Shown: one piece after another, positions 1 to 64,000 of the stretch | Layout: each line of letters opens with the position of its first letter | How positions within the stretch are numbered: position 1 is the first letter of the stretch | Source of the DNA: Limisphaerales bacterium | GTDB taxonomy: Bacteria; Verrucomicrobiota; Verrucomicrobiia; Limisphaerales; UBA1096 | DNA length: 64,000 bases | Assembly: GCA_004213515.1 (NCBI GenBank) | Contig: SHAK01000001.1 | Span: 86,359-150,358 of the forward strand | Direction of reading: 5' to 3' | The notes under the pieces: generated by a model | Told to the model about the DNA's origin: nothing | Seen by the model: the letters and a program-made list of their open reading frames with translations, nothing else | Databases searched by the model: none | Made by a program: the position numbers and the translations under genes

Positions 1-1
1 C

Positions 2-1849
2 AAAAGAAAATACGAGGTCATTGTTGTGGGCAGCGGTTTGGCGGGCGCCTCAGCTGCAGCATCACTTGCCGAATTGGGTTATAAAGTTAAGTGCTTTTGC
101 TATCAAGATAGTCCACGTCGCGCTCACTCAATAGCAGCTCAAGGAGGAATAAATGCCGCAAAAAATTATCAAAATGATGGGGACTCAGCATATCGACTTT
201 TTTATGACACAGTAAAAGGCGGTGATTACCGTTCCAGAGAATCAAATGTATATCGCCTCGCTCAGGTAAGTGTAGACATAATCGATCAATGCGCAGCACA
301 AGGTGTGCCCTTTGCTCGCGAGTATGGAGGATTACTCGCTAATCGATCTTTTGGTGGAGCACAAGTAAGCAGAACATTCTACGCTCGAGGTCAAACCGGA
401 CAACAATTACTTCTAGGAGCATATTCAGCACTAAATAGACAAATCAGTCTAGGAAATGTGGAAATGCATACCCGATCTGAAATGCTCGATGTAGTGATGA
501 TTGACGGGCATGCAAAGGGTATTGTAGTTCGTAATATGATATCAGGAGAAATCAGCCGACACGCTGCTCATTCAGTAGTGCTTGCAACTGGTGGATATGG
601 TAATGTTTTTTTTCTATCCACTAATGCGATGGGGTGCAACGTAACAGCATCATATCGAGCTTATAAACGTGGAGCTTGCTTTGCTAATCCTTGTTTCACT
701 CAGATTCATCCTACTTGCATTCCAGTAAGCGGAGATCACCAAAGCAAGCTCACTCTTATGAGTGAGTCACTTAGAAATGACGGCCGAGTCTGGGTACCTA
801 AAGACAAAAAAACTGCAGAAAAAATCAGAAAAGGAGAACTATCCCCAAATGATATCTCAGATAAAGACAGAGATTATTTTCTGGAACGTAAATACCCTAG
901 CTTTGGCAATCTTGTGCCTCGTGATGTAGCATCTCGAAATGCTAAAGAAGTATGTGACGAGGGAAGAAGTGTGGTTTCTTCTGGTTTAGGGGTTTATTTA
1001 GATTTTGCTGATTCTATTAAAAGAATGGGAGAAAATACCGTTCGCGAACGCTACGGTAATCTTTTCGACATGTATGAAAAGATTACTGGCACCAATGCTT
1101 ATCAAAATCCAATGACAATTTATCCTGCTGTCCACTATACAATGGGCGGTCTTTGGGTTGATTATAATTTAATGAGTAACCTACCAGGGCTATTCGCTAT
1201 CGGAGAAGCAAACTTTTCAGATCATGGAGCAAATCGTCTTGGGGCCAGCGCTTTGATGCAAGGCTTAGCAGATGGTTATTTCGTTTTACCTTACACAATA
1301 GGTCAATATTTAGCTGAAAATGGAATTAGTGACCGCCCAAGCATTGATGATTCGGCATTCTCCGTTGTTCAGGATGAAGTTGAATCACGAATTGAAACTC
1401 TGCTTTCAATTAAAGGAGATCGCACGCCTACCTCATTTCACCGTGAATTGGGACAAATCATGTGGGACAAATGCGGTATGGCTCGTAACAAGGAAGGTTT
1501 GGAAGAAGCTTTACTTACAATTCCGAAACTTCGAAAAGAATTTTGGCAAAATCTCTCTGTTCCAGGGAAAAATACTGCCCTCAATCAAAGTCTCGAACAC
1601 GCCGGACGTGTTGCAGATTTTCTAGAGTTTGGGGAATTGATGTGTCGTGATGCATTACAACGCGAGGAGTCCTGCGGTGGCCACTTTCGTGAAGAACATC
1701 AAACACCTGAAGGTGAAGCAAAACGAAATGATGATGACTTTTCCTACGTTTCTGCCTGGGAGCATAAAGGAGAGAACAAAAAACCTCAGTTACATAAAGA
1801 AAATCTTGTCTACGATGAGGTAAAAATGACACAAAGGAGCTACAAGTGA
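2..1849 (+). CDS. sdhA: Succinate dehydrogenase/fumarate reductase flavoprotein subunit, partial: the 5' end lies before the window, the frame is open to position 2, and the FAD-binding [11 protein letters not shown] motif is at the window start
   Basis: Translation contains the Rossmann motif [32 protein letters not shown] and [10 protein letters not shown], all typical of SdhA/FrdA. Length is about 607 aa. Confidence 0.95.
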
Positions 1850-2613
1850 TCAGTGAAACAATGAATTTAAAACTCAAAGTATGGCGTCAGGATAATGCTG
1901 AAGATGATGGTCGCTTTGAATATTTCGAGGCCCTCGACATAAGCCCAGACATGTCTTTCCTAGAGATGCTGGACGTAGTGAATGAAGGGATTATTTCAGA
2001 CGGAGATGAAGCTATTGCATTCGACTCCGATTGCCGAGAGGGTATTTGCGGTACATGTTCAATGGTTATTAATGGAGTTCCTCACGGAGGCCAAAAGGGG
2101 ACTACAGCTTGCCAACTGCACATGAGGCACTTCAATGACGGAGACACCATTGTTATCGAACCATGGAGGGCTACAGCATTCCCAGTGCATCGAGACCTTA
2201 TCGTCGACCGTTCTTCCTTTGATAGAATTCAACGGTCTGGAGGATTCATTAGTGTGCGAACTGGAAGCGTCCCTGATGCAAATGCAACGCCAGTGGCAAA
2301 AGAGAACTCTGATCTAGCAATGGATGCGGCACAGTGTATTGGTTGTGGAGCCTGCGTAGCTGCCTGTAAAAATGCTAGTGCCATGTTATTTGTAGCAGCA
2401 AAAGTATCACACCTTAGCCTTATGCCTCAGGGTCAACCCGAACGCAACCGTCGAGCATTAGCCATGGTAAATCAAATGGATGAAGAAGGCTTTGGTAATT
2501 GTAGCGTAAATGGTTCCTGCGAAGCAGTTTGCCCAAAAGAAATTTCCCTAGACTTCATTGCCAGAATGAATCGTGAGTATGGCAGGGCTCTGCTTAAAAA
2601 AGGTTGCAGTTAA
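1846..2613 (+). CDS. sdhB: Succinate dehydrogenase/fumarate reductase iron-sulfur subunit
   Basis: Three Cys clusters are present: [17 protein letters not shown] (2Fe-2S), [12 protein letters not shown] (4Fe-4S) and CPKEI (3Fe-4S). A GTG at 1846 overlaps the sdhA TGA stop (GTGA). An in-frame ATG at 1861 is an alternative start, and AAAGGAG lies upstream. Confidence 0.95.
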
Positions 2614-2634
2614 CAAGTTGTAACTTTGTTAATG

Positions 2635-4092
2635 TCACGAAAGCACATCGTGAATCACATTACCATGGACATCAGTTAGTCTTCGCTCGAATCCATTATG
2701 ATAAAAAGTGAGGCGTTCATGGTTTAAGCCAAGTAAATGAAGTATAGTGGCATGCAGGTCATGGACTGAAGAAATATTCTGCTCCGCTTTCCATCCAAAT
2801 CTATCAGTGGCACCGTAGCTGTATCCACTTTTAACACCTGCCCCTGCAAGCCATGCAGTGAATCCATCAGGGTTATGATCGCGTCCACTAGCACCCTTTT
2901 GAAAAGTAGGCATCCGTCCAAATTCGGTGCACCAAACAACCAAAGTCTCATCAAGCAGACCGCGCTGCTTCAAATCACGAATAAGCGCTGCGGCTGGTTG
3001 ATCTAACACAGGACCATGTTTTGAATATTGCTGCTGCAATGCTTTGTGACCATCCCAATTACTTACACCTTCGCCACCGGTTTGGTAGGCTCCATTAAAA
3101 AGCTGGACAAATCGCACACCCTTTTCAAGGAGACGACGAGCAAGAATACAGTTCTTTGCAAAACCAGACTTAATAGGATTACTCACATCGTCAGCTCCAT
3201 ACATTTTCATGGTAGTGCTATTTTCCGTGGAAAGATCGCTAACTTCCGGGACACTGAGCTGCATGCGAGCGGCGAGCTCATAACTGGATATACGGGCAGC
3301 CAGCTCGGTATCTCCTGGAAATTTTTCCAAATGTTTCTCGTTAAGTCTCTGAAGAAAACTTCGGGTAGCTGAATCTGTTTTAGCACTCACACCGGAAGGA
3401 CGGACTAAATTACGCAGTGGTTTTGTAGCATTAAAATCAGTACCCTGAAATGCTGCAGGCAAGAATCCTGGGCCCCAATTATTAACACTACTCTGAGGTG
3501 TTCCTCGAGGGTCCGGTATTGCCACATAGGAAGGCAGCTCTTCATTTTCAGATCCAAGTGCCCAAGTCACCCAAGCGCCCATACTTGGGAAACCATCAAG
3601 GGTATAGCCAGTGGACATAAAATTTTCTCCTGGACCATGGGTATTCGTCTTACCTGTAAGCGAGTGTATAAAACATAATTCATCTGCTAACTCGCCTAAT
3701 TGTGGGACTAAATCAGAAATCATCTTTCCTGTCTGCCCCCGTGGTTTGAAGTTCCAAGGGCTCTTGATGAGGTTGCCCTGTTCACCTTGAAAAGTTTTAA
3801 GATTTTCTCCACCAGGCATAGGTTGACCATGAAACTTGATCAGATCTGGCTTGTAATCAAACGTGTCAAGTTGGCTACATGCACCAGAACAGAAAATCAC
3901 AATTACATTTTTTGCAGATGGTGAAAAATGAGGATTACGAGCCGAAAAAGGTTTAGTAGGTTCAATGTTTGGCCTTATGGGTTCATTGGAAGCCAACAAA
4001 CCATCCCTAGCCAATAAGCTAGTCAAGGCAATCCCCCCCAGCCCTTTGCCGGTGTCTTTTAAAAAATTACGACGATTTAAAAAGGAATTCAT
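2635..4092 (-). CDS. DUF1501 family protein (sulfatase-like fold) with a twin-arginine signal
   Basis: The N-terminus [28 protein letters not shown] is a Tat motif. The DUF1501 signatures HGPGENFM, GGGVKxG and the C-terminal [14 protein letters not shown] match the paralog at 56779-58212. Confidence 0.85.
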
Positions 4093-4095
4093 TTC

Positions 4096-6528
4096 TTAAG
4101 GAACAAAAACAAACTCATTTGAATTGAATAAAGCCCTAGTAAACTGGGACAAACCCTCGGATTCAATAAAAGCTGAAGAGCTGTGCACTTCAGACTTTGA
4201 AGGGGAACGGTTAAAACACAATTCAAATGCATGTTTCACTTGAGCCACTGTGTTAGAGCCAACGTCCCTTTTAAGGCGATATGAAAAAATTTCAGCTTGT
4301 TGCATTAAGAATGTGCTATTAAGGAGGTTCAATGCTTGCAAGGGAGTAGTAGACCGGGAGCGCTTTGGAACACTTTGACTTGCATCCGGACAGTCAAAAA
4401 CTCCGAATACACTTTCCTGCTCCTGCCTTACTTTAGTCATAAAAATCATACGACGCCAGTCAGAGGGGCCATAAGATTTTTTAGGAAAAAAATGGCGAAC
4501 ATTCTCCATCTGAACCTGAAAACCATTAAAGCCTGGACCGCCAGATTTAAGATTCAAAACACCGCTCATCATAACAACACTATCTCTAATTGCTTCAGCG
4601 GCCAAACGACGAATAGGATACCTCCAAAGCAATCGGGTAGATGCATCAATTTTCATGGCTTCAATATTAGGTCGACTACTTTGCTGCCAAGTTTTCGAGT
4701 TTAAAATCAACCGATGAATATGCTTGATTGACCAATCATTTTCCATGAACTCCACTGACAACCAATCAAGCAATTTGGGATGAGTTGGGCTCATTCCATT
4801 GATACCAAAATCACTTGGAGTACCTACAATTCCATCTCCAAAATGAAACTGCCAAAGTCGATTAACTAAAACGCGAGAGGTTAAAGGGTTATCCGGACTT
4901 GCTATCCAATCTGCTAACGCTAAACGACGCTGCTGTTCAGGTTCTGATCGACTAAGGTTTAGAGATGCAAATGCTGAAATAGCACCAGGAGAGACCTCTT
5001 CTCGTTTGGCATCCGGATCGCCGCGATAAAGCAAATACGTAGCTTTTGGCTGTGTGAAATTTCCCGCATAAACTTTATTCTGATTTTGCAAATCAACCAA
5101 TTGCTTCTCAATAACTTTAAGCTCAGAAAGCATCATTTTGCCTTTTTTAGCTTCCTTTTGAGGAAATCCAGAAAATTCATATAATGCATTTTCTTGATTA
5201 TCTTTTAGAAAAGGCTTGCGATCCGATGAACTGGAAACCTGAACCCATTCATCTGCATTTAATGCCACTTCAATTCGATATTTTACAGCAAGTCGGTCAC
5301 TAAATTTTCCTTCACGGTCTCTAGCCCATTCGATTCGGTCAATTCGTTCAACTTTAGGGAATTGAATTTGTATCCAACCTGTAGATTCAGCAGCAATCCA
5401 ACTTTTAGAATTTCCATAAAGACCATCATTTATATGTTCCAACTTATGAAATGGGTGAATGAAATCTCCAGATGAAGTCGCAATGGCTCCTGTGCTAGCC
5501 AAAGCAACATTGTCCTTATCTGAAAATATCTCTAACTCATCGATGCACGGTTGAGAAGAATTCGACCTATCAATGTTGAACCGCACAATCTTAGCTTTTA
5601 TAGCCGGAAATTTTTCCTCATTATAAGTAAAACTAACAGGTTTTCGAAGTGCTCCTGATTTTGGAATGAACCTAGATAAACTTTCCTTAAGCCTTACTTT
5701 CTCTGCCTTTTTTTGTTGGATTTCTCTCTTAATTTTTTGGCTTAATTTGAGCGATCTATCCCCATGTGAAACGCCTGCAAATATTGCTTGCATAGAATAG
5801 TAGTCCTTCTGAGAAATAGGATCAAACTTGTGATCATGGCAACGCGCACAGCCTGTAGTAAGTCCAAGGAATGTTGTGCCTGTTGCATTAATCATATCGT
5901 CAAGTTCATTCATTCGTTGCATTTTGCCAAGTTTGGGATCTTGCCCCTTAACAATATCATTTGGTCCCGCAACCAAAAACCCGGTGCCAATACCCTGACC
6001 TAAAGCGTCTCCAACAAGTTGTTCCCGAATAAACTGATCATAAGGTTTATCAATGTTAAGGGAATCGATCACCCAATCTCTGTAATGCCATGCGTTAGGC
6101 CGCTCTCGATTGGTTTCAAAACCAGTCGTTTCACCAAAACGAACCAAGTCTAACCAATGGCTAGCCCAACGCTCTCCATAACGCTGACTAGCAAGCACCT
6201 TTTCAATTAATCGAGAAAATGCATCAGGTGCTGAATCAGCAATAAATTCTTGAACTTGCTCTGGTGTAGGAGGCAATCCATGCATGATAAGATACAAACG
6301 TCGAACAAGTGTTATTCGATCTGCAACCTTTGAATGAACCAATCCGTTGGCGTGCAGTTTTTTTGCTATAAGGCCATCAATCGGATTCAAAGCGCCAATT
6401 ATTACTGGTCTTTTTACAGGTCTAAATGCCCAATGATCCTTTATATCAATCGCTTGGCACAATGGAAGCGCAGTAAAAAAGCTAGCAACAAAAAACATTG
6501 CTAAACCCTTGTGCAAAAAAGAAATCAC
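4096..6528 (-). CDS. DUF1549/DUF1553 domain protein with an inserted discoidin (F5/8 type C)-like domain
   Basis: The N-terminal signal peptide is followed by DHWAFRP (DUF1549) and the C-terminal DUF1553 region (NRLWQFHFG, DCPDxS, TTPLQALNLLN). The central segment NIDRSNSSQPCIDELEIF...WIAAESTGWIQIQF is discoidin-like. The gene sits 3 nt upstream of the DUF1501 gene. Confidence 0.85.
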   Translation of the reverse strand: MISFLHKGLAMFFVASFFTALPLCQAIDIKDHWAFRPVKRPVIIGALNPIDGLIAKKLHANGLVHSKVADRITLVRRLYLIMHGLPPTPEQVQEFIADSAPDAFSRLIEKVLASQRYGERWASHWLDLVRFGETTGFETNRERPNAWHYRDWVIDSLNIDKPYDQFIREQLVGDALGQGIGTGFLVAGPNDIVKGQDPKLGKMQRMNELDDMINATGTTFLGLTTGCARCHDHKFDPISQKDYYSMQAIFAGVSHGDRSLKLSQKIKREIQQKKAEKVRLKESLSRFIPKSGALRKPVSFTYNEEKFPAIKAKIVRFNIDRSNSSQPCIDELEIFSDKDNVALASTGAIATSSGDFIHPFHKLEHINDGLYGNSKSWIAAESTGWIQIQFPKVERIDRIEWARDREGKFSDRLAVKYRIEVALNADEWVQVSSSSDRKPFLKDNQENALYEFSGFPQKEAKKGKMMLSELKVIEKQLVDLQNQNKVYAGNFTQPKATYLLYRGDPDAKREEVSPGAISAFASLNLSRSEPEQQRRLALADWIASPDNPLTSRVLVNRLWQFHFGDGIVGTPSDFGINGMSPTHPKLLDWLSVEFMENDWSIKHIHRLILNSKTWQQSSRPNIEAMKIDASTRLLWRYPIRRLAAEAIRDSVVMMSGVLNLKSGGPGFNGFQVQMENVRHFFPKKSYGPSDWRRMIFMTKVRQEQESVFGVFDCPDASQSVPKRSRSTTPLQALNLLNSTFLMQQAEIFSYRLKRDVGSNTVAQVKHAFELCFNRSPSKSEVHSSSAFIESEGLSQFTRALFNSNEFVFVP

Positions 6529-6605
6529 GGCGAGAGTCTACAATTCCCGCCGCGCCAATCAAGCTGTTAGAAAACAACCAACAGTCTAAAATCAGTTAAA
6601 ACAGC

Positions 6606-8327
6606 CTACATAATTTCTTTGAGTAAAATATTTAGCAAATCATCAACACTAACTCGCCGCTGTTCCATGCTATCTCGCTCTCGAAGGGTAACAGTATCTT
6701 TGTTTTCCTCACCATTTTCACCAATCGTGTCGAAGTCTATTGTTACTCCAAAAGGGGTTCCAACCTCATCTTGCCTACGATATCGACGACCAATCGCACC
6801 AGTCTCATCATAAAACACTGTCATATAGGGCTGAAGCATAGCACGAATTTCCATAGCTTTGGCTACAAGCTCAGGCTTGTTCTTGAGTAATGGAAATACA
6901 CCTACTTTTACAGGCGCTATACGGGGATGAAAACGCATTACTGTTCTCGTTTCAGTTTTACCTTTATCGTTGGTCACTTCCTCCTCATCAAAAGCATCAC
7001 AAATAAATGCTAGAACTGTCCTATCTGCCCCTGCAGCGGGTTCGATGACATGTGGCACAAATCGTTCTTTAGATTCCTCATCGTGATATGTTAAATCCTT
7101 TCCACTTCCGGGGTATTTAGGTTTTCCATTCTTATCTTTTTCAACAACAAGCTCGTCACCCTCACGAACAAGCTTACCCTCCATATGTGAACGCAAATCA
7201 AAATCCCCTCGGTGAGCAATCCCTTCAAGCTCACCATATTCTCCTTCCTCACAAAATGGAAATGAGTATTCCACATCTGCTGTTCCCACGGAATAGTGAG
7301 CCAATTCAGCTTCCTCATGATCACGAAGAATCAATTTTTCTTCACTAATACCAAGATCAACATACCATTTAAAACGACGATCACGCCAAAATTGATACCA
7401 TTCACGGGACTCACTTGGGTGACAGAAAAACTCCATTTCCATTTGCTCGAACTCCCGGGTTCGAAAAGTAAAGTTTCGCGGGGTAATTTCGTTTCTAAAA
7501 CTCTTTCCTTGTTGCGCAATTCCAAAAGGCACTTTAATGCGACTACTATCAACAACATTTCGAAAATTAACAAACATCCCTTGTGCCGTTTCAGGCCTTA
7601 GGAACGCCTTATTATCATCATTTTGCATAGCTCCAATGTGTGTTTCAAACATCAGATTAAACTCACGCGGTTCTGTCAGTGACCCTAATTCCTTTGCATC
7701 TGGAGCAAGAACTAGTTCTGGCTGCTCTACTGAAGTCAGATCCACAACCTGACTATTCCACTTCAGCTGTTCGGAATACTTAGCCTTTAACTTAAAATAT
7801 TGAAGCGCTCGCTTGGTAATTTCTTCCCTTGCATCCCCATCGGTAATACAAGATATAAAAACCTTTTGATCGTCATACTCAATCCACGCACCTTTAATAT
7901 GATCATAGCGATATCTACGTTTAGTTTCTCGACAGTCCACCATCATATCATGAAATAGATCGTAATGACCCGATGTCTTCCAAACTCTGGGATGCATAAT
8001 AATTGAAGATTCTATACCGGTCATTTGGAATTGGCGTGGAGCACCCTTCGGCTGTATTCGTTCATTGTGCGCAGTTACCATATCTGCCCACCAAGCATTT
8101 TTGATATTACGCTTCAACTCGATGCCAAGAGGTCCGTAATCCCACAAACCATTTAATCCTCCGTAAATTTCTGAAGACTGGAATACAAAGCCTCGACGCT
8201 TGCAAAGCGATACGATCTTTTCCATCCGCTCATTTTTGTTGATTTCGTCCATTGAAAAGGCGCGGCATCTTCGCAGAGGATTGAACAGTGTCAAGGGAAC
8301 GAAAGCCTTAAATCCTTTTATTTCCAT
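6606..8327 (-). CDS. glyQS: Glycine--tRNA ligase (class II, alpha2 dimeric type)
   Basis: The sequence LCKRRGFVFQSSEIYGGLNGLWDYGPLGIELKRNIKNAWW matches the conserved GlyRS N-terminus. The true start is probably the internal ATG at 8252 (MDEINKNERMEKIV...), because the ORF-track start at 8327 adds 25 unconserved residues. Confidence 0.93.
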   Translation of the reverse strand: MEIKGFKAFVPLTLFNPLRRCRAFSMDEINKNERMEKIVSLCKRRGFVFQSSEIYGGLNGLWDYGPLGIELKRNIKNAWWADMVTAHNERIQPKGAPRQFQMTGIESSIIMHPRVWKTSGHYDLFHDMMVDCRETKRRYRYDHIKGAWIEYDDQKVFISCITDGDAREEITKRALQYFKLKAKYSEQLKWNSQVVDLTSVEQPELVLAPDAKELGSLTEPREFNLMFETHIGAMQNDDNKAFLRPETAQGMFVNFRNVVDSSRIKVPFGIAQQGKSFRNEITPRNFTFRTREFEQMEMEFFCHPSESREWYQFWRDRRFKWYVDLGISEEKLILRDHEEAELAHYSVGTADVEYSFPFCEEGEYGELEGIAHRGDFDLRSHMEGKLVREGDELVVEKDKNGKPKYPGSGKDLTYHDEESKERFVPHVIEPAAGADRTVLAFICDAFDEEEVTNDKGKTETRTVMRFHPRIAPVKVGVFPLLKNKPELVAKAMEIRAMLQPYMTVFYDETGAIGRRYRRQDEVGTPFGVTIDFDTIGENGEENKDTVTLRERDSMEQRRVSVDDLLNILLKEIM

Positions 8328-8360
8328 TGTAAAAGAGACAAATGTACGGACAATCCCTTT

Positions 8361-10730
8361 GTGCTGTTTCGCCCAGGAAGAGTTTTATTACTTGTGGCCA
8401 CATTGGTCTTAGTCTGCATGTTTGTGATGCAATTCATGCCCAAGAAACAGGCTGAAAGTAATCAATATTCCAAAGAATCTATCCGAGAGGGGGGCCTTGT
8501 AGAAGAACAGATAATGCAGCAAGTTTCTGCAATTGAGGCAAAACATCGCCAATGGGACAGTACCGTATGGGCTAATGAATTAATCGCGCGTGACTATGAG
8601 GAATCTATAATACAAATTTGGGACAAACTTCTTGCTGGAGCTGACCCATTCGAATTACTAGCAAGAATGCCGGTCAATATCCTACAATTGGGCAAACCAC
8701 AACCAACTGAAGACTGGGAATCAAACATAAGTTACACTCGTCTAGCACAAGGAGGTCCGAGCTGGTCTAAAGAACAATTAAACCAAGCACTAGGTAAATG
8801 GAAATCCGAAGGCTGGAAGCTTGAACAAAGCGAGTGGAGACATCGACATTTCACTCCAGGAGACAAAGTCGAACCAAGTTCAGTTTTTTGGATATCACTG
8901 CATCTAATTAACAAAAGGCTAAACAGACGCGGCATACTTCGCGGGAACATTACAGTCAAGTGGCAATCAATAGAAATAACGCCCGAGACATTGGCTAAGC
9001 CAGATCACATAGACCTCTCCAAATTAGATTGGATTGAACGAGAAGGCGACCCAGCATTTAAAGCAGCTAGCAGACAAAATATTCAGCCTAACGAAGGCAA
9101 CGTCTTCATTGACCCATTAATAATAACTGACTTTAACAACGACGGTATGGTCGAAATTATTCTTGGCTGCAAAAATCAAATTTACCGCAACCACGGCAAT
9201 GGAAGTCTTAAACCTGAGAAGCTTTGTCCTAAATTTGATGAGGTGGTATTCAACGTTGTCTTGGATGATTTGTCAGGAGATGGAGTAACAGATGTCATAA
9301 CAGTGGGCCATGAAGGAATTTATTTAATAGAAGGAAAATTAGATGGCACATTTCCAGGCCATGCACGATTGATTTGGTCAGCCCCAAAAAAAGTGCTCGA
9401 CCCAATGGTAGTCACTACGGGTGACATCGATAATGATGGTGACGCTGATTTATGGTTTTCTCAGTACAAACTTCCTTACGTAAAGGGACAAATGCCAAGC
9501 CCGATTTACGATAGCAATGACGGATTCCCTGGCTACCTTCTGATAAATGATGGCAGTGGCAATCTTAGCGACCGTACAAAAGCCGCTGGGCTAGAAGCTA
9601 AACGCTATCGACGATCATATAGCGCATCATTTGCTGATCTTGATAACGATCATGACTTAGACCTTGTAGTCATTAGTGATTTTTCAGGTGCTGATCTACA
9701 CCTTAATGATGGCTTAGGAAATTTTGAAGATGCTACTATGAAATTGATAGATAATCATTATGGCTTTGGCATGGCTCATAATTTTGGAGATTACGATGCA
9801 AACGGAAAAATGGATCTTATTATGATTGGAATGAACTCATGGACGGCAGAACGATTACTTTCCATGACTCTCGCTCCACCCACTCACCGTCATTACTATG
9901 ATAAGCTTGATGATCTAACTTTTGGAAACAGACTTTACTTTGGTAATGACAAAAAATTTGAACAGCGACCTATGGGCGATAAAGCTGCCAACACCGGGTG
10001 GTCATGGGGTGCCACCTCATTCGACGCAGATAATGATGGAGACATAGACCTTTATATTGCCAATGGACATAAAAGCCGCAAATCAGTTAAAGACTATGAA
10101 AGGCAATTCTGGTGTCATGATATTTACCATGCGAATTCCAATTCTAACCCAGCAATGGAGGTTTATTTTCAAAGCATCTCTGGTCGATTATATGGCGCTG
10201 GCTATTCTTACGGAGGTTATGAAAAAAATCGCTTATTACTAAACCGTGAAAATAGAAATCTAGACGATATAGCCTTTTTAATGAACACATCACACGAAAT
10301 CGACTCACGAAATGTAGTTAGTGGTGATATTGATGGTGATGGGCGTCTTGACTTAATTTTTACTCATTTCTCTGTTTGGCCTGAACCTACAACGCAGGGG
10401 CTTTTGATTGCCCGAAACCTGTGGCCAGGAGAAAATAATTGGGTAGGTTTTCGGTTATCTCAAAGCACATCTTGCCCATCTCTTAATGGCACTAAAGTCC
10501 GGCTCCGCGCTAACGGAAAAGATCAATGGCGATTTATTGTCAACGGCGACTCATATCGGTCTCAACACGCACCAATAGCACACTTTGGACTCAAGCAAAC
10601 AAAGTCGGTTGAAGAAGTTGAAGTACAATGGCCGGACGGAAAACGCACAATACTAAAGAACCCGGCCATCAGGAAATACCATAACATAAAACACAATCAA
10701 TCTCATGGCCTCACAAATTTGGCCGAATGA
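8361..10730 (+). CDS. FG-GAP repeat / ASPIC-UnbV (CRTAC1-like) beta-propeller protein with a signal anchor
   Basis: FG-GAP Ca-binding loops recur (DIDNDGDADL, DLDNDHDLDLVV, DYDANGKMDL, DADNDGDIDLYIANG, DIDGDGRLDL), and a C-terminal UnbV_ASPIC-like region is present. The 3' end overlaps the convergent hemW by 20 nt. Confidence 0.8.
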   Translation: MLFRPGRVLLLVATLVLVCMFVMQFMPKKQAESNQYSKESIREGGLVEEQIMQQVSAIEAKHRQWDSTVWANELIARDYEESIIQIWDKLLAGADPFELLARMPVNILQLGKPQPTEDWESNISYTRLAQGGPSWSKEQLNQALGKWKSEGWKLEQSEWRHRHFTPGDKVEPSSVFWISLHLINKRLNRRGILRGNITVKWQSIEITPETLAKPDHIDLSKLDWIEREGDPAFKAASRQNIQPNEGNVFIDPLIITDFNNDGMVEIILGCKNQIYRNHGNGSLKPEKLCPKFDEVVFNVVLDDLSGDGVTDVITVGHEGIYLIEGKLDGTFPGHARLIWSAPKKVLDPMVVTTGDIDNDGDADLWFSQYKLPYVKGQMPSPIYDSNDGFPGYLLINDGSGNLSDRTKAAGLEAKRYRRSYSASFADLDNDHDLDLVVISDFSGADLHLNDGLGNFEDATMKLIDNHYGFGMAHNFGDYDANGKMDLIMIGMNSWTAERLLSMTLAPPTHRHYYDKLDDLTFGNRLYFGNDKKFEQRPMGDKAANTGWSWGATSFDADNDGDIDLYIANGHKSRKSVKDYERQFWCHDIYHANSNSNPAMEVYFQSISGRLYGAGYSYGGYEKNRLLLNRENRNLDDIAFLMNTSHEIDSRNVVSGDIDGDGRLDLIFTHFSVWPEPTTQGLLIARNLWPGENNWVGFRLSQSTSCPSLNGTKVRLRANGKDQWRFIVNGDSYRSQHAPIAHFGLKQTKSVEEVEVQWPDGKRTILKNPAIRKYHNIKHNQSHGLTNLAE

Positions 10731-11895
10731 ACCACTCTGCTACTAAATCAGCAAATCGAAGACCTTCTCTATTAAGCCGAAAACTTTCTTCCGTTTTCAC
10801 AGCCCAATTGGAATCAACTGAACGCTGCATATCATCTTTCCATTCGGTGCGAAGGTCATAACCTGTTACTTCCATAAAATAATCAAACTCCCAACCGGCA
10901 TTCATGCGCAATCCAAATGCAGCAGTCTCTCCAGCAAGAGCCAAAGGGGATAGCTGCTCTACAGACTCGTGAGCACGATGACCAAGTTCTAGTTGTTTGC
11001 AATATCTCTCAGTATTTGAAATGTTGCGAATGCGACGCTTATCTACAAACCCACTTGCACTCGGCCCTAATGCTTGGCATTCACCCCCGCGCCAGTAGTT
11101 AACATTATGCTTACAAGCGTAGGATGGTAATTTAGAGGCAAGAGTTTCTTTATCTTTTGCAAAGTTGGCTATCTCATACTGAATGTATCCAGCCGAGGCT
11201 GCTGTATCAATAAGCTCTTCATACATATCACATGAAAGCTCTTCATTTACTTCAAATTCCCCAGCCTGCAATTGCTCAAAAAGCGGAGTATCCTCTTCAT
11301 AAATCACCTCGTAACAAGACAAGTGCTCACTACCTAGAGCGATTGCTTCTTCCATTGTCGACTTCCAGATTTCCATTGTTTGACCAGGAATAGCAAACAT
11401 TAGATCAAGATTGATATTGTCAAATCCCGCTTCTCTTAATCGGTTAAATGATTTCATGACCATATCCCGCGAATGGATTCGACCCAAACGTATTAAAAGA
11501 TCTTCATCAAGAGACTGAACTCCCATGGATATACGGTTTACTCCAAACTTTCTAAACAGATTTGCTTTCTCCGAAGAAACCGTGGCCGGATTACACTCAA
11601 CCGTCCACTCTTCTGCCCCAAGTAAATCGAGACGCTCCATGGCATTCATGATACGTCGCCAATTATCTAAACTTAGTAACGAAGGTGTGCCACCACCAAA
11701 GAAAACGGTTCTAGGCTTTAAGGAAGCAGAAACAAGCTCTAACTCTAGTATAAGAGCATCAACATACCTAGACATTTGCTCGCCATTAGAAGCTTCAGAG
11801 TAAAAAGCACAGTACTCACACTTAGTGGCGCAAAACGGCACATGGACGTAAAGACTTGAAACTGGAGAAATAGATACTTTGCTATGGGAACTCAC
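10711..11895 (-). CDS. hemW: Radical SAM heme chaperone HemW (HemN-like, oxygen-independent coproporphyrinogen oxidase family)
   Basis: The radical SAM motif CxxxCxxC appears in YVHVPFCATKCEYCAFYS, and the protein has a HemN_C-like C-terminus. Length is 394 aa. Confidence 0.88.
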   Translation of the reverse strand: MSSHSKVSISPVSSLYVHVPFCATKCEYCAFYSEASNGEQMSRYVDALILELELVSASLKPRTVFFGGGTPSLLSLDNWRRIMNAMERLDLLGAEEWTVECNPATVSSEKANLFRKFGVNRISMGVQSLDEDLLIRLGRIHSRDMVMKSFNRLREAGFDNINLDLMFAIPGQTMEIWKSTMEEAIALGSEHLSCYEVIYEEDTPLFEQLQAGEFEVNEELSCDMYEELIDTAASAGYIQYEIANFAKDKETLASKLPSYACKHNVNYWRGGECQALGPSASGFVDKRRIRNISNTERYCKQLELGHRAHESVEQLSPLALAGETAAFGLRMNAGWEFDYFMEVTGYDLRTEWKDDMQRSVDSNWAVKTEESFRLNREGLRFADLVAEWFIRPNL

Positions 11896-11921
11896 GGGAA
11901 TAATGCACCCACGCGAAACAG

Positions 11922-12302
11922 CTAGTCCTTTAAAGAACCCAATTTACACATTAGTGCCCCTGTACCAATGATAGGGAGACCAATGAATGGTAAAGCCGGC
12001 ACATCCTCTTTAGATGGGAGAAACGTCAAAACAGTCCTCAACTCGGGCCAATACATTATACAGGCTAGTCCAAGCAGTATTGTAAGAACTCCTAAACCTA
12101 ACAATGTTTTCCTGCCATTGGGCGTAGACATGCCGTAAACCAAGCCAGCAACATAGACAAATACAGCCATGCCAACCAGCAAGCCTACGGCACCACCAAA
12201 CCCCATCTGCTTATATACGGTGGCTATTTCCATACCGTCCGTCAATATGGATACTAGGAATACACCTCCCGCCAAAAGAATTATGAGAAAGCCCCAAAGC
12301 AT
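11922..12302 (-). CDS. Small integral membrane protein (about 4 TM segments), function unknown
   Basis: The 126-aa ORF is strongly hydrophobic, with no recognisable motif. Confidence 0.5.
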   Translation of the reverse strand: MLWGFLIILLAGGVFLVSILTDGMEIATVYKQMGFGGAVGLLVGMAVFVYVAGLVYGMSTPNGRKTLLGLGVLTILLGLACIMYWPELRTVLTFLPSKEDVPALPFIGLPIIGTGALMCKLGSLKD

Positions 12303-12385
12303 TGATAAATCGGCTAAGCCGGCAGGGAAACTACTCGCCCTGATCTAGTTGGCCAAGAGATTTTTAGCTTAATTTTTCCGTCAAA

Positions 12386-13285
12386 ATGGCTTTCTCTCCC
12401 TGTATGCTTTACTTAGCAAGAATCTCACTGTTTGCAGCCGCTCTCATAGTCAGCAGTTTTGGAAGTAGTTATGCGGCCAACAAGAAGATACTATTGATTG
12501 CTGGCAAACCTAGCCACGGGCCAGGAGATCATGAATTTCGCGCAGGCGCTTTACTGCTTCAAAAATGCCTTAATAAGACACAAAACATTCAAGCAGAAGT
12601 GCACGATTACGGCTGGCCTAAAGAGGACTCTGCTTTTGAGAATATTGATGCAGTTTTGATATATGCTGATGGTGGAGGGGGCCATCCAGCCATACAAAAA
12701 AACCGAGCGAAGCTAATTGATGACTTAGCTAATAAGGGCATTGGGATTGGTTGCGCTCACTATGGAGTCGAAGTTCCAAAAGGAGATCCAGGTAAGTACA
12801 TGCAAAACTGGATTGGCGGCTACTATGAGCACAAATTTTCTGTAAACCCTATGTGGGCACCAGATTTTAAGACTTTCCCAAAGCATCCAATTACTCGAGG
12901 GGTAAAACCATTTAAAGTCGTTGACGAATGGTATTTTAACATGCGATTCCGCAATGACAACGTAGGGAAAATAACCCCGCTACTAATTGCAACCCCAAGT
13001 GATAAGGTTAGAAATGGCCCTTACGTCTGGCCAAAAGGGCCATACAAACATATACAAACAAACAAAGGCCGCTCAGAAACAATGATGTGGTCATACGTTC
13101 GTGAGAATGAAGGCCGAGGCTTTGGATTCACAGGAGGCCACAAACACGTGAATTGGGGTAACGACAATTATCGAAAAGCAGTACTTAACGGACTCCTATG
13201 GATTGCCAAAGCCAAAGTGCCAACGAACGGCGTTGAATCCACAATTACCAATAAAGAACTCAAAGTAAACTTAGATAAAAAATAA
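12386..13285 (+). CDS. ThuA-like (type 1 glutamine amidotransferase-like) domain protein, secreted
   Basis: A signal peptide is followed by LLIAGKPSHGPGDHE and an overall ThuA-family pattern. Length is 299 aa. Confidence 0.7.
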   Translation: MAFSPCMLYLARISLFAAALIVSSFGSSYAANKKILLIAGKPSHGPGDHEFRAGALLLQKCLNKTQNIQAEVHDYGWPKEDSAFENIDAVLIYADGGGGHPAIQKNRAKLIDDLANKGIGIGCAHYGVEVPKGDPGKYMQNWIGGYYEHKFSVNPMWAPDFKTFPKHPITRGVKPFKVVDEWYFNMRFRNDNVGKITPLLIATPSDKVRNGPYVWPKGPYKHIQTNKGRSETMMWSYVRENEGRGFGFTGGHKHVNWGNDNYRKAVLNGLLWIAKAKVPTNGVESTITNKELKVNLDKK

Positions 13286-13340
13286 TTATTTTTTTCTAAA
13301 ATTTGCCATAAAAAACATACATTGATACTTTTCGTAACGT

Positions 13341-14483
13341 ATGATCGAAACTAAATTTCCAGATTTTTCACTATCCAGACTCCTTTTAAACACATTCAGA
13401 CCTAAAGAGAATGAGAGAATCTGTATACTAATTGACCTTCCAGATATTTCTTTAGTTAAGGATTGGGCTTTCTTGAATAATGAAAACTTTTCTATTCAAA
13501 GACATGCATATGATTCTTTTTATAAAGCTCTTCACGAGAACGTAATGGGGGAACTAAAACTTACTGGAGGAGACTTTTTTGCTTACAAGGAAACTGGCGG
13601 CAGCAACCTAGATCTGCCTGATTTAGCAATAGCTCCAGATGGCTCAGAATTAAGCCTAGAGAACGATGTTTATCCTAACTATGATATTATATTGTGCATA
13701 TCAACATACTCCGCCACAGCTCCCCTAACTGCATTCGCAAAACAATTTGGCTTTCGAGGCGCCACTTTACATGGCGTTAACGACATTATCCTAAGAAGTG
13801 GCCTAGCAGTAGATTACAACGAAGTCAGTAAGGACGCTGAGAAATTACGTTTAGCTCTTACACGCGCAGATCATTTCGAAATAGATTTCCAAGTTGAAAA
13901 TAAAATTTACACCCTCAAACTCGACTGTGATCAACAAGAAGCTCAAAAGAGCCACGGCATTTGTTTGGTGAACGAACCTGATGTTGCCAATTTACCTGCC
14001 GGTGAAGTTTACTTTGTTCCTACAGGAGGCGAAGGTGAATTTATTATGCAATATGGGGATGGAACTATTGGTTTACAAACTGTCGAAAAAGGAAAAATTA
14101 TTAATTCGTCACTTATTCGCGGAAATCAATCAACTATTGATGAACATAATAAAAAAATCGAAAGCGACCCTGTAACTGGTGAACTTGGTGAACTTGGTTT
14201 TGGCACTCAGGAGCTACCTGTCTCAGGCCGAGACATACAAGATGAAAAAATTCTAGGTACAATGCATGTAGCCACAGGCCGAAGCGATCATCTCGGAGGC
14301 TCACTTACACCTGATAAATTTGCTAAACCTATAAACGCAACTCACGATGACATACTGTTTTCTCCAAGCAAAACTCCTGACATTACTGTCTGTGAGGTTC
14401 GAATGCAGCGCGATGATAAAACGATTGTTGTGCTTGAAAATTATCAACCTGCCGCGCACCTTCGGGACGCACTAAGCACTTAA
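13341..14483 (+). CDS. Hypothetical protein (380 aa, no signal peptide) located between two ThuA-like genes
   Basis: The long ORF has good coding character. No motif was confidently recognised; a possible metallo-aminopeptidase-like fold is only a guess. Confidence 0.5.
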   Translation: MIETKFPDFSLSRLLLNTFRPKENERICILIDLPDISLVKDWAFLNNENFSIQRHAYDSFYKALHENVMGELKLTGGDFFAYKETGGSNLDLPDLAIAPDGSELSLENDVYPNYDIILCISTYSATAPLTAFAKQFGFRGATLHGVNDIILRSGLAVDYNEVSKDAEKLRLALTRADHFEIDFQVENKIYTLKLDCDQQEAQKSHGICLVNEPDVANLPAGEVYFVPTGGEGEFIMQYGDGTIGLQTVEKGKIINSSLIRGNQSTIDEHNKKIESDPVTGELGELGFGTQELPVSGRDIQDEKILGTMHVATGRSDHLGGSLTPDKFAKPINATHDDILFSPSKTPDITVCEVRMQRDDKTIVVLENYQPAAHLRDALST

Positions 14484-14496
14484 AATTACCTAAAGC

Positions 14497-15327
14497 ATGC
14501 GAAGCCTTGTATTCATTCTGACGTTCTTAAATATTTTGGCTTGGAATCTGCAAGCTTACGACAAGCCGTTGCGGGCATTATTAGTAACAGGAGGCTGCTG
14601 CCACGACTATGCCAAACAAAAAGACATTCTAAAGCAAGGCCTTGAGCGTCGGCTGAATATTACTATTGATCATGCGCATTCAGACGACAAAAGCACTAAT
14701 CCTCCGCTTCCAATCTTTGGTAAAGCCAATTATGCAAAAGGGTATGATGTCATAATACATGACGAATGCGCCGCTGACATGAAAAACCCAGAAATCATCG
14801 CAGGGGTTCTTTCGCCACACACTAATGGAGTACCAGGAGTGAACTTGCATTGCGCAATGCACTCATACCGCTTTGGAGATTTTCGTAAGCCGGTCAAATC
14901 AGGAGCCGACAATGCAAAATGGTTTGAATATATTGGACTACAATCATCTGGCCACGGCCCACAACAACCAATAGAAATTAAATTTGAGAACAACGTACCA
15001 TTTATAACTAAAGGCATTCAAAACTGGACTACCCAGCGGGAAGAACTTTACAACAACATAAAAATACTCCCTTCAGCCAAAATCGTGGCTCGAGGTGTTC
15101 AAGGGAACCGTAAGGCAGTTGTTGCTTGGACGAACAATTACAAAGGCACTCGAGTATTTAGCACTTCAATAGGGCACAACAACGTTACAGTGGCTGATTC
15201 TCGTTATCTCAAGCTTGTTGCTCGAGGACTACTTTGGGCTGTAAAGCGGGAGGACATGAAAATTATCAACCCAAAAAACGAAACCTTTGACCTGAACAGC
15301 AAACCAAAAGCTTCATCAGCTAAATAA
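14497..15327 (+). CDS. ThuA-like domain protein, secreted (second copy)
   Basis: A signal peptide is followed by LLVTGGCCHDYAKQKD, and the C-terminus LLWAVK parallels the first copy. Length is 276 aa. Confidence 0.7.
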   Translation: MRSLVFILTFLNILAWNLQAYDKPLRALLVTGGCCHDYAKQKDILKQGLERRLNITIDHAHSDDKSTNPPLPIFGKANYAKGYDVIIHDECAADMKNPEIIAGVLSPHTNGVPGVNLHCAMHSYRFGDFRKPVKSGADNAKWFEYIGLQSSGHGPQQPIEIKFENNVPFITKGIQNWTTQREELYNNIKILPSAKIVARGVQGNRKAVVAWTNNYKGTRVFSTSIGHNNVTVADSRYLKLVARGLLWAVKREDMKIINPKNETFDLNSKPKASSAK

Positions 15328-15473
15328 AATAAACACCAAAAACCGAGTTCCTAAAAAAGCTGATACAGACAAAAAAGTAACAACTAACTCAGAGGAATCG
15401 TACAGGGTGAACCTTTCAAAACACGCAAAAGACGGCAATCCAGCAACTTGCTGACTTATCTCAAATCCATTTA

Positions 15474-16235
15474 ATGCACGACGATTTTTACGAAACTAAT
15501 AAAGCTTTATCTGAATACCTTTTATTCCATTACGGTAAAGCCGATGAAGTTCTCCCATGGGGCTTTGGCCCCTCAAATTCACTTAACTATCCCGTACGAT
15601 GTATTACCGAATGTATCGATGCCAAACAAATACCAAACAATGCTAGGGCTCTCGACCTCGGTTGCGCAGTGGGTCGCTCAACTTTCGAGCTAGCCCGACA
15701 TTGCGACGAGTCCATAGGTATTGACTTGTCAGATGGCTTTATCAATGCAGCTAAACAACTACAAAAAACTGGGAAGATCGATTACTCTTTTATAATAGAA
15801 GGTGAAATTGGGCAACCAGCTACCGCCAAAATACCAAACGAGATTGATCGTTCACGAGTTAGCTTCGAGCAAGGTGATGCCATGTTTCTACGTAAAGGCC
15901 TTGGCGTATTCAACGTTGTTTCGATGATCAATCTAATTGACCGACTGCCCTGCCCTAAAAAGTGCCTAGAGCAACTCTCTTCGCTAATTTGCCCCGGAGG
16001 TCAACTCATCATCGCATCTCCCTGCACATGGCTTGAGGATTACACCCCAAAAACCGAATGGCTTGGTGGCCGCACATCATCCGATCAGTCATTTCAAACT
16101 CTCGATAAAATCCAGGAAATACTAGATCCATCATTCGAGCTTAATGGTAAATGGGATATCCCTTTTCTTATTCGCGAACACTCACGAAAATATCAATGGA
16201 GTGTGGCTATGGCCACTCGTTGGACACGCCGTTAA
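15474..16235 (+). CDS. Class I SAM-dependent methyltransferase
   Basis: Motif I LDLGCAVGRS and the post-I acidic residue IDLSD are present. The N-terminus YETNKALSEYLLFHYG resembles the stand-alone OvoA-C-terminal-like (mercaptohistidine N-methyltransferase) family, but this is recalled from memory and unverified. Confidence 0.8.
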   Translation: MHDDFYETNKALSEYLLFHYGKADEVLPWGFGPSNSLNYPVRCITECIDAKQIPNNARALDLGCAVGRSTFELARHCDESIGIDLSDGFINAAKQLQKTGKIDYSFIIEGEIGQPATAKIPNEIDRSRVSFEQGDAMFLRKGLGVFNVVSMINLIDRLPCPKKCLEQLSSLICPGGQLIIASPCTWLEDYTPKTEWLGGRTSSDQSFQTLDKIQEILDPSFELNGKWDIPFLIREHSRKYQWSVAMATRWTRR

Positions 16236-16276
16236 AAAAGCTAAATAATTTTCTCTAAAATAGATTAAGAAAATTA

Positions 16277-17401
16277 TTACAATCTTAGAAAAATCTTATG
16301 TTTATATAAGAAACGGCATAAAAACACGGCAAGTGAAAGACTTATCAAGGATGTTATAAGATTCCCCATGTGTTCAAAAGTAAGGCCATCAATAAATTTT
16401 TCAACGGGCTTTCCAACAATATGCTCCGCTATTTCATTAAAACCAACAAATGCCCACGCAATATAAATTGTAATTGAGTTCATTCCAATCCACACAAATA
16501 TATTTGACCATTTTTTCAAGTTTCTAATATCAATTAAATAATAAAAGACACCAAGAAGAACCATACTACATCCCCCAGCTACAAGAACGTAAGAACTCGT
16601 CCATAATTTCTTAATTACAGGAAACTGAAGATGCCAAATGCTACCGGCAATTATTAGCAAAACACCAAAAGAAAAAACCAACTTCAATTTCTCACTAGGA
16701 TTTTTATTTTCATCCTTAAATACAATTCCCACTAAAACTCCAAGCAAACAGGTAGCAATTGCAGGGAATGTACTTAAAAAACCTTCTGGATCATATTTAC
16801 CAGACCATTTGAGACCCGGCAAATATTCCCCATCAAACCAATTAGCAAGGTTCTTCCCCTCTTCGAAGGTAACTTTTTCCAAGCCGGGAGTAGGAATAAA
16901 GCACATGACCGCCCAATAGCTTATTAATAATAATGCAAAAGCAATCAACAATCCTCTTAGATTCAAAAAACAATACAATAAACCACTAGCCAAATAACAA
17001 ATTGCAATTCTTTGTAAAACTCCCACATAACGCAACTGATCACCACCAGTCCCCTTTGGATCCCAACCGTAATACACAAGACCAATTATATAGAGTGATA
17101 AGGCCCTAATAATAATTTTCATTATTGTATTTTTTTTGCCTTTTTTATCTATGCTTCTTGGGATTGAAAAAGCCGTAGAGACCCCAACAATAAAAACAAA
17201 CATTGGAAATATTAAATCGTAAAATCTAAACCCTTCCCATTCTGCATGCTCCAATTGATTAGCCAAAGTTTGAAAAAAGGAATTTGAACTTAGCTTGCTT
17301 AATGCAGCCGCCAAAGAGCCTCCCCCTATTATCCAAAACATCGTAAAACCCCTTAAAGCGTCTAGAGAAACTAATCGGCCACTACTGTTTGTATTATTCA
17401 T
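16277..17401 (-). CDS. HGSNAT-like / DUF1624-DUF5009 family integral membrane acyltransferase
   Basis: The N-terminal LDALRGFTMFWIIGG matches the heparan-alpha-glucosaminide N-acetyltransferase-like family, and the protein is polytopic (374 aa). Confidence 0.72.
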   Translation of the reverse strand: MNNTNSSGRLVSLDALRGFTMFWIIGGGSLAAALSKLSSNSFFQTLANQLEHAEWEGFRFYDLIFPMFVFIVGVSTAFSIPRSIDKKGKKNTIMKIIIRALSLYIIGLVYYGWDPKGTGGDQLRYVGVLQRIAICYLASGLLYCFLNLRGLLIAFALLLISYWAVMCFIPTPGLEKVTFEEGKNLANWFDGEYLPGLKWSGKYDPEGFLSTFPAIATCLLGVLVGIVFKDENKNPSEKLKLVFSFGVLLIIAGSIWHLQFPVIKKLWTSSYVLVAGGCSMVLLGVFYYLIDIRNLKKWSNIFVWIGMNSITIYIAWAFVGFNEIAEHIVGKPVEKFIDGLTFEHMGNLITSLISLSLAVFLCRFLYKHKIFLRL

Positions 17402-17436
17402 TGTTATTAAAAGCTGCTTTCCTAAAAATTAATTTC

Positions 17437-20400
17437 TCACCTACAAGTTTGTAAAAACGCAACGATATCCAATAATTCCTGCTGCGAAAGAATTTGACTA
17501 AAACCTGATGGCATTATTGATAACGACGAATTACTAATACTATGAATCTTATCTCTTGGGACTCTCACATCACGCATATTTGCATTTTTCAAGTAGACAG
17601 TAGTATTGTTTTCTCGCTGTATTATACCCCCTAATGTTTTTTCGTCAGTTGTTCTCAAAGTGTAATACTCATAGCCATTAACTATCGTCAAGTTCGGATA
17701 AAGAATTGCCTCAAGCAAATCTCGCGGTTGTCTGATCTTTGAAATCTTACTTAGGTTAGGGCCTAGCTGACCTCCCTGATCACCAACGCGATGGCAGGCA
17801 CTACAAGAAACTCTCTCTTCGTGAAACAACACTCGCCCACGAGATGCATTACCTAAATTTAGCATTCCTATTAATGAATCAATTTCAACATCTTGTTTCT
17901 TCTTACTTTGAAGACTGCTTCCCATTACGTTCAATAAATTCTTATTTGTAGCACTGCCATCAAGACTAGAGAAAGTTTTCAATATCTTTTGACGTTGACT
18001 GTTACCAATCGTTTTAAGGCCAGGGCTACCTTCAAGCGCTAAAGAAAGTCTATTTCCTAAAAGATTCCAATCCACATTATTTACGACATGATCCTTAGAT
18101 GCCGTGTGCTTACGTCCTCGTGTAAAAGGTTTTATCACTTCAGGTAAATAGTAGGGACTAGCCTCGGATATTATCTTTAATAACTCATCAGATTGTCCAT
18201 CAGTAAGCAGATGAAGATGCAATGAGCCCAAAGATTGTGCAGCTTGACGCCTCAGGATAATTTGAGTTTGTTTCTTTTCAAGAAGATCAACTAGAAAGAA
18301 AAATAAATCACTTGAAAGACGGCCTTGGTGTCTTACTAGCACTTGAATAGCGCTTGCACGCTCCTTTTGTGATTTATCCAAATCTTGACCGATAATTTTT
18401 ATCTTAGATAAAATATTTTCTTTAATATTGAATCTCCGTGCAATATTTAGTGCCTCCATCCGAACATCAGGCTCAAAATGATTTAATCCAATAAGAATAG
18501 CTAATTGAAGCGGATCTGGAAAACGGTCTAGAAAACTTAAAGAAGATAGTACCTGAATCTTTATTTCAGTCTTTATTTCTTTATCATTCAAAATATTCAA
18601 CAAAATATCTTGAAAATCACTATCTTGAGCATAAGCGATTATAATACCTTCAATAAGTTCTTCATCTGACAATTCTTGCTCCTCTTCTTTAACAATATTT
18701 GAGAAAATTTTAATAATTTCTTTTCTCATTTCCCTACGACTAGAAATTAAACGCCGTGCCTCCTCTCGAACATTACTGTCAGCTGATTGCAATAATGGAA
18801 CAACCTGTTTTGAGTCCAATTCACTTCCCAAAGAAGCAAGAACTTTCAGCGCAATTCGTTGACGATACGGATATCTATTGTCGGACAAATATGAAGAAAC
18901 TTCCGCAGAGTTACCAATCTGTGAAATAGCATAAACAAAAGAATGTTTCGTGTGAATAGGATCATTTGAATCCAAGTTTCGAAATAAATATGATAAAGCC
19001 TTCTTATCATCTAATTGCCCTATTGCTGTGGCGGCAGACGCACGAACTGATTGGCTAGTATCAGATAAAAGCTCTGTCAAAGGCGCAAGCGAAGTCTTAT
19101 CCTTCAGACGCCCCAAAGATCTAGCTGCTACCTGACGGACCCCCGAATCCGAATCCTTCAAAGCTTTTTGAAGAATCGTTAGACTGCTTTTACTTTTGAT
19201 TCTTGAAACTGCCCAAAGACAACGCTTTATAAAAATTGAATCAGATGATTCAAGGATTAATTTAGACATTAAATCTAAGATAGCCTCACCTCTGCCTATG
19301 ATAGTCTCAACTGCTTTATCCCTAACTGCTGGCCTTGAGTCATTTATTAAATAAATTAGATCTTTGGCATTTAATGAATTCCATGACAACATCAAACCTC
19401 TAGGGTCATCCCGAACGGAGATATCCTTTCTTTGAATACGATAAATAGACCCTTTAATTTCAGGCATAGCTCTCTTTGAAAACGGGCACCCCCAACTAAG
19501 CCATCCCCCAGTATCTAACAATAAAAGAGACCCATCGGCATCTTCTAGGATATCTGTAGGGTGAAAGCCAATACTATCAGATGTGAGGAAATCTTTTTCT
19601 TTCGTCACAAAGGATCCATTCTTAGACTCCAATCTTATATTTACCACCCGGCGCGTATTGAAATGGCATGCAAATAAAGAGTCTACATAAGCTGCCCCAA
19701 AAGTTTCTCCGCGATATCTCATTAATCCAGCAGGGGCCACTTGCCCCCAGCGACTTGTCGCAGGCAGACGAAATCCTGTTTCAGGCAATAATGGTTGGCC
19801 ATAAACTCGCTGAGTCAATCCCCCAGGAACCCAATGAATTAAGGCGTCATGACGTTGCCCCCCGAAACTGTCAAAAATCGCACATGTCGAAAGCATATCC
19901 CCATTAGAAGTAAAAATTATATCAACAGGATTTACTCCTCCCTGGCCTTCAACTTGAACGTCACTTCCGTCTGGCCAACAGGAAAAAATACCAGCAGCTC
20001 GACTAAAACCAGAACTCGTCCCATCTGTCCCAATTAGGTCATAACCAAAATGACCTCCTGAAAAATACAATCTTCCATTTGGGCCTAAATAAGGACCATG
20101 CTGATTCGCTCGCCCATCAAATTCCATTGACCCTAGAATCTTATCACGTTTATCTGCAACTCCATCTCCGTCTAAATCCTCAAGCCTCCATAAGTATGGA
20201 GCAGCAATAATATAAAGAGCCCCATCATACCAAACCCCTCCTTCGGGCATCGTCATCCGATCTGCAAAAATAGTACTCTTGTCAAAAACACCATCTCCAT
20301 TAACATCAACCAATTGCCTAACAAAACGGGGCAACTCTCTCTCTATAGCAGCTCTTGTAGTGAGATTCCGCCCGTCACTTTCCGCTACATAAAGGCGTCC

Positions 20401-20616
20401 GAGATCATCAAGGCAAGCCAACATAGGATATTTCACAAGCGGATCAGAAGCGACAAGCCGCACTTCAAATCCCTGAGCTATTTTGATCTTAGGATATGAA
20501 ATTTTTTGCTCAGAAAAAATGCGAGCCTCTAAAATGAAAAAAGAGCCAATAAAAATAAATAACTTCAACCCCCATAAAGACGGCCAGCTGATTTTAATTT
20601 GAGAGTTCTTATTCAA
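17437..20616 (-). CDS. PVC-type heme-binding CxxCH protein with an N-terminal membrane-bound-dehydrogenase-like beta-propeller, central HEAT repeats and a C-terminal cytochrome c
   Basis: The 1059-aa protein has an N-terminal signal/TM segment. Its propeller region resembles glucose/sorbosone dehydrogenases, and its central part carries repeated HEAT-like helices (VRQVAARSLG, VRASAATAIG). CSACH lies near the C-terminus. Confidence 0.8.
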   Translation of the reverse strand: MNKNSQIKISWPSLWGLKLFIFIGSFFILEARIFSEQKISYPKIKIAQGFEVRLVASDPLVKYPMLACLDDLGRLYVAESDGRNLTTRAAIERELPRFVRQLVDVNGDGVFDKSTIFADRMTMPEGGVWYDGALYIIAAPYLWRLEDLDGDGVADKRDKILGSMEFDGRANQHGPYLGPNGRLYFSGGHFGYDLIGTDGTSSGFSRAAGIFSCWPDGSDVQVEGQGGVNPVDIIFTSNGDMLSTCAIFDSFGGQRHDALIHWVPGGLTQRVYGQPLLPETGFRLPATSRWGQVAPAGLMRYRGETFGAAYVDSLFACHFNTRRVVNIRLESKNGSFVTKEKDFLTSDSIGFHPTDILEDADGSLLLLDTGGWLSWGCPFSKRAMPEIKGSIYRIQRKDISVRDDPRGLMLSWNSLNAKDLIYLINDSRPAVRDKAVETIIGRGEAILDLMSKLILESSDSIFIKRCLWAVSRIKSKSSLTILQKALKDSDSGVRQVAARSLGRLKDKTSLAPLTELLSDTSQSVRASAATAIGQLDDKKALSYLFRNLDSNDPIHTKHSFVYAISQIGNSAEVSSYLSDNRYPYRQRIALKVLASLGSELDSKQVVPLLQSADSNVREEARRLISSRREMRKEIIKIFSNIVKEEEQELSDEELIEGIIIAYAQDSDFQDILLNILNDKEIKTEIKIQVLSSLSFLDRFPDPLQLAILIGLNHFEPDVRMEALNIARRFNIKENILSKIKIIGQDLDKSQKERASAIQVLVRHQGRLSSDLFFFLVDLLEKKQTQIILRRQAAQSLGSLHLHLLTDGQSDELLKIISEASPYYLPEVIKPFTRGRKHTASKDHVVNNVDWNLLGNRLSLALEGSPGLKTIGNSQRQKILKTFSSLDGSATNKNLLNVMGSSLQSKKKQDVEIDSLIGMLNLGNASRGRVLFHEERVSCSACHRVGDQGGQLGPNLSKISKIRQPRDLLEAILYPNLTIVNGYEYYTLRTTDEKTLGGIIQRENNTTVYLKNANMRDVRVPRDKIHSISNSSLSIMPSGFSQILSQQELLDIVAFLQTCR

Positions 20617-20654
20617 TTAACAACAAGTCAGTTCTTTTATTCGTTATTTCTTTT

Positions 20655-21518
20655 TTATTTATCAGCTGATTTTTTCGATCTTTTTTGAGCAAATAACCAT
20701 TTCATAAAATCTGGCTCTTTATGGCAGCGCTCACTGCTTATAAAAGTTGTACCATTATCACCACCTATAAACATTTTTTCAGCAATCCCGTGCTTGTCTC
20801 CACTCCAAATAGTAAATTTCATATTGCCTTTTAATTTTTTAATATCATCGAAAACCTTCTGGGCCCTATCAATTGGACAAACCCTGTCCTTATCCCCATG
20901 AAAAGCCCAGATAGGCAAATCTTTAATTAATGAAACATCAATAAATGCTTCAGTTCTTGGTCTACCAGCTCCGGCTGAAGGAGCTGCAGCAGCAAAATAA
21001 TTAGGGTCGATTTGTATGATAATATAAGTTCCGTGCCCACCCATTGAATGTCCAAGAATATATATTCTGCGCATGTCAACAGAAGGTAATTTTGAAATAA
21101 CACTCTTAATATTTTTCAGATCTGTAGCATTCCACATACGATTAGCTTGTGGCGCCAAAACATAACAACCGTATTCCTTTCGGATCTTTTCACCTGCTAA
21201 AATCTTGTTCCAACCCTTGAGTTGTTTGCGATTGTCCGAGCCTTTACCCCCAGCGCCATGTAAAGACACAATAACTGGATATTTTTTTTTAGAATTAAAA
21301 TTTATAGGAGCAAGGAGACGATATAGCATTGGTCCTTCAGAATTCGTTTTATATAGATCGACCCAATTATTCGAAAGCCTATTTTTCAATTCTGTCAGTT
21401 GCTTTTCCTTTTCAGAATCAACTCTATCACTTTGCGGTTTATCTAAACGCTCCATAGCTATTGACTGAGCACACATTAGTAAAATAGCTATGAATATGAA
21501 TAAATTTAATGGTTTCAT
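20655..21518 (-). CDS. Secreted alpha/beta-hydrolase esterase (phospholipase/carboxylesterase or PHB-depolymerase-like)
   Basis: A signal peptide, the GHSMGG nucleophile elbow and HGAGG are present. Length is 287 aa. Confidence 0.75.
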   Translation of the reverse strand: MKPLNLFIFIAILLMCAQSIAMERLDKPQSDRVDSEKEKQLTELKNRLSNNWVDLYKTNSEGPMLYRLLAPINFNSKKKYPVIVSLHGAGGKGSDNRKQLKGWNKILAGEKIRKEYGCYVLAPQANRMWNATDLKNIKSVISKLPSVDMRRIYILGHSMGGHGTYIIIQIDPNYFAAAAPSAGAGRPRTEAFIDVSLIKDLPIWAFHGDKDRVCPIDRAQKVFDDIKKLKGNMKFTIWSGDKHGIAEKMFIGGDNGTTFISSERCHKEPDFMKWLFAQKRSKKSADK

Positions 21519-21651
21519 CTGTGATGAGTTTAGTGACTTAATTTATACTTTTAAGTAAAAAAATGAGCATAATAATTATACCCTCTTGCTTTTCTAATAT
21601 AATTACATCTCCAATGATTTAATTAGCAAAATCTTCTCTTTAACCCTTGGC

Positions 21652-23172
21652 TTATTTAATAAATTTAAATGAAAATAAGTCTGCATCTTTCAATTCAAAG
21701 ACTAATTTGATTCCTTGGTCTGAAAGAGAACTCACTTTATAACTTAACCCGTCAGAACGAGTCCACTCTACAATTCTGTTTAACGAATCTCCATAAATCC
21801 ATGGACAATTTTCTATCTCATATCCAGAAATGTAATTCCCATCTGCACCAAGAATACCAACACGAATACCCCCTCGGGCTGAACTTGAATAATTAATAGA
21901 CAATTTATGACCAGAAAATTGTATCAGTTTAGTAGTTAACTTGCCTCCTTTCATAGGAGCAGTAATTGAAACAAACCCATCCATTCTTATTGAATATCTT
22001 CTAAGTTTTGCTGGTTTTCCGTTTTGTAAAGTCGCTTCAGTTAAGTACATTGAAAGCTCTGAAGGAGCATCTTCTGCAAGCGAGGATTTGGTTTCAACTA
22101 ATCCATTATTTTGATAATTATCGCCATAAAACCAACTGTCTTTAGCCCTTAATCCTGGACGGATAAAAGCCTCTTGGAAAACTGTAAAATTATTTCCATC
22201 TCTACTACTCATAAAAAGCCCCTCAGTAACAGCTGTTCCTTCCCTTATAGAAACTTTACTTCGTTGCTGTCGATATTCCCATTGTGGCAAATGACGCGTC
22301 GATGGAGTTAATCCTCTATCTTCATATCGTGTTGGAAATCCAACAAAAATATGCGGAGCCCTGAAATAAGGTGTAATCTGATTAGTATAAAGCTCACCTC
22401 CTCTTTCAGGGGTGTATTCCAAGAAAACTGGCTTTTTCCAACTATCCGTAAAAGAGGGGGAAGTCTCTGTCATGATGTCTCGACCATTTCTAAACTCCCG
22501 ATGATATGCTCTATACTCTCTCCTGACTGAGTCCCAAAAAGCAAGATTTTGCGAATCAAAGGCACCTTGAGAAATTATTGGTTTCTTTGTCGCCTTTTTC
22601 CAAAGAATTCCGTCGGCGGACACTAAAGGAAACAAAGGCCCCCCACCTATGGCTTTATATTTTTCGCTAATTGAAGCTTCAGGATTCAGATCAATAAAAG
22701 GACTAAAATTATGACATATGTAGCCTAATACAGGATCTTTTTCTGTAAGTATAATATTGTTTGCCTTTGACCCTTTAAACTCAACCAGCCCTAAATCCGG
22801 CCTCCTCCATTTAATCCCATCTTTACTCACAGCAAGGCAGTAAAACTGGTCATGCAAAGATTTCACACCTCGATCATAGTCGGCACCTCTATAATACATT
22901 TTATAGCTGTTTTTCGAATCTTTTATGACTGTTACATAGTTTAATCCGTTACCCTCCCAAGGCTTATCGCTAACAAAAACAATTTCTCTAGGAATAGGAT
23001 TATTTAGAGATTGCCTAGCAAAACCTTCAAGTTTCTCAATTAGATGATTATCTACAAAAAGTTCTCTTCGGTCATCAACCTTAAGTACATTAAAATTTGC
23101 TTTAGTTGAAACTAACCCATAAAGAACGAACAGAAACAGGCAATTAAATATCTTTATATTTTTCACAATCAT
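21652..23172 (-). CDS. Secreted BNR/Asp-box repeat beta-propeller protein (putative sialidase-like glycosidase)
   Basis: A signal peptide is present, and two Asp-box motifs SxDGxxW are visible (AVSKDGIKW, VSADGILW). Length is 506 aa. Confidence 0.6.
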   Translation of the reverse strand: MIVKNIKIFNCLFLFVLYGLVSTKANFNVLKVDDRRELFVDNHLIEKLEGFARQSLNNPIPREIVFVSDKPWEGNGLNYVTVIKDSKNSYKMYYRGADYDRGVKSLHDQFYCLAVSKDGIKWRRPDLGLVEFKGSKANNIILTEKDPVLGYICHNFSPFIDLNPEASISEKYKAIGGGPLFPLVSADGILWKKATKKPIISQGAFDSQNLAFWDSVRREYRAYHREFRNGRDIMTETSPSFTDSWKKPVFLEYTPERGGELYTNQITPYFRAPHIFVGFPTRYEDRGLTPSTRHLPQWEYRQQRSKVSIREGTAVTEGLFMSSRDGNNFTVFQEAFIRPGLRAKDSWFYGDNYQNNGLVETKSSLAEDAPSELSMYLTEATLQNGKPAKLRRYSIRMDGFVSITAPMKGGKLTTKLIQFSGHKLSINYSSSARGGIRVGILGADGNYISGYEIENCPWIYGDSLNRIVEWTRSDGLSYKVSSLSDQGIKLVFELKDADLFSFKFIK

Positions 23173-23661
23173 TAATGATTATTTTTGGAACTAATTCCTA
23201 TTCTTTAGTTTAAGTTTTTATTCGTCCAGATTAATATTTCAATTTAATTATATTTCTGACAGGAAGACCAAAAATTATCAGATTTTGGAAAGCTATATAT
23301 TAATTATAAATATAAAACACTTATTTTTGGAAGTGTTTTTCATCCTCATAATGCACTTTCTTGAAGCAACAAGATAAGAATCGAGCTCCTGTTCCAATTC
23401 AGATCTAAGCCCGTATATTATCAACGGGAAATCAATCTCAGATTCAATTTTTTTGTTTAATTTTAAAATAGATATATCAAGCGGATCTATTACTCATAAA
23501 AATAATACGCTATAAATAGCGCTATTAGAATTTACAATTTTATATATGATTTTTGATGTTGAGTTGAGAAACAACTAATTGCCAAATTTTATAAAATTAG
23601 TCTCATAACATTATCTCTAAGTTACAAACCAATTCAGAAATAAATCTCAATACCTATTCAT

Positions 23662-24447
23662 CTAATTTTTTGAAAGAGACTCCTTCCGAGTAAACACCCA
23701 ATTATCATCACTTGTTAGTTTTTGATTAAACCGGTATCCCATACCCTTAAATTCTTTCAGCCCATCAGGTTCGCTTATACGATTACGAATAATATAATCT
23801 GACATAGCTCCTCTAGCCTTCTTAGCAAAAAAACTAATGATCTTGTAATTGTCATTTTTTTTATCTTTAAAAACTGGAGTTATAACAGTCCCTTTCAATT
23901 TTTGCTTATCAACAACATTAAAATATTCGTTTGAAGCAAGATTTATCAAGATTTGATTGCCTGATTTTTTAATTGCACCATAAAGGGAGTTTGTTAAATC
24001 CGAACTCCAGAAAGCATATAAATCTTTTGCCTTCTTTATCGCTAGTTTAGTTCCCATTTCAAGTCGATAGGGTTGGATTAAATCCAAAGGTCTCAAAAGT
24101 CCATAAAGCCCTGATAGAATTCGCAAATGATTTTGGGCATAAGCAAAATCTTTTTCATTGTATTCCTCGAAATTGAATCCTGTATAAACATCCCCCTTAA
24201 AAGCCATTATAGCCTGCTTTGCATTAGATTTGGTAAATGGAAGACTCCAATCTTGATAACGCTTCTCATTCAAAACAGCCAAATTAGAACTAATAGACAT
24301 TAACGAAGAAAGATCACTCTCAGATAATGTCCGAAGTTTTTTTATTAATGTTTGTGAATGATCTAGAAATTCCGGTTGCGAATTAGACTTCGCTAATGAC
24401 GGCGTCTCAAAATCAAGTGTTTTAGCTGGAGAAATAACAGCAAGCAT
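23662..24447 (-). CDS. yaaA: YaaA-family peroxide stress protein (UPF0246/DUF328)
   Basis: The N-terminus MLAVISPAKTLDF is the YaaA family signature. Length is 261 aa. Confidence 0.88.
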   Translation of the reverse strand: MLAVISPAKTLDFETPSLAKSNSQPEFLDHSQTLIKKLRTLSESDLSSLMSISSNLAVLNEKRYQDWSLPFTKSNAKQAIMAFKGDVYTGFNFEEYNEKDFAYAQNHLRILSGLYGLLRPLDLIQPYRLEMGTKLAIKKAKDLYAFWSSDLTNSLYGAIKKSGNQILINLASNEYFNVVDKQKLKGTVITPVFKDKKNDNYKIISFFAKKARGAMSDYIIRNRISEPDGLKEFKGMGYRFNQKLTSDDNWVFTRKESLSKN

Positions 24448-24547
24448 CAGGGATAGTTTCGATAATCACAATTTAAGGTTCAAGCTAAAGCATAGTAATT
24501 TACAATAATTTTTTTATTACTATGCCATATCCATTCAAGTGCAAAAT

Positions 24548-25615
24548 TTAATCTGATTTGTAGCCTTGCCACATCCAAACAAGGGTATCTGCAAGTGTAT
24601 GCTCATATACTTGTCTATCACAATGACCAGAAGAGCGACTATATATAAAACGATAATTATAACCTTTTGTCTTGAGTACTTTCGCCATTCTCTTATTTGC
24701 TAGAACCCAGTTATGATGAGATGTTTTTGGATTATTTGATCCATTATCATTTTCAGATACATGCGTAAAAATACGCAGTGGCTTTCTATCACTTTTTTCA
24801 ATTAATTTTTTCCCAGAATGATAATCCCATGCTCCAAATGGATATATTTTTTCTTCTGGGGCATCGTCATCCTGTTGATCAACAAATGTTCCTGAATAGG
24901 TAATTATGCGACGAAATAAGTCAGGGCGAAACCAACCCATTGTTAAAGCAGCAGCGCCTCCAGAGCTACAACCCATTGTTGCTCTTCCCCAAGGGTTTTC
25001 TGTAAATGCTATATCAGGATAAACAGCTTTTATCTCCGGATTTTTTAATACAGCTGGTAAAACTTCATCATTTATAAAACTCACAAATCGATCTGAAATT
25101 GTATCGTACTCCAGTCCTCTTTGGCTACCTTTGCTGTCGTTACCCCCGTTTTGCACAGAAACAATAATAAAGGCTGGAATTTTTCGCATTGGATCTTTTG
25201 AAATTGTCAAATTATCAAGTGCATTTCTCACTAAGCTAAGCCGACTAGGACCGTCATGCATAACTAGAATCGGGGCACTTATTCCATTTTTATAAGCAGC
25301 TGGCACATAAACATAAATCTTCCTTTCCTTTCGAACAGGCTTCTTAGAATCCAGCGAAGCATCTGTACCTCTATAGATATTGCTATTGGCTAGAGGCATC
25401 GCAAACTGGAAGTTTCTTCCCTTTGGGTTTCCATTATCTTTTAAATCTGAATCAATAACATAATCTGGTCCGATTATGTAATCACCACCACCAAAATTGG
25501 GATTTTCTGTAACTGGTTCAACAGAATAAATTAACTCTAGATTGGAAAATAAAAGCAATATAATAGAATAGGATGAGAAATTGATATTGAACACAGAAGA
25601 CTTATTACCTCGCAC
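24548..25615 (-). CDS. Putative esterase (esterase D / enterochelin-esterase-like alpha/beta hydrolase)
   Basis: A signal peptide, GCSSGGAAAL around the catalytic Ser, and a C-terminal HxD region are present. Length is 355 aa. Confidence 0.72.
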   Translation of the reverse strand: MRGNKSSVFNINFSSYSIILLLFSNLELIYSVEPVTENPNFGGGDYIIGPDYVIDSDLKDNGNPKGRNFQFAMPLANSNIYRGTDASLDSKKPVRKERKIYVYVPAAYKNGISAPILVMHDGPSRLSLVRNALDNLTISKDPMRKIPAFIIVSVQNGGNDSKGSQRGLEYDTISDRFVSFINDEVLPAVLKNPEIKAVYPDIAFTENPWGRATMGCSSGGAAALTMGWFRPDLFRRIITYSGTFVDQQDDDAPEEKIYPFGAWDYHSGKKLIEKSDRKPLRIFTHVSENDNGSNNPKTSHHNWVLANKRMAKVLKTKGYNYRFIYSRSSGHCDRQVYEHTLADTLVWMWQGYKSD

Positions 25616-26007
25616 TATCGAAGCTGTAAAGTATTCAGACTGAAGATAAAAAAGTGTAGCGCATGAAAAGAATTGATCACTAGATGCGGATATAGAATTT
25701 CAATTTAGTACCAAGTATAAAAGAGCTAAGCAAATCCTCCATTAGTTCTTAACCATATATTTAAGCTAGCATGTGCTAGTATCTTTAAAATGGAAGATAG
25801 ATACTAAATCAAGAAGAAGCGTTCCAATGACTACAAACAGGCCACTTGCTTTGTTTAAGTTAAGGAATAGGCCCTTCCTTCCTAATTAGAATTAAATTAT
25901 GCTCAGCTTGATCCAATCCGGAAAATCCGGCGTCACAGGTATCAAATTTAATGTTTGGAGCTGGACTTCGAAAAAAATCTAAGAGAACTAAAGAAAGCTC
26001 CTTTGAT

Positions 26008-27285
26008 TTAGGATAGTAAGCCTTTTAATGGTCCAGTACTATCAGCAAAACGCTCCATACCTGTGCCCATTAATTGAGCTTGAGAGAGCCATAAATTGGC
26101 CAGTGGAGTTTTTTCAGGACAATTAAGAATGTGGCCAGTCTTGATACGTCCGTTAGCAGAACCTGCTACAATAATTGGAAGCTCATCCATTGTGTGGTCT
26201 TTACCATCTCCTAACCCTGAACCTAAAGTAATCATAGAGTGGTCTAAAAGAGTTCCTTCCCCCTCCTTAATCGAGTCCAACTGCTCTAAAACTTCCGCAA
26301 ATAACTCCACATAAAAGCGGTCAACTTGCGAAAGAGCCTTCTTTACGTCTTGTCTGTCTTGCGAATGGGTAAGTCCATGATGTGATTTCGTAAAATTTAA
26401 TTCATGAAAACGCTGTGGAGTTCCCCACCTTTCCGGTGCGAGCATGAACGTTGCAACGTGTGTAAGATCTCCTTGAAATGCCAGCACAAGCAATTTGCCC
26501 ATCATCCTTATGTACTCTCCACGCGTCATCGGCTCTTCATCCGGCTCTTTCATATCCGGCCGCTCATGCGTTGCGTAGTACTTGCTTAGCTTCTCAATCT
26601 GTTTTTCGATTTCTCTAACAGAAGTGAAGTATTCATCTAGCTTGTCTTTATCATGACTACTCAGATTCTTTTCAAAATTGGAAGCATCCTGCAGAATCAA
26701 ATCCGTAATATCCTTGTCGGATTTTCCCGTCTTAAAGAGACGCTTATAAACCTGCCGCGGATCTTTGATTGTCGTAGCTACATGTTCAGGCCCGTACCAG
26801 GAAATGTTGTCCAAATAAATCGATTCTTTGAGGTCTTTAAACGTATTACAATTCAGCTCCAAGGATCGAATAGGGGTTCGGTGGCTTACCTTATCTGCAA
26901 TCAAATGATCCAAGGTTCTGTCCATAGGGTAAGGTGATTTCAGCTCCCCATTAGGATTGGCTGACGAGAGGTAACATGAACTACATTGATTATGTACATC
27001 GACCCCTCTAACGTTAACCCGGGACAAACCTGTGATGAGTGTAACTTTTTTCCCCACTTTTTTAAGTGGTCTCAAAGTGGGCATCTCCAAAAAGTTTTGA
27101 TTACCCTTCTCAGGGAAAAAATGATCTCGCACAAAACCCATTGGCGAATAGAACGAAGCAAAACGCAGAGACGGGTCCTTTAATTTCTTTGTCAACGCAT
27201 CCTCTGCATACATCTCCAACCAAGGAAGGGCCATCACACCGCCTGCCGTCCCAAACAAAAACTTGCGCCTATCAATTTGATTCAT
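26008..27285 (-). CDS. DUF1552 family protein with a twin-arginine signal
   Basis: The N-terminus MNQIDRRKFLFGTAGGVMALPW is a Tat motif. The start overlaps the stop of the upstream DUF1592-type gene by 4 nt. Confidence 0.8.
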   Translation of the reverse strand: MNQIDRRKFLFGTAGGVMALPWLEMYAEDALTKKLKDPSLRFASFYSPMGFVRDHFFPEKGNQNFLEMPTLRPLKKVGKKVTLITGLSRVNVRGVDVHNQCSSCYLSSANPNGELKSPYPMDRTLDHLIADKVSHRTPIRSLELNCNTFKDLKESIYLDNISWYGPEHVATTIKDPRQVYKRLFKTGKSDKDITDLILQDASNFEKNLSSHDKDKLDEYFTSVREIEKQIEKLSKYYATHERPDMKEPDEEPMTRGEYIRMMGKLLVLAFQGDLTHVATFMLAPERWGTPQRFHELNFTKSHHGLTHSQDRQDVKKALSQVDRFYVELFAEVLEQLDSIKEGEGTLLDHSMITLGSGLGDGKDHTMDELPIIVAGSANGRIKTGHILNCPEKTPLANLWLSQAQLMGTGMERFADSTGPLKGLLS

Positions 27286-29912
27286 TGTTTCATCTTTTGG
27301 CTAAATACTAAGTGAACCGCCGTGTGTTTAATAAGGTCTCTCAATTTGTAATTATTACTCTCGCTCGCTTTCACAATTTCATCAACCGCAACTCGTTCCG
27401 ATACGATTAACTCTCGCCCTAAACCATAGGACAACAAATGCTTGGTGAAAGCCTTTGCAAACACGTCTTTTTCAGCAAGTACAGCATCCTTAAACCCAAC
27501 AACGTCTTTGAAAGGGTGCTTCCCGAATAATACACCACTAGCATCAACCTTCAAGCCCGTTCGGTACGTGTCTCTCCAGCGACCTAGTAAATCATAATTT
27601 TCCAAAGCAAACCCCAATGGATCAATTTTTTGATGGCAACCAGAGCATTGGGAGTCTTCGCTATGCCGATTTAATTTTTGCCTTACTGTTAGCCCCTCTT
27701 TTTCAAGTGTTGCGTCATCCGCATTTAAGTCAGGAATATTGTCAGGCGGGGGCTCCGGAGGATCATTGAAAATGACCGAGGAAACCCACGACCCTCGTGT
27801 GATAGGTAATGATCGAAATGGACCGGATGTCATCACCATCACGGCTCCCGTTGTAATCACACCACCGAACCTTCTATCTTTAAGTGGAGTTCGAGTGAAT
27901 TCAATATCACGAAGGTTGACGTTTATGGCATATGTAGCAGCTCTTCCTTGGTACCATTCTTCAAGTAAGTGACTGCGATAGGTGAAGTCTGAATCGACTA
28001 ATTCCATAATTGGCCTGTTCTCAATAAAAACAGTTTCAAAGTTTAGTAGCGGTTCCAACATCATATGCATCCCTCTCTTGTATGATATTTTGTCGTCGCC
28101 ACCGAAGTAGTAATTTCTATGAGTTTTGAAATCAGGTGATGCGGAAACTAAGTTGTTAATCCTTAGCCATTGAGGGGCAAAACTATCGCAGAAGTTTTTA
28201 ATACGACGATCGTTGAGCATCCGATCAACCTGGGCTTCGAGGACTTGTGGGTCTTGAAGCTTCCCTTCCCCTGCTAATGCCAATAACTCGTCATCAGGAA
28301 TCGAGCTCCACAGAAAAAATGAAAGGCGTGTCGCCAAATTATATGAAGCATGATTAGGCAAGTCGTCACTTGCCTTGTTGTGAACCATAATAAACCGCGG
28401 AGAAGCCAATACCCCTGATACTACATCCTTCATGCTTTTGGTGAAATCCCCACTTTCCTTATACTGCTTATCAAAATATTCCGTGTACAAATTTAAGGTT
28501 TTTGCATCGGCTGGAGACCTAAAAGCCCTGAGAAGAAATTCCCGAATGCGCTTATGAGCTATTACTTCAATCGGCTGATTCAGTTCTGGTTTAACATCAT
28601 TCTTGCGTTTCCAGCTCCCCACCATTTCCTCTTTGGCGACATCTTGTTTGCCCTTCGCTATCTCCTCAATCTGGGGCTTACTAAGCCCTGATCGAAACAA
28701 TCGAACATCATTAAGATCCCCGTGAAAAACTTCCTTCTGATGATACGATCCGATCTCCATCGGCTCCATACTCTGAGTGTAAAGCTTGCCCACAACCGCC
28801 TTACTCCCGACCTGCTTCCCATCCAAATAGAGATTCATTTCCTTCCCATCGAAGGTCCCAGCAACGTGATGCCACTTGCCATCTCCAAGGTAACTTGGTT
28901 TCACTGGGGCGCCGAATTCCACATATTGGCCTTCAATGCCCGCACCCATCCAAATTCCCCAAGTTCCATCTGTGTCGCCAATCGCCAATAACTGGCGCCT
29001 CCACGAATCCTCGCGACGAACAATGGTCTGCCAATTTTTAGTTACTTTTGTTGGGCGAATCCAAGCACTAATAGTCAGCCCCGTGCTATGCGTCGCGACG
29101 GATTTATCTGCGTTAATAAATCCAAATCCCTGGATCAATGGCTTCTGTGATGGATCCTGAAATAGATCATTCCAAATCTGACAGTTTTTATCAAAATTCT
29201 CAGCATTCACAACGGACCGACTAAGTTCCAAAAAGGCCTCCATGAGCGTTGGCGTCATACTGAGATGATCGCCGCGATTGTTGAACCCGTTTTCTGCGGG
29301 AGGATCTTTTGGAAATGCCATAACCCCCAGCAACCGATTCTCCAACATCTGCTGAAGCCCCATAATTCGATTACCCACTCTTGCGACTTTGGGCATTTTG
29401 CCGGTTTCGGGCCTGAAATAATTATTATGATCTCTAATGATTCGATCATTGATCGAGTAAACCCACGACTTAAGATCGAACAAGTCTCTTACAGCATTAC
29501 CGTATTCAAAACGATTCATCCGCCTAAGACTAAGTGGGGCGGCAGGGGTGCTATGAGCCATAGCATTTTTAAATGCATTCTCCAGCTCAATTAACATTAC
29601 TTTGCGCTGGTAAGCACTAGGCTGATTTTCCTCTTCGGGAGGCATTTCATTTTTATTCAATGCCTCGATCATTTTTTCAATGAGCTCTGGATTCTTTTCG
29701 AGATCCGCCCATGATTGGTAATCGGTTAGCTTGACCTTGCCTTTAGATTTTTTGATTCCATGGCAGTCGTAGCAATATTCTTTCAGAATTGGTACAATAC
29801 TTTTGTCAAAGTCATTAGCATATGCAGAAGGTTCTTGGGCCATAACCGAAGATGAGCAGGCTATAAATGCAAATAACATAAAACTAATAGCAGCGGGTGA
29901 ATTATATTTCAT
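27282..29912 (-). CDS. DUF1587/DUF1592/DUF1595/DUF1588-type protein with an N-terminal planctomycete cytochrome-c-like CxxCH and a LamG/concanavalin-like insert
   Basis: A signal peptide is followed by CYDCHG near the N-terminus. A LamG-like block (LTISAWIRP...GDLNDVRLF) is present, along with a conserved C-terminal Cys motif CSGCHQKIDPLGFALENYD. Length is 876 aa. Confidence 0.8.
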   Translation of the reverse strand: MKYNSPAAISFMLFAFIACSSSVMAQEPSAYANDFDKSIVPILKEYCYDCHGIKKSKGKVKLTDYQSWADLEKNPELIEKMIEALNKNEMPPEEENQPSAYQRKVMLIELENAFKNAMAHSTPAAPLSLRRMNRFEYGNAVRDLFDLKSWVYSINDRIIRDHNNYFRPETGKMPKVARVGNRIMGLQQMLENRLLGVMAFPKDPPAENGFNNRGDHLSMTPTLMEAFLELSRSVVNAENFDKNCQIWNDLFQDPSQKPLIQGFGFINADKSVATHSTGLTISAWIRPTKVTKNWQTIVRREDSWRRQLLAIGDTDGTWGIWMGAGIEGQYVEFGAPVKPSYLGDGKWHHVAGTFDGKEMNLYLDGKQVGSKAVVGKLYTQSMEPMEIGSYHQKEVFHGDLNDVRLFRSGLSKPQIEEIAKGKQDVAKEEMVGSWKRKNDVKPELNQPIEVIAHKRIREFLLRAFRSPADAKTLNLYTEYFDKQYKESGDFTKSMKDVVSGVLASPRFIMVHNKASDDLPNHASYNLATRLSFFLWSSIPDDELLALAGEGKLQDPQVLEAQVDRMLNDRRIKNFCDSFAPQWLRINNLVSASPDFKTHRNYYFGGDDKISYKRGMHMMLEPLLNFETVFIENRPIMELVDSDFTYRSHLLEEWYQGRAATYAINVNLRDIEFTRTPLKDRRFGGVITTGAVMVMTSGPFRSLPITRGSWVSSVIFNDPPEPPPDNIPDLNADDATLEKEGLTVRQKLNRHSEDSQCSGCHQKIDPLGFALENYDLLGRWRDTYRTGLKVDASGVLFGKHPFKDVVGFKDAVLAEKDVFAKAFTKHLLSYGLGRELIVSERVAVDEIVKASESNNYKLRDLIKHTAVHLVFSQKMKQ

Positions 29913-30269
29913 TTTACGTTAATTTCATAATGACATACTTATGATATAAATTTCTCACCACAGATTAGGCAAAGAATAGTTGAGCCTGCCGAATCCTTTT
30001 TTTGCCTCTAAATTTCTCCCCGCAGTTTGGGTAAGAGAATTTCAAAGGTTTTTATTGGTTAAGAAAAAACATTCCTCATTTTATAACTAAACTTCAAGCT
30101 CCATTCGTAAAGTTTTTAAAGAGAAATCGAGGCAAGAAGAAGGGGGAGTGCTGGGATATTTTTTAATGTAGATAAAAAATAAAGCTATTAGCCAATGTAG
30201 CATAATTTATAAAGCCTTCCTAATTTACGGCTCAAAGCTTGAAATATTTTAATATGTATATTATTATTT
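29913..30269. promoter_or_regulatory. AT-rich divergent intergenic region, presumed to hold promoters for the NfeD-flotillin-ATPase operon (+) and the DUF1592/DUF1552 operon (-)
   Basis: The 357-bp non-coding gap lies between divergently oriented operons. No specific -35/-10 assignment was attempted. Confidence 0.3.
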
Positions 30270-30944
30270 TTGAAATTCATAATCGTGAGTGAAATCATTT
30301 CAAACTTTCTACCACTATGGCAAGAATCTATAACGGGTGTAAACCTTCCTGCTACCTTGCTATTTGGAATAATTTTAATTTTTTGGATTTTTAATATTAT
30401 CGGAGTTTTGGGGACAGAATTATTGGACTTCCTGATTCCGGTGGATTTTGGCTCGATTGATATCCCGATACTATCTGGGGATACATTTGCCGGGATATTC
30501 GATTTCTTTTATATTGGCAAGGTCCCGCTGGTGATACTATTTAGTGTGTTTGGATTTGTTTTTTGGCCCACCTGCATTTTATCAAATTACTATCTTAATC
30601 CAGAAAAAACTTGGGGGATCGGGCTTATAGTTTTGGGACTAGGATCGATTGCTTCCATTTTCGCAATGAAACTTTCGCTAATGCCTTTTGAACGTTTCTT
30701 CGAATCAATTGCGAAGTTAGATGAATTGGATTCGCCTGATGCATTCCTTGGAAAAATTTGTACAATCAGGAGCCCGAAAGCAGACGAAAAGTTTGGCCAA
30801 GCTGAGATCGAAAATCCGGATGGAGCTCCGTTTTTGTTTAATGTAAAGCCCACCCGGGAAGGCGAGGTCCTAAAGCGAGGTGAATCTGCTGTAATTGTGG
30901 ATATAAAAGACAAAATTTTTAGTATTAAAAAAATAGATATTTAA
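30270..30944 (+). CDS. NfeD-like membrane protein (N-terminal TM helices plus a C-terminal OB-fold beta-barrel), the canonical partner of SPFH/flotillin proteins
   Basis: A hydrophobic N-terminal half is followed by a C-terminal segment (GKICTIRSPKADEKFGQAEI...GEVLKRGESAVIVDIKDKIFSIKKI) typical of the NfeD beta-barrel. The start is non-ATG: TTG at 30270, or possibly GTG at 30286. Confidence 0.72.
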   Translation: MKFIIVSEIISNFLPLWQESITGVNLPATLLFGIILIFWIFNIIGVLGTELLDFLIPVDFGSIDIPILSGDTFAGIFDFFYIGKVPLVILFSVFGFVFWPTCILSNYYLNPEKTWGIGLIVLGLGSIASIFAMKLSLMPFERFFESIAKLDELDSPDAFLGKICTIRSPKADEKFGQAEIENPDGAPFLFNVKPTREGEVLKRGESAVIVDIKDKIFSIKKIDI

Positions 30945-30959
30945 AAAAAAGATAAAAAA

Positions 30960-33041
30960 ATGATAAATATTACAACAATAGGTAACATGCTTACTAATGT
31001 TTCAATCATTGGTGGAGTTGGTGCGGTGATCATATTTTTTGGCCTTCTTGCGATCGCAGTTCGATGCATGAGAAAAGTAGAACCTGGCACTGTAGGTGTT
31101 CGAACAGGAATTGGAGGAATAACGGTTAGAGACTCTTGGTGCGTGGTTCTTCCCCTTATTCACAAGTACGATATCATGGATATTTCAGTTAAACGGTTAG
31201 AAATAAACCGGCAGGGGACTGACGGCTTGATCTGTCAGGATAATCTGCGTGCTGACATTACTGTAGCTTTTTACATAAGGGTGGACAAACCTCAGGCACA
31301 GGAAGTAGCTCAAGCAGTAGGATGCGATAGAGCATCAGAAATTGACCAACTCAGACAACTGTTTGAGGCTAAGTTTTCTGAAGCCCTAAAGACCGCAGGC
31401 AAGCAATTCGAATTCACTTCTCTCTACACAGAGCGAGATCAATTCAAACAGTCTATTCTTGAGGTGATTGGTAAGGATTTAAATGGCTACCATTTAGAAG
31501 ATTGCGCCATTGACTACCTAGAACAGACTCCGCTGGACAAGATGGATGCCAACAACGTTTTGGATTCGATAGGTATCAAATTAATTAACGGAGTGACAGC
31601 GAAACAAGCGGAAGAAGCTAACCAGATTTTACGAAATAAAGAGAAGGAGATTAAACGACAGGATGTTGAAGCTACGGAGGCTATCCTTCAACTTGATAAA
31701 CAAAAAGCAGAAGCCGAAGAGCAACAAAAACGAGAGATTGCGACCATTACAGCACGTGAGGTAGCCGAAGCCAATAAAGTCACCGAAGAAGAACGATTGA
31801 AGGCGGAATCAGCAAGAATCAATACCGAACAGGAGCTCGGAGTAGCGGAGGAAAACAAGCAGCGGCAAATCATTGTAGCGCAGAAGAACCGTGAAAGAAC
31901 ACAGGCAATTGAAACTGAACGGGTAGAAAAAGACAGGTTACTTGAGGTTACCGAAAGAGAACGAATTGTAACTTTGGCCAACATCGAGAAGGAAAAAACT
32001 ATCGAAACAGAACAAAAGAACATTCAAGAGGTTATCCGGGAACGGGTTGAGCTTGAAAAAACGGTTGTCGTTGAAAAAGAAAAAATTAAAGACACAGAAT
32101 CGTTTGCTACTGCTGATCGTGAAAAACGTGTTTTAATAACTAAGGCAGAAATGCAAGCAGAAGAAGCTTTGGTAAAAGATATTAAAGCTGCTGAGGCTGA
32201 AAAGAAATCAGCTGAATTAGAAGCAGAACAGGAGAAGTATAAGCAAGTTCTTGCTGCTGAAGGAGCCAAAGAAGCAGCTGAGATGAAAGCCGATGAAATT
32301 ATGATTGCAGCAGATTCTGAGGAAAAAGCTGCCACAAAACTTGCAGCAGCCAAGAAGAGCGAAGCATCTGGAGTCACTGCACTGGATGCCGCAGCAGGAT
32401 TAGCTCAAGCTAATGTCATTTCCGCAAAAGCAGAGGCCAAGGAGAAAGATGGAACGGCTGAAGCAAATGTGATGGAGCTGAAATTTCAAGCAGAGGCTAA
32501 AGGTATTATAGAAAAGGCAGAGGCAATGAAGATCTTTGACGGTGTTGGCCGCGAACATGAAGAATTCAAGTTGAACCTGAATAAGGACAAGGAAATCGAA
32601 TTAGCTCAGATCGAAGTCCACAAGGATATTGCGGAACAGCAAGCTCTCATAGTTGGGGAAGCTCTCAAAAGTGCTAACATCGATATTGTTGGTGGCGATA
32701 GCGTGTTCTTTGACAAGATCACTAATGCTATAACTCAGGGCAAATCAGTCGATCGCTTAGCAAAAAACAGCCAAGTTATTACCGATGTAAAAGATACGTT
32801 TTTTAATGGTGACCCTGATTATTTTAAACAAAAACTTACTGATTGGGCTGGGGATTTCGGAATTACAAGTGACTCGATAAAGAACCTGACAATCTCTGCA
32901 CTCATCGGGCAAATGATTAGCGAATCAAAAGACTCGGGAAAAACCTCAATTTTAAAACAGGCTCTAGAAATGGCAGCGAATTTTGGTATCGCAGACAATC
33001 CTGCCAATTCGGTGATCAATTTACCTAATTCTGAAAATTAA
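30960..33041 (+). CDS. Flotillin-family SPFH/Band-7 protein with an extended Ala/Glu-rich coiled-coil
   Basis: An N-terminal TM anchor is followed by an SPFH core (GTVGVRTGIGGITV...) and then about 350 aa of EA-rich heptads. At 693 aa it exceeds the roughly 500 aa typical of bacterial FloT/YqiK. It starts 15 nt after the NfeD-like gene. Confidence 0.9.
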   Translation: MINITTIGNMLTNVSIIGGVGAVIIFFGLLAIAVRCMRKVEPGTVGVRTGIGGITVRDSWCVVLPLIHKYDIMDISVKRLEINRQGTDGLICQDNLRADITVAFYIRVDKPQAQEVAQAVGCDRASEIDQLRQLFEAKFSEALKTAGKQFEFTSLYTERDQFKQSILEVIGKDLNGYHLEDCAIDYLEQTPLDKMDANNVLDSIGIKLINGVTAKQAEEANQILRNKEKEIKRQDVEATEAILQLDKQKAEAEEQQKREIATITAREVAEANKVTEEERLKAESARINTEQELGVAEENKQRQIIVAQKNRERTQAIETERVEKDRLLEVTERERIVTLANIEKEKTIETEQKNIQEVIRERVELEKTVVVEKEKIKDTESFATADREKRVLITKAEMQAEEALVKDIKAAEAEKKSAELEAEQEKYKQVLAAEGAKEAAEMKADEIMIAADSEEKAATKLAAAKKSEASGVTALDAAAGLAQANVISAKAEAKEKDGTAEANVMELKFQAEAKGIIEKAEAMKIFDGVGREHEEFKLNLNKDKEIELAQIEVHKDIAEQQALIVGEALKSANIDIVGGDSVFFDKITNAITQGKSVDRLAKNSQVITDVKDTFFNGDPDYFKQKLTDWAGDFGITSDSIKNLTISALIGQMISESKDSGKTSILKQALEMAANFGIADNPANSVINLPNSEN

Positions 33042-33089
33042 TATTTTTCATTAATTATTCTGAACTAAAATAGCTTTTCACGTAGCATC

Positions 33090-36000
33090 ATGTCAGAAGA
33101 AGATGCAGAGCAAACAGTGTCTACCGAGGTAAAGCCTGCCTTGGAGGGAGGCACCTACGAAATCATCAAGCAACGGTTGCTGAAACAGGCAGGCGAATTA
33201 AAAAAGAAAGTCCAGCAACTTGATGAATTAAGGAAGAGTGTATTCGGGTCGGTTCCGATGGCTCTGAAAAAAGCGGAAAGAATCACGACAGAACACAATT
33301 GTATACCTCGGGATATGATCCGGGCTGTAAGTGATACTTTTATATTTGGTTATAATGTGCAATTCGGCTTAAAGACATCGGTTCAAATCAGTGATGTTTT
33401 TGCTATCTTTGATTATAAAGACGAAGCATTTCACCCCCTAAGCCTAGAACCACTAAAAAGTGGCCAATTCGAGCAGGATTTCGCTAATCTATATAAGTAC
33501 TACAAAGAAACTAAATTTGTTAAGTTTTCACAAATAGGCCCGTTTCTTTTTATGGTTTTTCGTGTTGGCAAAAACGTTACTGACATCAAAACATTCAAAT
33601 GGGCAATTCAGAACGGAGAATTACATTACGTCGATAACCGAAGCGATCATGAGTTTGTATTTCCAGATCAATACCAATTTGAATGGGTCAGAACGCATAG
33701 GGATTTGCATCGTTTTGGAGAACATCCTCACGTCTCAATTGAAGATACTGTATTTGTGGAATGTATCGGGGGTGACCTAACGATTAAAATTGAGGATAAC
33801 ACTGACTCTGGGTCGGGAATTTTGTCTGAAGAGGTCGAGTTTAAGGATCAAACTCTGGACGATGCAGAAATCTTTTTTGCTAAGATTGGCCAAATCATTC
33901 TGTTAAAAATTAGACCATTTCAGGAAAAAGAATTCAGATACTTTGTTTACAATAATAAGTTACGTGAGGTTCATCGGTTTGATGCTCTAAAAGATGCATG
34001 TTGCATACTTCCAGAAGGCCATGGCGTGATTGTTCCCAACGGCTATTATTTGATCAACGGACAAATTAAAATTTACGAAAATGATCTGACAGAGATGATG
34101 TTCGAACGAATGGTCAGTTCTCCTAATGGGGAAGATTACATGTATGTTTTTTATAACAGATTACAGGGTAATTATACCATTTTGCCATATAACATCATCT
34201 CTCAAAATGTAGACAATCCAATTTATTGTAATGGCTTTTCTCTATTTAAAAACGGGGAGTTGACTTACTTCCGAATGGATGATGAACCCCAAAAACATCA
34301 TGTTGCGCAAATCTGGCAAACTCCCTTTACACTAGAGGAGCTTAACAGCGAAACCAACAAGGACCACTTTTTATATCAAATCGGAAATAGGGATGTAGTT
34401 CGCTGTATGGCAGAATGCAGTGAAATATTAAATCTCGCGACTCGAGACTCAACATACGACGAATTGTATATAGACTTGGTCAAACGGTCTCAAGATGTAG
34501 TTGAGTCCTATTTCTGGATTGATAACGATGGACTAAATGGAATCGTAGATTGCATTAATCAAATAAAGGAGACTTCAGGCCAAGCTATAGATGAATTCAA
34601 CAAAGTAAACCGTCTTAAAAAGGAGGCAATCGAAAGGCTCAAAGCTGTAGAAACTAAGACTAAAGAGATTTTTAATGAGATTAGTCGGAGCGAGTTTGCG
34701 CTCATTGACGATTTTGTTTCTAGATTGGCCGAACTAAGAAAGATTCGTGGAGAAATCATATCTCTTCGGGATGTCCCATATGTTGACCTGGAAAGGGTGA
34801 ATACATTTGAGGAAACTGTTTCAAGCAAGACACTGCAGCTTTCTGAATCTTGTGTTGATTTTTTGTTAAAAGAAGAATCCTTGAATCCATATCGAGATCA
34901 CGTGGCTCAACTAAAGGGATCGCTTGGAAATATTACAAAGGTCACAGAGGGAAATGAACTTGTTGAAAATGTAAGCGAAGCCGGTAACGAGTTGGAAATG
35001 CTTATCGACATCGTTAACAACTTGAAAATTGAAGACTCAACGCAAGCGACAAGAATCATCGACCAAATTACGGAGATCTTCACTTCAATTAATCAGTTAA
35101 AAGTTGCTGCCAACAAGAAAATCAAGGAGTTGCATGGTGTTGAAGGTAAAGCACAATTCGCAGCACAAATAAGGCTCATAAGTCAGTCAGTCGTAAGTTT
35201 TTTAGACCTTTGTGACTCCCCTGAAAAATGCGATGAATATTTGAATAAACTCATGGTTCAACTTGAGGAACTCGAAGGTTCCTTTGCTGATTTCGATGAG
35301 TTTATTATAGAGATTGCAGACAAAAGAACCGAAGCATATGAAGCGTTTGAAGCTAGAAAATTAAACCTCATAGAAAGCCGTAATAAAAAAGCGGTATCTT
35401 TGGTTTCATCAGCTGAACGCATATTAAAGGTTATCAGCAACCGTGTTGAAGGATTCGATTCCATTAACGATATCAACGGATATCTGGCTGCTGATTTGAT
35501 GGTCGAAAAGATACGCGGCATCATAGATAATCTAAATTCACTCGGAGATTCTGTAAAAGCGGATGATATTCAAGGGCGACTTAAAACCATACAACAGGAT
35601 GGGATTCGTCAGTTAAAAGATAAAAAAGAGCTGTTTCAGGATGGGGAAAATATTATCAGATTCGGAAAGCATAAGTTTTCGGTTAACACTCAGGATCTAG
35701 ATTTAACTATTCTCAGCCATGACGGTGATATGTGTCTTCATCTAACAGGCACAAAATTCTTTAGTAGCATTAAAAATCCAAAATTTCTGGAAACAAAAGA
35801 TGCTTGGGCACAGGATATCATTTCAGAAAATCGCGATGTCTATAGATCCGAATACTTGGGCTATCAAGTGCTATTATGGCTTGAGCAAAACGGCAGTATT
35901 AGCATCGAAGAATTCCTAAAATTAAATGATGCAGAAAGATTGAAAACGGTTCAGGATTTCATGGCTCCCCTTTACGCTGAATCCTATACCAAGGGTATTC

Positions 36001-38675
36001 ATGATCAAGACTCCTTAAAAATTCTGGAAGCCTTAACTACTATTTATAAAGCACAAAAACTGGCCCGCTATTCTCCAACTGCCCGGGCCTGCGCTTTAGT
36101 TTATTGGAACTTGTTTTGCCCAGCTGAATTAAAGTCACTTTGGCAGGCAAAACTTGAGGCTTTTCAGGAGAAAAACACACTCTTCCCTGGGCTTCAATTA
36201 AATACATTATATGTAGATGAGATTGAGAAATTAATCAGTGATTTTACAGTAGAAGAAAGAATATTTGACCAATCCTTGACGCGTGAATCAGCAGAGTACC
36301 TTTTTCATGAAGTTGCAAATGGCAAAGGGCAAGTCATCAGTAAGGAAGGAGCTGAACTAATAAATGGTTTCAACGCACACCTGAAGAAAACCAACAAGGA
36401 ATTGAATTATGAAAAATCCATAAAACCGCTCGAAAATTACCCTCGTAATAAATATCTAGTGATTCGGGACTGGGCTTCAGGATTCGTCAGGTCTACTGGG
36501 AATGAAGAACTTATTCAATACGAGGAGGAACTCACTAGTTTATTGTTACTTAATCATTACGATACGAGATTTATTGTTAACGAATCTAATTCCAAAGAAA
36601 TAAAAAACATGGCCGGGTCGCATCCGGTTATAGTGGACGATTGCTACCATCTTGATTTTCATAAGTTTCAAAACAAACTGAAATTTTTTGCGGATCAGTC
36701 CGTTCCGAAATATGCGAAGTATTTGGAATTAAAATCCAAAGTCATAGAAGATGGTCGGAAAGATTTAAGATTAACAGAGTTCCAGCCAAAGGTTCTTACC
36801 TCGTTTGTGCGCAATAAACTCATTAATGAAGTTTTTCTTCCAGTTATAGGTGACAACTTGGCAAAGCAACTTGGTGCGGCCGGTGATAGCAAGCGCACAG
36901 ACTTAATGGGATTGCTACTACTAATCTCTCCACCAGGTTATGGTAAAACCACTTTAATGGAATATATTGCCAATCGAATGGGCTTAATTTTTATGAAAAT
37001 TAATGGCCCAACTGTTGGCCATGAAGTCACTTCTTTGGATCCCAGTGAAGCCGGAAATGCTGGAGCTAGAGAGGAAGTTCAGAAACTAAACTTGGCTTTG
37101 GAAATGGGTGACAACGTAATGATTTATTTGGATGACATTCAGCATTGTAATCCAGAATTTCTTCAGAAATTCATTTCGTTATGTGACGCCCAGAGAAAGA
37201 TTGAGGGAGTGTGGGAAGGCCGACCTAGAACATATGATCTTAAAGGAAGAAAAGTAGCCGTGGTAATGGCCGGTAATCCATATACTGAAAGCGGTGAGAA
37301 ATTTAAGATCCCCGACATGCTATCTAATCGGGCAGATACATACAATTTGGGCGACGTCGTTGGGGGTAATGCAAATGCCTTCAAGGCTAGTTATATTGAA
37401 AACGCCGTCACTTCCAACCCTGTATTACAACAGCTCTCGAATAAGAGCCAAAAAGACATTCAAACATTCATTGAAATTGGTGAAACCGGTTCGAGAGAAG
37501 CGGCAAATTTTGAATCCAATTATTCTGTGGCAGAAATTAATGAGATTGTCTCTGTAATGCAAAAAATGGTTATTGTTCGGAATTTTCTTTTGGATGTTAA
37601 TTTAGAATATATTCGATCCGCTGCCATGGCAGATGAGTTCAGAACTGAGCCGAGATTCCAGCTTCAAGGATCCTATCGAAACATGAATCGGCTCGCGGAA
37701 AAAATATTACCTATTTTAAACGACCAAGAGGTCGATGAATTAGTCATTGATCACTACAAAAGCGAATCTCAAACACTGACTACAGGAGCGGAAGCAAATC
37801 TACTGAAATTCAAGGAAATGTTCTCCCTTTTATCTCAAGAAGAAGAGGTTCGATGGAATGAAATCAAAAAGACTTTTAAGAGAAATCAATTATTAGGTAG
37901 CACAGATCAAAGTGATCCTGTCGGTCGTGTTGTCGCGCAGTTGACTTCATTTCAAGAAGGACTGGGGTCTATACAAACTACCCTTGAGCAAAAACTAAAC
38001 CCAGAAAAGACTAAAGATTTATCAATAGACCTTAATCCGCTTGTTGAGCAATTGGGATGCATAGGTGAAAAGTTAGCATCATCAATGGCCAACAGTGTTG
38101 AAGGGAATCTAAAAAAAAATGAGCAGCAAGTCAGCTTAGAATTAACCAGCGAAATTAATAATAAATTCGAATTAATCAAAAAAGAGATTCTTAATTTAAA
38201 GAATGATATTCGTGATGCTAATCAAGAGCAAAAAAATACCGATCAGCCAATTTTAAAATCATCCGAAGTAGAAGAGAAATTCAAAAAACTTAATGATGGT
38301 TTAACGAACATCAAAGCGAAAATTGAAAAATTTCCAAATGATGAATTAGGAAAATTCAAAGACGAATTTGAAAAACAGTTGAACACTAAACTTGAGCCAA
38401 TAACGAAGAACATAGACGAGATCAAAAATTTACATCAAGAAGAGTGGCCCAAAGAACTTGAATTGAAGGGCAAACAAGTCGAAAAGATTGAACAGTTGGT
38501 CATGGAGATTTCTTCTTTGGTTTCTCAAAAGCCTTCCTCCGTTCCAGCAATACTCAGGGCATTGATTAACAAGTACGATCTAGATTCGAAAGGTAACCCC
38601 GAAAAGAACAAATCTTCGGACCAAGTCAAGAATGACAGTAAGCTCAAGGAAGTGCTTGAGCGTTTCAAAAAATAG
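33090..38675 (+). CDS. Giant 1861-aa protein with a single central AAA_5-type (dynein/midasin/MoxR/McrB-clade) P-loop ATPase domain; the N-terminal ~1280 residues are unassigned, and the C-terminal region is a Lys/Glu-rich coiled coil
   Basis: Walker A GYGKTT lies at 36936-36953 (residues 1283-1288) and Walker B IYLDD at about 37125-37136. The following DIQHCNPEFLQKFISLCDAQRKIEGVWEGRPRTYDLKGRKVAVVMAGNP mirrors the AAA_5 pattern (hhhDEInra..v...L..ll.e.r.....g.......F.liATmNP). The gene starts 48 nt after the flotillin stop. Confidence 0.85.
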   Translation: MSEEDAEQTVSTEVKPALEGGTYEIIKQRLLKQAGELKKKVQQLDELRKSVFGSVPMALKKAERITTEHNCIPRDMIRAVSDTFIFGYNVQFGLKTSVQISDVFAIFDYKDEAFHPLSLEPLKSGQFEQDFANLYKYYKETKFVKFSQIGPFLFMVFRVGKNVTDIKTFKWAIQNGELHYVDNRSDHEFVFPDQYQFEWVRTHRDLHRFGEHPHVSIEDTVFVECIGGDLTIKIEDNTDSGSGILSEEVEFKDQTLDDAEIFFAKIGQIILLKIRPFQEKEFRYFVYNNKLREVHRFDALKDACCILPEGHGVIVPNGYYLINGQIKIYENDLTEMMFERMVSSPNGEDYMYVFYNRLQGNYTILPYNIISQNVDNPIYCNGFSLFKNGELTYFRMDDEPQKHHVAQIWQTPFTLEELNSETNKDHFLYQIGNRDVVRCMAECSEILNLATRDSTYDELYIDLVKRSQDVVESYFWIDNDGLNGIVDCINQIKETSGQAIDEFNKVNRLKKEAIERLKAVETKTKEIFNEISRSEFALIDDFVSRLAELRKIRGEIISLRDVPYVDLERVNTFEETVSSKTLQLSESCVDFLLKEESLNPYRDHVAQLKGSLGNITKVTEGNELVENVSEAGNELEMLIDIVNNLKIEDSTQATRIIDQITEIFTSINQLKVAANKKIKELHGVEGKAQFAAQIRLISQSVVSFLDLCDSPEKCDEYLNKLMVQLEELEGSFADFDEFIIEIADKRTEAYEAFEARKLNLIESRNKKAVSLVSSAERILKVISNRVEGFDSINDINGYLAADLMVEKIRGIIDNLNSLGDSVKADDIQGRLKTIQQDGIRQLKDKKELFQDGENIIRFGKHKFSVNTQDLDLTILSHDGDMCLHLTGTKFFSSIKNPKFLETKDAWAQDIISENRDVYRSEYLGYQVLLWLEQNGSISIEEFLKLNDAERLKTVQDFMAPLYAESYTKGIHDQDSLKILEALTTIYKAQKLARYSPTARACALVYWNLFCPAELKSLWQAKLEAFQEKNTLFPGLQLNTLYVDEIEKLISDFTVEERIFDQSLTRESAEYLFHEVANGKGQVISKEGAELINGFNAHLKKTNKELNYEKSIKPLENYPRNKYLVIRDWASGFVRSTGNEELIQYEEELTSLLLLNHYDTRFIVNESNSKEIKNMAGSHPVIVDDCYHLDFHKFQNKLKFFADQSVPKYAKYLELKSKVIEDGRKDLRLTEFQPKVLTSFVRNKLINEVFLPVIGDNLAKQLGAAGDSKRTDLMGLLLLISPPGYGKTTLMEYIANRMGLIFMKINGPTVGHEVTSLDPSEAGNAGAREEVQKLNLALEMGDNVMIYLDDIQHCNPEFLQKFISLCDAQRKIEGVWEGRPRTYDLKGRKVAVVMAGNPYTESGEKFKIPDMLSNRADTYNLGDVVGGNANAFKASYIENAVTSNPVLQQLSNKSQKDIQTFIEIGETGSREAANFESNYSVAEINEIVSVMQKMVIVRNFLLDVNLEYIRSAAMADEFRTEPRFQLQGSYRNMNRLAEKILPILNDQEVDELVIDHYKSESQTLTTGAEANLLKFKEMFSLLSQEEEVRWNEIKKTFKRNQLLGSTDQSDPVGRVVAQLTSFQEGLGSIQTTLEQKLNPEKTKDLSIDLNPLVEQLGCIGEKLASSMANSVEGNLKKNEQQVSLELTSEINNKFELIKKEILNLKNDIRDANQEQKNTDQPILKSSEVEEKFKKLNDGLTNIKAKIEKFPNDELGKFKDEFEKQLNTKLEPITKNIDEIKNLHQEEWPKELELKGKQVEKIEQLVMEISSLVSQKPSSVPAILRALINKYDLDSKGNPEKNKSSDQVKNDSKLKEVLERFKK

Positions 38676-38795
38676 AGGCAAACACGATGCCTAATTTTAC
38701 TGACTATATTGCTTGAAAAACCAGTTAATCATTAAGCGCTGTTTGAAGACAGCAGTAAAACCCTCCAAAAACTTTTAATAAATTAGATAAAAAAG

Positions 38796-38866
38796 TGGAG
38801 CGGGTGAAGGGAATTGAACCCTCGTGTCAAGCTTGGGCTTGCGTTATACCATTGAACTACACCCGC
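38796..38866 (-). tRNA. tRNA-like element resembling tRNA-Gly (acceptor stem, D-arm, T-arm and CCA intact) but with an anomalous anticodon stem-loop
   Basis: The reverse complement reads GCGGGTG-TA-GTTCAATGGTATAAC-G-CAAGC-CCAA-GCTTG-ACAC-GAGGGTTCAATTCCCTT-CACCCGC-T-CCA. Folded by hand, the anticodon arm gives a 5-bp stem with only a 4-nt loop. The element is 71 nt including CCA, about 3 nt short of a canonical tRNA. Confidence 0.5.
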
Positions 38867-38919
38867 AACTAATCTGGAATAGATTTTCTAATTAGTGTTT
38901 AAGTAAGGCAACTTTATGA

Positions 38920-40260
38920 TTATTTAAAAACCAATGTTCGAATAATCTTACCATTTCTATCCCATTCATAAACTTGCCCGTTTTCCGAACCTCCAAAGAA
39001 CCTCTTACCATCAGTTGTTACATCAAGGCTATAAATAAGGTCTTTAGCTTTAGCCCATGTTTTCACTGGACTCTTACTTGCCTCACTACAAAGCCGTAAA
39101 GCTCCATCATCACTGGCTGTAATTAATTCTGTGTTATTAGCAGGCCAAACAACTGCTGCAACATTACCTGGGTGACCTGTAACAAGATTTTTTTGCTCGC
39201 GAGTTTCAATATCCCAAATTTTTAATTCCTTATCAGCAGCTCCACTGGCTAAAGATTTACCATTAGGCTTAAAAGCAAGACTCATAATAGGAGCAGAATG
39301 AGCCTCAATTTGTTTTAGCTGATTCCCATCAATCAAATTCCAAAAGCGAATAAGTTTATCTTCCCCAGCAGTGGCTAAGTATTCTCCGTCTGGAGACAAA
39401 GTTATATCGTAAATAGTGCCATTATGTGCCGACCATTCTATTACATTATTCAAGTCTTCAGAATTCCATATAGATATTTTACTTTTTTCCCCTGACGCAT
39501 TACTGGCAGAAATCAGTGATCTAGAGTCGGCACTAAAAGCAAGTGCTGTAACTCGCCCTGGCAATTCTTCTATCTCTCCAAATAACAACCAATCTTTAGT
39601 ATCCCACAAGTTCACTTTTCTAAACCCTCCGGTAGCTAATAGTTTCCCATCTGGACTCCAAGCAATCGACTGAACCGCATCTTTATGACCATTAAGTTTT
39701 TTTCTAAGCAATGTCTTTGTAGATAAATTATTAACAACCACCCGGTTGCCGTACGCAGCAGCAAGTTGTTGATCATCAGGGGAAAGCGTCAGTGCAAATA
39801 CTGGTCGATAATCATTTGGAAGATCTCCCAATTCGGAGGAAGCAACTATCCTATTTTCGATATCAAGCTCACTTGTGATCCAAGTTGGACCATCAAGAAT
39901 CCACTGACTTAAGATATTAATCTCATCATCACTCAATTGTTGTTTAGGTGGCATGTGAGGGTCGCTGATTGGTTTGATTAAACGAATAATCCTGCTTTCA
40001 TCAGGACTACCATCAATAAATGCAGAACCTTCTAGCCCCCCAATACGCGCTGTTTGATATGTAGTAAGATCGAGTTTTCCCTTACTTTTTTTTGGATTAT
40101 GGCAATTAACACAATGGTCACGCAAGATATGCATAGCATTTATAGCCAAATCGGAATCTTCCAAATCTTTAGCATTAGTATTTTCCAAATTAAATAATGC
40201 CAGCACAACGGCAATTACCCTTGCAACGGAAAAAAGTAATTGGATTATTAATAATCTCAA
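38920..40260 (-). CDS. Secreted WD40 beta-propeller protein with an N-terminal planctomycete cytochrome-c-like (PSCyt1) CxxCH domain
   Basis: A signal peptide is followed by CVNCHNPKKSKGKLDL. Repeated WD motifs occur (e.g. AWSPDGKLLATGG) and the protein is 446 aa long. Confidence 0.8.
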   Translation of the reverse strand: MRLLIIQLLFSVARVIAVVLALFNLENTNAKDLEDSDLAINAMHILRDHCVNCHNPKKSKGKLDLTTYQTARIGGLEGSAFIDGSPDESRIIRLIKPISDPHMPPKQQLSDDEINILSQWILDGPTWITSELDIENRIVASSELGDLPNDYRPVFALTLSPDDQQLAAAYGNRVVVNNLSTKTLLRKKLNGHKDAVQSIAWSPDGKLLATGGFRKVNLWDTKDWLLFGEIEELPGRVTALAFSADSRSLISASNASGEKSKISIWNSEDLNNVIEWSAHNGTIYDITLSPDGEYLATAGEDKLIRFWNLIDGNQLKQIEAHSAPIMSLAFKPNGKSLASGAADKELKIWDIETREQKNLVTGHPGNVAAVVWPANNTELITASDDGALRLCSEASKSPVKTWAKAKDLIYSLDVTTDGKRFFGGSENGQVYEWDRNGKIIRTLVFK

Positions 40261-40358
40261 AGTGTAAGGGCATTTAACTCGATATAATTAACCTAAGCGA
40301 GTTCAGTATTTTCTATTTCTAGTTGGCCGATTGAAAAAATTAGAGTAATAATAGGTCT

Positions 40359-43175
40359 ATGCGTACGTCGTCGGGAGATGGAGCTCTCTCAGGCCTCACT
40401 AAAGAAGAACGTCAAAAACCTCGCGGTCAAATCGGCCATGCGGAAAATTCATTATTTCTTGAAGAAAATTATGAACAATGGCGTATAGATCCGACAAGTG
40501 TTGATGCAAATTGGCAATCATTTTTCGAGGGTTTTGAACTAGGATCTCAACTCGAGCCAGACACAGAAATTACTGGCAGTAAAAATGAATCGCAAAGCGA
40601 TACTAATCATACCACCTCAGTCTTACCTGTCGTGGATCCTATGCGACAAGGAAGATTATCTCATCTATTGTTTGCATATCGTATGTTGGGTCATTATCTA
40701 GCAAATCTTGATCCACTAGGGTTCAACAAGCAGGAACTTCCAGAGTTGGAATTACATAATTTCAAATTTACTGAAGCAGACTTAGATCAGGAGTTTAATG
40801 CTGGCACAGCAGGAGGAGGAGGTCAAAAAACACTTCGTGAAATTCTACAAATCCTAAAAGACACTTACTGCCGTACCGTTGGAGCGCAATACATGCACAT
40901 CCAAAAATTCGAAATACGAAGATGGTTACGAGACAGAATGGAATCCACACGGAACCGTCCAATTTTTAAAAAAGAAAAAAAACGCCGAATACTCAAAAGT
41001 TTAATTGATGCCGAGCACTTTGAGAAATTTTTACATACGAGCTATGTAGGTCAAAAACGTTTTTCATTAGAAGGAGGCGAAACTCTCATCCCCGTTCTTG
41101 ATGCAATTATTGAAGGATCACCAAATCGTGGAATTTTCAAGATTGTGATGGGAATGGCGCATCGAGGACGACTCAACGTTTTAGCTAATATAATTGGCAA
41201 AGACTATAAGTTTTTATTCGATGAATTTGACGATAATTACGTACAGCAAGATGCACACGGCGATGGTGATGTTAAGTATCACCTAGGATATGAGAATACT
41301 CGCACTACCTCAGGCGGCAGCAAAGTTAGCATTAATTTAGCTCCCAACCCCAGCCATCTCGAAGCTGTTAGCCCAGTAGTTCAGGGCAAGACACGCGCTT
41401 TTCAGCGACTACTTAGCGACTCAAAGAATCGGCAAATGGTCTTGCCCGTCGTAATTCACGGAGATGCAGCATTTATAGGGCAAGGTATAGTGGCTGAGAC
41501 ATTCAATATGTCCCAACTTGAAGGATATAAGACGGGGGGGACTGTTCACATTGTCATTAATAACCAAATCGGATTCACCACCCTACCTCATGATTCACGC
41601 TCTACTTTATACTGCACTTCAACTGCTAAAATGCTGGATGTCCCAATTTTTCATGTAAACGGAAATGATCCTATCGCTGCTGTACATTGTATCGAAATGG
41701 CACTGGATTTCAGGCAGCAATTCAGTCGTGACGTTGTTGTTGATATTGTCTGCTACAGAAAGCATGGCCACAATGAAGGTGACGAACCAAGTTTCACTCA
41801 ACCTCAACTCTATGCAGCCATTGCAAATCAACCACTGATAAGCGATCTATTACTAAATTCACTTGCAAATGAAAACGTAATCAACAGGGATGAAGCGGAA
41901 GGATTTCGAAACTCATTTCAGGTTGCTCTCGAGTGTGCACGCAATGAATCTCGTAGTGAAACACATAAATTAAAGCCAGCAATCAAACCTCCACTAAGCA
42001 GCCCTGAGCTACTAGAAGAATGTAATACCTCAATCAATCTGGACCAAATTAAAGAAATAGGCCTTTCGCTGACTTCAGAACCAAAAGATTTCAACATTAA
42101 CCCAAAGATAAAGCGTTTAATCAGTCAACGCCGTGAGATGGTCCAAGGAGAGAGACCTATTGATTGGGGTATGGCCGAAGCCCTAGCCTTTGGATCACTA
42201 TTAACTGAAAAGATTCCAGTTAGACTTACTGGACAAGATGTTCGTCGCGGCACATTTAGTCATAGACATGCAGTTTATTATGAAGTTGGCACACGGAAAA
42301 GATACATACCACTCCGTAACCTATCCACTAATCAAGGTGATTTTCGAATTTTTAATTCTCCATTAACGGAAGCCGCCGTTCTTGGATTTGAATTCGGATA
42401 CTCCCTGGACTGTCCCAATATGCTACTTTTATGGGAAGCGCAGTTTGGAGACTTTACTAATGGAGCACAGGTTATAATTGATCAGTTTATCACCTCATCA
42501 GAGAGCAAGTGGAATGAAACCTCTAATATTGTATTATTACTACCTCACGGTTACGAAGGGCAAGGACCTGAACACTCTAGCGGGAGACTCGAGAGATTCT
42601 TGCAGTCGTGCGCCGAAGACAATATTCAAGTAGGTAATTTGACGACTCCGTCTAATCTATTTCATGCACTTCGCAGGCAGGCCCTCCGAACATGCAACAA
42701 ACCTCTAATCCTTATGACCCCTAAGAGTTTGCTTCGTGACCCACGCTGCACCTCATCGATTGCAGATCTAACAGATAGTAATTTTAATGAAATAATTCCT
42801 GATACTAAAAGAAACTCTTCAGCAAAACGCATCATTTTCTGTACTGGAAAAGTTTACTTCGACTTGGAGGCTTACAGAGAAAAACACAACTTAAATCACA
42901 CTGCAATTATTCGCATTGAACAGCACTATCCACTTCACAAATCGAAACTACTCGAAGCAGTTAAATGCCATCCAGAAGCAAGCTCCTTTGTTTGGTGCCA
43001 AGAAGAATCAGAGAACATGGGCGCTTGGTCTTTCTTTGAATCAATACTTAGAAAGTTACTAAACCAAGAAATCATTTATGCAGGACGCGACGCATCTGCA
43101 AGCCCAGCTACCGGCTCACGTGCCATACATCTCTTAGAACAGACCAAACTTATTGAGGAAGCCTTCACCCTTTAA
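40359..43175 (+). CDS. sucA: 2-oxoglutarate dehydrogenase E1 component
   Basis: The 938-aa protein has the ThDP-binding GDAAFxGQG region ([19 protein letters not shown]) and carries E1o-type N- and C-terminal domains. Confidence 0.95.
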
Positions 43176-43185
43176 TCGACAATTC

Positions 43186-44424
43186 ATGCCTACCCAAATC
43201 AAAGTTCCAGCAGTTGGTGAATCCATTAAAACGGTATATATAGCTGAATGGAAAAAGAATACCGGCGAATACTGCAATGCCGGGGATATTATTTGTGAAA
43301 TTGAAACAGACAAAGCCTCACAAGAAATACCCACAGAAGTATCTGGCATCATCACTACATCAGCAGAAATTGGGGACGAACTTCCCATCGGCGGAGTACT
43401 TGCCATAATTGATGAATCTGTAAATGAGGGCAATCCTGAGAAAGCTAACATCAGTAATGACTCAAATACAAATAAAGCTAATTCAGATGAAAACCAGATA
43501 TCAAAAACAGCTACCTCAAAAGAGACCTTAACTACTCCATCAGCTAGGGTTCATGCAGAAGAGCTTGGTATTGAATTATCAAATATCAAAGGCTCTGGTA
43601 AAGATGGGCGCATCCTGAAAGAAGATGTATTAGCCTCTACAAATGTTGAAAAAGAAGCGAAAACTTCTAACTTAATAGCTGGCAAAGATAATTTTAGCTC
43701 TGCATTGGAGTCTTCATCTGCCGAAGTAGTTGGCTTTACTCGCAAGCGAATGAGCATGATGCGACGCACTATCGCTAACCGTCTAGTCAGTGCACAAAAT
43801 GAGGCAGCTATGTTGACTACATTTAATGAAGCCGACATGTCTCAAATTATCGATTTACGCAAAACTCACCAAGAAAAGTTTATTGAAGCTCACGGTGTCA
43901 AATTAGGTTATATGTCGCTATTTGTGAAAGCTGTAGTTCATGCAATAGAAACTGTACCTAATGTTAATGCTGCCATTGATGGAAACGACATAATTTTATA
44001 CGACAAACCACATATAGGAGTGGCAATTTCTACAGAAAAAGGACTAGTCGTTCCAGTCATTAGAAATGCTAATGATCTCTCACTTGCAGACATTGAGAAA
44101 GCCATTATCAAACATGCTGAAAAAGCTCGATCAGGAAATGTCGAATTGAACGACCTTACTGGAGGTACTTTTAGCATTACCAATGGGGGTATTTTTGGAT
44201 CCATGATGTCCACTCCAATTTTAAATCCCCCACAAAGCGGCATACTAGGGATGCACACCATTCAGGAACGCCCGGTGGCACTAAATGGCCAAGTCGTTAT
44301 ACGGCCAATGATGTACCTCGCACTAACTTATGATCATCGAATCGTTGATGGCCGTGAGGCTGTTACCTTCCTAGTTGCTATTAAGGAGTTTATTGAAAAC
44401 CCAAATCTTAACTTGATAGATTAA
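43186..44424 (+). CDS. sucB: Dihydrolipoyllysine-residue succinyltransferase (E2o)
   Basis: A lipoyl domain (EIETDKA), an E3-binding domain and the catalytic DHRxxDG ([13 protein letters not shown]) are present. The ATG at 43186 is preferred over the ORF-track start at 43153 because it directly follows the sucA stop. Confidence 0.95.
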
Positions 44425-44432
44425 TTTAAAAA

Positions 44433-45824
44433 ATGGAATTTGATTTAATTGTAATTGGAGCCGGACCAGGCGGATACACTGCTGCCATTAAGGCTGCTCA
44501 GTTAGGTATAAAAACTGCTATTATTGAGAAAGAAAATAACTTAGGTGGCACCTGCTTAAATGTTGGGTGTATTCCCAGCAAAGCACTTCTCTCATCCTCT
44601 GAGTTGTACCAACAAGCAAAGCATCACTTCAAAAACCACGGTATTCATTCTGAAAGCTTATCAATAGATGTTGAGGCTATGATGAAACGCAAGGAAGGCG
44701 TTATAAGAAAAATGGCTCGCGGCATTGATTATTTGATCAAAAAAAACAACATCGAACACTTTAGTGGAACTGGCCGCATAATTAGTTCCAGTGAAGTTGA
44801 AGTTGATCAAGGTAAACAGAAAAAAAATCTCAAAACTAAACGAATCCTGATCGCAACCGGAAGCAAAGTAAGCGGCCTCCCATTCCTCGATTTCGATGGC
44901 AACACTGTCCTCAGTAGCGATCACGCAATTTCACTTAATCAAACGCCAGATTCTATGGTAGTAATTGGAGGAGGCGCGATTGGTCTAGAACTAGGCTCGG
45001 TGTGGGCAAGGCTTGGAACTAAAGTTGACATTATTGAGTCCCTGCCGCGCATTGCTACTATTTTTGATCAAGATGTCACTCAACCACTTCAAAAGCTTCT
45101 TCAAAAACAGGGTGTAAAATTCCATCTAAACACAAGAGTAGAAGCAGCCGAAAAAACGAAAAATGGCATCAAAATCACTACATCAAACAAAGATAAAAAA
45201 AATGATATCGAAGCTGAGAAAGTCCTAGTCGCTGTTGGACGTAAACCTAACACTGAAAATCTAGGATTAGAGGAAATAAAAATTACTCTAGATGAAAAAG
45301 GGTGCATCCAAATTGACGAAAACTGGCAAACCAACATTTCAGGAATTTACGCAATTGGCGATGTAGTAACTGGACCAATGCTTGCCCACAAAGCTGAACA
45401 GGAAGCAATAGCTGTTGTGGAACGAATTGCAGGAAAGGCGGGCCAGGTAAATTATAATACTATCCCATGGGTGATTTACACTTCGCCTGAAGTTGCAGCA
45501 GTTGGTCTTACAGAAATGGAAGCGATTGAAAAAGGATTTGAAGTATCAACAGGAATTTTTCCTTTCCAAGCAAACGGACGCGCCGTCGCCAGCGACCATT
45601 CAGATGGGCTAGCTAAAATAATTTCTAATAAGGCAAATGATCGAGTACTCGGAGCACAAATTTTATCTGCAAACGCTTCAGAGCTTATAGCGGAGGCTGT
45701 GTTACTCATGGAATTTGAAGGCAGTACGGAAGATTTAGCGCGCACAATTCACGCACATCCCACGATGTCAGAAGGTTTAAGAGAAGCAGCCCATATTTCT
45801 TTAGGTGAGCCACTTCACATGTAG
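44433..45824 (+). CDS. lpdA: Dihydrolipoyl dehydrogenase (E3)
   Basis: The protein has GAGPGGY (FAD binding), the redox disulfide GGTCLNVGCIPSK, and a C-terminal HAHPTMSE. Confidence 0.95.
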   Translation: MEFDLIVIGAGPGGYTAAIKAAQLGIKTAIIEKENNLGGTCLNVGCIPSKALLSSSELYQQAKHHFKNHGIHSESLSIDVEAMMKRKEGVIRKMARGIDYLIKKNNIEHFSGTGRIISSSEVEVDQGKQKKNLKTKRILIATGSKVSGLPFLDFDGNTVLSSDHAISLNQTPDSMVVIGGGAIGLELGSVWARLGTKVDIIESLPRIATIFDQDVTQPLQKLLQKQGVKFHLNTRVEAAEKTKNGIKITTSNKDKKNDIEAEKVLVAVGRKPNTENLGLEEIKITLDEKGCIQIDENWQTNISGIYAIGDVVTGPMLAHKAEQEAIAVVERIAGKAGQVNYNTIPWVIYTSPEVAAVGLTEMEAIEKGFEVSTGIFPFQANGRAVASDHSDGLAKIISNKANDRVLGAQILSANASELIAEAVLLMEFEGSTEDLARTIHAHPTMSEGLREAAHISLGEPLHM

Positions 45825-45864
45825 TGGTTGAAACACAAATATTGTTCAGACAGAAGCCAAACAC

Positions 45865-45896
45865 AAAAAACGCCAGCTTAAGCCGGCGTTTTTTTG
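45865..45896. terminator. Bidirectional rho-independent terminator hairpin between the convergent lpdA (+) and skp (-) genes
   Basis: The sequence AAAAAA-CGCCAGCTTAAGCCGGCG-TTTTTTT is a GC-rich imperfect hairpin flanked by an A-tract upstream and a T-tract downstream. Confidence 0.6.
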
Positions 45897-45910
45897 GTTG
45901 TAAATTTAAA

Positions 45911-46561
45911 TTATTTTCCCAATGGAGGTTCTGGTACTGCCAAAGTTGGTTTCTTTGTTCTGTATTCTTCTGGCGCTTCCTTATTCAACTCCTCTATGAC
46001 CTCTTTAGTAAGATCATTTTTACCCACTGTATAAAGAACTAGAGCTGCGTCGTTTTGAGCAGAATTAACAACTAAATCATAACTTCCCTGCTTAGCTTTA
46101 GCAGAAATTATCTCTTTAATTTCGTCGACTCGGGCCTTACTCAAACGTGCCCGCATTTCACCCATAGTACGCTGCTTGTTTTGCCGATACTCTGTAAGAC
46201 TTCTTAGGGATCTGTCATTAGCTGCCGCTTTTAAACGTGCTTGCTTACTATCTTCTTCTCGTTTGGAAGCAGCATTAGCAGGGTCCTGAGCACTTTGAAC
46301 AAGTCGCGAATACTCCTCTTGTATGAGTTTAATATCGTCCACCATACCTTGTTCAATTTTATTAAAATCAGTCTCACGCTCTTTTATTTGCTTATTAGAA
46401 AGTGTTGTTTTCCAATAGGATTCAAATGTTTTTGACATGTCGACTGTAGCAATCTTAAGCGACTCCTGTGAATATATTGTGCTAGTAAAGGCCGCTAAAG
46501 CCAATATTGACACCACTGCCCTCAATAAACTCAGTTGTATTATGGTTGATTTTGCTATCAT
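45911..46561 (-). CDS. skp: OmpH/Skp periplasmic chaperone
   Basis: A signal peptide is followed by a lysine/glutamate-rich coiled coil (ATVDMSKTFESYWKT...). The gene lies immediately downstream of bamA, which is the usual arrangement. Confidence 0.82.
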   Translation of the reverse strand: MIAKSTIIQLSLLRAVVSILALAAFTSTIYSQESLKIATVDMSKTFESYWKTTLSNKQIKERETDFNKIEQGMVDDIKLIQEEYSRLVQSAQDPANAASKREEDSKQARLKAAANDRSLRSLTEYRQNKQRTMGEMRARLSKARVDEIKEIISAKAKQGSYDLVVNSAQNDAALVLYTVGKNDLTKEVIEELNKEAPEEYRTKKPTLAVPEPPLGK

Positions 46562-46572
46562 TATAAATTTGA

Positions 46573-49308
46573 TTAAAAACTTCGGTTATACCCAACCCCA
46601 AAATGAAATTGCCCACTTCCTTCGGCATAGTCGGGATGAGATAGAGGGAAACCATAGTCTAATCTTAATGGGCCAAGCATTGGAACCTGAAGACGTAATC
46701 CAACTCCCCAATTGTCTGCATACTCGCCAAGATCAAATTCGTATGGGTCGAGATAAGACATACCGATATCATAAAAAACTGCAAAGCGGAATTGTTGGAT
46801 AATCGGAATAGTATATTCAAGAGAACTAAACCAATAGCTACTTCCACCTAATGGCTCAGATCCATCTGCAGCGACAGGACTCCACTTAGTTCCATCTCCA
46901 GGATGATAAACCGCATTTTGGTTTCCATTAAAAGGGAATTCGGATGGAGAATAATTAACTGGAATAAATTTGTTAGCTTCAACCAATTCCCCATCACGCG
47001 TAATGTCTACAAAATAACCGTAATGCTCTTTTCCTTCATGCATTTCTCGGCCAACCTTCCATTTTTGTAAGCGCGGGCCAATGTCACGATAATCATATCC
47101 TCTCATATTATAGCTGCCACCCAGAAAAAATCGATCAAAGTAAGGAACACGATCGCTTTCACCAAAGTTGTCAACTACTCCAATTCGACCAATAACTTCA
47201 AGAACATGACCTTGCCAAAGACCTGGAAAATAATAGGCACTTTCAAGCTCTAACCGATACATTTCGGTTTCTCCGCCAAATGGACCTCCGGCAATCTCAG
47301 CGGATAATTGTGTTCGTTGACCCCGACTTGGCATTAATCCATGATTCAGAGTGCTATAAGTTAGAAATGTTCCTAATTTTGATACTAAACGGTCATAGTT
47401 TAGCTCAGAATACTCACCTTCATCCTTACGATCATTATCGTAATACCAATCAAATGGATTTCCAGTAAGAGTATCAGGATGAACCAAACCTGTTTGAATC
47501 ATATCATGTTCTCGAAGGATATCTGAGTAATATGATCTGTCATGAATACCTATCTTCTCTATAGTGTAATTAACACCTCCATAGGTAAAATCATTCCATA
47601 AAGTCTTTGAAAACCCTAGCTTTGCCCCGGTCTGTTTTTGGTTGAAATAGTTACTATAAAAGCGATTATCACGATGATACAAATCAACCGATAATCTCAG
47701 CTTCCGATCTAGAAAATAAGGTTCTTCAAAAGTAACCATGTAATCTTCATGACGACTACCGGCAGTAATTTGTAGCCGGAATTTCTGGCCTCCGCCTGTG
47801 AAATACGGAGGATTAAATAAATCAAAATTACCTTGGGTAAAACCAACCTGCCCATAAAGGGACATTATAGAACCATAACCAAAACCCATCATTAGGTTTG
47901 CAGTACGACCCTCGGTAACACCAATCACCAAATTACGCTTATTAGGAAGCTCTTCAATTCGCTCAACCTGTGTGTCTACTTTGTCAAATAATCCCGTACC
48001 CTCTAAGCGACGCTTACTAAGCTCGACACTTACCATATCAAACACTTCACCAGGGTTGATTGCCAACTCCCGGCGGATTACTTTGTCTTTGGTAGTGGTA
48101 TTCCCACGAATCTCAATCTTTTCGACCTCCACTTGCTCCTGCTCATCGATGATATAGTTAAGATCAATTTCTCCTGTATCAGTGTTGGATTGTTTAGAAA
48201 CTCTAACATTTGCATCCAAATAACCGTCCATCTCATACAAATCAGTTATAGCACGAACATCATCGACCAGACCTTGTGGTGTAAAAATGGCTCCCTCAGT
48301 CATGTAAAGCCGAACAAATTGTTCGAAAGTCACTTTACCTGATCGAATGTCATTATCTGTAAGTATATCATTTCCTTCGAATGTAACTTTTCCAACTCGA
48401 TACTGGTATCCCTCAGAGATGCTGAGACGTATAATCATACTATCTTCTTTAGGATACTCAAATTTCACCTCTCCAATTTTAAAGTCAATATAACCTTCAG
48501 ACTGATAATATTTTACTAACTGATCGAGATCTTCATCCCACTGTTCTTCCTCAAACTTTCCGCTTCCAGTTAACCAGGACAACCACCAGCGTCGACGGGT
48601 TTTCAAGACCTTGCGCAACTCACGTTGCGAAAATGCATTAGCATTATCAAATATAATTTCAGTAATCCTTACCTTAGCTCCTGGGTTAATTTGGAAAGTA
48701 ACCGAAGCCTCTCCCAATTCCTCGTTTCGCTCAATCTGAGTTTCAACTGAAGCTTCATGATAGCCGGCTTTTTGATACTCTTTGATCAAGATTTGTTTGT
48801 CGGCCGCCAAACGCAACCCATTAAGTGTTTCTCCTGTGCGGGATCGAATTTTTCTGCGTAGTTTAGAGTCTCGAAATTTACGACCACCTACATTTCCGTC
48901 GAATCGAATCTCCATTACAGTCGGCAAACCTATTAAAGTGTAGTGAACAATTACTCCATCCCTCGTATCCTCAACCCGGACACGTACATTCATAAAAAAA
49001 TTAGTGCCCATGAGACTAGTGATATCCTCATCGGTGGTCTTTGGATTGAATGGCTGGCCTGGTTTTAGCCTAATATGAGCCTTAACAAGCTGATCACTAG
49101 CCGCAACAGGGCCGCTATGATGCAAAACGATTTGCTTTACCAACTTAGCAGGAGAACCACTTGCGGTTTGGCCTTTAACGAAATTAGGTAAAAAAAGAAA
49201 AACAAATAACAACAACCCTGAGGATAATTGCCCAAACATATTTATCAACCCCTTCAGGCTAGTCATCCTGCGGGAGGTCTTCGGGATTGAACTTTGCTGC
49301 ATTCTCAA
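46573..49308 (-). CDS. bamA: Outer membrane protein assembly factor BamA (Omp85; POTRA repeats plus a C-terminal beta-barrel)
   Basis: The 911-aa protein has a signal peptide, multiple POTRA-like modules, and a C-terminal barrel ending in an aromatic residue (…NRSF). The true start is probably an internal Met at 49266 or 49239, because the ORF-track start at 49308 overlaps dnaB. Confidence 0.9.
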   Translation of the reverse strand: MRMQQSSIPKTSRRMTSLKGLINMFGQLSSGLLLFVFLFLPNFVKGQTASGSPAKLVKQIVLHHSGPVAASDQLVKAHIRLKPGQPFNPKTTDEDITSLMGTNFFMNVRVRVEDTRDGVIVHYTLIGLPTVMEIRFDGNVGGRKFRDSKLRRKIRSRTGETLNGLRLAADKQILIKEYQKAGYHEASVETQIERNEELGEASVTFQINPGAKVRITEIIFDNANAFSQRELRKVLKTRRRWWLSWLTGSGKFEEEQWDEDLDQLVKYYQSEGYIDFKIGEVKFEYPKEDSMIIRLSISEGYQYRVGKVTFEGNDILTDNDIRSGKVTFEQFVRLYMTEGAIFTPQGLVDDVRAITDLYEMDGYLDANVRVSKQSNTDTGEIDLNYIIDEQEQVEVEKIEIRGNTTTKDKVIRRELAINPGEVFDMVSVELSKRRLEGTGLFDKVDTQVERIEELPNKRNLVIGVTEGRTANLMMGFGYGSIMSLYGQVGFTQGNFDLFNPPYFTGGGQKFRLQITAGSRHEDYMVTFEEPYFLDRKLRLSVDLYHRDNRFYSNYFNQKQTGAKLGFSKTLWNDFTYGGVNYTIEKIGIHDRSYYSDILREHDMIQTGLVHPDTLTGNPFDWYYDNDRKDEGEYSELNYDRLVSKLGTFLTYSTLNHGLMPSRGQRTQLSAEIAGGPFGGETEMYRLELESAYYFPGLWQGHVLEVIGRIGVVDNFGESDRVPYFDRFFLGGSYNMRGYDYRDIGPRLQKWKVGREMHEGKEHYGYFVDITRDGELVEANKFIPVNYSPSEFPFNGNQNAVYHPGDGTKWSPVAADGSEPLGGSSYWFSSLEYTIPIIQQFRFAVFYDIGMSYLDPYEFDLGEYADNWGVGLRLQVPMLGPLRLDYGFPLSHPDYAEGSGQFHFGVGYNRSF

Positions 49309-50719
49309 ACCGTGTGAAACCTTTTAAAAATGTAAGGGGAACGTCCCCGGTTGGGCCATTGCGCTGTTTTGCAATCAAAAGATTCACAGGTCTGGCTTCA
49401 CTATCTGGATCATCCGTATCTTCATCAACCCCACCAGGCTTATACAACAAGCCCACTAAGTCAGCGTCCTGCTCAATAGAACCAGACTCTCGTAGATCAG
49501 ATAATCGTGGCTTACGATTTTTGTCCTTCTCAAGTTCGCGATTAAGCTGACTAAGAACAATAACCGGCACTCCAAGCGATTTGGCCAAGGCCTTAATACC
49601 ACTGGAAATCTCCGCAATTTCCTGTTGGCGATTCTCTCCTGCCCGACGCGAAGTAGAATGAAGCAGTTGCATGTAGTCAATGACAAATAGCTTTATATCA
49701 TGCTGCTGCCACATCCTTCGTGCGCGAGCACTTAGTTGCATAATAGAAAGTCCAGCCGAGTCATCGATGTGCAAACCAGATTTAGTCAAACGGCTAGCAG
49801 CCTCATGAATACGCGGAAAATCAGAATTCTTTAGAAAACCATCTCGTAAATCACGAAGATTTATACGAGCCAATGAACATAACATCCGCATCACCAATGA
49901 GTCAGCAGACATTTCCAAACTAAACACTCCCACTGGTAAATTTGAATTTAGAACCACATGCTCCACGATATTCATCGCCAGTGAAGTTTTACCCATACTA
50001 GGTCGAGCAGCCACTACGATCATCTCGCCAGCATGCAAACCAGTAGTCATCTTGTCTAAATCAGTAAAACCGGTTTCTACACCAGTACTAGCCCCTTTGT
50101 TTGTAAAATATTCCTCAATCGTTTCAATCGCCTTTGTGACGTGATCCTTTATGTCAGGCGTATCAGCTATATTATGATCGTTATTTATTGCTAGAACCGC
50201 CTGTTCAACTTCTCCAATCAATCTTTCAACCTCCCCTGATTCCTCATATGCATCAGAAATAGCTTGAGTACATGTTTGAATCATCCGTCGTAGAAGCCCT
50301 CTTTCCCTTACAATATCAAAATAATATTCCAGATTTGCTGCCGAAGGGACGCTATCTTGAAGTTGTGTGAGATAAGCTACTCCACCAATATTATCAAATT
50401 CTCCCGCTGCGCGAAGTTGATGAGATAATGTAAGGATATCAATGGGATCATTACTAGCAAACATCTCCACCATTGTAGCGTATATTGCCTGATGTCGAAG
50501 ATCATAAAACACACTCTCGTCCTTCACCTTTTCTATGCATTCAGGAAGATTCTGACGTGTATCTAGAAGTATACAACCTAACACCCCTTGCTCAGCAGCG
50601 AGATCATGCGGAGGAGTCCTCCCCAATGGAATGACCGGTAATTCCTCCTTTCGACGCGGAGTATTTTTCAAGTCTGCCGAGGGTGAATAAGTTGTCTCAA
50701 TTGCATCAGACACATACAA
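49259..50719 (-). CDS. dnaB: Replicative DNA helicase DnaB
   Basis: Walker A ARPSMGKTSLAMN and the DnaB C-terminal RecA-like fold are present. Length is 486 aa. Confidence 0.95.
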   Translation of the reverse strand: MYVSDAIETTYSPSADLKNTPRRKEELPVIPLGRTPPHDLAAEQGVLGCILLDTRQNLPECIEKVKDESVFYDLRHQAIYATMVEMFASNDPIDILTLSHQLRAAGEFDNIGGVAYLTQLQDSVPSAANLEYYFDIVRERGLLRRMIQTCTQAISDAYEESGEVERLIGEVEQAVLAINNDHNIADTPDIKDHVTKAIETIEEYFTNKGASTGVETGFTDLDKMTTGLHAGEMIVVAARPSMGKTSLAMNIVEHVVLNSNLPVGVFSLEMSADSLVMRMLCSLARINLRDLRDGFLKNSDFPRIHEAASRLTKSGLHIDDSAGLSIMQLSARARRMWQQHDIKLFVIDYMQLLHSTSRRAGENRQQEIAEISSGIKALAKSLGVPVIVLSQLNRELEKDKNRKPRLSDLRESGSIEQDADLVGLLYKPGGVDEDTDDPDSEARPVNLLIAKQRNGPTGDVPLTFLKGFTRFENAAKFNPEDLPQDD

Positions 50720-50886
50720 AGGGAACCGGAAAATCCTGAATATTGCAACTTAGAGAAACTCAAAACTTCCTCGACTGTTATCAACATAGTTATTCCCAAT
50801 ATTTAGGAGCAATTGTTATTAAAATTTAATATCTGTGGATATCTTCCCCTCGACCAATTCGAATATGACCTTTAAATTTTTCTTAG

Positions 50887-53466
50887 GTGCCAAAGGAGGC
50901 AAAATTGACTCCCATGATGGCCCAGTATCGACAGTGTAAAAACAAACTGCCGACTGGGACAATTCTTCTGTTTCGTCTTGGAGATTTTTACGAGATGTTT
51001 TTCGAAGATGCAAAAGAAGCGTCAAGTATCCTTAACGTTGCATTAACCAAACGCGGAGAAATTCCAATGTGTGGAATACCATACCACGCAACTGGAAACT
51101 ATATGGGCAAGTTACTTCAAGCTGGCCGTAAAGTTGCAATATGCGACCAAATCGAAACCGCACGACCAGGGCAATTAGTTAAAAGAGATATTACACAGAT
51201 TATTAGCCCTGGTGCTCACTTCGATGAACGAATGCTTAAAGCTGAGCGCAACAATTTTCTAGTAGCTGTTGCCATTAGTGGAAAGCAATTTGGTGTCGCT
51301 GCTATCGACCTGACCACTGGTGATTTCAAGGTGGCCGAACTAAAAAGTGAAAACGCAGTTATAGCCGAATTAGAACGACTGAACCCCGGAGAAGTGATTT
51401 ATCCGGAAGAATCAAAACGGCTGTCTGAACTAATTGAACCAAACGTAAGTGTACTAAACGGCTATGAAGGCTGGGTTTTCACTCTAGAAACGGCAGAATT
51501 TACACTTAAAGATCATTTTAAAGTAGCAACCCTAGATGGCTTTGGGCTGAAAGGAAATTCAGCTGCAACTGTAGCCGCTGGTGGTGCCTTACATTATGTT
51601 AGCCAACATCTTCGACGAGATATAACACACTTCACACAGCTATCATTTTACAAAGTTTCAGACTTTCTAGTTCTAGACGCTGCTACGCTTAAACATTTAG
51701 AAATACTCGAGCCACTGCACAGTGAAGGCACCAAACCGGCAACTCTGTACGGCGCACTAAATCGCACCTCAACACCAATGGGAGCTAGAAGACTACGGGA
51801 CTGGCTTTCTCAACCACTTTCATCCTTAGAGAAAATACAAAAAAGACAGGAAGCGGTAGCTCAATTCATACAAAACAGCACAACGCTTGATCAATTTCGA
51901 GAAAGTCTAAAAGAGGTCCGAGACTTAGAACGTATGATTAGTCGCTTAAGCATTGGCTCAGGCAACGCCCGAGATCTGGTGCAACTACATGGCGCACTCC
52001 TGCAGATCCCTAACATAAGAACTATGATCAATCAGGTGCAGTGTGTAAATAATGCTACCGCGCCATCCTTAAATGATAGTATATTTAATGAAAAAGAATC
52101 AAACGAATCACCATTATTGCTGAGCCAATTAGGAAACCTACTGCATGATGTGCCTGAAGTTACAGAATTGATATCGCTATCCATTGTTGCAGAACCGCCT
52201 GTAGCATTAAAAGAAGGCGGAATCATCCGAAAAGGATTTAACCCTGCACTCGACAAACTTCGTACTGGAGCAACGGAAGGAAAAGACTGGATCGCAAAAC
52301 TTCAACAAGAAGAGATTGAAAAAACCGGCATCACATCACTAAAGGTTAGGTATAATTCTGTGTTTGGTTATTTCATCGAGGTCACAAAAGCTAATCTCGA
52401 AAGAGTACCTGAACATTATACTCGAAAACAAACATTAGCTAATGCTGAACGTTTTATCACTCCCGAATTAAAGGAAATGGAAGGTAAAATTTTAGGCTCT
52501 GAAGAACGCAGTCAAAAACTTGAATACGAATTGTTTCAGGGTGTTCGCGAACAAGTACTTCAATGGCTGCCACAAATACAAGAAATCTCCTCTGCACTTG
52601 CTCAACTAGATGTACTCGCAGGGTTTGCAGAAAATGCCCGAATTCATGATCATGTATGCCCGAATGTACGTGACGAAGGAGTGTTAAATATTGATGAAGG
52701 CCGACATCCCGTACTTGAACAATCTATGGTTGGTGATCCTTTCGTTCCTAATGACACTCTATTGGAATGTAAAAGACAACAGATAGCAGTCATTACAGGG
52801 CCAAACATGGCAGGTAAAAGTACATATATCCGGCAAGTTGCCTTGTTAACTCTACTCACTCACGCCGGTGCTTTTATACCTGCAAAACAAGCTAGGATTG
52901 ATTTAGTTGATCGAATCTTCACTCGTATAGGAGCTAGTGATGACCTCTCGAGGGGGCAATCAACTTTTATGGTTGAAATGAGTGAGACAGCAAATATTTT
53001 GAATAATGCTACCAACCGTAGTCTTGTTGTTCTCGACGAAGTTGGTAGAGGAACAAGTACTTTTGATGGACTTAGCCTAGCATGGTCTATTTTAGAACAT
53101 TTGCATAATCAAGTGGGATCAAAGACCCTTTTTGCAACTCACTACCATGAATTAACTGAACTTGCAGAACGACTGCCACGATTACAAAATTTTAATGTCG
53201 CAGTGCGTGAGTGGAATGATCAAATCGTATTTCTCCACAAAATAATCGAAGGCGGTGCAGACAAAAGCTATGGGATTCATGTAGCAAGGCTCGCCGGTGT
53301 GCCTAGCCCTGTAATTGAAAGAGCTAAGGATATCCTTAAAAATTTAGAAGACACTGAATTATCTCCAGACGGCAGCTCTCGTTATTCCTCTCGGCAATCA
53401 GCAGAACGAGATACCCTGTCCAAAATTAAGCCATCACCACAGCTCGACCTCTTTTCTAGCCAATGA
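50887..53466 (+). CDS. mutS: DNA mismatch repair protein MutS
   Basis: The N-terminus TPMMAQYRQ...GDFYEMFFEDA contains the mismatch-binding Phe motif, and Walker A GPNMAGKST is present. The ORF-track GTG start at 50887 lies inside the AAAGGAGG RBS (50892-50899), so the true start is more likely the ATG at 50914 or the TTG at 50905. Confidence 0.95.
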   Translation: MPKEAKLTPMMAQYRQCKNKLPTGTILLFRLGDFYEMFFEDAKEASSILNVALTKRGEIPMCGIPYHATGNYMGKLLQAGRKVAICDQIETARPGQLVKRDITQIISPGAHFDERMLKAERNNFLVAVAISGKQFGVAAIDLTTGDFKVAELKSENAVIAELERLNPGEVIYPEESKRLSELIEPNVSVLNGYEGWVFTLETAEFTLKDHFKVATLDGFGLKGNSAATVAAGGALHYVSQHLRRDITHFTQLSFYKVSDFLVLDAATLKHLEILEPLHSEGTKPATLYGALNRTSTPMGARRLRDWLSQPLSSLEKIQKRQEAVAQFIQNSTTLDQFRESLKEVRDLERMISRLSIGSGNARDLVQLHGALLQIPNIRTMINQVQCVNNATAPSLNDSIFNEKESNESPLLLSQLGNLLHDVPEVTELISLSIVAEPPVALKEGGIIRKGFNPALDKLRTGATEGKDWIAKLQQEEIEKTGITSLKVRYNSVFGYFIEVTKANLERVPEHYTRKQTLANAERFITPELKEMEGKILGSEERSQKLEYELFQGVREQVLQWLPQIQEISSALAQLDVLAGFAENARIHDHVCPNVRDEGVLNIDEGRHPVLEQSMVGDPFVPNDTLLECKRQQIAVITGPNMAGKSTYIRQVALLTLLTHAGAFIPAKQARIDLVDRIFTRIGASDDLSRGQSTFMVEMSETANILNNATNRSLVVLDEVGRGTSTFDGLSLAWSILEHLHNQVGSKTLFATHYHELTELAERLPRLQNFNVAVREWNDQIVFLHKIIEGGADKSYGIHVARLAGVPSPVIERAKDILKNLEDTELSPDGSSRYSSRQSAERDTLSKIKPSPQLDLFSSQ

Positions 53467-53511
53467 CAGCTTGACCTCTCAAGCAAGCTTCGCCAAGCTG
53501 CGTCCCCGCTC

Positions 53512-53600
53512 GGAGAGATGGCTGAGTGGTCGAAAGCGCTCCCCTGCTAAGGGAGTATAGGTTCACGCCTATCGAGGGTTCGAATCCCTCTCTCTCCGCC
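53512..53600 (+). tRNA. tRNA-Ser (anticodon GCU) with a long variable arm
   Basis: The sequence is GGAGAGATGGCTGAGTGGTCGAAAGCGCTCCCCTGCTAAGGGAGTATAGGTTCACGCCTATCGAGGGTTCGAATCCCTCTCTCTCCGCCA. The anticodon loop CTGCTAA and the core match canonical tRNA-Ser(GCU), and CCA is encoded. Confidence 0.95.
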
Positions 53601-53756
53601 ATTTTAATAAGATTTTTAAATCTTTAATTTCTGCTCTTGTTTTCACTTCTTTCCAATAATTTTTTTTAATTAATTGTAATATAAGGTCTAAGGTTTTCGC
53701 TTTGCGTGAAGTCATAATTCAGGCAAATTTTCCAAGCACCTTACTTTTTATTAATT

Positions 53757-56700
53757 ATGCGGCAATATGGTTTAAACAATCCTTTTTCAAGATTCATTTT
53801 ATTTGCAATCGGAATAACGGGGACTATTTCAATTCATTCTGCTGATTTCGATCAAGACATAGCCCCAATATTTGTTCGAAGTTGTGTCGAGTGCCACAAC
53901 GGTTTTGATCTTAAAGGAAAACTAAACTTGTCTCAGCGCAACTCAGCATTGAAAGGAGGCAAAAGCGGAACACTTATTCTGCCTGGCAAACCAGAAGAGA
54001 GCTTACTGTGGAATAAAATTAAAAATGATGATATGCCTCCAGATAAGCCACTTGATCAAAAAGAAAAAAAACTCGTTCAAGATTGGATTAGTGAAGGTGC
54101 AAATTGGGGAACAAATTTAAAACTGGATCCATTCGAATTCACCACAAAAAAACGTGGTGGTTATGATTGGTGGTCTCTGCAACCGATAAAACGACCTAAT
54201 CAACCAGATATTACAAAGTCAGCCAAATGGGTAGCTAATCCAATCGATGCATTCGTACTAGCCAAACTTAAATCAGCAAAATTAAAACCAAGCAGCCCCG
54301 CTCTGCCTCGAGCATTAATTCGAAGGCTATATTTCGACATTACTGGTCTACCCCCTTCAGCTAAAGAGGTAGCAAAATTTGTTTCTAACCCTACCAATGA
54401 AGCATATAAGAAGATAGTTGACGATCTTCTCAGTTCACCACGTTACGGCGAACGCTGGGGACGCCATTGGTTAGACTTGGCACGCTTCGGTGAGAGTGAC
54501 GGTTTTGAACGTAACAACACAAGAAACAACCTTTGGCCTTACCGAGACTGGGTAATCAAAGCAATAAATGACGATATGCCTTACGACGAATTTGTACGAA
54601 TGCAGATTGCTGGGGATATTCTGAAACCCGGTGATCCAGTGGGACAGAAGTCAGTTGGTTTTCTAGTAGCTGGATTACACAACACTGTTGTAGGTGGAAG
54701 TGAATTCATGAAAAAAACGGCAAGACAGGATGAACTTGAAGAAATCATCGGGACTGTCGGTCAAACTTTTGTCGGATTAACGGTTAATTGTGCCCGCTGC
54801 CATAACCACAAATACGATCCCATTCTACAAAAAGAATACTATCAATTAACATCAGCAATCGCTGGTGTATTCCATGGAGAACGCAATGTCTCAGACCCGG
54901 AACTTGAGCGCCAACGCAAGTCTTTACTGACACAAATAGAATCTTTCAGTAAAGAACTTAAATTAATTGAAAATCAGGGACGTCAGACAGTTATAAACAA
55001 ACGAAGTCATGGTAAAGAAACTACTATGCCTAAGCCCCCAAAGCCAATTTCTAGATGGGAGTTTGATAACAACCTTAAAGATAGTATTGGCAATTTGCAT
55101 GGAAAGGCAAAAGGAAGCGCTCGTATTTCAGGTGGCGCCCTTTTAGTTGATGGAAATGAGTCGTGGATTGAAACAAATTCTATTGAGTCATCGTTTCGAT
55201 CCAAAACACTTGAAGCATGGGTTGAGTTAAGCAATTTGAATCAAAAAGGTGGAGGTGTGATTGGGTTACAAAGCCTCAATGGCGCTACATTTGATTCCAT
55301 TGTATTTGCTGAACTTGAAGCGCACCGATGGATGTCAGGTAGTGACGGCCACAGCCGAACTAAATCATTTAGGGCTAAAGAAGAAAATTTCGCGCATCAG
55401 CAGCCGGTGCACATTGCAATTGTTTATCAAGAGGATGGCACCGTTATCGGCTATCGTAATGGAGTCCAATACGGAAAACCTTATAAGACCAATTTACAGG
55501 AATTCTTCAAGGGAAGTTCACAAGTAATTTTTGGTATGCGGCACAAAGGCGGAAGGAATAACTATTTAAAAGGAAAGATTCATCGCGCACAACTTTACGA
55601 CCGAGCACTTGCCCCAAACGAAATCGCTGCCTCAGCAGGAGTTGAATCATCATTCGTAAGCGAATTAGAGTTAGCCGCTGCACTTTCAAAAACAAAAAAG
55701 ACTAAACGTATGGCCCTTAAAGATCAGTTAACTGGACTCCTCGCTCGTCAAAAAGAATTAGGAAAGGGTTCAAAAATGAAGATTTATACAGTTGCCGCTC
55801 GAAGCAACCCCGGCAAAGTGCGCATATTAAAACGAGGAAACGCAATGGATGAAGGCGAAATAGTTCGCCCAGGAGCTGTTTCTGCACTTAGGACATTTAG
55901 TAGTGACTTTGGAATCAAGGCAAACGCTTCTGATAGCGATCGGCGGAAACAGTTGGCTAACTGGATAACGCATCCAAAAAACCCATTATTTAATAGGGTA
56001 ATAGCCAACCGTATTTGGCATTATCACTTTGGAACAGGCTTAGTTGAAACACCCAACGATTTTGGCTTTAACGGAGGTCGCCCGAGCCATCCAGAGTTGC
56101 TGGATTGGCTAGCTTCGGAATTAAAAACCAATGGCCAAAGACTCAAGGGGCTTCATCGATTAATTGTAACTTCAAATACATATCGACAAGCAGCAGCCCC
56201 TCGAGAAGAAGGACTTGCAGTCGATTCAGAAAACCGTCTTTTATGGCGCAAATCACCAGTCAGACTAGATGCTGAATCACTGCGAGATGCAGTTCTTAAA
56301 GTTTCTGGAAAACTTAACTTCAAGATGGGAGGCCCTGGCTTTCGCGATGTTTCAGTTATACCAAACAATGGCACCACTTACTACGAACCAATTTATCCAA
56401 TTGGAAGCGAATACGACCGTCGCACCGTTTACCGATTTAGCCCAAGAGGAGGACGAAGCGCAATTCTTGACACCTTTGACTGCCCTGATCCTTCCACAAC
56501 TGCCCCAAGACGCGCTGTGACTACTACCCCATTGCAAGCACTGGCACTTTTAAATAATAAATTCATTTTAAATAAAGCAGATGCCATGGCAAATCGCTTG
56601 AAGGCACAATCAAACGGAAATAGGGACAAGCAAATTGAACAGGCTTTTCTCAGCGCCTTTCAACGAAATCCAGATTCTGAAGAAATGCTTTTAGCAAAAC

Positions 56701-56777
56701 GATTAATCGAAGACTACGGACTTACCACTCTATGTCGTTCTCTTTTTAACAGTAACGAATTTATAATTATTAATTAA
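53757..56777 (+). CDS. PSCyt1 cytochrome-c-like plus DUF1549 / LamG insert / DUF1553 protein
   Basis: A signal peptide is followed by CVECHNGFDLKGKLNL, then DWWSLQP (DUF1549), a LamG-like block (ARISGGALLVDGNESW...KIHRAQLYDRAL) and a DUF1553 C-terminus (NRIWHYHFG, DCPDPS, TTPLQALALLN). Length is 1006 aa. Confidence 0.85.
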   Translation: MRQYGLNNPFSRFILFAIGITGTISIHSADFDQDIAPIFVRSCVECHNGFDLKGKLNLSQRNSALKGGKSGTLILPGKPEESLLWNKIKNDDMPPDKPLDQKEKKLVQDWISEGANWGTNLKLDPFEFTTKKRGGYDWWSLQPIKRPNQPDITKSAKWVANPIDAFVLAKLKSAKLKPSSPALPRALIRRLYFDITGLPPSAKEVAKFVSNPTNEAYKKIVDDLLSSPRYGERWGRHWLDLARFGESDGFERNNTRNNLWPYRDWVIKAINDDMPYDEFVRMQIAGDILKPGDPVGQKSVGFLVAGLHNTVVGGSEFMKKTARQDELEEIIGTVGQTFVGLTVNCARCHNHKYDPILQKEYYQLTSAIAGVFHGERNVSDPELERQRKSLLTQIESFSKELKLIENQGRQTVINKRSHGKETTMPKPPKPISRWEFDNNLKDSIGNLHGKAKGSARISGGALLVDGNESWIETNSIESSFRSKTLEAWVELSNLNQKGGGVIGLQSLNGATFDSIVFAELEAHRWMSGSDGHSRTKSFRAKEENFAHQQPVHIAIVYQEDGTVIGYRNGVQYGKPYKTNLQEFFKGSSQVIFGMRHKGGRNNYLKGKIHRAQLYDRALAPNEIAASAGVESSFVSELELAAALSKTKKTKRMALKDQLTGLLARQKELGKGSKMKIYTVAARSNPGKVRILKRGNAMDEGEIVRPGAVSALRTFSSDFGIKANASDSDRRKQLANWITHPKNPLFNRVIANRIWHYHFGTGLVETPNDFGFNGGRPSHPELLDWLASELKTNGQRLKGLHRLIVTSNTYRQAAAPREEGLAVDSENRLLWRKSPVRLDAESLRDAVLKVSGKLNFKMGGPGFRDVSVIPNNGTTYYEPIYPIGSEYDRRTVYRFSPRGGRSAILDTFDCPDPSTTAPRRAVTTTPLQALALLNNKFILNKADAMANRLKAQSNGNRDKQIEQAFLSAFQRNPDSEEMLLAKRLIEDYGLTTLCRSLFNSNEFIIIN

Positions 56778-56778
56778 T

Positions 56779-58212
56779 ATGAAATTCTTGGATAACATTA
56801 ATCGAAGAGATTTTTTTAACTGGGGAATCCGAGGTATTGGCGCCACTGCATTTACCAGCCTACTGGCAAGTAACACCAAAGCTCATGCAGGACTTAAACA
56901 TGATACTTTCCCAAATTTTACACCTAGAGCAAAAAGAGCGATTCACATTAGTCTTGTAGGAGGCATGAGTCATGTTGACTCGTACGACTATAAACCAGGT
57001 CTAGACAAGGCCCATGGAAAACCACTTGGGTCGAACGAGAAACCTGACATCTTTTTCGGTCAGGTAGGGCAATTAAGGAGGAGTGATTTCAAATTCAAGC
57101 AACGCGGACAGAGTGGCCTTTGGTTGTCGAGCATGTTTCCTAACATCGCTGAGATGGCAGATGAAATGACAGTCATTAGGTCAATGACCACCAATTCAGC
57201 AAACCACACGCCGGCATTATTTTTTGCCAACAGCGGATTTGAATTTAACGGCTTTCCATCAGCTGGCAGCTGGGTGTCTTACGGATTGGGATGTGAATCT
57301 GAAACATTGCCTGCTTTTGTGGTGTTAGGGGACAAACGAGGCGGTCCAAACGGTGGAGCCTCAAACTGGACTAGTGGCTTTCTGCCTTCACAACATCAGG
57401 GAGTAGAATTGCGAACTGGAAAGACACCGGTACGCGACCTCTTCCCAGCTATCGATCAGCAAGAAGGTTCCGATAAAGCAGCCCGCACCTTTTTGAAAAG
57501 ACTTAATACTCTTCACGCTGATCGAAACGGATTGGATTCGATCTTAAGCAACCGAATGCGCAGCTATGAACTTGCAGCTCGAATGCAACTGTCCGTACCA
57601 CAAGTGAGTAACATAAAAGGAGAACCAGAACACATCAAAAAAATGTACGGTTTAAATGAAAGCCGCACCGAAGATACTGGTCGACGCTGCCTGCTTGCAC
57701 GACGTCTGCTAGAAGGTGGAGTGCGATTTGTTCAGATATACTCTGGCGGACCAATTGGCGGATCACCCCGAGCAAGTTGGGATGCCCATGAAAACGTTAA
57801 GGAAAATCATTCTGTTGAAGCTGGACGAATCGATAAGCCGATTGCCGGATTACTCCGTGATCTAAAGCAACGTGGAATGCTTGATGATACCCTTATTTTA
57901 TTTACTACCGAGTTTGGACGGACTCCATTCGCACAATCCAAAGCCAATCAGGTTGGTCCAGGCAGAGACCACAATAAATATGGTTTTTCCTGCTGGCTAG
58001 CTGGAGGTGGAGTAAAGCCGGGGATTAGCTACGGTCAGACTGATGAGATCGGTTGGAAGACAGTTGAAAACCCAGTACATTGGCACGATTTTCATGCGAC
58101 AGTCCTCCACCTTATGGGAATGGATCATAAAAAACTAACCTATTACCACAATGGAATAGAACGTCGCTTAACTAATGTACACGGGCAAGTAGTCAATGAC
58201 ATCTTTGCCTGA
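56779..58212 (+). CDS. DUF1501 family protein with a twin-arginine signal (second copy)
   Basis: The gene starts 1 nt after the upstream DUF1553 gene. The N-terminal Tat motif is NRRDFFNWGIRGIGATAF, and the C-terminal YHNGIERRLTNVHGQVV parallels the first copy. Confidence 0.85.
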   Translation: MKFLDNINRRDFFNWGIRGIGATAFTSLLASNTKAHAGLKHDTFPNFTPRAKRAIHISLVGGMSHVDSYDYKPGLDKAHGKPLGSNEKPDIFFGQVGQLRRSDFKFKQRGQSGLWLSSMFPNIAEMADEMTVIRSMTTNSANHTPALFFANSGFEFNGFPSAGSWVSYGLGCESETLPAFVVLGDKRGGPNGGASNWTSGFLPSQHQGVELRTGKTPVRDLFPAIDQQEGSDKAARTFLKRLNTLHADRNGLDSILSNRMRSYELAARMQLSVPQVSNIKGEPEHIKKMYGLNESRTEDTGRRCLLARRLLEGGVRFVQIYSGGPIGGSPRASWDAHENVKENHSVEAGRIDKPIAGLLRDLKQRGMLDDTLILFTTEFGRTPFAQSKANQVGPGRDHNKYGFSCWLAGGGVKPGISYGQTDEIGWKTVENPVHWHDFHATVLHLMGMDHKKLTYYHNGIERRLTNVHGQVVNDIFA

Positions 58213-58216
58213 GCAC

Positions 58217-60481
<2,265 letters not shown>

Positions 60482-60601
60482 CTAAATAGCGCATTTATAA
60501 AAATAGTTAAAAAATTCCAGTAAATATATAAGTACAAATAAATATATATAAGCTACTGAAAAGAATTTTTGTTCTTTCAGCTTAAAGAAGCAAAGTATGA
60601 T

Positions 60602-63600
60602 TCACTTCGTTTTAATATTTCTTGCGACAACTTTCATCATGCCTCGCATCAACGTTGCATGTCCCGGAAAGGTACAAACATATGGGTAATTTCCTGGTTC
60701 AGGTGCAATAAAATTGATCACAGTTTCCTCTTTATGATTAATAGCTTTAGAGCCCCAAAGAATAAGCGGGGTGTCCGGTTGCCATTGTTTACTGATACCT
60801 TTTTCACCAAGTTCAAGAGCCATTTTGGCTACTTCATCAGCTTTGCCAGGCTTAACTATAAGTAAATTATGAGGAGGGAAATCCATATTTCTGAATTTCA
60901 ATGATACAGAATCTCCAGTTTTAACCTCAAACTCCTTAGTATCATAAAGCATTTTTCCCTCTATAGTACTTATAGTGATTTGAAACTTTTCACCCTCAAT
61001 AACCGGAATGGAGCTACCACCTCCATAGATATCAACGAATCTTGGCCCAGCAATTCGTCGCATTTTCTGGACTATATAAGCAGGAAGATCATTCCGAGGA
61101 ACCACGCCAGATTTGATTGCGTCAGTAAATTTTTGTGCATAAGAAGACTGCGATGATAATGTCTTTATTGTAGCAGACTTTTCTTCAACATTCATTTTAG
61201 AATACCTACTAAGTAATTCTCTCGAAAATGATTTTTCGTCATATGATGCCATGGCAACTATTGAATCGTTACTTAAATTACTATCATTTAATAGATTCAC
61301 TAAACGGTCTTTAAGAGCGTGATGTTCTTTGGATGCTAAAGTTTTAAGTGCAGATCTACGATCTACTGAAGTAGCTTTGGAATTGTCCAATGTTGAAATC
61401 AAAGCTTTGTTGGTTTCACTATCTCCAAGAATCAGTGCTATCTCTTTTGCAAGTGGATATTTCTCAATTTTTTTGTATGTTTCTTGCCAGCTCGCGGGCG
61501 CCACAGCTTCATCCAAACTCTTTAATCCAGCATCAAAACCTCGGAGCATGTTGTTGATTGTTGTTTCATCTTTAATTTGACCAAGAGCAAGAGATAGTGT
61601 CTCAAGCTGGCGTGCATTTGTTGCTCGGCGTGCAATATATTCGGTTACCAATGGTAATTGGCTGGCCTGCGCCAAATTCATGGCGCGCGTTGGGTTTTCC
61701 GGGACGAGCGGCTCAACACCATACCAAATCATCTTGGGCAAATTATGGTCATCAGCATCCTCAGCGTGGGTGACCAAACCAGCAGCGATTGCCCATCGAT
61801 TGCCCATCGATATGCGTTGCATAGCGGAGGCTAGATAGAGGCGCACCACCGGCGAAGAATCCTTATTTGCCATGCTTGCGAATTTTTTTAAAGCACGGTT
61901 AGACGGGTTCTTATCCTCACAGAGAAATTGAATTGACCATGCACGGATATGCTCGTCTTCGTCGTTTAGGTTTTTTAAGTTCTCAGACTCGTTCAAGCCG
62001 CCAGTAATGTGCAATCCCCAAAGCGCACGCAGGCGATAATCGGCGTTTTTATTTTTGCGGAACATCTGCTTTAGCGAGCGGTGCGTACCCTTATCTAATT
62101 TACCTTTTATTGACCTCCCATGCAGAACAACGCGCGCTCGACGAGCATGCCACGAACTTACGTTAGTCTGGTAACTAACTAATTTTGCATCGCTAAGTTT
62201 TTCAACATCTTCGTAACGGCCCTCCCAGTCGTTGGCTAAGCTTTTGTTGGGTGCCAGACGGAAAATACGACCAGTATCCTTATGTTGAATGTTATTTCCA
62301 CATATGAATGCATCATGCCAGTCAAGAACGTATACGTTACCTGCAGGACCAATTTCCATACTAAAGCCAATCCATTGTTCATTGTTTGCATGCATGAAAT
62401 CCTTGTGTTCCTTGCCAACGTAACCAGAGCCAGCAGGAACCAATTCATCAGTCAAGACTGCATGCTCGTGGATATTAGCCATGAAAAGTTTACCCTGATA
62501 CTCATCTGGAAAAGCATCCGATAGATAAACACGGGCTCCACCGTGTGCTGATCGGTGACGGTGTTCCGCGATCGTACGGATATCACTGTAGGCGTGCGGA
62601 TTAAAATGACGGCCAGCCTGGCGGTGATACAAGCCGCCGGGGATGACATGCCACAAGTGAGGGATCACGCATGCTGTAATGAAAAGTTGCCCCTTGGCGT
62701 CGTAGTCGATACCCCAAGGATTGCTAAAACCGTGCGCAACAATTTCAAACACTTCCTTAGTTGGGTGATAGCGCCAGACACCACCGTTAATCTTCTGACC
62801 CTCCCCTTCGAACTCGACCGACTTGGGATATGGCTCACCATGCTTGAAAAGCTTCCCTGTTCCCTTTGGCTTACCTACGACAGAAGGCGTGAACACGCCT
62901 TGGCAGCCGTATATCCAGCCGTCCGGCCCCCAGTGCAGACTGTTGAGCACCTCGTGCCGGTCGCGAATGCCCCACCCTGTCAGCCGCACCTCGATGTCAT
63001 CAACATCAGCTTTGTCGTCTTTGTTGCGATCTGGAACGAATAACAGATTCGGCGGCGCACCCAACCAAAGTCCGTCAAGGCCCACTGCCATCGCAGACGG
63101 AAACGGAACGCCCTCAAGAAATACTGAACGCTTATCAGCCACTCCATCGCGGTCAGTGTCTTCCAAGATTAAAATGCGGCTATCGCCCGAAGCGGAAAAT
63201 CCACGGCCGCGCGTTTCATAGTCTCGATTCTCGGCAACCCACATGCGGCCCTTGTCGTCCCAGCAAAATGCCATTGGCTGAGTGATCATTGGCTCATTGG
63301 CCCAAGAGTTAACAGTGAAGCCTCCTTCAATAGTCGAGTTGTCGACCGCCTCCTGCGGGGTGAGAAACTTAGCATCTCGACCAGCACGCTTTGCAAGTTG
63401 CCAAAGTGCATATGTGCCTCGCTGACCAGTGTAAGCTTTCCAGCGATCAGTCAACTCCTTGCCGTTAAGTTTGCCACCGTAAACCTGAATCTGATGACGA
63501 ATGGTCTCAGTCTTTCCTTTGGCAATATTCCAGTCACCGAGTCGCGCTCGCACCGGGCCTACACCTAGCTGGCCATCTACCCTCCAAGGCTGAGGATAAC

Positions 63601-64000
63601 CTGCGTTTTTATGATGATCAAAAATAGCGATATGCCCCCAGTCATCTCGACCGTCAATCTCCATACCGACGTCAAGCCACATAGCGCGCTTCCCCTCAGC
63701 CCTACGGTCGGTGTCACGTGCGGCGTTAACAGCCTCGCCCTTGATACCCTTCTTCCAAGGCATACGCACGAAAAGTCCCCCGTAGGGGTATTTGCCAATA
63801 TTGACATTGGTTTGGCCGGTCCCCATCCACTCAAGGTCGAGAACGTGCCGATCTTTGCTTGAAGTCATCGACCACCGCTGGGTCTCTGTGAGCACTGCAT
63901 TGCCATTAGCATCTAGTAGATCGTAGACGGTCTCCCATTTTACCGAATCTCCTTTGGCTTCGATCACTTTAACATCCTTGCGTTTCCAGTAATCGCCTCT
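60602..64000 (-). CDS. Giant DUF6807/PmoA-like plus membrane-bound-dehydrogenase beta-propeller plus HEAT-repeat protein with a C-terminal type-1 copper cupredoxin (azurin/plastocyanin-like) domain, partial: the N-terminus lies beyond the window end
   Basis: The frame is open to position 64000, and the ORF-track 'M' at 63967 is a GTG. The C-terminus HNLLIVKPG...YPYVCTFPGHATLMRGMM carries His...Cys-x-x-Pro-Gly-His-x-x-x-Met, a classical blue-copper ligand set. The central part has HEAT-like repeats. The N-terminal part resembles the propeller of the 17437-20616 paralog. Confidence 0.85.
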   Translation of the reverse strand, partial: RGDYWKRKDVKVIEAKGDSVKWETVYDLLDANGNAVLTETQRWSMTSSKDRHVLDLEWMGTGQTNVNIGKYPYGGLFVRMPWKKGIKGEAVNAARDTDRRAEGKRAMWLDVGMEIDGRDDWGHIAIFDHHKNAGYPQPWRVDGQLGVGPVRARLGDWNIAKGKTETIRHQIQVYGGKLNGKELTDRWKAYTGQRGTYALWQLAKRAGRDAKFLTPQEAVDNSTIEGGFTVNSWANEPMITQPMAFCWDDKGRMWVAENRDYETRGRGFSASGDSRILILEDTDRDGVADKRSVFLEGVPFPSAMAVGLDGLWLGAPPNLLFVPDRNKDDKADVDDIEVRLTGWGIRDRHEVLNSLHWGPDGWIYGCQGVFTPSVVGKPKGTGKLFKHGEPYPKSVEFEGEGQKINGGVWRYHPTKEVFEIVAHGFSNPWGIDYDAKGQLFITACVIPHLWHVIPGGLYHRQAGRHFNPHAYSDIRTIAEHRHRSAHGGARVYLSDAFPDEYQGKLFMANIHEHAVLTDELVPAGSGYVGKEHKDFMHANNEQWIGFSMEIGPAGNVYVLDWHDAFICGNNIQHKDTGRIFRLAPNKSLANDWEGRYEDVEKLSDAKLVSYQTNVSSWHARRARVVLHGRSIKGKLDKGTHRSLKQMFRKNKNADYRLRALWGLHITGGLNESENLKNLNDEDEHIRAWSIQFLCEDKNPSNRALKKFASMANKDSSPVVRLYLASAMQRISMGNRWAIAAGLVTHAEDADDHNLPKMIWYGVEPLVPENPTRAMNLAQASQLPLVTEYIARRATNARQLETLSLALGQIKDETTINNMLRGFDAGLKSLDEAVAPASWQETYKKIEKYPLAKEIALILGDSETNKALISTLDNSKATSVDRRSALKTLASKEHHALKDRLVNLLNDSNLSNDSIVAMASYDEKSFSRELLSRYSKMNVEEKSATIKTLSSQSSYAQKFTDAIKSGVVPRNDLPAYIVQKMRRIAGPRFVDIYGGGSSIPVIEGEKFQITISTIEGKMLYDTKEFEVKTGDSVSLKFRNMDFPPHNLLIVKPGKADEVAKMALELGEKGISKQWQPDTPLILWGSKAINHKEETVINFIAPEPGNYPYVCTFPGHATLMRGMMKVVARNIKTK

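Follow-up and report, generated by a model that had tools for sequence, protein, structure and literature searches.

Among the known systems closest to the operon considered here are YqiJ–YqiK of Escherichia coli and YuaF–FloT of Bacillus subtilis. In both, the gene for a small protein with several transmembrane (TM) segments and a C-terminal OB domain immediately precedes that for a long flotillin, which starts with a membrane anchor at its N-terminus and continues with an SPFH domain and an extended coiled coil. To our knowledge, neither operon has a giant ATPase gene downstream; we are likewise aware of no energy-consuming partner of a bacterial flotillin that has been studied, and the role of bacterial flotillins is, as far as we know, still debated. 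SPFH cages accompanied by an AAA+ machine at a membrane occur in the HflK/C–FtsH (the subject of PMC13220708), prohibitin–m-AAA, and SLP2–YME1L pairs.

The precedent most relevant to the present locus comes from comparative genomics, which has placed an operon of flotillin, a YqiJ/YuaF protein, and a beta-propeller/coiled-coil AAA+ ATPase in the bacterial membrane-stress (PspA) network (Ravi et al. 2024, mSystems; PMC11237479), with PspA framed as a member of the ESCRT-III superfamily. Abbreviated operons without PspA, comprising only the flotillin, YqiJ/YuaF, and ATPase genes, are described in the same paper. Experimental precedent for a connection between the two protein families exists in B. 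subtilis, where recruitment of PspA to the membrane by an SPFH protein is reported (PMC8581546).

Here, we analyse a three-gene operon (Table 1) in the window, i.e. the whole 64,000-nucleotide stretch of DNA under study. The original prediction presented these genes as a candidate undescribed machine; the same partnership had, however, been published in 2024, and the operon is therefore already known rather than a discovery from this window. Its products agree with those described by Ravi et al. (an SPFH protein with a TM segment, a 3TM protein of the YqiJ/YuaF type, and a protein combining a helix, a beta-propeller, and an AAA+ module), and the published Dokdonia example has the same three proteins, domain architectures, and gene order. 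The window differs from the full form in lacking the CesT/Tir–PspA pair and the HTH regulator. Because neither PspA nor CesT is found anywhere across the 64 kb, the window operon corresponds, by its predicted gene content, to the ‘abbreviated’ version, without PspA, of the published PspA-associated band-7/flotillin operon. The ORF3 family is probably that of the ATPase in the published example, the two being matched by architecture, taxon, and gene order rather than by sequence comparison. The 2024 paper differs from the present analysis in containing no structure-based assignment of the AAA+ clade, synteny statistics, or experiments.

Table 1. Features of the operon and its borders, in window coordinates.
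Feature	Coordinates (nt)	Length or residues	Strand	Basis or remark
Intergenic leader	29913..30269		+	AT-rich; common to ORF1 and a divergent PSD/PSCyt gene
ORF1, YqiJ/YuaF-type NfeD-like membrane protein	30270..30944	224 aa	+	Family-level matches, hydropathy
ORF2, flotillin-type SPFH protein	30960..33041	693 aa	+	AF2 model, Foldseek
ORF3, soluble giant ATPase, DUF3686/DUF7902/AAA family	33090..38675	1861 aa	+	Pfam
DUF3686 region of ORF3	33195..34514	aa 36-475	+	Pfam E=3e-176; 586.7 bits vs gathering cut-off 25
DUF7902 of ORF3	34878..35129	aa 597-680	+	Pfam E=3.8e-23; 81.9 bits vs gathering cut-off 26
MoxR-like AAA+ module of ORF3	36732..37919	aa 1215-1610	+	Motifs, fold
Variable, charged, low-complexity C-terminal tail of ORF3	37950..38672	aa 1621-1861	+	Composition, conservation
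Weak terminator-like hairpin	38676..38692		+	Directly 3' of ORF3 stop; 5-bp stem, then AATTTT

Against the Pfam models for YqiJ and flotillin, the window proteins score at or below threshold, and NCBIfam has no model for ORF1, ORF2, or ORF3. The ‘NfeD’ label first given to ORF1 fares differently at two levels: Pfam does not support it for the window protein itself (YqiJ_N, E=0.022; YqiJ_OB, E=0.011; both sub-threshold), whereas matches at the level of the family do. YqiJ_N is matched by 15 of 49 family members (best E=3.6e-8), and the only match of the family profile in the PDB, a weak one (E=0.11), is B. subtilis YuaF. ORF1 has about three hydrophobic stretches (aa ~21-135) and carries an OB-like domain near its C-terminus (aa ~159-218); it can be assigned with moderate confidence as a predicted 3TM protein of the YqiJ/YuaF type. 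Its start is uncertain (TTG at 30270 or GTG at 30285); the counterpart in a relative with 85% identity is called at 219 aa.

The ‘flotillin’ label of ORF2 finds no support for the window protein itself in Pfam, in which nothing, Band_7 and Flotillin included, matches even at E<10, but it is borne out by the fold. Since sequence searches against the PDB, with the single sequence and with a 20-sequence profile, yielded nothing useful, a fold search was needed. In the AF2 model, a TM helix at the N-terminus (aa 4-36) leads into an SPFH alpha/beta domain (aa 37-190, nt 31068-31529; pLDDT >80), which is followed by helices of great length (aa 200-571); the C-terminal region is helical and conserved. 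The top 27 Foldseek matches of this model in the PDB, i.e. every significant one, are SPFH proteins (E 4e-10 to 8e-5); human flotillin-1/2 give the longest alignments (~400 columns), and HflK/C (from the HflK/C–FtsH structure) and prohibitin are also among the matches. ORF2 is thus modelled as an SPFH fold with a long coiled coil. Additionally, its homologues carry flotillin or YqiK names at NCBI and JGI, and precomputed Pfam Band_7 matches exist both for a 93%-identical protein (P0121) and for the protein in the flotillin position on the contig of a relative with 85% ATPase identity (L090). Positive residues (RCMRK) come after the TM helix, and no TM segment is present in the ATPase, from which we infer that the SPFH domain, the coiled coil, and the ATPase should face the cytoplasm.

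ORF3, automatically named ‘DNA repair ATPase’ in databases, has no hydrophobic segment (maximum 19-residue Kyte-Doolittle mean 1.2). From its N-terminus, a helix and a beta-propeller are followed by a coiled coil, DUF7902, and a helical middle region, after which come the MoxR-like AAA+ module and the variable tail. In the AF2 model, for which residues 1-490 were joined to 1215-1625, a helix (aa 22-52) precedes a propeller whose strands (aa 58-410) form about seven four-stranded sheets, with pLDDT mostly 80-92 over the DUF3686 region; Foldseek matches this N-terminal part to the propellers of Elp1, IFT-A, clathrin, and WD40 proteins. DUF7902 sits in a region (aa ~480-850) that is helical and coiled-coil-like by composition. 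In the tail, E, K, Q, and L together make up 0.41-0.51 of the residues, and 0% of columns are invariant among five phyla. The view that an AAA_5 ATPase is the sole recognizable module of this protein holds for the AAA/AAA_5 match itself (aa 1276-1401) and not for the word ‘sole’, as DUF3686 and DUF7902 are also recognized by Pfam. A degenerate second AAA+ domain at aa 850-1214 was considered and rejected (hhalign probability 0.2%).

Sequence searches of ORF3 against the PDB, with single sequence or profile, align only ~40 residues around the P-loop (p97, RuvB), and the clade is unassignable by this route. By structure, the best matches are the MoxR ATPases NorQ and CbbQ, in keeping with the AAA_5-type call made earlier, and the modelled ATPase core is closest to MoxR proteins. 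Dynein and midasin, to whose origin the protein had also been linked, fall ~3 Z units below the MoxR proteins, level with ClpB and Cdc6, and that angle is nothing special. The module contains a Walker A motif (SPPGYGKT, aa 1280-1287), a Walker B motif (LDD, aa 1347-1349), a beta-hairpin (aa ~1370-1383) preceding sensor 1 (N1396), R1414, and a lid arginine (R1530); Walker A, N1396, and R1414 are invariant across phyla, and the predicted nucleotide-binding site is intact and invariant. Walker B reads ‘DD’ instead of ‘DE’ in all sequences compared, which may make hydrolysis slow or switch-like. After beta-2, an aromatic pore-loop motif is absent. MoxR proteins (NorQ/NorD, CbbQ/CbbO, RavA/ViaA) are ~250-350 aa long and work with a VWA/MIDAS partner, NorD being the VWA-domain partner of NorQ (structural match record) and CbbO that of CbbQ. 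ORF3, in contrast, carries its module behind ~1,200 residues of propeller, coiled coil, and helical domains, and no VWA domain is detected by Pfam in ORF1–3, nor any such family among the conserved neighbours.

The triad is widespread, has spread both vertically and horizontally, and is represented in the window by a typical instance. Full-length relatives of ORF3 fall into >4,300 clusters, and the family is present in at least 584 GTDB species representatives of many phyla; the ATPases are 45-58% identical across phyla (mean column identity 60%). A tabulation of neighbourhoods bears out the proposal that the three genes form a functional unit: among 61 ATPase loci with enough upstream sequence, 58 carry a flotillin homologue immediately upstream in the same orientation, and a nearby flotillin gene is missing at three, so that ATPase homologues occur mostly with, not mostly without, this neighbour. 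Five further loci in Gammaproteobacteria, Actinomycetota, and Deinococcota (33-40% ATPase identity) also have the flotillin upstream, and a YqiJ-like gene is present at ~47 of 53 ATPase loci. The same triad is found in Gimesia, Binatia, the Pseudomonas plasmid pQBR103, Proteus, Streptomyces, Vibrio, and Deinococcus. Nothing else is conserved in its flanks, save genes for PspA, CesT/Tir, and HTH regulators in a subset of Bacteroidota, and this variability marks the triad as the selected unit.

These Bacteroidota loci correspond to the full form of Ravi et al. (divergent HTH, CesT/Tir, PspA, YqiJ, flotillin, and ATPase genes): PspA_IM30 (E=6e-41) is encoded upstream at 16 loci and CesT_Tir (E=3e-58) at 14. 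PspA also heads the pQBR103 cluster, and its presence there and at the 16 loci supports the membrane-stress role envisaged in the original prediction. In Bacteroidota, small ORFs that separate the flotillin gene from the ATPase gene were considered as a fourth conserved component; they belong to no single family and have no significant Pfam match, and are therefore treated as variable accessories.

The identity and architecture of the proteins, their conserved adjacency, and the recurrent link with PspA are observations. As to what they mean, we lean, if only slightly, towards a flotillin/YqiJ module whose giant ATPase remodels the flotillin scaffold, and perhaps PspA, in envelope stress or membrane maintenance. 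Bound by the OB domain of YqiJ, the flotillin would form a dome-like oligomer at the inner membrane face, comparable to solved SPFH complexes. Oligomers of the ATPase, probably hexamers as in NorQ and CbbQ, would form via the AAA+ module, and the propeller and coiled-coil arms of the ATPase would reach the flotillin scaffold, so that ATP would be used to assemble, open, or dismantle the flotillin assembly; where PspA is present, PspA polymers may be remodelled in an envelope-stress or membrane-maintenance response. A MoxR-like module devoid of an aromatic pore loop makes remodelling of a folded partner likelier than polypeptide threading or unfolding. Several observations count against the favoured reading: the solved MoxR ATPases (NorQ and CbbQ) use a VWA partner, of which ORF1–3 contain none; Walker B is DD; the window has no PspA; and 3/61 loci have no flotillin. 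A literature search found no experimental evidence on any member of the triad.

A narrower proposal, which we regard as possible yet doubtful, makes the ATPase a dedicated ATP-driven assembly and disassembly factor for flotillin cages, acting as Vps4 does on ESCRT-III; its propeller and coiled-coil arms would grip the cage, and force would come from the MoxR-like ring. The comparison with Vps4 and ESCRT-III is a functional analogy only, in that both cases pair an AAA+ ATPase genetically with a membrane remodeller that forms polymers. Alternatively, the scaffold would not be the substrate: the flotillin cage could corral damaged or unassembled membrane proteins, which the ATPase would extract or pass on as a functional analogue of FtsH with HflK/C, or of m-AAA/YME1L with prohibitin/SLP2. 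The pairing of SPFH cages with AAA+ machines is a recurrent theme that speaks for such client quality control, as do the HflK/C–FtsH structure among the ORF2 fold matches, the flotillin–ATPase synteny (58/61 loci), which fits equally, a rhomboid protease in the pQBR103 cluster, and an esterase inserted at one locus. FtsH, m-AAA, and YME1L are, however, membrane-anchored proteases of the classical AAA clade, whereas ORF3 is soluble, MoxR-like, and without a protease domain, TM anchor, or aromatic pore-loop motif after beta-2, and no conserved protease gene lies nearby; we consider this alternative unlikely.

An anti-phage or abortive-infection function, in which the ATPase would sense infection and the flotillin/YqiJ pair would damage or seal the membrane, was suggested at the outset and might be read into a large NTPase-bearing protein that is patchy across phyla and sometimes located on megaplasmids; SPFH and PspA proteins also reportedly occur in some of the conflict-system literature. 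We nevertheless judge it highly improbable. The best PADLOC matches are coiled-coil/P-loop noise (E 3e-4 or worse, none significant), the weak ZorA coiled-coil matches being due to the E/K/Q/L-rich tail; 50,697 phage records contain zero homologues; cross-phylum conservation is unusually high for a defence gene; and the flanking genes vary, with no recurrent defence gene family and with the stress proteins PspA and CesT/Tir as the recurrent partners. Hardly credible is the function stated in the database name. DNA repair is mentioned in the Pfam description of DUF3686 (‘ATPase involved in DNA repair’) and in the NCBI product name, there are weak P-loop similarities to RuvB, and the divergent Bacteroidota HTH regulator is annotated cHTH+protease, i.e. 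LexA-like (PMC11237479). Yet the RuvB similarity spans only the residues around the P-loop, no nuclease, helicase, or DNA-binding domain is detected in ORF3 by Pfam, the obligate neighbours are membrane proteins, and literature searches for DUF3686/PF12458 or for flotillin with ‘DNA repair ATPase’ returned no supporting paper. The name probably spread from a generic coiled-coil/SMC-type annotation; it is unsupported and probably misleading.

In this operon, a flotillin is the almost obligatory companion of a large MoxR-like motor, and PspA, a bacterial ESCRT-III relative, recurrently joins the two; so far, the link has been noted in one paragraph of a comparative-genomics paper (PMC11237479). 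If the ATPase were indeed a cage factor, SPFH microdomains would have their first known energy-dependent regulator, and the function of bacterial flotillins would become directly accessible to experiment. Since some carriers of homologues are experimentally tractable (Proteus mirabilis, Pseudomonas fluorescens SBW25/pQBR103, Streptomyces, Vibrio campbellii, and Hymenobacter), the effect of ATP hydrolysis on the flotillin scaffold is directly testable.

The predicted layout of the operon was recovered: three ORFs on one strand with intergenic gaps of 15 nt and 48 nt, behind a 357-bp AT-rich region (GC 0.30-0.36 vs ~0.40 elsewhere). Motifs resembling promoters (20 observed vs 23.5 in shuffles) and terminators (11 vs 7.0, scored as not above chance) are not enriched, so that the probable co-transcription of ORF1–3 is argued from spacing and conserved synteny. 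The best sigma-70-like site (TTGAAA-17-TATTAT, 10/12; 30239-30267) lies just 5' of ORF1, and the hairpin behind ORF3 is kept in a relative with 99% identity and partly in one with 85% identity.

The three-gene operon, originally predicted to be an undescribed combination of an NfeD-like protein, a flotillin and a giant AAA_5 ATPase, has in fact been described by comparative genomics (PMC11237479). In their study of PspA-associated operons, Ravi et al. (2024; PMC11237479) report CesT/Tir-PspA combined with these three components, and the gene order of their Table S3 example, Dokdonia donghaensis, is that of the Bacteroidota loci found here. Because components and gene order are the same, the operon in the window is an instance of the abbreviated (PspA-less) form in that study; no PspA gene is present within the 64-kb window. 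The triad is already known, from comparative genomics only, and a literature search found no experimental work on this ATPase.

All three predicted co-directional open reading frames were re-found on the plus strand: ORF1, a YqiJ/YuaF-type NfeD-like protein; ORF2, a flotillin-type SPFH protein; and ORF3, a giant ATPase of the DUF3686 family. They are separated by 15 nt (ORF1-ORF2) and 48 nt (ORF2-ORF3). The 357-bp upstream region, proposed to be an AT-rich promoter, is indeed AT-rich (GC 0.30-0.36 versus ~0.40 in the surroundings), but its best promoter-like site (score 10/12, ending 3 nt upstream of ORF1) is of a kind that shuffled sequence also yields. Neither promoter nor terminator consensus motifs are enriched over shuffles (a weak hairpin lies immediately 3' of the ORF3 stop codon), and a Shine-Dalgarno sequence is absent at both gene junctions; we therefore infer co-transcription from spacing and synteny. 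The start of ORF1 is ambiguous: the mechanical ORF begins at TTG 30270, and an alternative GTG at 30285 gives the N-terminus MSEIIS..., matching the family consensus. The counterpart in a relative with an 85%-identity ATPase is annotated as 219 aa, not 224 aa.

Coordinates of the triad, its surroundings and related features; positions refer to the window unless a locus (L-number, a genomic locus carrying an ORF3-family ATPase) or plasmid is named
Feature	Coordinates	Strand	Remarks
ORF1	30270-30944	+	224 aa, TTG start
ORF2	30960-33041	+	693 aa
ORF3	33090-38675	+	1861 aa
tRNA-like element	38799-38866	-	68 nt; between ORF3 and WD40/PSCyt1 gene
Flanking genes	26008-29912, 38920-40260, 40359-45824	-, -, +	DUF1552 (HXXSHH) protein, PSCyt/PSD-domain protein, PSCyt1-WD40 protein; typical of PVC bacteria
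Triad locus L084	85112-97641		Pseudomonas fluorescens SBW25 plasmid pQBR103, a well-studied megaplasmid
Small intervening genes	L080:5874-7774, L052:6516-7940, L025:6615-7781, L027:6609-7695, L023:6619-7917, others		between flotillin and ATPase genes

The triad is both widespread and tightly conserved. Among GTDB species representatives, at least 584 genomes carry the ATPase, the matches listed belonging to Verrucomicrobiota, Planctomycetota, Bacteroidota, Desulfobacterota, Omnitrophota, Kiritimatiellota and Clostridia. Far from standing mostly without SPFH neighbours, the outcome named beforehand as counting against the original prediction, the ATPase follows, on the same strand, an almost full-length ORF2 homologue (39-61% identity) in 58 of the 61 loci that offer 3.2 kb or more of upstream sequence. 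A YqiJ-like gene lies upstream of the flotillin gene in about 47 of 53 loci; a subgroup of Verrucomicrobiota with a flotillin only ~40% identical to ORF2 lacks it. On sequence grounds, functional coupling of the three genes appears very strong; the copy in the window is nothing out of the ordinary for the family. In three loci (L028, L033 and L058) the 8 kb upstream of the ATPase contain no flotillin homologue, and the Verrucomicrobiota loci L011, L014, L016, L020, L021 and L065 carry a two-gene variant of the module, without the YqiJ-like gene upstream.

The triad also occurs in Gimesia and Binatia and, at 33-40% ATPase identity, in P. fluorescens (pQBR103), Proteus mirabilis (proteins of 209, 731 and 1,644 aa), Streptomyces, Vibrio campbellii and Deinococcus; with tractable hosts among the carriers, its biology has become readily accessible. 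Plasmid records rarely contain the ATPase (13 of 72,556), and those that do are mostly megaplasmids, chromids or mislabelled chromosomes; PLSDB NZ_OL790811.1 and NZ_OL790812.1 (P. mirabilis 'plasmids' of ~4.08 Mb) are evidently of the last kind.

Comparison of locus flanks revealed no further conserved gene families except a Bacteroidota-specific set. There, PspA (PspA_IM30, E=6e-41) extends the operon upstream in 16 loci, 14 of which also have an upstream CesT/Tir-YbjN-like protein (E=3e-58), and a divergently transcribed HTH regulator is found in 13 loci. The pQBR103 cluster, with PspA first and the triad last, includes DUF2491, DUF350, DUF1190, rhomboid and glutathionylspermidine synthase genes, thereby uniting two PspA contexts kept separate by Ravi et al. 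(2024; PMC11237479). Many Bacteroidota loci and some others have one to four small co-directional genes (~80-240 aa) between flotillin and ATPase. They fall into no common family and lack significant Pfam matches; one is a lipoprotein, and another weakly resembles DUF3592. They appear to be accessory components that vary between loci.

The assignment of ORF2 as a flotillin/SPFH protein held up, although neither Pfam (even at E<10) nor a family profile run against PDB sequences returned a match. In its structural model, a transmembrane helix (aa 4-36) precedes a confidently predicted alpha/beta domain (aa 37-190), and extremely long helices follow. A fold search of the PDB gave 27 significant matches, every one an SPFH cage protein (prohibitin, HflK/C, erlin, flotillin, stomatin or QmcA); human flotillin aligns over the greatest length. 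Relatives are labelled flotillin or YqiK in source databases, and precomputed Band_7 matches exist for a 93%-identical relative (P0121) and for the flotillin-position protein on the contig of the 85%-identity relative (L090). ORF1, with about three hydrophobic segments, gives only sub-threshold matches to Pfam YqiJ_N and YqiJ_OB. YqiJ_N is matched by 15 of 49 family members (best E=3.6e-8), and the single PDB match of the family profile is Bacillus subtilis YuaF (E=0.11), the NfeD-type partner of FloT. These similarities give moderate support to ORF1 being NfeD-like.

AAA_5 is not the sole recognizable module of ORF3, as had been supposed: Pfam DUF3686 (residues 36-475, E=3e-176) and DUF7902 (residues 597-680, E=4e-23) also match, and at residues 1276-1401 AAA_5 (E=4e-7) scores about as well as AAA (E=2e-6). 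Clustering at 90% identity leaves over 4,300 clusters of full-length relatives, which are ~50% identical across ~90% of the length, and one public protein is 99% identical. The family has no solved structure, PDB sequence similarity being confined to ~40 residues around the P-loop. We modelled residues 1-490 joined to 1215-1625 from an alignment of 43 homologues (mean pLDDT 79.7). The N-terminal part consists of a helix (aa 22-52), about seven four-stranded sheets (aa 58-410) and further helices; the ATPase part folds as an AAA+ core in which an additional beta-hairpin separates helix 3 from the sensor-1 strand. This core is MoxR-like and lacks an aromatic pore loop. Walker A (SPPGYGKT), sensor-1 N1396, R1414 and lid R1530 are invariant in the 43 sequences and in a comparison of five phyla. 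Walker B is LDD (aa 1347-1349; window 37128-37136), with DD instead of DE in all members examined from five phyla. DnaA and NSF-D2, whose ATP hydrolysis is slow or absent, share this DD; by analogy, ATP use in ORF3 may be switch-like instead of motor-like. ORF3 has no hydrophobic segment, and its last ~240 residues are low-complexity and unconserved. A reading of the middle region as a degenerate second AAA+ domain was rejected.

Basic residues after the ORF2 transmembrane helix, together with a soluble ORF3, suggest that the SPFH/coiled-coil part and the ATPase are both cytoplasmic. According to PDB titles and published text, solved SPFH proteins build membrane rings or domes, and in QmcA-YbbJ an NfeD protein is bound inside the cage. 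Flotillin and the YqiJ protein would, in the most parsimonious mechanism, build a ring- or dome-like membrane assembly; the ATPase would oligomerize via its MoxR-like module, engage the assembly through its propeller and coiled-coil arms and remodel it using ATP, possibly along with PspA polymers where PspA is present. The MoxR-like core, missing aromatic pore loop and Walker B DD all speak for remodelling of a partner or slow switching and against processive unfolding. We lean modestly towards a role for ORF3 in membrane maintenance or stress, exerted on the flotillin scaffold or together with it; that ORF3 is, more narrowly, a dedicated cage assembly/disassembly factor is a tentative proposal.

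It seems unlikely that ORF3 extracts clients or serves quality control as FtsH does with HflK/C. Still less probable is a defence module, since none of 50,697 phage records carries the ATPase and PADLOC gave no meaningful match. Relatives of ORF3 are named 'DNA repair ATPase', 'MoxR-like ATPase' or 'hypothetical', and the first of these names, taken over from the Pfam DUF3686 description, lacks a visible basis. A role in DNA repair is hardly credible despite that name, given that no DNA-related domain was detected, supporting literature was not found and membrane proteins are its obligate genomic neighbours; the product name is probably misleading.

Neither the window's flanking genes nor the 2-oxoglutarate dehydrogenase E1/E2/E3 cluster lying downstream has a conserved place beside the triad elsewhere. 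The tRNA-like element matches the Rfam tRNA model at 53.8 bits (E=4e-11); its acceptor, D and T arms are intact and the CCA is encoded. The anticodon loop has only ~4 nt, and ARAGORN makes no call here. It is missing in the 85%-identity relative. On a contig with a 99%-identical ATPase, five substitutions fall in its 68 nt (T-loop included) and only two elsewhere in the 244-nt spacer; from its sequence, the element looks like a decaying tRNA pseudogene.

Follow-up and report, generated by a model that had tools for sequence, protein, structure and literature searches.

Closest Described Systems

The closest described counterpart of the locus analyzed here is an operon in which genes for CesT/Tir, PspA, YqiJ/YuaF, and flotillin accompany a gene for a propeller–coiled-coil–AAA+ ATPase. 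A comparative-genomics study of 2024 reported it (Ravi et al., mSystems; PMC11237479), with the neighborhood of ANH61663.1 from Dokdonia donghaensis as an example. The same study describes an abbreviated form of the operon, and proposes ATP-driven remodeling of membrane-bound polymers for the AAA+ partners of PspA. Its account is a gene neighborhood description only; a residue-level domain map is given here. Another report states that an SPFH protein is required for PspA localization in B. subtilis (PMC8581546), and work on flotillins describes ATP-independent scaffolding and weak mutant phenotypes (PMC13086221; PMC11222466). Literature searches for DUF3686, PF12458, or "DNA repair ATPase" together with flotillin found no reports, and those for SPFH with MoxR, or YqiK with AAA+, found nothing relevant.

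In the window (the whole 64-kb stretch of DNA analyzed), three co-directional genes encode a YqiJ/YuaF protein, a flotillin, and a propeller–coiled-coil–AAA+ ATPase, the arrangement of a PSP-associated cluster. The domain order of the ATPase (propeller, coiled coil, AAA+) is identical to that of the published protein (PMC11237479). Since the same operon was described in 2024, the window protein belongs to an already known kind, and the window itself adds no new kind of system. Compared with the full published form, the operon here has three genes and lacks PspA, CesT/Tir, and PLD; homologs of these were not detected anywhere in the 64-kb window (tblastn, E ≤ 1), and the operon therefore has the abbreviated form. 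Bacteroidota relatives of the window protein carry CesT/Tir and PspA genes, as in the published operon. The yqiJ-yqiK operon of E. coli is homologous to the first two window genes, in the same order, but lacks the third, ATPase gene.

The Flotillin Operon and Its Neighborhood

The first gene (30270..30944, + strand) encodes a yqiJ-like product of 224 aa when read from a TTG start, although translation probably begins some 12 codons further 3′. The protein has the features of the YqiJ/YuaF (NfeD-like) family, with three hydrophobic, transmembrane (TM) segments followed by a C-terminal OB-like domain. A profile of 25 family sequences aligned with E. coli YqiJ over 178 columns (hhalign probability 97.3%, E = 2e-11), and sub-threshold Pfam matches were obtained to YqiJ_OB (E = 0.011) and YqiJ_N (E = 0.022).

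The second gene (30960..33041, +) encodes a 693-aa flotillin, a YqiK-like SPFH protein with a single N-terminal TM segment (aa 7–41), an SPFH domain, an E/A-rich helical region, and a conserved C-terminal domain. Its membership in the flotillin/YqiK family is seen in the alignment of the family profile with residues 17–421 of E. coli YqiK (hhalign 99.95%, E = 1.2e-37, 31% identity, 390 columns); homologs are named "flotillin family protein" or "YqiK" by NCBI and JGI. With a single sequence as template, no resemblance to the YqiK C-terminus could be detected in the last ~230 residues. Pfam families, including Band_7, went undetected in the window flotillin, both alone and across 29 family members, and a profile search of the PDB with the flotillin family gave no match.

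The ATPase is the last gene of this three-gene operon (yqiJ-like, flotillin, ATPase), whose members lie on one strand with intergenic gaps of 15 and 48 nt. A promoter and terminator scan was uninformative, with counts no higher than in shuffled controls. Among 63 informative relatives, drawn from Verrucomicrobiota, Planctomycetota, Bacteroidota, Desulfobacterota, Kiritimatiellota, and other groups, a flotillin gene lies directly 5′ of the ATPase on the same strand in 59, the neighbor being absent in four (L023, L028, L073, and L081), and a yqiJ-like gene is detectable upstream in 44. At least 585 species-level genomes link the ATPase genetically to a flotillin/NfeD pair, and all three genes are about 50–60% identical across phyla. 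The conserved upstream partners, flotillin and the YqiJ/NfeD-like protein, went unmentioned in an earlier note on this DNA.

In Bacteroidota relatives, genes for CesT_Tir_1 (E = 8e-54) and PspA_IM30 (E = 1e-36) come ahead of the operon. PspA occurs in eight related loci and CesT in five; a PLD-like gene lies 3′ of the ATPase in eight. A Hymenobacter record has the order LexA-like, Tir chaperone, PspA, DUF1449, hypothetical protein, DNA repair ATPase; the Pseudomonas megaplasmid pQBR103 carries PspA and, further along, glutathionylspermidine synthase, a hypothetical protein, an SPFH protein, and the DNA repair ATPase. Genes elsewhere in the 64-kb window include sdhAB, proS, sucAB-lpd, bamA, dnaB, mutS, and ligA.

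Family Membership and Domain Architecture of the ATPase

The ATPase gene is one unbroken open reading frame at 33090–38675 (+) and encodes a giant soluble AAA+ protein of 1861 aa (predicted mass ~210 kDa), in which a hydrophobicity scan found no TM or hydrophobic segment. Re-calling of open reading frames agrees with the earlier note on this frame and on its dismissal of antisense frames as artifacts: all other-frame and antisense ORFs within the gene are shorter than 90 aa. The + frame is kept at ~50% identity across phyla.

The N-terminal 1280 residues had been described as orphan, a description contradicted by Pfam and by more than 4,300 homologs that align to the ATPase over their full length at ~50% identity. 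PF12458 (DUF3686) matches aa 36–475 over profile positions 1–448 of 448 (E = 3.1e-176; 586.7 bits against a cutoff of 25), and PF25472 (DUF7902) matches aa 597–680 (34878–35129, +; E = 3.8e-23; 81.9 bits against a cutoff of 26). With both models above their gathering scores and an AAA domain in the same chain, the protein is a member of an already catalogued family, the DUF3686/DUF7902 family. The homologs share the domain set, with lengths of 1,672–1,950 aa. The DUF3686 region is matched by 697 clusters (50% identity); among the 150 cluster matches listed, full-length ones are ~1,500–2,040 aa and shorter ones look like fragments. The family extends beyond the PVC phyla and matches 13 of 72,556 plasmid records, a few of them megaplasmids; phage matches to it were not found. 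An NCBIfam search of the 1861-aa protein returned only RuvB, at 21 bits against a cutoff of 282.

Database labels for the family are "DNA repair ATPase" or "MoxR-like ATPase," the latter given by JGI to some homologs. The Pfam descriptor of DUF3686 is "ATPase involved in DNA repair," and the NCBI name likewise refers to DNA repair; we infer that this name is an uncurated legacy annotation.

Structure was read from two AlphaFold2 models (pLDDT 82.9 and 76.5), with the number of blades, the position of the lid, and the geometry of the rod taken from their secondary-structure strings; heptads were scored by a crude home-made scan with the 99th percentile of shuffles as threshold. The protein consists of a helix, a propeller of ~7 blades, a ~420-residue rod, a beta and a helical domain, one AAA+ module, and a variable tail. 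The long N-terminal helix (aa 21–52; 33150..33245, +) is heptad-like at aa 24–55. It leads into a beta-propeller of about seven four-stranded blades (aa ~57–415; 33258..34334, +), the core of DUF3686, in which ~28 strands are modeled at pLDDT 80–92; Foldseek matched propeller structures here (Elp1, prolyl oligopeptidase, Vps18, CyRPA, and PON1). An earlier impression that the N-terminus is beta-rich is borne out by this model. The rod, or bundle (aa 427–846; 34368..35627, +), is built of long helices of 20–58 residues, including H485–533, H650–707, and H736–786, and contains DUF7902; its heptad-like segments are aa 471–544, 616–690, 712–745, and 796–831. A small beta domain (aa 856–893) and an all-helical domain (aa 919–1154) follow (35655..36551, +). 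The stretch aa 970–1154 is modeled at pLDDT about 90, and Pfam gave no match to a named family for aa 856–1154.

Foldseek matches to clathrin, IFT-A, and Vps18 raised the possibility of a membrane-coat (protocoatomer-like) identity. We rejected this because TM-scores are ~0.1 and the propeller alone aligns, because the helical region is made up of long heptad-like helices and not of an alpha-solenoid, and because the family extends outside the PVC phyla.

The C-terminus is a variable K/E/N-rich helical tail (aa 1631–1861; 37980..38672, +), delimited by conservation, composition, and the AlphaFold2 model. Its composition includes 16.5% K and 13% E, top-residue frequency in the alignment is 0.08–0.32 with many gaps, and the length after an RWxxIK motif varies from 94 to 361 aa in homologs. 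Low complexity had been ascribed to the last ~400 aa, but only these ~230 are variable; conservation is high to about aa 1630 because the region up to there is the AAA+ lid and a helical domain. The K/E-rich stretch singled out earlier, KFKKLNDGLTNIKAKIEKF, lies at aa 1730–1748. The long C-terminal coiled-coil stalk proposed with it was not confirmed: the tail is modeled as low-confidence helices of up to 61 residues (pLDDT 41–70), and by the home-made score its heptad signal rises above the 99th-percentile threshold in a single place, aa 1686–1748. Clearer heptad-like segments lie outside the tail, in the N-terminal helix and in the four stretches between aa 471 and 831.

The AAA+ Module

The AAA+ alpha/beta core (aa 1270–1420; 36897..37349, +) contains, all on the + strand, Walker A GYGKTT (aa 1283–1288; nt 36936–36953), Walker B MIYLDD (nt 37119–37136), a pre-sensor-1 beta-hairpin (aa 1370–1383; nt 37197–37238), sensor 1 N1396 (nt 37275–37277), and the Arg finger candidate R1414 (nt 37329–37331). 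Walker A had been placed correctly before, as had a Walker B hhhhDD at 37125–37136, which is the YLDD part of the motif that starts at 37119; the stretch RKIEGVWEGRPRTYDLKGRKVAVVMAGNP, noted as a sensor or Arg-finger region, is located at aa 1369–1397. The AAA+ lid and a conserved helical extension (aa 1421–1630; 37350..37979, +; conservation 0.6–0.9) include model helices H278–292, H304–316, H330–362, and H379–388 (model numbering; add 1,150 for the protein residue) and sensor 2 R1530 (nt 37677–37679, +) in the motif QGSYRNM, which is invariant in homologs. Walker A, Walker B, N1396, R1414, and R1530 are invariant in 70 homologs. The alpha-beta-alpha core, helical lid, and all five motifs are those of the AAA+ superfamily. 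By alignment and model, a conserved beta2-alpha2 loop, NGPxxGHxVTSLDP, occupies the pore-loop position.

The catalytic Glu of Walker B (hhhhDE) is absent; D1348 and D1349 are invariant instead, in 70 of 70 and 22 of 22 sequences. Given this replacement of Glu by Asp, robust ATP turnover is not assured, and the invariant Asp-Asp pair suggests, as a reading of sequence, that the protein may be a slow, switch-like ATPase.

A single AAA_5 module had been proposed. One P-loop AAA+ module with Walker A and B, sensor 1, Arg finger candidate, and sensor 2 is indeed present, and placements in ABC, SMC, or RecA families are unsupported; the AAA_5 assignment, however, is not exclusive. Pfam AAA_5 (PF07728) scores 30.5 bits against a cutoff of 22 (profile positions 2–127 of 139), and PF00004 scores close to it on the same module (28.9 bits against 21.2) and is recorded more often than PF07728 among homologs. 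Structural neighbors by Z are NorQ (14.2), midasin (13.8), and CbbQ (13.6), with ClpA (13.8) and ClpB (13.2–13.5) trailing NorQ by only 0.4–1 units; Foldseek on the AAA+ model gave CbbQ and NorQ at E about 2e-6 and RuvB at 4.5e-6. Searches of PDB sequences, whether with the single sequence or a profile, matched only a 40-residue P-loop stretch, the profile match running from Walker A to beta2 of p97, NSF, and RuvB. The pre-sensor-1 hairpin is formed by predicted strands at aa 1370–1375 and 1378–1383, between alpha3 and the sensor-1 strand. A helix-2 beta-insert is absent from the model, in which a short helix and conserved coil join beta2 (aa 1300–1305) to alpha2 (aa 1324–1339), and an extra 33-residue helix (aa 1480–1512) lies ahead of the sensor-2 helix, a candidate for the pre-sensor-2 insert that repositions the lid in the MoxR-dynein-midasin group (PS-II-insert clade). 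As modeled, the module appears to be of the pre-sensor-1-hairpin type, closest to MoxR/AAA_5 by a narrow margin that leaves its clade assignment marginal.

Identity to the MoxR family (NorQ, CbbQ, and RavA) is only 11–16%. The window ATPase differs from that family in its ~1,270 extra N-terminal residues, a Walker B ending in DD rather than DE, and the lack of a VWA partner and of a visible H2 beta-insert; by sequence its P-loop half resembles classical AAA proteins (p97 D1), unlike the MoxR family. Midasin and dynein concatenate six AAA_5-type modules, whereas the window ATPase has one and lacks their linker, stalk, or MIDAS architecture. MoxR, McrB, and RuvB-type proteins have one AAA+ module per chain and form homo-hexamers; a single module, singled out in the earlier note, is normal in such proteins and no anomaly. 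With one module per chain, any ring must arise by homo-oligomerization.

Possible Functions

Because its gene nearly always directly follows the gene pair for the flotillin membrane scaffold, the ATPase most likely acts by remodeling this scaffold. Its most likely role is that of an oligomeric, ATP-driven remodeler of flotillin/PspA membrane scaffolds, not DNA repair, and we regard as probable the explanation that best fits the locus, a DUF3686/DUF7902 AAA+ protein in a flotillin operon that remodels the flotillin/PspA scaffold. A physical interaction between ATPase and flotillin is something we infer from gene order only.

Other roles have to be weighed against this. A DNA repair ATPase, working on DNA much as SbcC/Rad50/SMC-type coiled-coil ATPases or RuvB do, is what the Pfam and NCBI names imply, but it is the wrong reading almost certainly: the fold is AAA+ and not ABC/SMC, and Pfam detected no DNA-binding, nuclease, or helicase domain. 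The RuvB_N/RuvB matches are weak and confined to the P-loop region, with RuvB at the 21 bits given above, far from its NCBIfam cutoff. Although a LexA-family regulator gene adjoins the Bacteroidota operons, the conserved neighbors are membrane proteins and include no repair genes; mutS, ligA, and dnaB are in the same window but 10–20 kb off, and are not conserved neighbors. Experiments could build on the domain map, the invariant Asp-Asp Walker B, and the 59/63 synteny, and these results could also help to correct "DNA repair ATPase," a misleading label. The MoxR-VWA pairs NorQ/NorD, CbbQ/CbbO, and RavA/ViaA mature or activate a metalloenzyme or complex, and a chaperone of this type, working with an unlinked VWA/MIDAS protein, would fit the AAA_5 score above the Pfam cutoff, the rank of NorQ and CbbQ as top structural neighbors, and the JGI label. 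It is very unlikely all the same. The VWA/MIDAS partner expected by the earlier note was found neither among window ORFs of at least 150 aa nor among the recurrent flanking genes of ~80 related loci; MoxR proteins are ~300 aa and have no propeller or rod, the lead over ClpA/ClpB is small, and the model has no H2 beta-insert.

An NTPase that senses infection and uses flotillin, PspA, or PLD effectors to damage or repair the membrane, as in an abortive-infection-like conflict system, is a somewhat less remote prospect, though still an improbable one. The adjacent PLD-like gene in eight loci, the TIR and nSTAND-WD40 genes adjoining relative L023, the occurrence of the family on a few megaplasmids, and the "phage shock" name of PspA all point that way. 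Against these stand a PADLOC search with no meaningful match (the best, ZorA at E = 3e-4, falls on the low-complexity tail), the absence of phage matches and the mere 13 of 72,556 plasmid records, the lack of a variable effector domain, and a housekeeping chromosomal context (sdhAB, proS, sucAB-lpd, bamA, dnaB, and mutS); cross-phylum identity of about 50–60% in all three genes is also unlike fast-evolving defense genes. Least easily set aside, though we consider it unlikely, is a structural tether or scaffold in which rod and propeller link flotillin microdomains to another structure and the AAA+ module is a nucleotide-dependent oligomerization switch rather than a motor. A Walker B without catalytic Glu, ~420 residues of long helices with heptad-like segments, and a variable charged tail typical of spacers would suit such a protein. 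Strict conservation of sensor 1, Arg finger, and sensor 2 argues instead for a function coupled to hydrolysis, and the conserved NGPxxGHxVTSLDP loop at the pore-loop position also counts against the tether.

If the ATPase does remodel flotillin/PspA scaffolds, its AAA+ modules would assemble into a ring, probably a hexamer, by analogy with relatives. The propeller and helical arms could then dock on the flotillin/YqiJ scaffold from the cytoplasmic side of the inner membrane and, where PspA is present, on its polymers too; ATP binding and hydrolysis would assemble, disassemble, or remodel the scaffold, and this may serve membrane maintenance or an envelope-stress response. FtsH inside HflK/C cages and Vps4 on ESCRT-III would be functional analogs. 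In FtsH-HflK/C and m-AAA protease-prohibitin assemblies, an AAA+ machine works together with a membrane cage of the SPFH family. The likeness is one of mechanistic analogy only: the window ATPase has neither protease domain nor TM anchor, comes from another AAA+ lineage, and would be coupled to an SPFH protein of the flotillin type, whereas FtsH is coupled to the HflK/C type. PspA/IM30 is a member of the ESCRT-III superfamily, and the likeness to Vps4/ESCRT-III is that some relatives of the window ATPase share an operon with PspA.

A more specific proposal, which we offer tentatively and think rather doubtful, is that the ATPase is a dedicated ATP-driven assembly or disassembly machine of bacterial flotillin cages, and of linked PspA/ESCRT-III-like polymers, in which a hexameric ring would use six propeller-tipped helical arms to grip and remodel the SPFH scaffold. 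If true, flotillin microdomains would have their first known energy-consuming regulator, the equivalent for SPFH scaffolds in bacteria of Vps4 or NSF. Its genetic tie to the flotillin/NfeD pair, and sometimes to PspA, makes this large, strongly conserved ATPase a clear candidate for the active component missing from the picture of bacterial flotillins.

The Operon and Its Distribution

The giant ATPase (33090-38675, + strand; a single uninterrupted ORF of 1861 aa) is directly preceded by two same-strand genes, with intergenic spacers of 15 and 48 nt; this flotillin operon is its real context, and the earlier note had missed it. The first upstream neighbour (30960-33041, +) encodes a 693-aa protein in which a single N-terminal transmembrane segment is combined with an extended helical region rich in E and A. 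Pfam and PDB profile searches on it gave no match, and Pfam Band_7 misses this subfamily in 29 of 29 members; its family profile, however, matches the E. coli flotillin YqiK (hhalign probability 99.95%, E=1.2e-37), and its homologues carry the database names flotillin or YqiK. Identity across phyla is 55-64%. The C-terminal ~230 residues are strongly conserved (...GREHEEFKL...DIVGGD..FFDKI...FFNGDP.YF, alignment A5 of the subfamily), show no detected similarity to the YqiK C-terminus with a single-sequence template, and could be a docking site for the ATPase.

The second neighbour (30270-30944, +; 224 aa) has three transmembrane segments, and a profile of 25 sequences aligns with E. coli YqiJ along its full length (hhalign 97.3%, E=2e-11). 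Given the YqiK and YqiJ matches, the cluster thus consists of yqiJ, yqiK, and the giant ATPase gene. Called mechanically, the yqiJ-like ORF starts at a TTG (30270); homologues begin ~12 residues further in, and the best promoter-like site in region 30239-30310 (10/12 matches) ends at 30267. The true start codon probably lies downstream of 30270.

The ATPase family is large: at the 90% identity level, over 4,300 clusters match the full-length query, most of them over ~90% of its length at roughly 50% identity, and the propeller region is matched by 697 clusters at 50% identity (full-length members, ~1,500-2,040 aa). Carriers comprise at least 585 species-level genomes of Verrucomicrobiota, Planctomycetota, Bacteroidota, Desulfobacterota, Hydrogenedentota, Kiritimatiellota, and other phyla. 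Plasmid records with the gene are few (13/72,556), mostly megaplasmids or chromids, and none of the phage records searched carries one. An apparent Firmicutes occurrence, a full yqiJ-flotillin-ATPase cluster on VLTH01000002.1 (L075), lies on a contig labelled 'UNVERIFIED_CONTAM: Acetivibrio alkalicellulosi'; it is probably contamination and should not count in the phyletic range.

Among 63 loci with enough upstream sequence, 59 have a same-strand flotillin gene as the immediate upstream neighbour, and 44 have a detectable YqiJ-like gene (E<1e-5). The operon that joins the ATPase to a membrane-anchored flotillin and the flotillin's YqiJ partner is tight and widely conserved. In one of the four relatives without the upstream flotillin, a Desulfococcaceae MAG (L023, 6515-19056), the genes after that of the ATPase encode a protein with a TIR domain and an nSTAND1 NTPase carrying fused WD40 repeats, a defence-island-like setting.

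No paper naming DUF3686, the family's N-terminal domain, was found in the literature. A survey of the phage-shock-protein system, published in mSystems in 2024, describes exactly this operon neighbourhood and reports that abbreviated operons lacking PspA are widespread (PMC11237479). Because Bacteroidota relatives of the window protein occupy the same arrangement, we take the two families to be the same. The window operon, with the PspA, CesT/Tir, and PLD genes all absent from the window, is the abbreviated form; the window protein is a further member of a family already in Pfam, whose operon has been described computationally.

Linkage to PspA recurs in the longer forms. Bacteroidota loci have genes for a CesT/Tir chaperone (E=8e-54) and for PspA/IM30 (E=1e-36) ahead of the operon and, upstream, a divergently transcribed gene for a LexA-like regulator (HTH plus peptidase S24) (L053, 1306-3532; L086, 1577-3687, from Hymenobacter plasmid NZ_CP010056.1); this arrangement hints at stress-induced, autocleavage-type regulation. 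On the P. fluorescens SBW25 megaplasmid pQBR103 (L085; NC_009444.1, 85112-97641), a long co-directional cluster encodes PspA, a rhomboid protease, DUF2491, DUF350, DUF1190, glutathionylspermidine synthase, a hypothetical protein, an SPFH protein, and a 'DNA repair ATPase', which links the family to polyamine-associated PspA operons. The hypothetical protein (217 aa) occupies the YqiJ position. Downstream, a PLD-like gene (PLDc_2, E=2e-29; L004, 12068-13675) adjoins the ATPase gene in 8 loci, and an ORF of ~250-285 aa with no Pfam family is common to 10 loci; besides L004, a 248-aa ORF matches nine loci (L005, L008, L009, L010, L011, L016, L017, L025, and L049).

Domain Architecture of the Giant ATPase

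The ORF and every motif quoted in the earlier note were re-located at accurate coordinates, including Walker A GYGKTT (nt 36936-36953, +; aa 1283-1288), YLDD (nt 37125-37136, +; part of the Walker B strand MIYLDD, nt 37119-37136), RKIEGVWEGRPRTYDLKGRKVAVVMAGNP (aa 1369-1397), and KFKKLNDGLTNIKAKIEKF (aa 1730-1748). Its dismissal of antisense ORFs as artefacts is reasonable, since no other-frame ORF within the gene reaches 90 aa and it is the + frame whose protein product is conserved across phyla. Contrary to the earlier proposal, the first 1280 residues are no orphan region; Pfam places DUF3686 (PF12458; aa 36-475, E=3.1e-176) and DUF7902 (PF25472; aa 597-680, E=3.8e-23) there.

AlphaFold2 models built from a 70-sequence alignment in two segments (aa 1-1200, mean pLDDT 82.9; aa 1151-1861, 76.5) gave the domain layout, read from their secondary-structure strings. 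A disordered start (first 20 residues) and a long helix (aa 21-52) precede ~28 beta-strands in roughly seven four-stranded blades (aa 57-415), a long-helix region with single helices of up to 58 residues (aa 427-846), a small beta domain (aa 856-893), and an all-helical domain (aa 919-1154); a short beta/helix linker leads to the AAA+ core (aa 1270-1420), a helical lid and extension (to about aa 1630), and low-confidence helices to the C-terminus. DUF3686 is predicted to be a propeller, because the Foldseek hits of the N-terminal model are beta-propellers (Elp1, prolyl oligopeptidase, Vps18, CyRPA, and PON1). A resemblance to clathrin and IFT-A was rejected (TM-scores ~0.1, due to the propeller alone).

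The C-terminal ~400 aa had been described as a low-complexity, K/E-rich coiled-coil stalk. This was overstated: the AAA+ lid and helical extension account for aa 1421-1630, a conserved stretch, and only aa ~1631-1861 form a non-conserved K/E-rich stretch. By a simple heptad score (cut-off, 99th percentile of shuffles), the tail contains a single heptad-like segment (aa 1686-1748); the others fall at aa 24-55, 471-544, 616-690, 712-745, and 796-831, so the coiled-coil-like rod would lie mainly mid-protein. A scan of the whole protein found no hydrophobic segments, and it should be cytoplasmic.

The AAA+ Module

All canonical motifs are invariant in two independent alignments (70 and 22 homologues): Walker A (GYGKTT), Walker B (DD), sensor 1 (N1396, within AGNP), an Arg-finger candidate (R1414, within SNRAD), and sensor 2 (R1530, within QGSYRNM). 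The one truly unusual feature is that Walker B (MIYLDDIQH) ends in Asp-Asp (window 37131-37136, aa 1348-1349), not Asp-Glu. Because these two Asp residues and the IQH after them do not vary in 70/70 and 22/22 homologues, the family as a whole lacks the canonical catalytic glutamate, the nucleotide site being otherwise intact.

Structure and sequence differ slightly on the clade. The model has a pre-sensor-1 beta-hairpin (aa 1370-1383), no helix-2 beta-insert, and an extra long helix ahead of the sensor-2 helix. The top Foldseek hits are the MoxR proteins CbbQ and NorQ (E ~2e-6), with RuvB, FtsH-like proteins, and Lon just behind; in Pfam, AAA_5 scores 30.5 bits and classical AAA 28.9 bits, in effect a tie, and PDB profile searches match only the Walker A-to-beta2 stretch of p97 D1, NSF, Rix7, and RuvB. 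ABC, SMC, and RecA placements, raised earlier as a check, are excluded. We conclude that the protein is a divergent AAA+ ATPase of the pre-sensor-1-hairpin superclade; MoxR/AAA_5, the earlier assignment, is nominally the closest family, but the protein is not a clean member. Nor is its single module an anomaly: one per chain is normal for ATPases of this type, which function as homo-oligomeric rings.

Proposed Role

The giant ATPase is probably an oligomeric, ATP-driven remodeller of the flotillin/YqiJ scaffold and, where present, of PspA polymers. It would oligomerise through the AAA+ module, with the propeller and helical rod as adaptor for these substrates, and would spend ATP to assemble, disassemble, or remodel them in membrane maintenance or envelope stress. 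The functional precedents are FtsH within HflK/C cages and Vps4, which acts on ESCRT-III; PspA is a member of the ESCRT-III superfamily. In B. subtilis, membrane localisation of PspA is reported to depend on an SPFH protein (PMC8581546).

That the protein is chiefly a structural tether fitted with a nucleotide switch is unlikely, and a conflict or defence module is improbable. A MoxR-VWA chaperone, which would agree with the nominal MoxR affinity and with the VWA partner that had been expected, is highly improbable; the window contains no VWA gene among ORFs of ≥150 aa. There is very little chance that the protein is a DNA-repair ATPase, as annotated, a role whose support is limited to the name and sub-threshold RuvB P-loop matches. 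The family as a whole is still a good experimental target toward understanding bacterial flotillins.

Genomic Context

The rest of the window has a housekeeping character typical of the PVC group (Planctomycetota-Verrucomicrobiota-Chlamydiota): sdhAB, proS, sucAB-lpd, bamA, dnaB, mutS, ligA, and DUF1501/1549/1553 gene pairs. Three sets of PVC-typical pairs occur (2635-6528, -; 53757-58212, +; 26008-29912, -), two of DUF1549/DUF1553 (PSCyt2/PSD1) with DUF1501 and one of a PSCyt1/PSD-domain plus Laminin_G_3 protein with DUF1552; such pairs suggest a chromosome from Verrucomicrobiota or Planctomycetota. The convergent gene downstream of the operon (38920-40260, -) encodes a planctomycete cytochrome c domain (PSCyt1) fused to a WD40 beta-propeller and is not conserved as an operon neighbour. 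A 380-aa ORF with no Pfam family (13341-14483, +) is flanked by ThuA-like genes (12386-13285 and 14497-15327). Between 16001 and 26000, G+C falls to 0.34-0.39, against ~0.42 elsewhere in the window; this segment, which may be foreign or differently evolving, encodes an acyltransferase, a 1059-aa DUF7133/HEAT/cytochrome c protein, esterases, YaaA, and a 506-aa ORF with no Pfam match (21652-23172, -).

What the first reader, a model, noticed from the sequence alone, without database searches (positions are those of the whole stretch)
60602..61000. Type-1 copper cupredoxin replaces the usual cytochrome c at the C-terminus of a PVC-type dehydrogenase/HEAT giant protein
The paralogous architecture at 17437-20616 ends in a c-type heme site (CSACH). 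This protein instead ends in HNLLIVKPG...YPYVCTFPGHATLMRGMM, a textbook His/Cys/His/Met blue-copper site. This looks like a swap of the electron-transfer module from heme to copper on an otherwise conserved scaffold of propeller plus HEAT. It suggests these enigmatic 'PVC-type heme-binding' proteins are modular periplasmic redox enzymes whose electron-acceptor domain is interchangeable.
Basis: partly seen in the sequence, partly recalled or inferred. Interest (0 to 1): 0.6.

Follow-up and report, generated by a model that had tools for sequence, protein, structure and literature searches.

The report
Copper domain replaces heme domain
A large exported sugar-dehydrogenase-like protein of a marine Verrucomicrobium ends in an azurin-like blue-copper domain where its closest relatives, at the same chromosomal position, end in a cytochrome c; this is a clean natural heme-to-copper module swap, but copper endings are already common on this class of protein.

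Summary
Window 60605-61000 (minus strand) encodes a confident azurin/auracyanin-type cupredoxin. Pfam Copper-bind scores 36 bits against a cut-off of 21, the AlphaFold model has pLDDT 93.5, and auracyanin is the best PDB match. The His/Cys/His/Met ligands are invariant in 17 relatives.

The gene runs off the window end. It equals a 1236-aa protein: DUF6807, DUF7133 propeller, HEAT-like helices, cupredoxin.

Proteins 72-84% identical over the first 1097 residues, in the same gene neighbourhood, end in cytochrome c instead. DNA similarity to one such ortholog breaks at the domain junction and resumes 52 nt after the stop codon.

The architecture is not new. Cupredoxins of this subfamily sit after a DUF7133 propeller in most of 80 species-level genomes examined, across several phyla. 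Some proteins carry both copper and heme domains.

Three things are specific here. Copper is rare in this orthogroup (3 of the best 120 protein clusters). About 210 residues upstream of the new domain are unusually divergent and AT-rich at synonymous sites. Copper and heme alleles both occur in two separate genome backgrounds, which implies lateral allele replacement.

Function is inferred, not tested. Moderate interest.

The parts
60602..64000 (-). Target gene. The 3' end is complete (stop TGA at 60602-60604). The 5' end is cut by the window edge, so about 104 codons are missing, including the signal peptide.
   Evidence: The frame is open from 64000 to 60605. It is 100% identical over 100% of the query to P0001, a 1236-aa protein named 'dehydrogenase [Opitutia bacterium TMED67]'. 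The same gene is seen on at least 6 independent contigs, and a cluster member on 57 contigs.
60605..61021 (-). Replaced module: a short linker (GGGSSIPVIEGEK) plus an azurin/auracyanin-like cupredoxin domain (P0001 residues 1098-1236).
   Evidence: PF00127 scores 36.2 bits. The AF2 model has pLDDT 93.5, and Foldseek finds auracyanin and azurins. Sequence shared with cyt-c orthologs ends at ...RRIAGPRFVDIYG. Nucleotide homology to SGL-cupredoxin genes spans 60629-60996 only.
60647..60871 (-). Span holding the four type-1 copper ligand codons: His 60869-60871, Cys 60674-60676, His 60659-60661, Met 60647-60649.
   Evidence: Read directly from the sequence. H47, C112, H117 and M121 (domain numbering) are invariant in 17 sequences, as are N48, T113, P115 and G116. 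The loop aligns with CTFPGH...M of auracyanin B and CTVPGHYPLM of auracyanin A.
60551..60601 (-). 3' untranslated stretch that belongs to the replaced cassette and has no counterpart in the cyt-c ortholog locus.
   Evidence: In blastn of the window against L002, similarity stops at window 61031 and resumes at 60550, before ligA. So 480 nt here stand in for 548 nt there. No terminator passed the scan on this strand.
61022..61650 (-). 'HEAT-C': about 210 helical residues just upstream of the junction. They are homologous to the cyt-c orthologs but unusually divergent and AT-rich at synonymous sites.
   Evidence: The GC3 change-point falls at codon 884 (P0001) and 890 (P0003), with GC3 going from 0.52-0.64 to 0.27-0.29. 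The cyt-c orthologs show no such step. Cu-versus-cyt identity falls from about 78% to about 45% here, while cyt-versus-cyt stays 62-83%. The Cu types form a 100%-bootstrap clade in this stretch only.
61651..62200 (-). First part of the alpha-helical HEAT-like region. It has normal similarity to the cyt-c orthologs.
   Evidence: Pfam HEAT_2 matches ORF residues 632-715 at 25.4 bits, just below the cut-off of 27.7. The AF2 model shows helices from residue about 600.
62252..63358 (-). DUF7133 / TIGR02604 six-bladed beta-propeller, the presumed catalytic domain.
63440..64000 (-). DUF6807 domain (formerly misnamed 'PmoA'). Its N-terminal third lies outside the window.
   Evidence: PF14100 scores 100.1 bits and matches the profile from position 94. 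The domain is all-beta in the model. Foldseek hits to the GH36 alpha-galactosidase N-domain and the YidC periplasmic beta-supersandwich probably correspond to this part; that assignment comes from aligned lengths, not from residue ranges.
17437..20616 (-).
   Evidence: TIGR02604 scores 153.5 bits, TIGR02603 105 bits and Cytochrom_C 27.5 bits. It is about 25% identical to the target's first 700 residues.

Best explanation
The gene encodes an exported, multi-domain oxidoreductase-like protein. Its domains are a carbohydrate-binding-like beta-sandwich (DUF6807), a six-bladed propeller of the soluble PQQ sugar-dehydrogenase fold (DUF7133), a HEAT-like helical arm, and a tethered one-electron carrier.

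In almost all members of this orthogroup the carrier is a mono-heme cytochrome c. In one clade of marine Verrucomicrobiota (Limisphaerales-like, including this window) it was replaced in place by an azurin/auracyanin-type blue-copper domain. The closest relatives of that copper domain (62-71% identity) are the C-terminal domains of roughly 429-aa gluconolactonase-like (SGL) propeller proteins of marine Verrucomicrobia, which are the likely source.

Most likely mechanism (inferred). The propeller oxidises a sugar-like substrate in the periplasm. Electrons pass one at a time to the type-1 copper, as they would to the heme in the orthologs, and from there to the respiratory chain.

Evolution. The copper allele arose once, with the same junction and one clade. 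The helical arm next to it then diverged fast. The allele later spread by homologous replacement, because copper and heme alleles are both found in two distinct genome backgrounds.

Shown: the fold, the ligands, the junction, the synteny, the mosaic composition and the distribution. Inferred: copper binding, the redox role, the substrate, the direction of electron flow, the donor gene and the selective reason.

Orthologous replacement:
- Only P0001-P0003 of the best 120 hits carry PF00127.
- P0004-P0008 are 72-84% identical over the body and have unrelated cyt-c tails, 16-18% identical.
- The DNA breakpoints lie at window 61031 and 60550.

Synteny:
- The order Zn-ribbon / BNR-like / PPIase / target / LigA / DUF1501 / PSCyt / MutS is shared with the cyt-c contig L002.

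Single origin and spread:
- The Cu types form a 100%-bootstrap clade in HEAT-C.
- Flanking proteins group P1(Cu) with P5 and P6 (cyt), at PPIase 69-77% and BNR-like 78-82%.
- They group P3(Cu) with P8(cyt), at 66% and 78%, and these two share the downstream 278aa-Rieske-CotH genes.
- Identity between the two groups is 56-69%.

Likely source of the domain:
- SGL-cupredoxin proteins are the nearest non-orthologous relatives.
- Their homology starts exactly at the cupredoxin.

Redox scaffold:
- The same cupredoxin subfamily follows DUF7133 in 26 of 26 large representative proteins and in about 60 of 80 GTDB loci.
- It is sometimes in tandem with cytochrome c.

Export:
- P0001 starts MKILNFKKLLSQVLVFALVQSGVAHS, which reads as a signal peptide by eye.
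Against: - No experiment shows copper binding, redox activity or a substrate.
- The one characterised TIGR02604+HEAT+cyt-c protein, Lac161_ORF7, was reported to hydrolyse lactose (PMC5342196). Others treat the family as putative beta-propeller glycoside hydrolases (PMC7397252).
- PQQ-binding or catalytic residues were not examined.
- SMP-30 lactonases score nearly as well as dehydrogenases.
- No model of the full protein was made, so the distance from the copper site to the propeller pocket is unknown.
- The donor inference rests on 62-71% identity, not on a near-identical source.
- The AT-rich, fast-evolving HEAT-C stretch is not explained by a simple domain swap.
- The lateral-spread inference uses only two flanking proteins from five contigs.
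Confidence: 0.75

Rival explanations
1. Iron-sparing adaptation. The heme-to-copper replacement was selected because surface-ocean iron is scarce. This would parallel the replacement of cytochrome c6 by plastocyanin in cyanobacteria and oceanic diatoms. It is an added selective reading on top of the best explanation rather than a strict alternative.
For: All Cu-type sequences whose sample is named come from marine metagenomes. These include Tara Oceans projects, a TARA_152_SRF surface sample and the Mediterranean MAG TMED67. The nearest cupredoxin relatives are also marine Verrucomicrobia. The precedent is described in PMC8557733 and PMC3491386.
Against: The closest cyt-c orthologs are marine too: cluster 7 has 499 members, one labelled 'marine metagenome'. 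The same window keeps a cyt-c-ending paralog and several PSCyt CxxCH proteins, so the cell still makes c-type cytochromes. One heme per enzyme is a small iron saving. No environmental correlation was computed.
Confidence: 0.3
2. The propeller is a glycoside hydrolase, or another non-redox enzyme such as a lactonase. In that case the terminal cupredoxin or cytochrome domain does not collect electrons from catalysis. It might serve in sensing, anchoring or partner docking.
For: Purified Lac161_ORF7 (TIGR02604 + HEAT_2 + Cytochrom_C) hydrolysed lactose with a Km of 1.8 mM (PMC5342196). TIGR02604 is listed as a putative GH family (PMC7397252). The top Foldseek matches are SMP-30/gluconolactonase-type hydrolases. 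The closest cupredoxins are fused to SGL lactonase-like propellers.
Confidence: 0.15
3. The copper ending is an assembly or binning chimera, or a decaying remnant, rather than a functional gene part.
For: The source is metagenome-derived. The 3' part differs in composition from the 5' part.
Against: The identical 1236-aa protein lies on at least 6 independently assembled contigs with the same neighbours, and a cluster member lies on 57 contigs. Three diverged lineages, 75-80% identical in the tail, keep an intact frame, the same junction and all four ligands. The composition step falls about 210 codons upstream of the junction, inside homologous sequence, and not at the junction itself.
Confidence: 0.02
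4. The whole 3' kilobase (HEAT-C plus cupredoxin) was imported in one piece from an unsampled, low-GC homologous gene that already carried the copper domain. On this view it did not arise by domain capture followed by local acceleration.
For: There is a sharp GC3 step at codon ~884-890 in all three Cu lineages, whatever the host GC. Tree incongruence between body and HEAT-C supports this too.
Against: In HEAT-C the rank order of relatives is the same as in the body: P4 > P5 > P6 > P8 > P7 > the rest. The region is simply more divergent from all of them, which fits acceleration on the branch. No database protein other than the orthologs spans HEAT-C plus cupredoxin. In the window genome it is the tail, not the body, that matches the host GC3.
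Confidence: 0.25

Closest known systems
Auracyanins (Chloroflexus and Roseiflexus; PDB 2aan, 1qhq/1ov8, 6kol) and azurins
   Same: Same fold and the same type-1 site: His-Asn ... Cys-Thr-x-Pro-Gly-His-x3-Met. These are the best sequence and structure matches.
   Different: Only 20-32% identical. The NCBIfam azurin and plastocyanin equivalog models score far below their cut-offs, 23.5 against 105 and 21.5 against 88. Here the domain is the C-terminal part of a 1236-aa protein, not a free or lipid-anchored carrier.
DUF7133 (TIGR02604, 'PVC-type') propeller proteins with a C-terminal cupredoxin, widespread but unstudied
   Same: Same cupredoxin subfamily, motifs PHNL(L/V)(I/V)VKP and CTFPGHxx(L/M)M, placed after a DUF7133 propeller and usually HEAT repeats.
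   Different: Those proteins have other N-terminal modules (GDSL lipase, ThuA, F5/8-type C, PA14), and none of the 26 scanned has DUF6807. Their cupredoxins are 40-55% identical to this one. The target belongs to an orthogroup that otherwise ends in cytochrome c.
DUF6807-DUF7133-HEAT-cytochrome c orthologs ('PVC-type heme-binding CxxCH protein', 'PmoA family protein')
   Same: 57-84% identical over residues 1-1097. In the closest relatives the gene sits at the same locus.
   Different: The C-terminal 139 residues are a cupredoxin instead of a ~166-residue cytochrome c. The preceding ~210 residues are unusually divergent.
SGL (SMP-30/gluconolactonase-like) + cupredoxin proteins of ~429 aa from marine Verrucomicrobia
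   Same: They carry the closest cupredoxin domains, 62-71% aa and 66-70% nt identical, including the short EKxFxITIST lead-in. They are also signal-peptide proteins with a six-bladed propeller.
   Different: The propeller family differs. They have no DUF6807 and no HEAT arm, and they are a third of the size.
Redox-partner-tethered copper nitrite reductases (cytochrome c-fused RpNiR type; cupredoxin-fused types)
   Same: One catalytic core is found in nature fused either to a cytochrome c or to a cupredoxin as a built-in electron partner (PMC9358711, PMC7201279, PMC13324648).
   Different: The enzyme is unrelated and the electrons flow towards the catalytic site. The variants are not positional alleles in sister lineages.
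PQQ-dependent soluble sugar dehydrogenases, including fungal AA12 pyranose dehydrogenase
   Different: Sequence identity is 9-19%. PQQ and calcium ligands were not checked. There was no PDB hit by sequence outside the cupredoxin.
Plastocyanin / cytochrome c6 alternation
   Same: A type-1 copper protein and a c-type cytochrome do the same electron-carrier job and replace each other in evolution (PMC8557733, PMC3491386).
   Different: Those are free carriers in photosynthesis, chosen by regulation or gene loss. They are not a fused domain exchanged by recombination.

Membership tests
Cupredoxin, type-1 (blue) copper, azurin/auracyanin class (Pfam PF00127) | Sequence match above the curated family threshold | tested here: met
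   PF00127 scores 36.2 bits against a cut-off of 21.2. PDB auracyanins match at 2e-14 and 1.5e-13.
Cupredoxin, type-1 (blue) copper, azurin/auracyanin class (Pfam PF00127) | Greek-key beta-sandwich fold | tested here: met
   The AF2 model has pLDDT 93.5 and is mainly beta-strands with one helical insert. Foldseek gives TM 0.82/0.89 to 6kol, and azurins follow.
Cupredoxin, type-1 (blue) copper, azurin/auracyanin class (Pfam PF00127) | His ... Cys-x(n)-His-x(m)-Met ligand set, conserved in relatives | tested here: met
   H47, C112, H117 and M121 are invariant in 17 sequences. The spacing C-x4-H-x3-M matches the aligned auracyanins.
Cupredoxin, type-1 (blue) copper, azurin/auracyanin class (Pfam PF00127) | Binds copper, with ~600 nm absorbance and a small A-parallel EPR signal | not testable with these tools
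   Needs the expressed protein.
Azurin proper (NCBIfam TIGR02695) or plastocyanin proper (TIGR02656) | Score above the equivalog cut-off | tested here: not met
   Azurin scores 23.5 against 105.1, plastocyanin 21.5 against 87.85 and amicyanin 15.5 against 110.2. It works like them but is not a member of these narrow families.
PVC-type DUF7133 / TIGR02604 propeller proteins | N-terminal-domain model above the cut-off | tested here: met
   TIGR02604 scores 315.4 bits against 122.2. PF23500 scores 212.7 against 27.
'PVC-type heme-binding CxxCH protein' (the name NCBI attaches to TIGR02604 hits) | A CxxCH heme-binding motif or the TIGR02603 domain | tested here: not met
   There is no CxxCH in the 1132 residues in the window. 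The 104 N-terminal residues of P0001 outside the window hold no cysteine. There is no TIGR02603 or Cytochrom_C hit. Even so, a 1236-aa member of the same 90%-identity cluster (P0288) is named this way in NCBI.
PQQ-dependent soluble glucose/sugar dehydrogenase (sGDH-like, AA12) | Six-bladed propeller fold most similar to sGDH-type enzymes | tested here: met
PQQ-dependent soluble glucose/sugar dehydrogenase (sGDH-like, AA12) | Conserved PQQ- and Ca-binding and catalytic residues; sequence-level membership | not tested
   There is no Pfam GSDH hit and no PDB sequence hit outside the cupredoxin. The residues were not mapped.
Glycoside hydrolase (proposed for TIGR02604 from Lac161_ORF7) | Hydrolytic activity, or similarity to a known GH catalytic domain | tested here: inconclusive
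   No GH catalytic family is hit in Pfam. Foldseek hits to GH36 probably concern only its N-terminal beta-sandwich, judged from the aligned lengths. Activity cannot be tested here. The literature claim is in PMC5342196.

The most novel reading that the evidence does not exclude
The heme-ending and copper-ending forms are alternative alleles of one locus. They move between related marine Verrucomicrobiota by homologous recombination, as a cassette of about 1 kb (helical arm plus carrier domain). This would let lineages retune a periplasmic sugar-oxidising enzyme to local iron and copper supply. It would be a bacterial, domain-level counterpart of the plastocyanin / cytochrome c6 choice, maintained as a polymorphism across species.
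Probability: 0.2. Interest if true: 0.6.

Novelty: new member of a known kind. Interest (0 to 1): 0.35.

Why it matters
The DUF7133/TIGR02604 proteins are among the most expanded and least understood families in Planctomycetota, Verrucomicrobiota and many Bacteroidota. The literature search found only three papers that mention any of the family's identifiers (TIGR02604, DUF6807).

Two unrelated one-electron carriers replace each other at one position. They do so even between positional orthologs that are about 80-84% identical elsewhere. This is strong comparative evidence that these proteins are redox enzymes with a built-in electron outlet, and it weighs against a purely hydrolytic reading.

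It also gives an experimental handle. A blue-copper reporter is far easier to follow optically than a heme buried in a 140-kDa protein. The natural heme/copper pair with a near-identical catalytic body is a ready-made system for studying tethered electron transfer.

On the practical side, it exposes a naming error. Copper-ending, heme-free members are being labelled 'heme-binding CxxCH protein'.

If the allele distribution followed metal availability, it would add a heterotroph example to marine iron-sparing strategies.

Tried and rejected
- **Distant paralog as comparator.** I dropped the gene at 17437-20616 as the comparator. It is about 25% identical and lacks DUF6807. I used positional orthologs instead.
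- **Donor carrying HEAT-C plus cupredoxin.** I searched with window 60605-61660. Only ortholog fragments cover both parts, and every other hit covers the cupredoxin alone. Local BLAST against 150 representative hits gave the same result.
- **Recent recombination.** I tested this through four-fold synonymous sites. They are near saturation everywhere (28-55% identity), so the test is not informative.
- **GC composition as a simple 'foreign DNA' flag.** The answer is ambiguous. The tail matches the host in the window genome but not in L003. The body matches the host in L003 but not in the window.
- **Home-made cytochrome-c HMM.** It was contaminated by the three Cu tails and gave spurious overlaps on L012-L014. 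Only cyt-c hits that do not overlap the cupredoxin were counted.
- **Sequence search of the whole protein against PDB.** Nothing was found outside the cupredoxin.
- **Terminator after the gene.** None passed the scan on the gene's strand.
- **Full-length structure prediction.** I did not attempt it. P0001 exceeds the size limit. The cyt-c tails of the homologs would misalign under the cupredoxin. The tool also returns no coordinates or PAE from which a copper-to-pocket distance could be read.
- **Literature.** Four searches found no paper on cupredoxin-ending DUF7133 proteins.
Full report
**1. What is at the coordinates**

On the minus strand a long reading frame ends at TGA 60602-60604. It stays open all the way to base 64000, so the gene is cut by the window edge. 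The 1132 codons present are 100% identical to P0001. That is a 1236-aa protein deposited as 'dehydrogenase' from the marine MAG Opitutia bacterium TMED67 and from Verrucomicrobiales. Its missing N-terminus begins MKILNFKKLLSQVLVFALVQSGVAHS, which reads as a signal peptide by eye.

Pfam and NCBIfam give this order of domains:
- DUF6807: 100 bits, truncated by the window.
- DUF7133 / TIGR02604: 213 and 315 bits.
- HEAT_2: 25.4 bits, just under the cut-off.
- Copper-bind PF00127: 36.2 bits against a gathering score of 21.2.

The quoted peptide is present exactly as written. The ligand codons are His 60869-60871, Cys 60674-60676, His 60659-60661 and Met 60647-60649.

**2. Is it really a blue-copper domain?**

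Yes, as far as sequence and fold can tell.
- The last 147 residues hit auracyanins by sequence: 6kol 2.2e-14, 2aan 1.5e-13, 1ov8 9.6e-8. Azurins follow.
- An AlphaFold2 model built on 17 sequences has mean pLDDT 93.5 and pTM 0.85 and is mainly beta-strands with one helical insert.
- Foldseek against the PDB returns auracyanin 6kol (E 8.5e-14, TM 0.82/0.89, rmsd 2.1 A), auracyanin A, and then dozens of azurins.
- In an alignment of 17 relatives down to 42% identity, several positions are invariant. These are the four ligands, the Asn after the first His, and the Thr, Pro and Gly of the C-T-F-P-G-H loop.
- The loop spacing C-x4-H-x3-M is that of the aligned auracyanins.

It is not an azurin or plastocyanin in the narrow sense. 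The equivalog models score far below their cut-offs. Copper binding itself cannot be tested here.

**3. Is it a swap?**

A search with the whole protein found 3488 relatives. Among the best 120 clusters only three (P0001-P0003, at least 83% identical) carry Copper-bind. The next ones, P0004-P0008, are 72-84% identical over the body and carry Cytochrom_C.

The sequences run together up to ...RRIAGPRFVD(I/V)(Y/W)G, which is P0001 residue 1097. After that point the three have the cupredoxin. The others have a roughly 166-residue CSACH/CFACH cytochrome c, and tail identity is 16-18%, which is noise.

At the DNA level, similarity between the window and the contig of the cyt-c ortholog P0005 (L002) runs at 73% up to window 61031 and then stops. 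It resumes at 60550, which is 52 nt past the stop codon and ahead of ligA. So 480 nt here replace 548 nt there.

The neighbourhood is the same on both sides in the window-type contigs and in L002. The order is Zn-ribbon protein, a 700-aa BNR-like protein, PPIase-FKBP, the target, LigA, DUF1501, PSCyt1/2-PSD1, MutS. These are therefore positional orthologs that differ in their terminal domain.

However, it is only about 25% identical and lacks DUF6807. The conclusion was right, but the comparator was weak.

**4. How unusual is the architecture?**

Not very.
- A profile of the domain, searched against 1.84 billion representative proteins, found 4810 clusters, 690 of them at E <= 1e-30.
- Of the best 150, 26 are 850 aa or longer. 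Most of them carry the domain at the extreme C-terminus; in a few, more sequence follows it.
- All 26 contain DUF7133. Nineteen have HEAT_2, 17 a GDSL lipase domain, 9 ThuA, and 4 also a cytochrome c.
- Among the best 80 loci, about 60 have DUF7133 upstream in the same reading frame. Seven have a cupredoxin followed by a cytochrome c.
- The phyla include Verrucomicrobiota, Planctomycetota, Bacteroidota, Acidobacteriota, Hydrogenedentota and Balneolaceae.

The general idea that the carrier domain on these scaffolds is interchangeable is therefore correct. It is also already implicit in the databases.

Within the DUF6807-containing orthogroup, however, copper is rare. It appears in three of the 120 best clusters and one of the 80 GTDB loci (L012, Verrucomicrobiales MED711).

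**5. Where did the domain come from?**

The nearest non-orthologous relatives, at 62-71% aa identity, are the C-terminal domains of roughly 429-aa proteins. These have a signal peptide and an SMP-30/gluconolactonase-like propeller. They are abundant in marine metagenomes and in marine Verrucomicrobia MAGs such as TMED102, CPC23 and SP274.

Nucleotide homology to them (66-70%) covers window 60629-60996 only, which is the cupredoxin with its short lead-in. Cupredoxins attached to other DUF7133 proteins are more distant, at 40-55%. A gene of the SGL-cupredoxin type is therefore the most likely donor. This is an inference.

**6. A mosaic that goes beyond the domain**

The roughly 210 residues upstream of the junction, here called HEAT-C, behave oddly.
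- Identity between Cu-type and cyt-c-type orthologs falls from about 78% to about 45% near residue 900. Identity among the cyt-c types stays at 62-83% there.
- In that stretch the Cu types form a 100%-bootstrap clade on a long branch. In the first 880 columns they do not group with support.
- GC at third codon positions drops at codon 884 in P0001 (0.52 to 0.27) and at codon 890 in P0003 (0.64 to 0.29; likelihood-ratio statistic 124).
- In P0002 the single best change-point is at codon 559, but GC3 again falls to about 0.28 beyond codon 885.
- The cyt-c orthologs show no comparable step.
- The window genome has GC3 of about 0.33, so there the body is the odd part. In L003 (GC3 about 0.56) the tail is the odd part.
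- The rank order of relatives in HEAT-C is the same as in the body, only lower throughout. This favours acceleration on the Cu branch over import from outside the clade.
- No database protein other than the orthologs spans HEAT-C plus cupredoxin.

I could not resolve why a homologous stretch next to the new domain is both fast-evolving and AT-rich in three genomes of different composition.

**7. Copper and heme alleles cut across genome backgrounds**

Flanking proteins define two backgrounds.

| Background | Members | PPIase identity | BNR-like identity | Downstream genes |
|---|---|---|---|---|
| A | P1 (Cu, this window), P5 (cyt c), P6 (cyt c) | 69-77% | 78-82% | LigA |
| B | P3 (Cu), P8 (cyt c) | 66% | 78% | 278-aa protein (82% identical), Rieske, CotH, BD-FAE |

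- Between the two backgrounds the flanks are 56-69% identical.
- The Cu-type MED711 locus (L012) also has a LigA homolog downstream, 72-76% identical to the background A LigA proteins.
- The body of the P3 gene is 87-89% identical to background A genes, but only 80% to P8, its genomic sister.

The Cu tails share one junction and form one clade. The simplest reading is a single origin followed by at least one lateral replacement of the allele by homologous recombination. This rests on two flanking proteins from five contigs and needs genome-scale trees.

**8. What the scaffold is**

No part of the body has a solved relative by sequence. An AlphaFold2 model of the first 700 window residues has pLDDT 85 and pTM 0.80.
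- Foldseek ranks the lactonases first. It also gives hits to the N-terminal beta-sandwich of GH36 alpha-galactosidases and to the YidC periplasmic domain. I attribute those hits to DUF6807 from their aligned lengths, not from residue ranges.

The body thus looks like a sugar-binding module plus an sGDH-like propeller.

The only experimental datum I found for the family concerns Lac161_ORF7, a TIGR02604 + HEAT + cytochrome c protein. It hydrolysed lactose in vitro (PMC5342196). On that basis others list TIGR02604 as a putative glycoside hydrolase family (PMC7397252).

**9. Most likely mechanism**

I consider it most likely (about 0.75) that the propeller oxidises a sugar-like substrate in the periplasm. 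The tethered carrier, heme c in most lineages and type-1 copper here, would take the electrons one at a time and pass them to the respiratory chain.

The argument is comparative. Two unrelated one-electron carriers occupy the same position on the same scaffold, sometimes in tandem, in hundreds of genomes. The scaffold also has a dehydrogenase-like fold.

Known analogues:
- Copper nitrite reductases are fused to either a cytochrome c or a cupredoxin (PMC9358711, PMC7201279, PMC13324648).
- Plastocyanin and cytochrome c6 alternate as carriers (PMC8557733, PMC3491386).

An iron-sparing motive is attractive because all Cu-type sequences with a named source are marine. It is untested. It is also weakened by two facts: the closest cyt-c orthologs are marine too, and this genome keeps other c-type cytochrome proteins.

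**10. Verdict**

- Novelty is modest. This is a new member (DUF6807-type orthogroup) of a widespread but unstudied kind (propeller/HEAT proteins with a C-terminal cupredoxin).
- Its added value is a very clean natural heme/copper pair, an unexplained mosaic next to the junction, and hints of lateral allele exchange.
- Interest is about 0.35.

Noticed in passing
P0288 (cluster of P0001; NCBI MFL2910437.1), same protein family as window 60602-64000: NCBI names a 1236-aa member of the target's 90%-identity cluster 'PVC-type heme-binding CxxCH protein'. The target itself has no CxxCH motif and no heme domain. The name appears to be triggered by the N-terminal TIGR02604 model alone.
   Followed up: partly
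window 61022-61650 (P0001 codons ~885-1097); also L003 and L006: A homologous helical stretch just upstream of the new domain is fast-evolving and has GC3 of 0.27-0.30 in three genomes whose own GC3 ranges from about 0.33 to about 0.56. The cause is unresolved.
   Followed up: partly
L018, L026, L055, L079, L083, L084, L090; P0151: Some DUF7133 proteins carry the cupredoxin and a cytochrome c in tandem at the C-terminus. Examples come from Gemmata, Phycisphaeraceae, Hydrogenedentota and Acidobacteriota. This suggests a two-step built-in electron wire.
   Followed up: no
L006 422-3511: On the contig of the Cu-type ortholog P0002, a 530-aa Copper-bind + PA14 protein lies directly next to a 493-aa DUF7133 protein. 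This looks like a split version of the fused architecture.
   Followed up: no
L013, L014, L016, L092; P0393-P0470: There is a large, uncharacterised family of ~429-aa exported gluconolactonase-like propellers with a C-terminal blue-copper domain. It is very abundant in marine metagenomes, with clusters of 200-320 members.
   Followed up: partly
window 63967-64000: the ORF listing reports the target as a 1121-aa ORF starting at GTG 63967. The frame is in fact open to the window end, and the true start lies about 104 codons outside the window.
   Followed up: yes
window 33069-38672 (+): This is an 1868-aa protein with DUF3686 ('ATPase involved in DNA repair', 587 bits), DUF7902 and a dynein-type AAA_5 domain. 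Its function is unknown.
   Followed up: no
window 38923-40287 (-), 4099-6537 (-), 27285-29918 (-), 53757-56777 (+): There are four further 'Planctomycete cytochrome'-type proteins. One is PSCyt1 fused to a WD40 propeller. The others are PSCyt2-PSD1, PSD/PSCyt3 with Laminin_G_3, and PSCyt1/2-PSD1 next to DUF1501. The genome therefore invests heavily in CxxCH proteins despite the copper swap.
   Followed up: no
window 60556-60582 (-): An AT-rich imperfect hairpin (CTGAAAGAA-CAAAAA-TTCTTTTCAG) lies inside the cassette-specific 3' untranslated stretch. I saw it by eye. It did not meet the terminator scan's G+C criteria.
   Followed up: partly

Follow-up and report, generated by a model that had tools for sequence, protein, structure and literature searches.

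The GC step inside a gene at the end of the window (the whole stretch of 64,000 nucleotides analyzed here) is probably the scar of homologous recombination in a modular redox-enzyme gene, the entire chimeric allele having then passed between species. The first 884 codons of this gene are compositionally foreign in the window genome, and they are joined to an AT-rich tail of different ancestry. The gene is a clean case of a kind of event that is already known, the formation of a mosaic gene by recombination.

Architecture of the gene and its protein

The gene is clipped by the end of the window: codon 105 begins at position 64000, and the start codon lies about 312 nt outside. Three near-identical contigs (L001, L002, and L018; 99.5 to 100% identity) supply the full gene of 1236 codons. 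The encoded protein scores 315 bits against TIGR02604, the "membrane-bound dehydrogenase" N-terminal domain (cut-off, 122.2), and it contains the Pfam domains DUF6807, DUF7133, HEAT_2, and Copper-bind (Table 1). An earlier note on this DNA had called PmoA-like, propeller, HEAT, and cupredoxin domains, and these calls were right, DUF6807 having formerly borne the name PmoA. The label "PmoA-like" is a historical misnomer. PmoA itself, the subunit A of particulate methane monooxygenase with its transmembrane helices, was rejected for the region matching PF14100, which is predicted to be all beta (residues 1 to 176 of the structure model consist of strands only) and whose Pfam name is now DUF6807.

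The propeller is predicted to have a fold similar to that of PQQ-dependent soluble sugar dehydrogenases (sGDH/Asd type, six-bladed propeller). In the structure model (pLDDT, 81.6), it matches the sGDH entries 8re0, 5min, and 1c9u as well as 3a9g, with a Foldseek probability of 1.00 and a TM score (target) of 0.49 to 0.67. A sequence search found no PDB relative of the propeller, and identity to the structural matches is just 11 to 15%.

Members of the protein family are about 1270 aa long and secreted, and they are found in Verrucomicrobiota, Planctomycetota, and Bacteroidota. They usually start with a beta domain (DUF6807), followed by a propeller like that of PQQ sugar dehydrogenases and an alpha-solenoid, and end in a cytochrome c domain, which presumably carries electrons off the enzyme. 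Our literature search found no experimental study of this family of PVC-type CxxCH dehydrogenases.

Table 1. Positions of the gene, its domains, and its joint in the window
Feature	Position	Strand	Remarks
Target gene	60602..64000	-	ORF for a secreted PVC-type "membrane-bound dehydrogenase"-like protein
GC-rich N part	61661..64000	-	codons 105-884 inside the window; GC 0.512, GC3 ~0.52
AT-rich tail	60602..61660	-	codons 885-1236 and stop; GC 0.381, GC3 0.278
GC3 change-point, support interval	61601..61670	-	codons 881-904; 2-lnL interval
Amino acid recombination breakpoint	61565..61618	-	codons 899-916; maximum chi-square test, GC independent; directly after LPLVTEYIARRA
LPLVTEYIARRA block	61622..61657	-	codons 886-897; final stretch conserved in both copper-type and cytochrome-c-type alleles (alignment)
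DUF6807 domain (old name "PmoA family")	63440..64000	-	Pfam PF14100, 101.5 bits; clipped by window end
DUF7133/TIGR02604 beta-propeller	62252..63358	-	Pfam 212.7 bits; predicted fold like PQQ-dependent soluble sugar dehydrogenases
Alpha-solenoid (HEAT/armadillo-like)	61025..62203	-	model helices 600-992; armadillo/importin-alpha matches; HEAT_2 match
Tail part 1	60998..61660	-	codons 885-1105; homologous to the C-terminal solenoid of cytochrome-c-type proteins, strongly diverged
Azurin/auracyanin-like type-1 copper domain	60620..60985	-	codons 1110-1231; occupies the position of the family's cytochrome c domain
Predicted copper ligand, His1148	60869-60871	-	
Predicted copper ligand, Cys1213	60674-60676	-	
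Predicted copper ligand, His1218	60659-60661	-	
Predicted copper ligand, Met1222	60647-60649	-	
Two overlapping antisense ORFs	62555..63221	+	62555-63043 and 62823-63221; within GC-rich sense sequence

A composition step within one gene

The earlier note had described an abrupt GC shift within a single ORF, and GC and GC3 profiles confirm a significant step. Its best single GC3 split lies after codon 884, between 61661 and 61660, with an lnLR of 31.3, whereas permutations do not exceed 7.5. The 22 other long ORFs of the window reach an lnLR of 6.4 at most, so the step is unique within the window. The visual estimate of the transition, 61580 to 61650, was accurate, and the joint sits inside the alpha-solenoid, between two helices. 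GC is 0.406 in the remaining window (compare Table 1), and the step lies mainly at synonymous sites, GC3 being 0.523 in codons 1 to 884 versus 0.278 in codons 885 to 1236. In 100-codon windows of the 22 other ORFs, GC3 averages 0.338 (sd, 0.062), with a range of 0.25 to 0.44 among the window genes. The 3' part had been described as being as AT-rich as the rest of the window; its low GC stands, but at synonymous sites it is slightly more AT-rich than this background (p = 0.018).

In the N part, the tail, and the background, respectively, GC at 4-fold sites is 0.46, 0.24, and 0.31, the C fraction of NNY codons is 0.53, 0.24, and 0.33, and the G fraction of NNR codons is 0.60, 0.28, and 0.36. Since GC rises across all codon classes, the step does not reflect a specific codon preference. 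The two antisense ORFs listed in Table 1, which had also been pointed out before, do exist; the stop counts in their frames vary among close relatives (0 to 3 and 1 to 4), and they are side effects of high GC rather than genes.

The GC-rich stretch reaches the very end of the window, as it would if a more extensive GC-rich island or isochore had its border here, an alternative that the earlier note had itself raised. However, the three contigs that extend past this point show that the GC-rich block stops at the 5' end of the gene, about 300 nt beyond the window. GC drops to 0.34 to 0.40 directly upstream of the start codon, and the genes next beyond, for a PPIase and a BNR-like protein, have a GC3 of 0.36. 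A regional boundary is thereby already refuted, and we assign it a negligible probability.

Breakpoint and segment trees

The maximum chi-square test on amino acid sequences finds significant breakpoints at codons 899 to 916 (p<0.002) for the window gene, L006, and L009. The window gene turns there from L012cy-like to L006-like (chi2 = 21.8, p<0.002), and L006 gives the mirror switch (chi2 = 37.3, p<0.002). The adjoining LPLVTEYIARRA block is the putative crossover site, as judged from the alignment.

Segment trees, which are neighbor-joining trees with bootstrap on amino acid distances rather than likelihood-based ones, give conflicting placements. In the N-part tree, the window gene groups with L009 (96 to 100% bootstrap) and, for codons 30 to 560, also with L012cy (95%); the N part is nearest to L009/L012/L006-type genes from higher-GC relatives, not to the L010/L005 genes of the sister lineages. 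For codons 901 to 1100, the three copper-type genes cluster with 100% bootstrap, and the AT-rich tail belongs to a single clade with the tails of all copper-type genes. The nearest relatives of the two halves thus differ, a comparison that had been suggested beforehand, and the GC3 change-point, the breakpoint test, and the tree conflict together identify the gene as a recombinant mosaic with its joint at about 61600 to 61660. The copper-type N parts are not cleanly monophyletic: L012cy nests within them for codons 30 to 560, and L006 is weakly placed for codons 561 to 900. Therefore, a single origin of the joint would need further recombination, or else recombination produced the joint at this conserved block on more than one occasion.

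A copper tail in place of the heme domain

PVC-type heme-binding CxxCH proteins (TIGR02604 plus TIGR02603; DUF6807, DUF7133, HEAT, and Cytochrom_C) are alike in architecture to the target protein over the first ~1100 residues and 64 to 94% identical to it. Unlike them, the target is without the defining heme domain and has an azurin/auracyanin-like domain, and the preceding ~220 residues are strongly diverged: tail part 1 is 54 to 58% identical to cytochrome c types, versus 86 to 94% in the N part. A profile search of the target protein gave no match to the TIGR02603 CxxCH heme domain or to Pfam Cytochrom_C and found Copper-bind instead (PF00127; 36.2 bits against a cut-off of 21.2). The cytochrome-c-type relative P0002 scores 123 bits for TIGR02603 (cut-off, 68).

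The copper domain matches PDB entry 6kol with an E value of 2e-14, and 2aan is also matched. Its modeled fold resembles auracyanins, with Foldseek TM scores of 0.80 to 0.82; over the auracyanins and azurins 6kol, 2aan, 1qhq, and 3ay2, the predicted fold matches with TM scores of 0.72 to 0.82, an rmsd of 2.4 to 3.1 A, and 25 to 32% identity. Like these proteins, it has the ligand set His...Cys-x4-His-x3-Met and the C-terminal motif CTFPGH; unlike them, it is a fused C-terminal domain rather than a free or lipid-anchored protein, and it falls under the azurin equivalog cut-off (23 versus 105 bits). Azurin proper (NCBIfam TIGR02695, equivalog) was rejected on that score, 23.3 bits against 105.1, and we call the domain azurin-like. 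The four ligands His1148, Cys1213, His1218, and Met1222 are invariant across six copper-type tails, bar codons masked by N bases. Judging from sequence, copper binding and electron transfer are putative roles of this C-terminal domain.

P0140, an SGL-cupredoxin protein, ends in a domain that shares 71% identity with the copper module. The same module ends SMP-30/gluconolactonase-like proteins and other DUF7133 proteins, and it is also seen on proteins that combine ThuA or GDSL with DUF7133.

The joint across relatives

More than 14 contigs from independent assemblies carry the joint, one of them from a single-cell genome. The window belongs to a marine member of the Verrucomicrobiota that is uncultured and represented by metagenome assemblies, two SAT219 MAG contigs break at the target gene, and L003 diverges from the window at 63636, all of which would fit an assembly artifact that joined the contigs of two organisms inside a conserved gene. 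Yet the joint at ~61660 is crossed uninterrupted, with 99.4 to 100% identity, by four independent assemblies (L001, L002, L003, and L018), and in a diverged version it runs through two further MAGs (SAT219 and CPC23), the single-cell genome AG-404-B10, and more than 8 Tara/JGI metagenome contigs. An artifact is therefore scarcely conceivable.

The same joint is common to three gene groups whose hosts span ~41 to 55% GC, which speaks against a fusion within the window genome's own lineage, as had been suggested. GC3 splits after codon 885 in SAT219, after codon 883 in CPC23, and after codon 890 in L006. Host GC is ~41 to 45% for the window genome and the sister genomes SAT219 and CPC23, and ~51 to 55% for L006. 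All copper-type genes show the step regardless of host GC, with a tail GC3 of 0.26 to 0.29 in every host. In L006, GC3 is 0.45 to 0.69 in the flanks, 0.64 in the N part, and 0.29 in the tail; there, it is the tail that is foreign, whereas the N part resembles the host. The target gene occupies the ancestral syntenic locus, the same as that of the cytochrome c orthologs. Orthologs at this locus in L005 and L010 end in cytochrome c, and in them the step is absent or weak (L010, 0.51 before and 0.37 after the joint).

We also considered whether the GC3 contrast could be a maintained property of the gene without any transfer, for example through codon or mRNA selection in the strongly conserved catalytic part while the fast-evolving tail, under relaxed constraint, drifts toward AT. 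Protein conservation across relatives is far higher in the N part (86 to 99%) than in the tail (54 to 69%), the GC3 profiles of the window gene, SAT219, and CPC23 are nearly superimposable, and cytochrome-c-type orthologs from low-GC hosts have a mildly raised N-part GC3 (L010, 0.51 versus 0.37 to 0.39 in the flanks; L005, 0.43 versus 0.34). Part of the N-part GC rise could thus be intrinsic to the gene. However, the high-GC orthologs L011 and L012 have a uniform GC3 of 0.82 along the gene, and the L006 tail lies 0.3 under its host's GC3, which AT-biased drift there cannot yield. In the window, all codon classes are raised alike, and neither a native paralog of the same architecture (17437 to 20616) nor other conserved genes have a step. 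The N-part synonymous changes are off equilibrium (see below), and the protein breakpoints and tree incongruence are independent of GC. An explanation without transfer is thus very improbable.

The gene versus its flanks

In the tree of the flanks, the cytochrome-c-type L010 branches from within the copper-type species, with 100% and 98% bootstrap. Between the window and L010, the synonymous difference is 0.33 to 0.36 in the flanks versus 0.51 to 0.57 in the gene, the tail value of 0.57 being saturated. Between the window and SAT219, it is 0.34 to 0.38 in the flanks versus 0.12 to 0.20 in the gene, and nucleotide identity is ~0.80 in the flanks versus ~0.91 over the whole gene. When the three copper-type sister species are compared, both parts of the gene, N part and tail, show about half the synonymous divergence of the flanks (0.12 to 0.20 versus 0.30 to 0.39), a contrast to which a locally reduced substitution rate in the gene could contribute.

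Because the flank-sisters carry a cytochrome c tail, the joint is shared across hosts, and the gene is less diverged than its flanks, the whole chimeric allele was most likely imported into the window genome. The earlier note had instead proposed a foreign, higher-GC module fused to a native C-terminal portion. The foreign N part and the mosaic gene are upheld, but the tail is probably not native, given the cytochrome c allele of the flank-sisters. A fusion of codons 1 to 884 only to a native tail in the genome's own lineage would suit the ancestral syntenic locus, the clearly odd N part with its decaying GC, and a tail GC3 (0.278) that lies inside the range of the window genes. It is unlikely nonetheless: the window tail is 57 to 59% identical to the tails of L010 and L005, its sisters by the flanks (L010, 57%), and is saturated at synonymous sites where the flanks are not; the same joint and tail occur in a 51 to 55% GC host, as the foreign part; the tail is less diverged from SAT219 and CPC23 than the flanks are (0.13 to 0.15 versus 0.30 to 0.39, synonymous); and tail GC3 is under background and trending up.

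Polarized synonymous changes number 92 GC>AT versus 57 AT>GC in the N part (p = 0.005) and 368 versus 428 in the flanks. The tail has 11 versus 27 (p = 0.014), an AT>GC excess among just 38 changes and with a parsimony method that favors common-to-rare changes in skewed sequences. By Fisher tests, the N part differs from the flanks (p = 7e-4) and from the tail (p = 4e-4), and the tail differs from the flanks (p = 0.045). The N part is still losing GC in the window genome, and the GC of the tail is, if anything, drifting upward. The model of Lawrence and Ochman reportedly describes the amelioration of horizontally acquired DNA. As in that model, the foreign N part has a directional GC>AT synonymous excess in a low-GC host, against balanced counts in the flanks; unlike in it, two segments of one gene are off equilibrium in opposite directions in one host, with their roles reversed in a second host.

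Proposed history and comparison with known systems

Importation of the whole chimeric allele suggests the following history. The cytochrome c domain would first have been exchanged for an azurin/auracyanin-like copper domain in some marine relative of very high AT content. A crossover in LPLVTEYIARRA (codons 886 to 897) would then have joined this AT-rich tail (codons ~885 to 1236) to a GC-richer N part from a higher-GC lineage. The chimeric allele would subsequently have spread between species, taking over the orthologous locus from the cytochrome c allele that resided there, as in the window genome and in SAT219 and CPC23, its sisters, and after its import the N part would have drifted down in GC in the window genome. 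Between-group synonymous comparisons are near saturation (0.35 to 0.5) and the donors probably belong to unsampled lineages, so the direction and order of these events rest on composition and parsimony.

Mosaic genes formed by partial transfer and homologous recombination include the penicillin-binding-protein genes of Neisseria and Streptococcus. As in known mosaic genes, a foreign block lies in an orthologous gene, with crossovers in conserved sequence, and it is revealed by composition, breakpoints, and segment-wise tree conflict. Unlike in them, the partners of the target gene are up to ~20 genomic GC points apart and the domain content has changed from heme to copper; unlike in recent strain-level mosaics, the joint is old and common to several species. 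Methods for detecting mosaic genes and partial horizontal transfer have been reviewed (PMC3241670).

The electron-exit module may have been swapped from iron (heme) to copper. Cytochrome c6 and plastocyanin are a functional interchange of heme and copper carriers (PMC8557733), and among NirK nitrite reductases some have a cytochrome c and others a cupredoxin domain fused to the enzyme (PMC4770552). By analogy with both, a small c-type cytochrome or a type-1 copper protein would take the same electron-partner position in the target family, with the carrier fused as in some NirKs. The plastocyanin case involves two separate genes, switched by regulation or gene content, whereas the target locus has two alleles of one gene that differ in the fused domain. 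The putative exchange may plausibly spare iron in the open ocean.

It is possible, though we put it forward tentatively, that the heme and copper versions form a long-standing pair of alternative alleles at one locus, which circulate across species of marine Verrucomicrobia through selection by iron and copper supply. If so, this would be a "metal-switch" allele moving by homologous recombination between genomes more than 10 GC points apart, and its un-ameliorated, two-tone composition would be a record of repeated recent imports. The locus would then serve as a natural marker of gene-specific sweeps and of trace-metal adaptation in heterotrophic ocean bacteria.

A sharp compositional step within one gene

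The mean GC content of the window is ~41%, and 100-codon windows in 22 long open reading frames (ORFs) other than the target gene have a mean third-position GC (GC3) of 0.338 (standard deviation [SD], 0.062). The target gene, a minus-strand ORF that stays open in frame up to the window end, is truncated in the window. The full gene of 1,236 codons is complete in the near-identical contigs L001, L002, and L018, and we number codons from its start (the first base of codon n is at window position 64312-3[n-1]). The GC content is 0.512 in the portion of the N part (codons 1 to 884) that lies within the window and 0.381 in the tail (codons 885 to 1236), compared with 0.406 elsewhere in the window, and the difference sits mostly in third codon positions. 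A two-state likelihood scan placed a GC3 change after codon 884, from 0.523 upstream to 0.278 downstream, the latter slightly under the genome's 0.338 (P = 0.018). The log likelihood ratio was 31.3, versus maxima of 7.5 in 300 permutations and 6.4 in the 22 other ORFs. Fourfold sites, NNY codons, and NNR codons all shift together; therefore, the step is a general compositional difference rather than a preference for particular codons. Amino acid composition as its cause is ruled out, since the step lies at third positions and affects every codon class. The step is thus where an earlier note had placed it, and Pfam agrees with the domain calls made there. The two antisense ORFs reported in the GC-rich part do exist, although we dismiss them as by-products of high GC, as stop counts in these reading frames differ among close relatives.

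Misassembly was ruled out because the joint is spanned at 99.4 to 100% identity in four independent assemblies: an ENA metagenome assembly, the NCBI metagenome-assembled genome (MAG) GCA_042095455.1, a second ENA scaffold, and a Tara contig. The MAGs SAT219 and CPC23, the single-cell genome AG-404-B10, and additional Tara/JGI contigs hold more diverged copies that also show the step. Nor is the step the edge of a GC-rich region or isochore, since GC in L001 drops to 0.34 to 0.40 at the gene start, and the genes beyond, a PPIase and a BNR-like protein, have a GC3 of 0.36. The window also holds an internal control, a distant paralogue (DUF7133, HEAT, and cytochrome c; 1,059 amino acids [aa]; 24 to 31% identity to the related protein P0002) with a uniform and native composition (GC3, 0.30). 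Because this paralogue carries a cytochrome c, the genome retains heme-type members of the wider family beside the copper-type allele.

Features of the window and related contigs
Feature	Sequence	Coordinates	Strand	Remark
Target gene	Window	60602 to beyond 64000	-	ORF 60602-63967
N part in the window	Window	61661-64000	-
Tail	Window	60602-61660	-
GC3 change-point	Window	Between 61661 and 61660	-	Support interval, 61601-61670
LPLVTEYIARRA	Window	61622-61657	-	Codons 886-897
Paralogue	Window	17437-20616	-
AT-rich stretch	Window	16000-26000		Includes the paralogue
Large DUF3686 gene	Window	30270-38675	+	1,861 aa
Match to L003	Window	54113-63636		99.4% identity
Divergent end	L003	9526-10124		600 nt, 27.5% GC
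PPIase 5' fragments	L009	7019-7369, 9621-9843
PPIase 5' fragment	L017	1-237
Cytochrome c-type gene	L012	650-4441

Other observations concern the surroundings. The stretch around the paralogue is the most AT rich in the window (GC, 0.28 to 0.37; GC3 of its genes, 0.25 to 0.30) and encodes an acyltransferase, an S9/DLH-type hydrolase, a 506-aa protein without a Pfam match, YaaA, and an esterase. A large gene elsewhere encodes DUF3686 ("ATPase involved in DNA repair"), DUF7902, and AAA_5 domains; together with the two ORFs upstream of it (224 and 693 aa, without a Pfam match), it may form an uncharacterized multigene system. Contig L003 diverges from the window at about codon 226 of the target gene; its divergent end carries a DUF1330 gene and had no match among the other sequences retrieved. 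This junction may be a strain-level rearrangement truncating the target gene or a chimeric scaffold. The SAT219 assembly is broken at the target gene: contigs PAOJ01000001 and PAOJ01000051 both stop in or just past it and overlap by ~1 kb at 98% identity, possibly owing to coexisting strain variants.

A copper domain in place of a heme domain

The target protein matches DUF6807 (formerly the "PmoA family"), DUF7133, HEAT_2, and Copper-bind in Pfam. In NCBIfam, it matches TIGR02604, the N-terminal domain of "PVC-type heme-binding CxxCH proteins," but not the heme domain TIGR02603, which is present in P0002, a relative with 89% identity. This has practical consequences for annotation: the protein is named for a heme motif that it lacks, and the "PmoA" label is likewise inapplicable. 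Its N terminus, as seen in L001, resembles a signal peptide by inspection. An AlphaFold model of the 1,132 residues encoded in the window (mean pLDDT, 81.6; pTM, 0.70) shows, in order, an all-beta N-terminal domain, a beta-propeller, an alpha-solenoid, a short disordered linker, and a beta-sandwich. A PDB sequence search returned no relative for the propeller; its fold was found instead by Foldseek with the model, matching PQQ-dependent soluble glucose/sugar dehydrogenases. The solenoid matches armadillo/importin-alpha repeats, and the last domain matches auracyanins and azurins (TM score, 0.72 to 0.82), at the sequence level as well. The type 1 copper ligands His1148, Cys1213, His1218, and Met1222 are present and conserved. 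Among the 120 best homologs of the N part, only the target, P0003, and P0004 have a copper C terminus, and nearly all others have cytochrome c. Literature searches on the family names returned no functional study. The predicted fold and the architecture suggest a dehydrogenase that would pass electrons out via its C-terminal redox domain.

The step accompanies the copper tail, not the host

The target gene lies in a conserved gene order (Zn-ribbon, BNR-like, PPIase, target gene, LigA, DUF1501, PSCyt/PSD1, and MutS), a neighborhood common to L005 and L010, genomes with the cytochrome c version. Host composition spans a wide range in this clade. The GC3 of cytochrome c-type genes tracks that of the host without a strong step, and every copper-type gene, in three groups, has the step. 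In the host of higher GC, it is thus the tail that stands out as foreign against a native-looking N part, the mirror image of the window. In low-GC hosts, the N-part GC3 is moderately raised in cytochrome c orthologs as well; part of this rise may be intrinsic to the gene or derive from earlier exchanges. Diversity within groups 2 and 3 is at most 4%.

Composition of the target gene and its relatives
Gene	Tail	Host	Gene GC3	Split
Window	Copper	Flank GC3 about 0.34	0.52 then 0.28
Group 1 (window/L018, SAT219, CPC23/L019/L023)	Copper	GC3 about 0.34	0.52 then 0.26-0.29	After codons 883-885
Group 2 (L009, L017, L021, L022)	Copper		0.60, 0.43, 0.27	Near codons 560 and 922
Group 3 (L006-8, L020)	Copper	GC3 about 0.55-0.6	0.64 then 0.29	After codon 890
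L006	Copper	GC 0.51-0.55	0.64 then 0.29
L005	Cytochrome c	GC 0.43	0.39
L010	Cytochrome c	GC 0.45	0.46
L011, L012	Cytochrome c	GC 0.63-0.65	0.82, uniform

The group 2 copies (L009, L017, L021, and L022) have a 5'-end fragment of the PPIase gene, the upstream neighbor at the syntenic locus, just upstream; in L009, this fragment is doubled and flanks an ~2.3-kb insert. The contexts of these near-identical gene copies diverge past ~170 nt upstream and 60 to 840 nt downstream, which suggests cassette-like movement or a hypervariable island.

To determine the direction of change, synonymous differences were polarized on a three-taxon star (window, SAT219, and CPC23). In the N part, GC-to-AT changes exceed AT-to-GC changes (92 versus 57; P = 0.005), and each of the three branches shows this direction; the counts for four flanking genes are 368 versus 428. 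Thus, the N part lies above its equilibrium GC in this host and is decaying. In the tail, the counts are 11 versus 27 (P = 0.014); these few changes are only suggestive, but the GC of the tail is, if anything, rising. The three regions differ in Fisher tests (N part versus flanks, P = 7e-4; N part versus tail, P = 4e-4; tail versus flanks, P = 0.045).

Recombination signals independent of GC

Segment trees (neighbor joining on amino acid distances with 200 bootstraps, all distance based) differ along the gene. For codons 30 to 560, the window gene pairs with L009 (96%); the cytochrome c-type L012 joins them next (95%), followed by L006 (78%), and L005 pairs separately with L010 (98%). For codons 901 to 1100, the three copper-type genes fall into one clade (100%), with L012 outside. 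A maximum chi-square test on informative amino acid sites showed that the window gene switches its nearest relative from L012-like to L006-like at codons 909 to 916 (P < 0.002), L006 switches from L012-like to window-like at codons 899 to 916 (P < 0.002), and L009 switches at codons 914 to 916. The breakpoint directly follows LPLVTEYIARRA, the last block conserved in all alleles, and in the alignment, copper-type genes have derived residues in common from about codon 900 on. A crossover between allele classes that retains the copper tail must fall upstream of the diverged region, which may be why the joints of copper-type genes coincide. The copper-type N parts are not cleanly monophyletic, hinting at additional exchanges. 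The high-GC gene of L012 is itself mixed: it is window-like in its first ~166 codons (23/28 informative sites) and L010-like thereafter (maximum chi-square P < 0.002), and up to codon ~922, it is nearer to L009 than to L011. This gene has therefore undergone repeated exchanges, beyond the joint studied here.

The tail is not the native part

The earlier note had proposed a foreign GC-rich N-terminal module fused to a native C-terminal portion. The idea of a chimeric gene is of the right kind, but it errs on the native part and on where the two parts were fused. In a tree of the concatenated upstream neighbors (BNR-like and PPIase; 1,111 columns), L006 and L011 pair (100%), the window, SAT219, L023, and L010 separate from the rest (98%), and L010, SAT219, and L023 group together (100%). 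The cytochrome c-type L010 thus nests among copper-type species. Together with the synonymous differences of the gene and its flanks, this placement of L010 indicates that the tail is not native in the window genome.

Synonymous third-position differences in flanks and gene
Pair	Flanks	N part	Codons 885-1100
Window vs L010	0.33-0.36	0.51	0.57 (57% aa identity)
Window vs SAT219	0.34-0.38	0.20	0.12
L010 vs L005	0.29-0.41	0.47	0.43

Over the whole gene, the window and SAT219/CPC23 have a nucleotide identity of about 0.91, versus about 0.80 in the flanks. The L010-L005 gene values are near those of the flanks, as they should be if the cytochrome c allele was inherited vertically. On the simplest reading, this allele is the resident of the clade to which the window genome belongs, and the whole copper-type chimera, N part and tail, later supplanted it both in the window lineage and in SAT219/CPC23.

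Origin of the copper module

Homology with other proteins sets in precisely where the cupredoxin begins (FQITISTIE..., codon 1110). Its best matches are C-terminal domains of ~429-aa SMP-30/gluconolactonase-like proteins from marine Opitutia-type Verrucomicrobia (65 to 71% identity), one of them in a genome of 56% GC with a uniform GC3 of 0.73. In a full HMMER search, the module recurs on many DUF7133 propeller proteins with ThuA or GDSL lipase N-terminal domains; the copper domain is therefore a recurrent partner of this propeller. The 1,523-aa protein P0245 (ThuA, GDSL, and DUF7133) has both cupredoxin and cytochrome c at its C-terminal end and could be an intermediate or dual-carrier architecture of the same superfamily.

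Because the domain swap boundary (about codon 1105 to 1110) differs from the GC boundary (about codon 885), the heme-to-copper swap most likely affected a gene that was AT rich, and the codon 885 joint would stem from a later recombination. The presumed parent, a copper-type gene with a low-GC N part, was absent from genome and metagenome contig scans, from a word-indexed protein search, and from a full HMMER search, which covered 1.84 billion representatives; these searches gave only the three chimeric groups and unrelated proteins having the copper module alone. All between-group comparisons are near synonymous saturation (0.35 to 0.5), and the sampled sequences include no donor; the order and direction of events are those that we infer.

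Implications

This gene is a well-documented case of mosaicism through partial transfer, a concept already described (PMC3241670), and its mechanism is not of a new kind. The added twist is a heme-to-copper domain exchange combined with allele replacement across species differing in GC. The evidence is unusually clean and comes with internal controls, a single recombination joint being legible straight from base composition; in hosts of different GC, one chimera looks foreign in its front half or in its back half. The exchange parallels the choice between cytochrome c6 and plastocyanin in phytoplankton (PMC8557733), and NirK enzymes fused to either a cytochrome c or a cupredoxin domain are an analogue (PMC4770552). 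By analogy with these systems, the heme-to-copper exchange may be relevant to how heterotrophs economize on iron. The case shows that, in uncultured ocean bacteria, modular redox enzymes of the periplasm swap their presumed electron exit domain, heme versus copper, and do so by allele replacement at a fixed locus.
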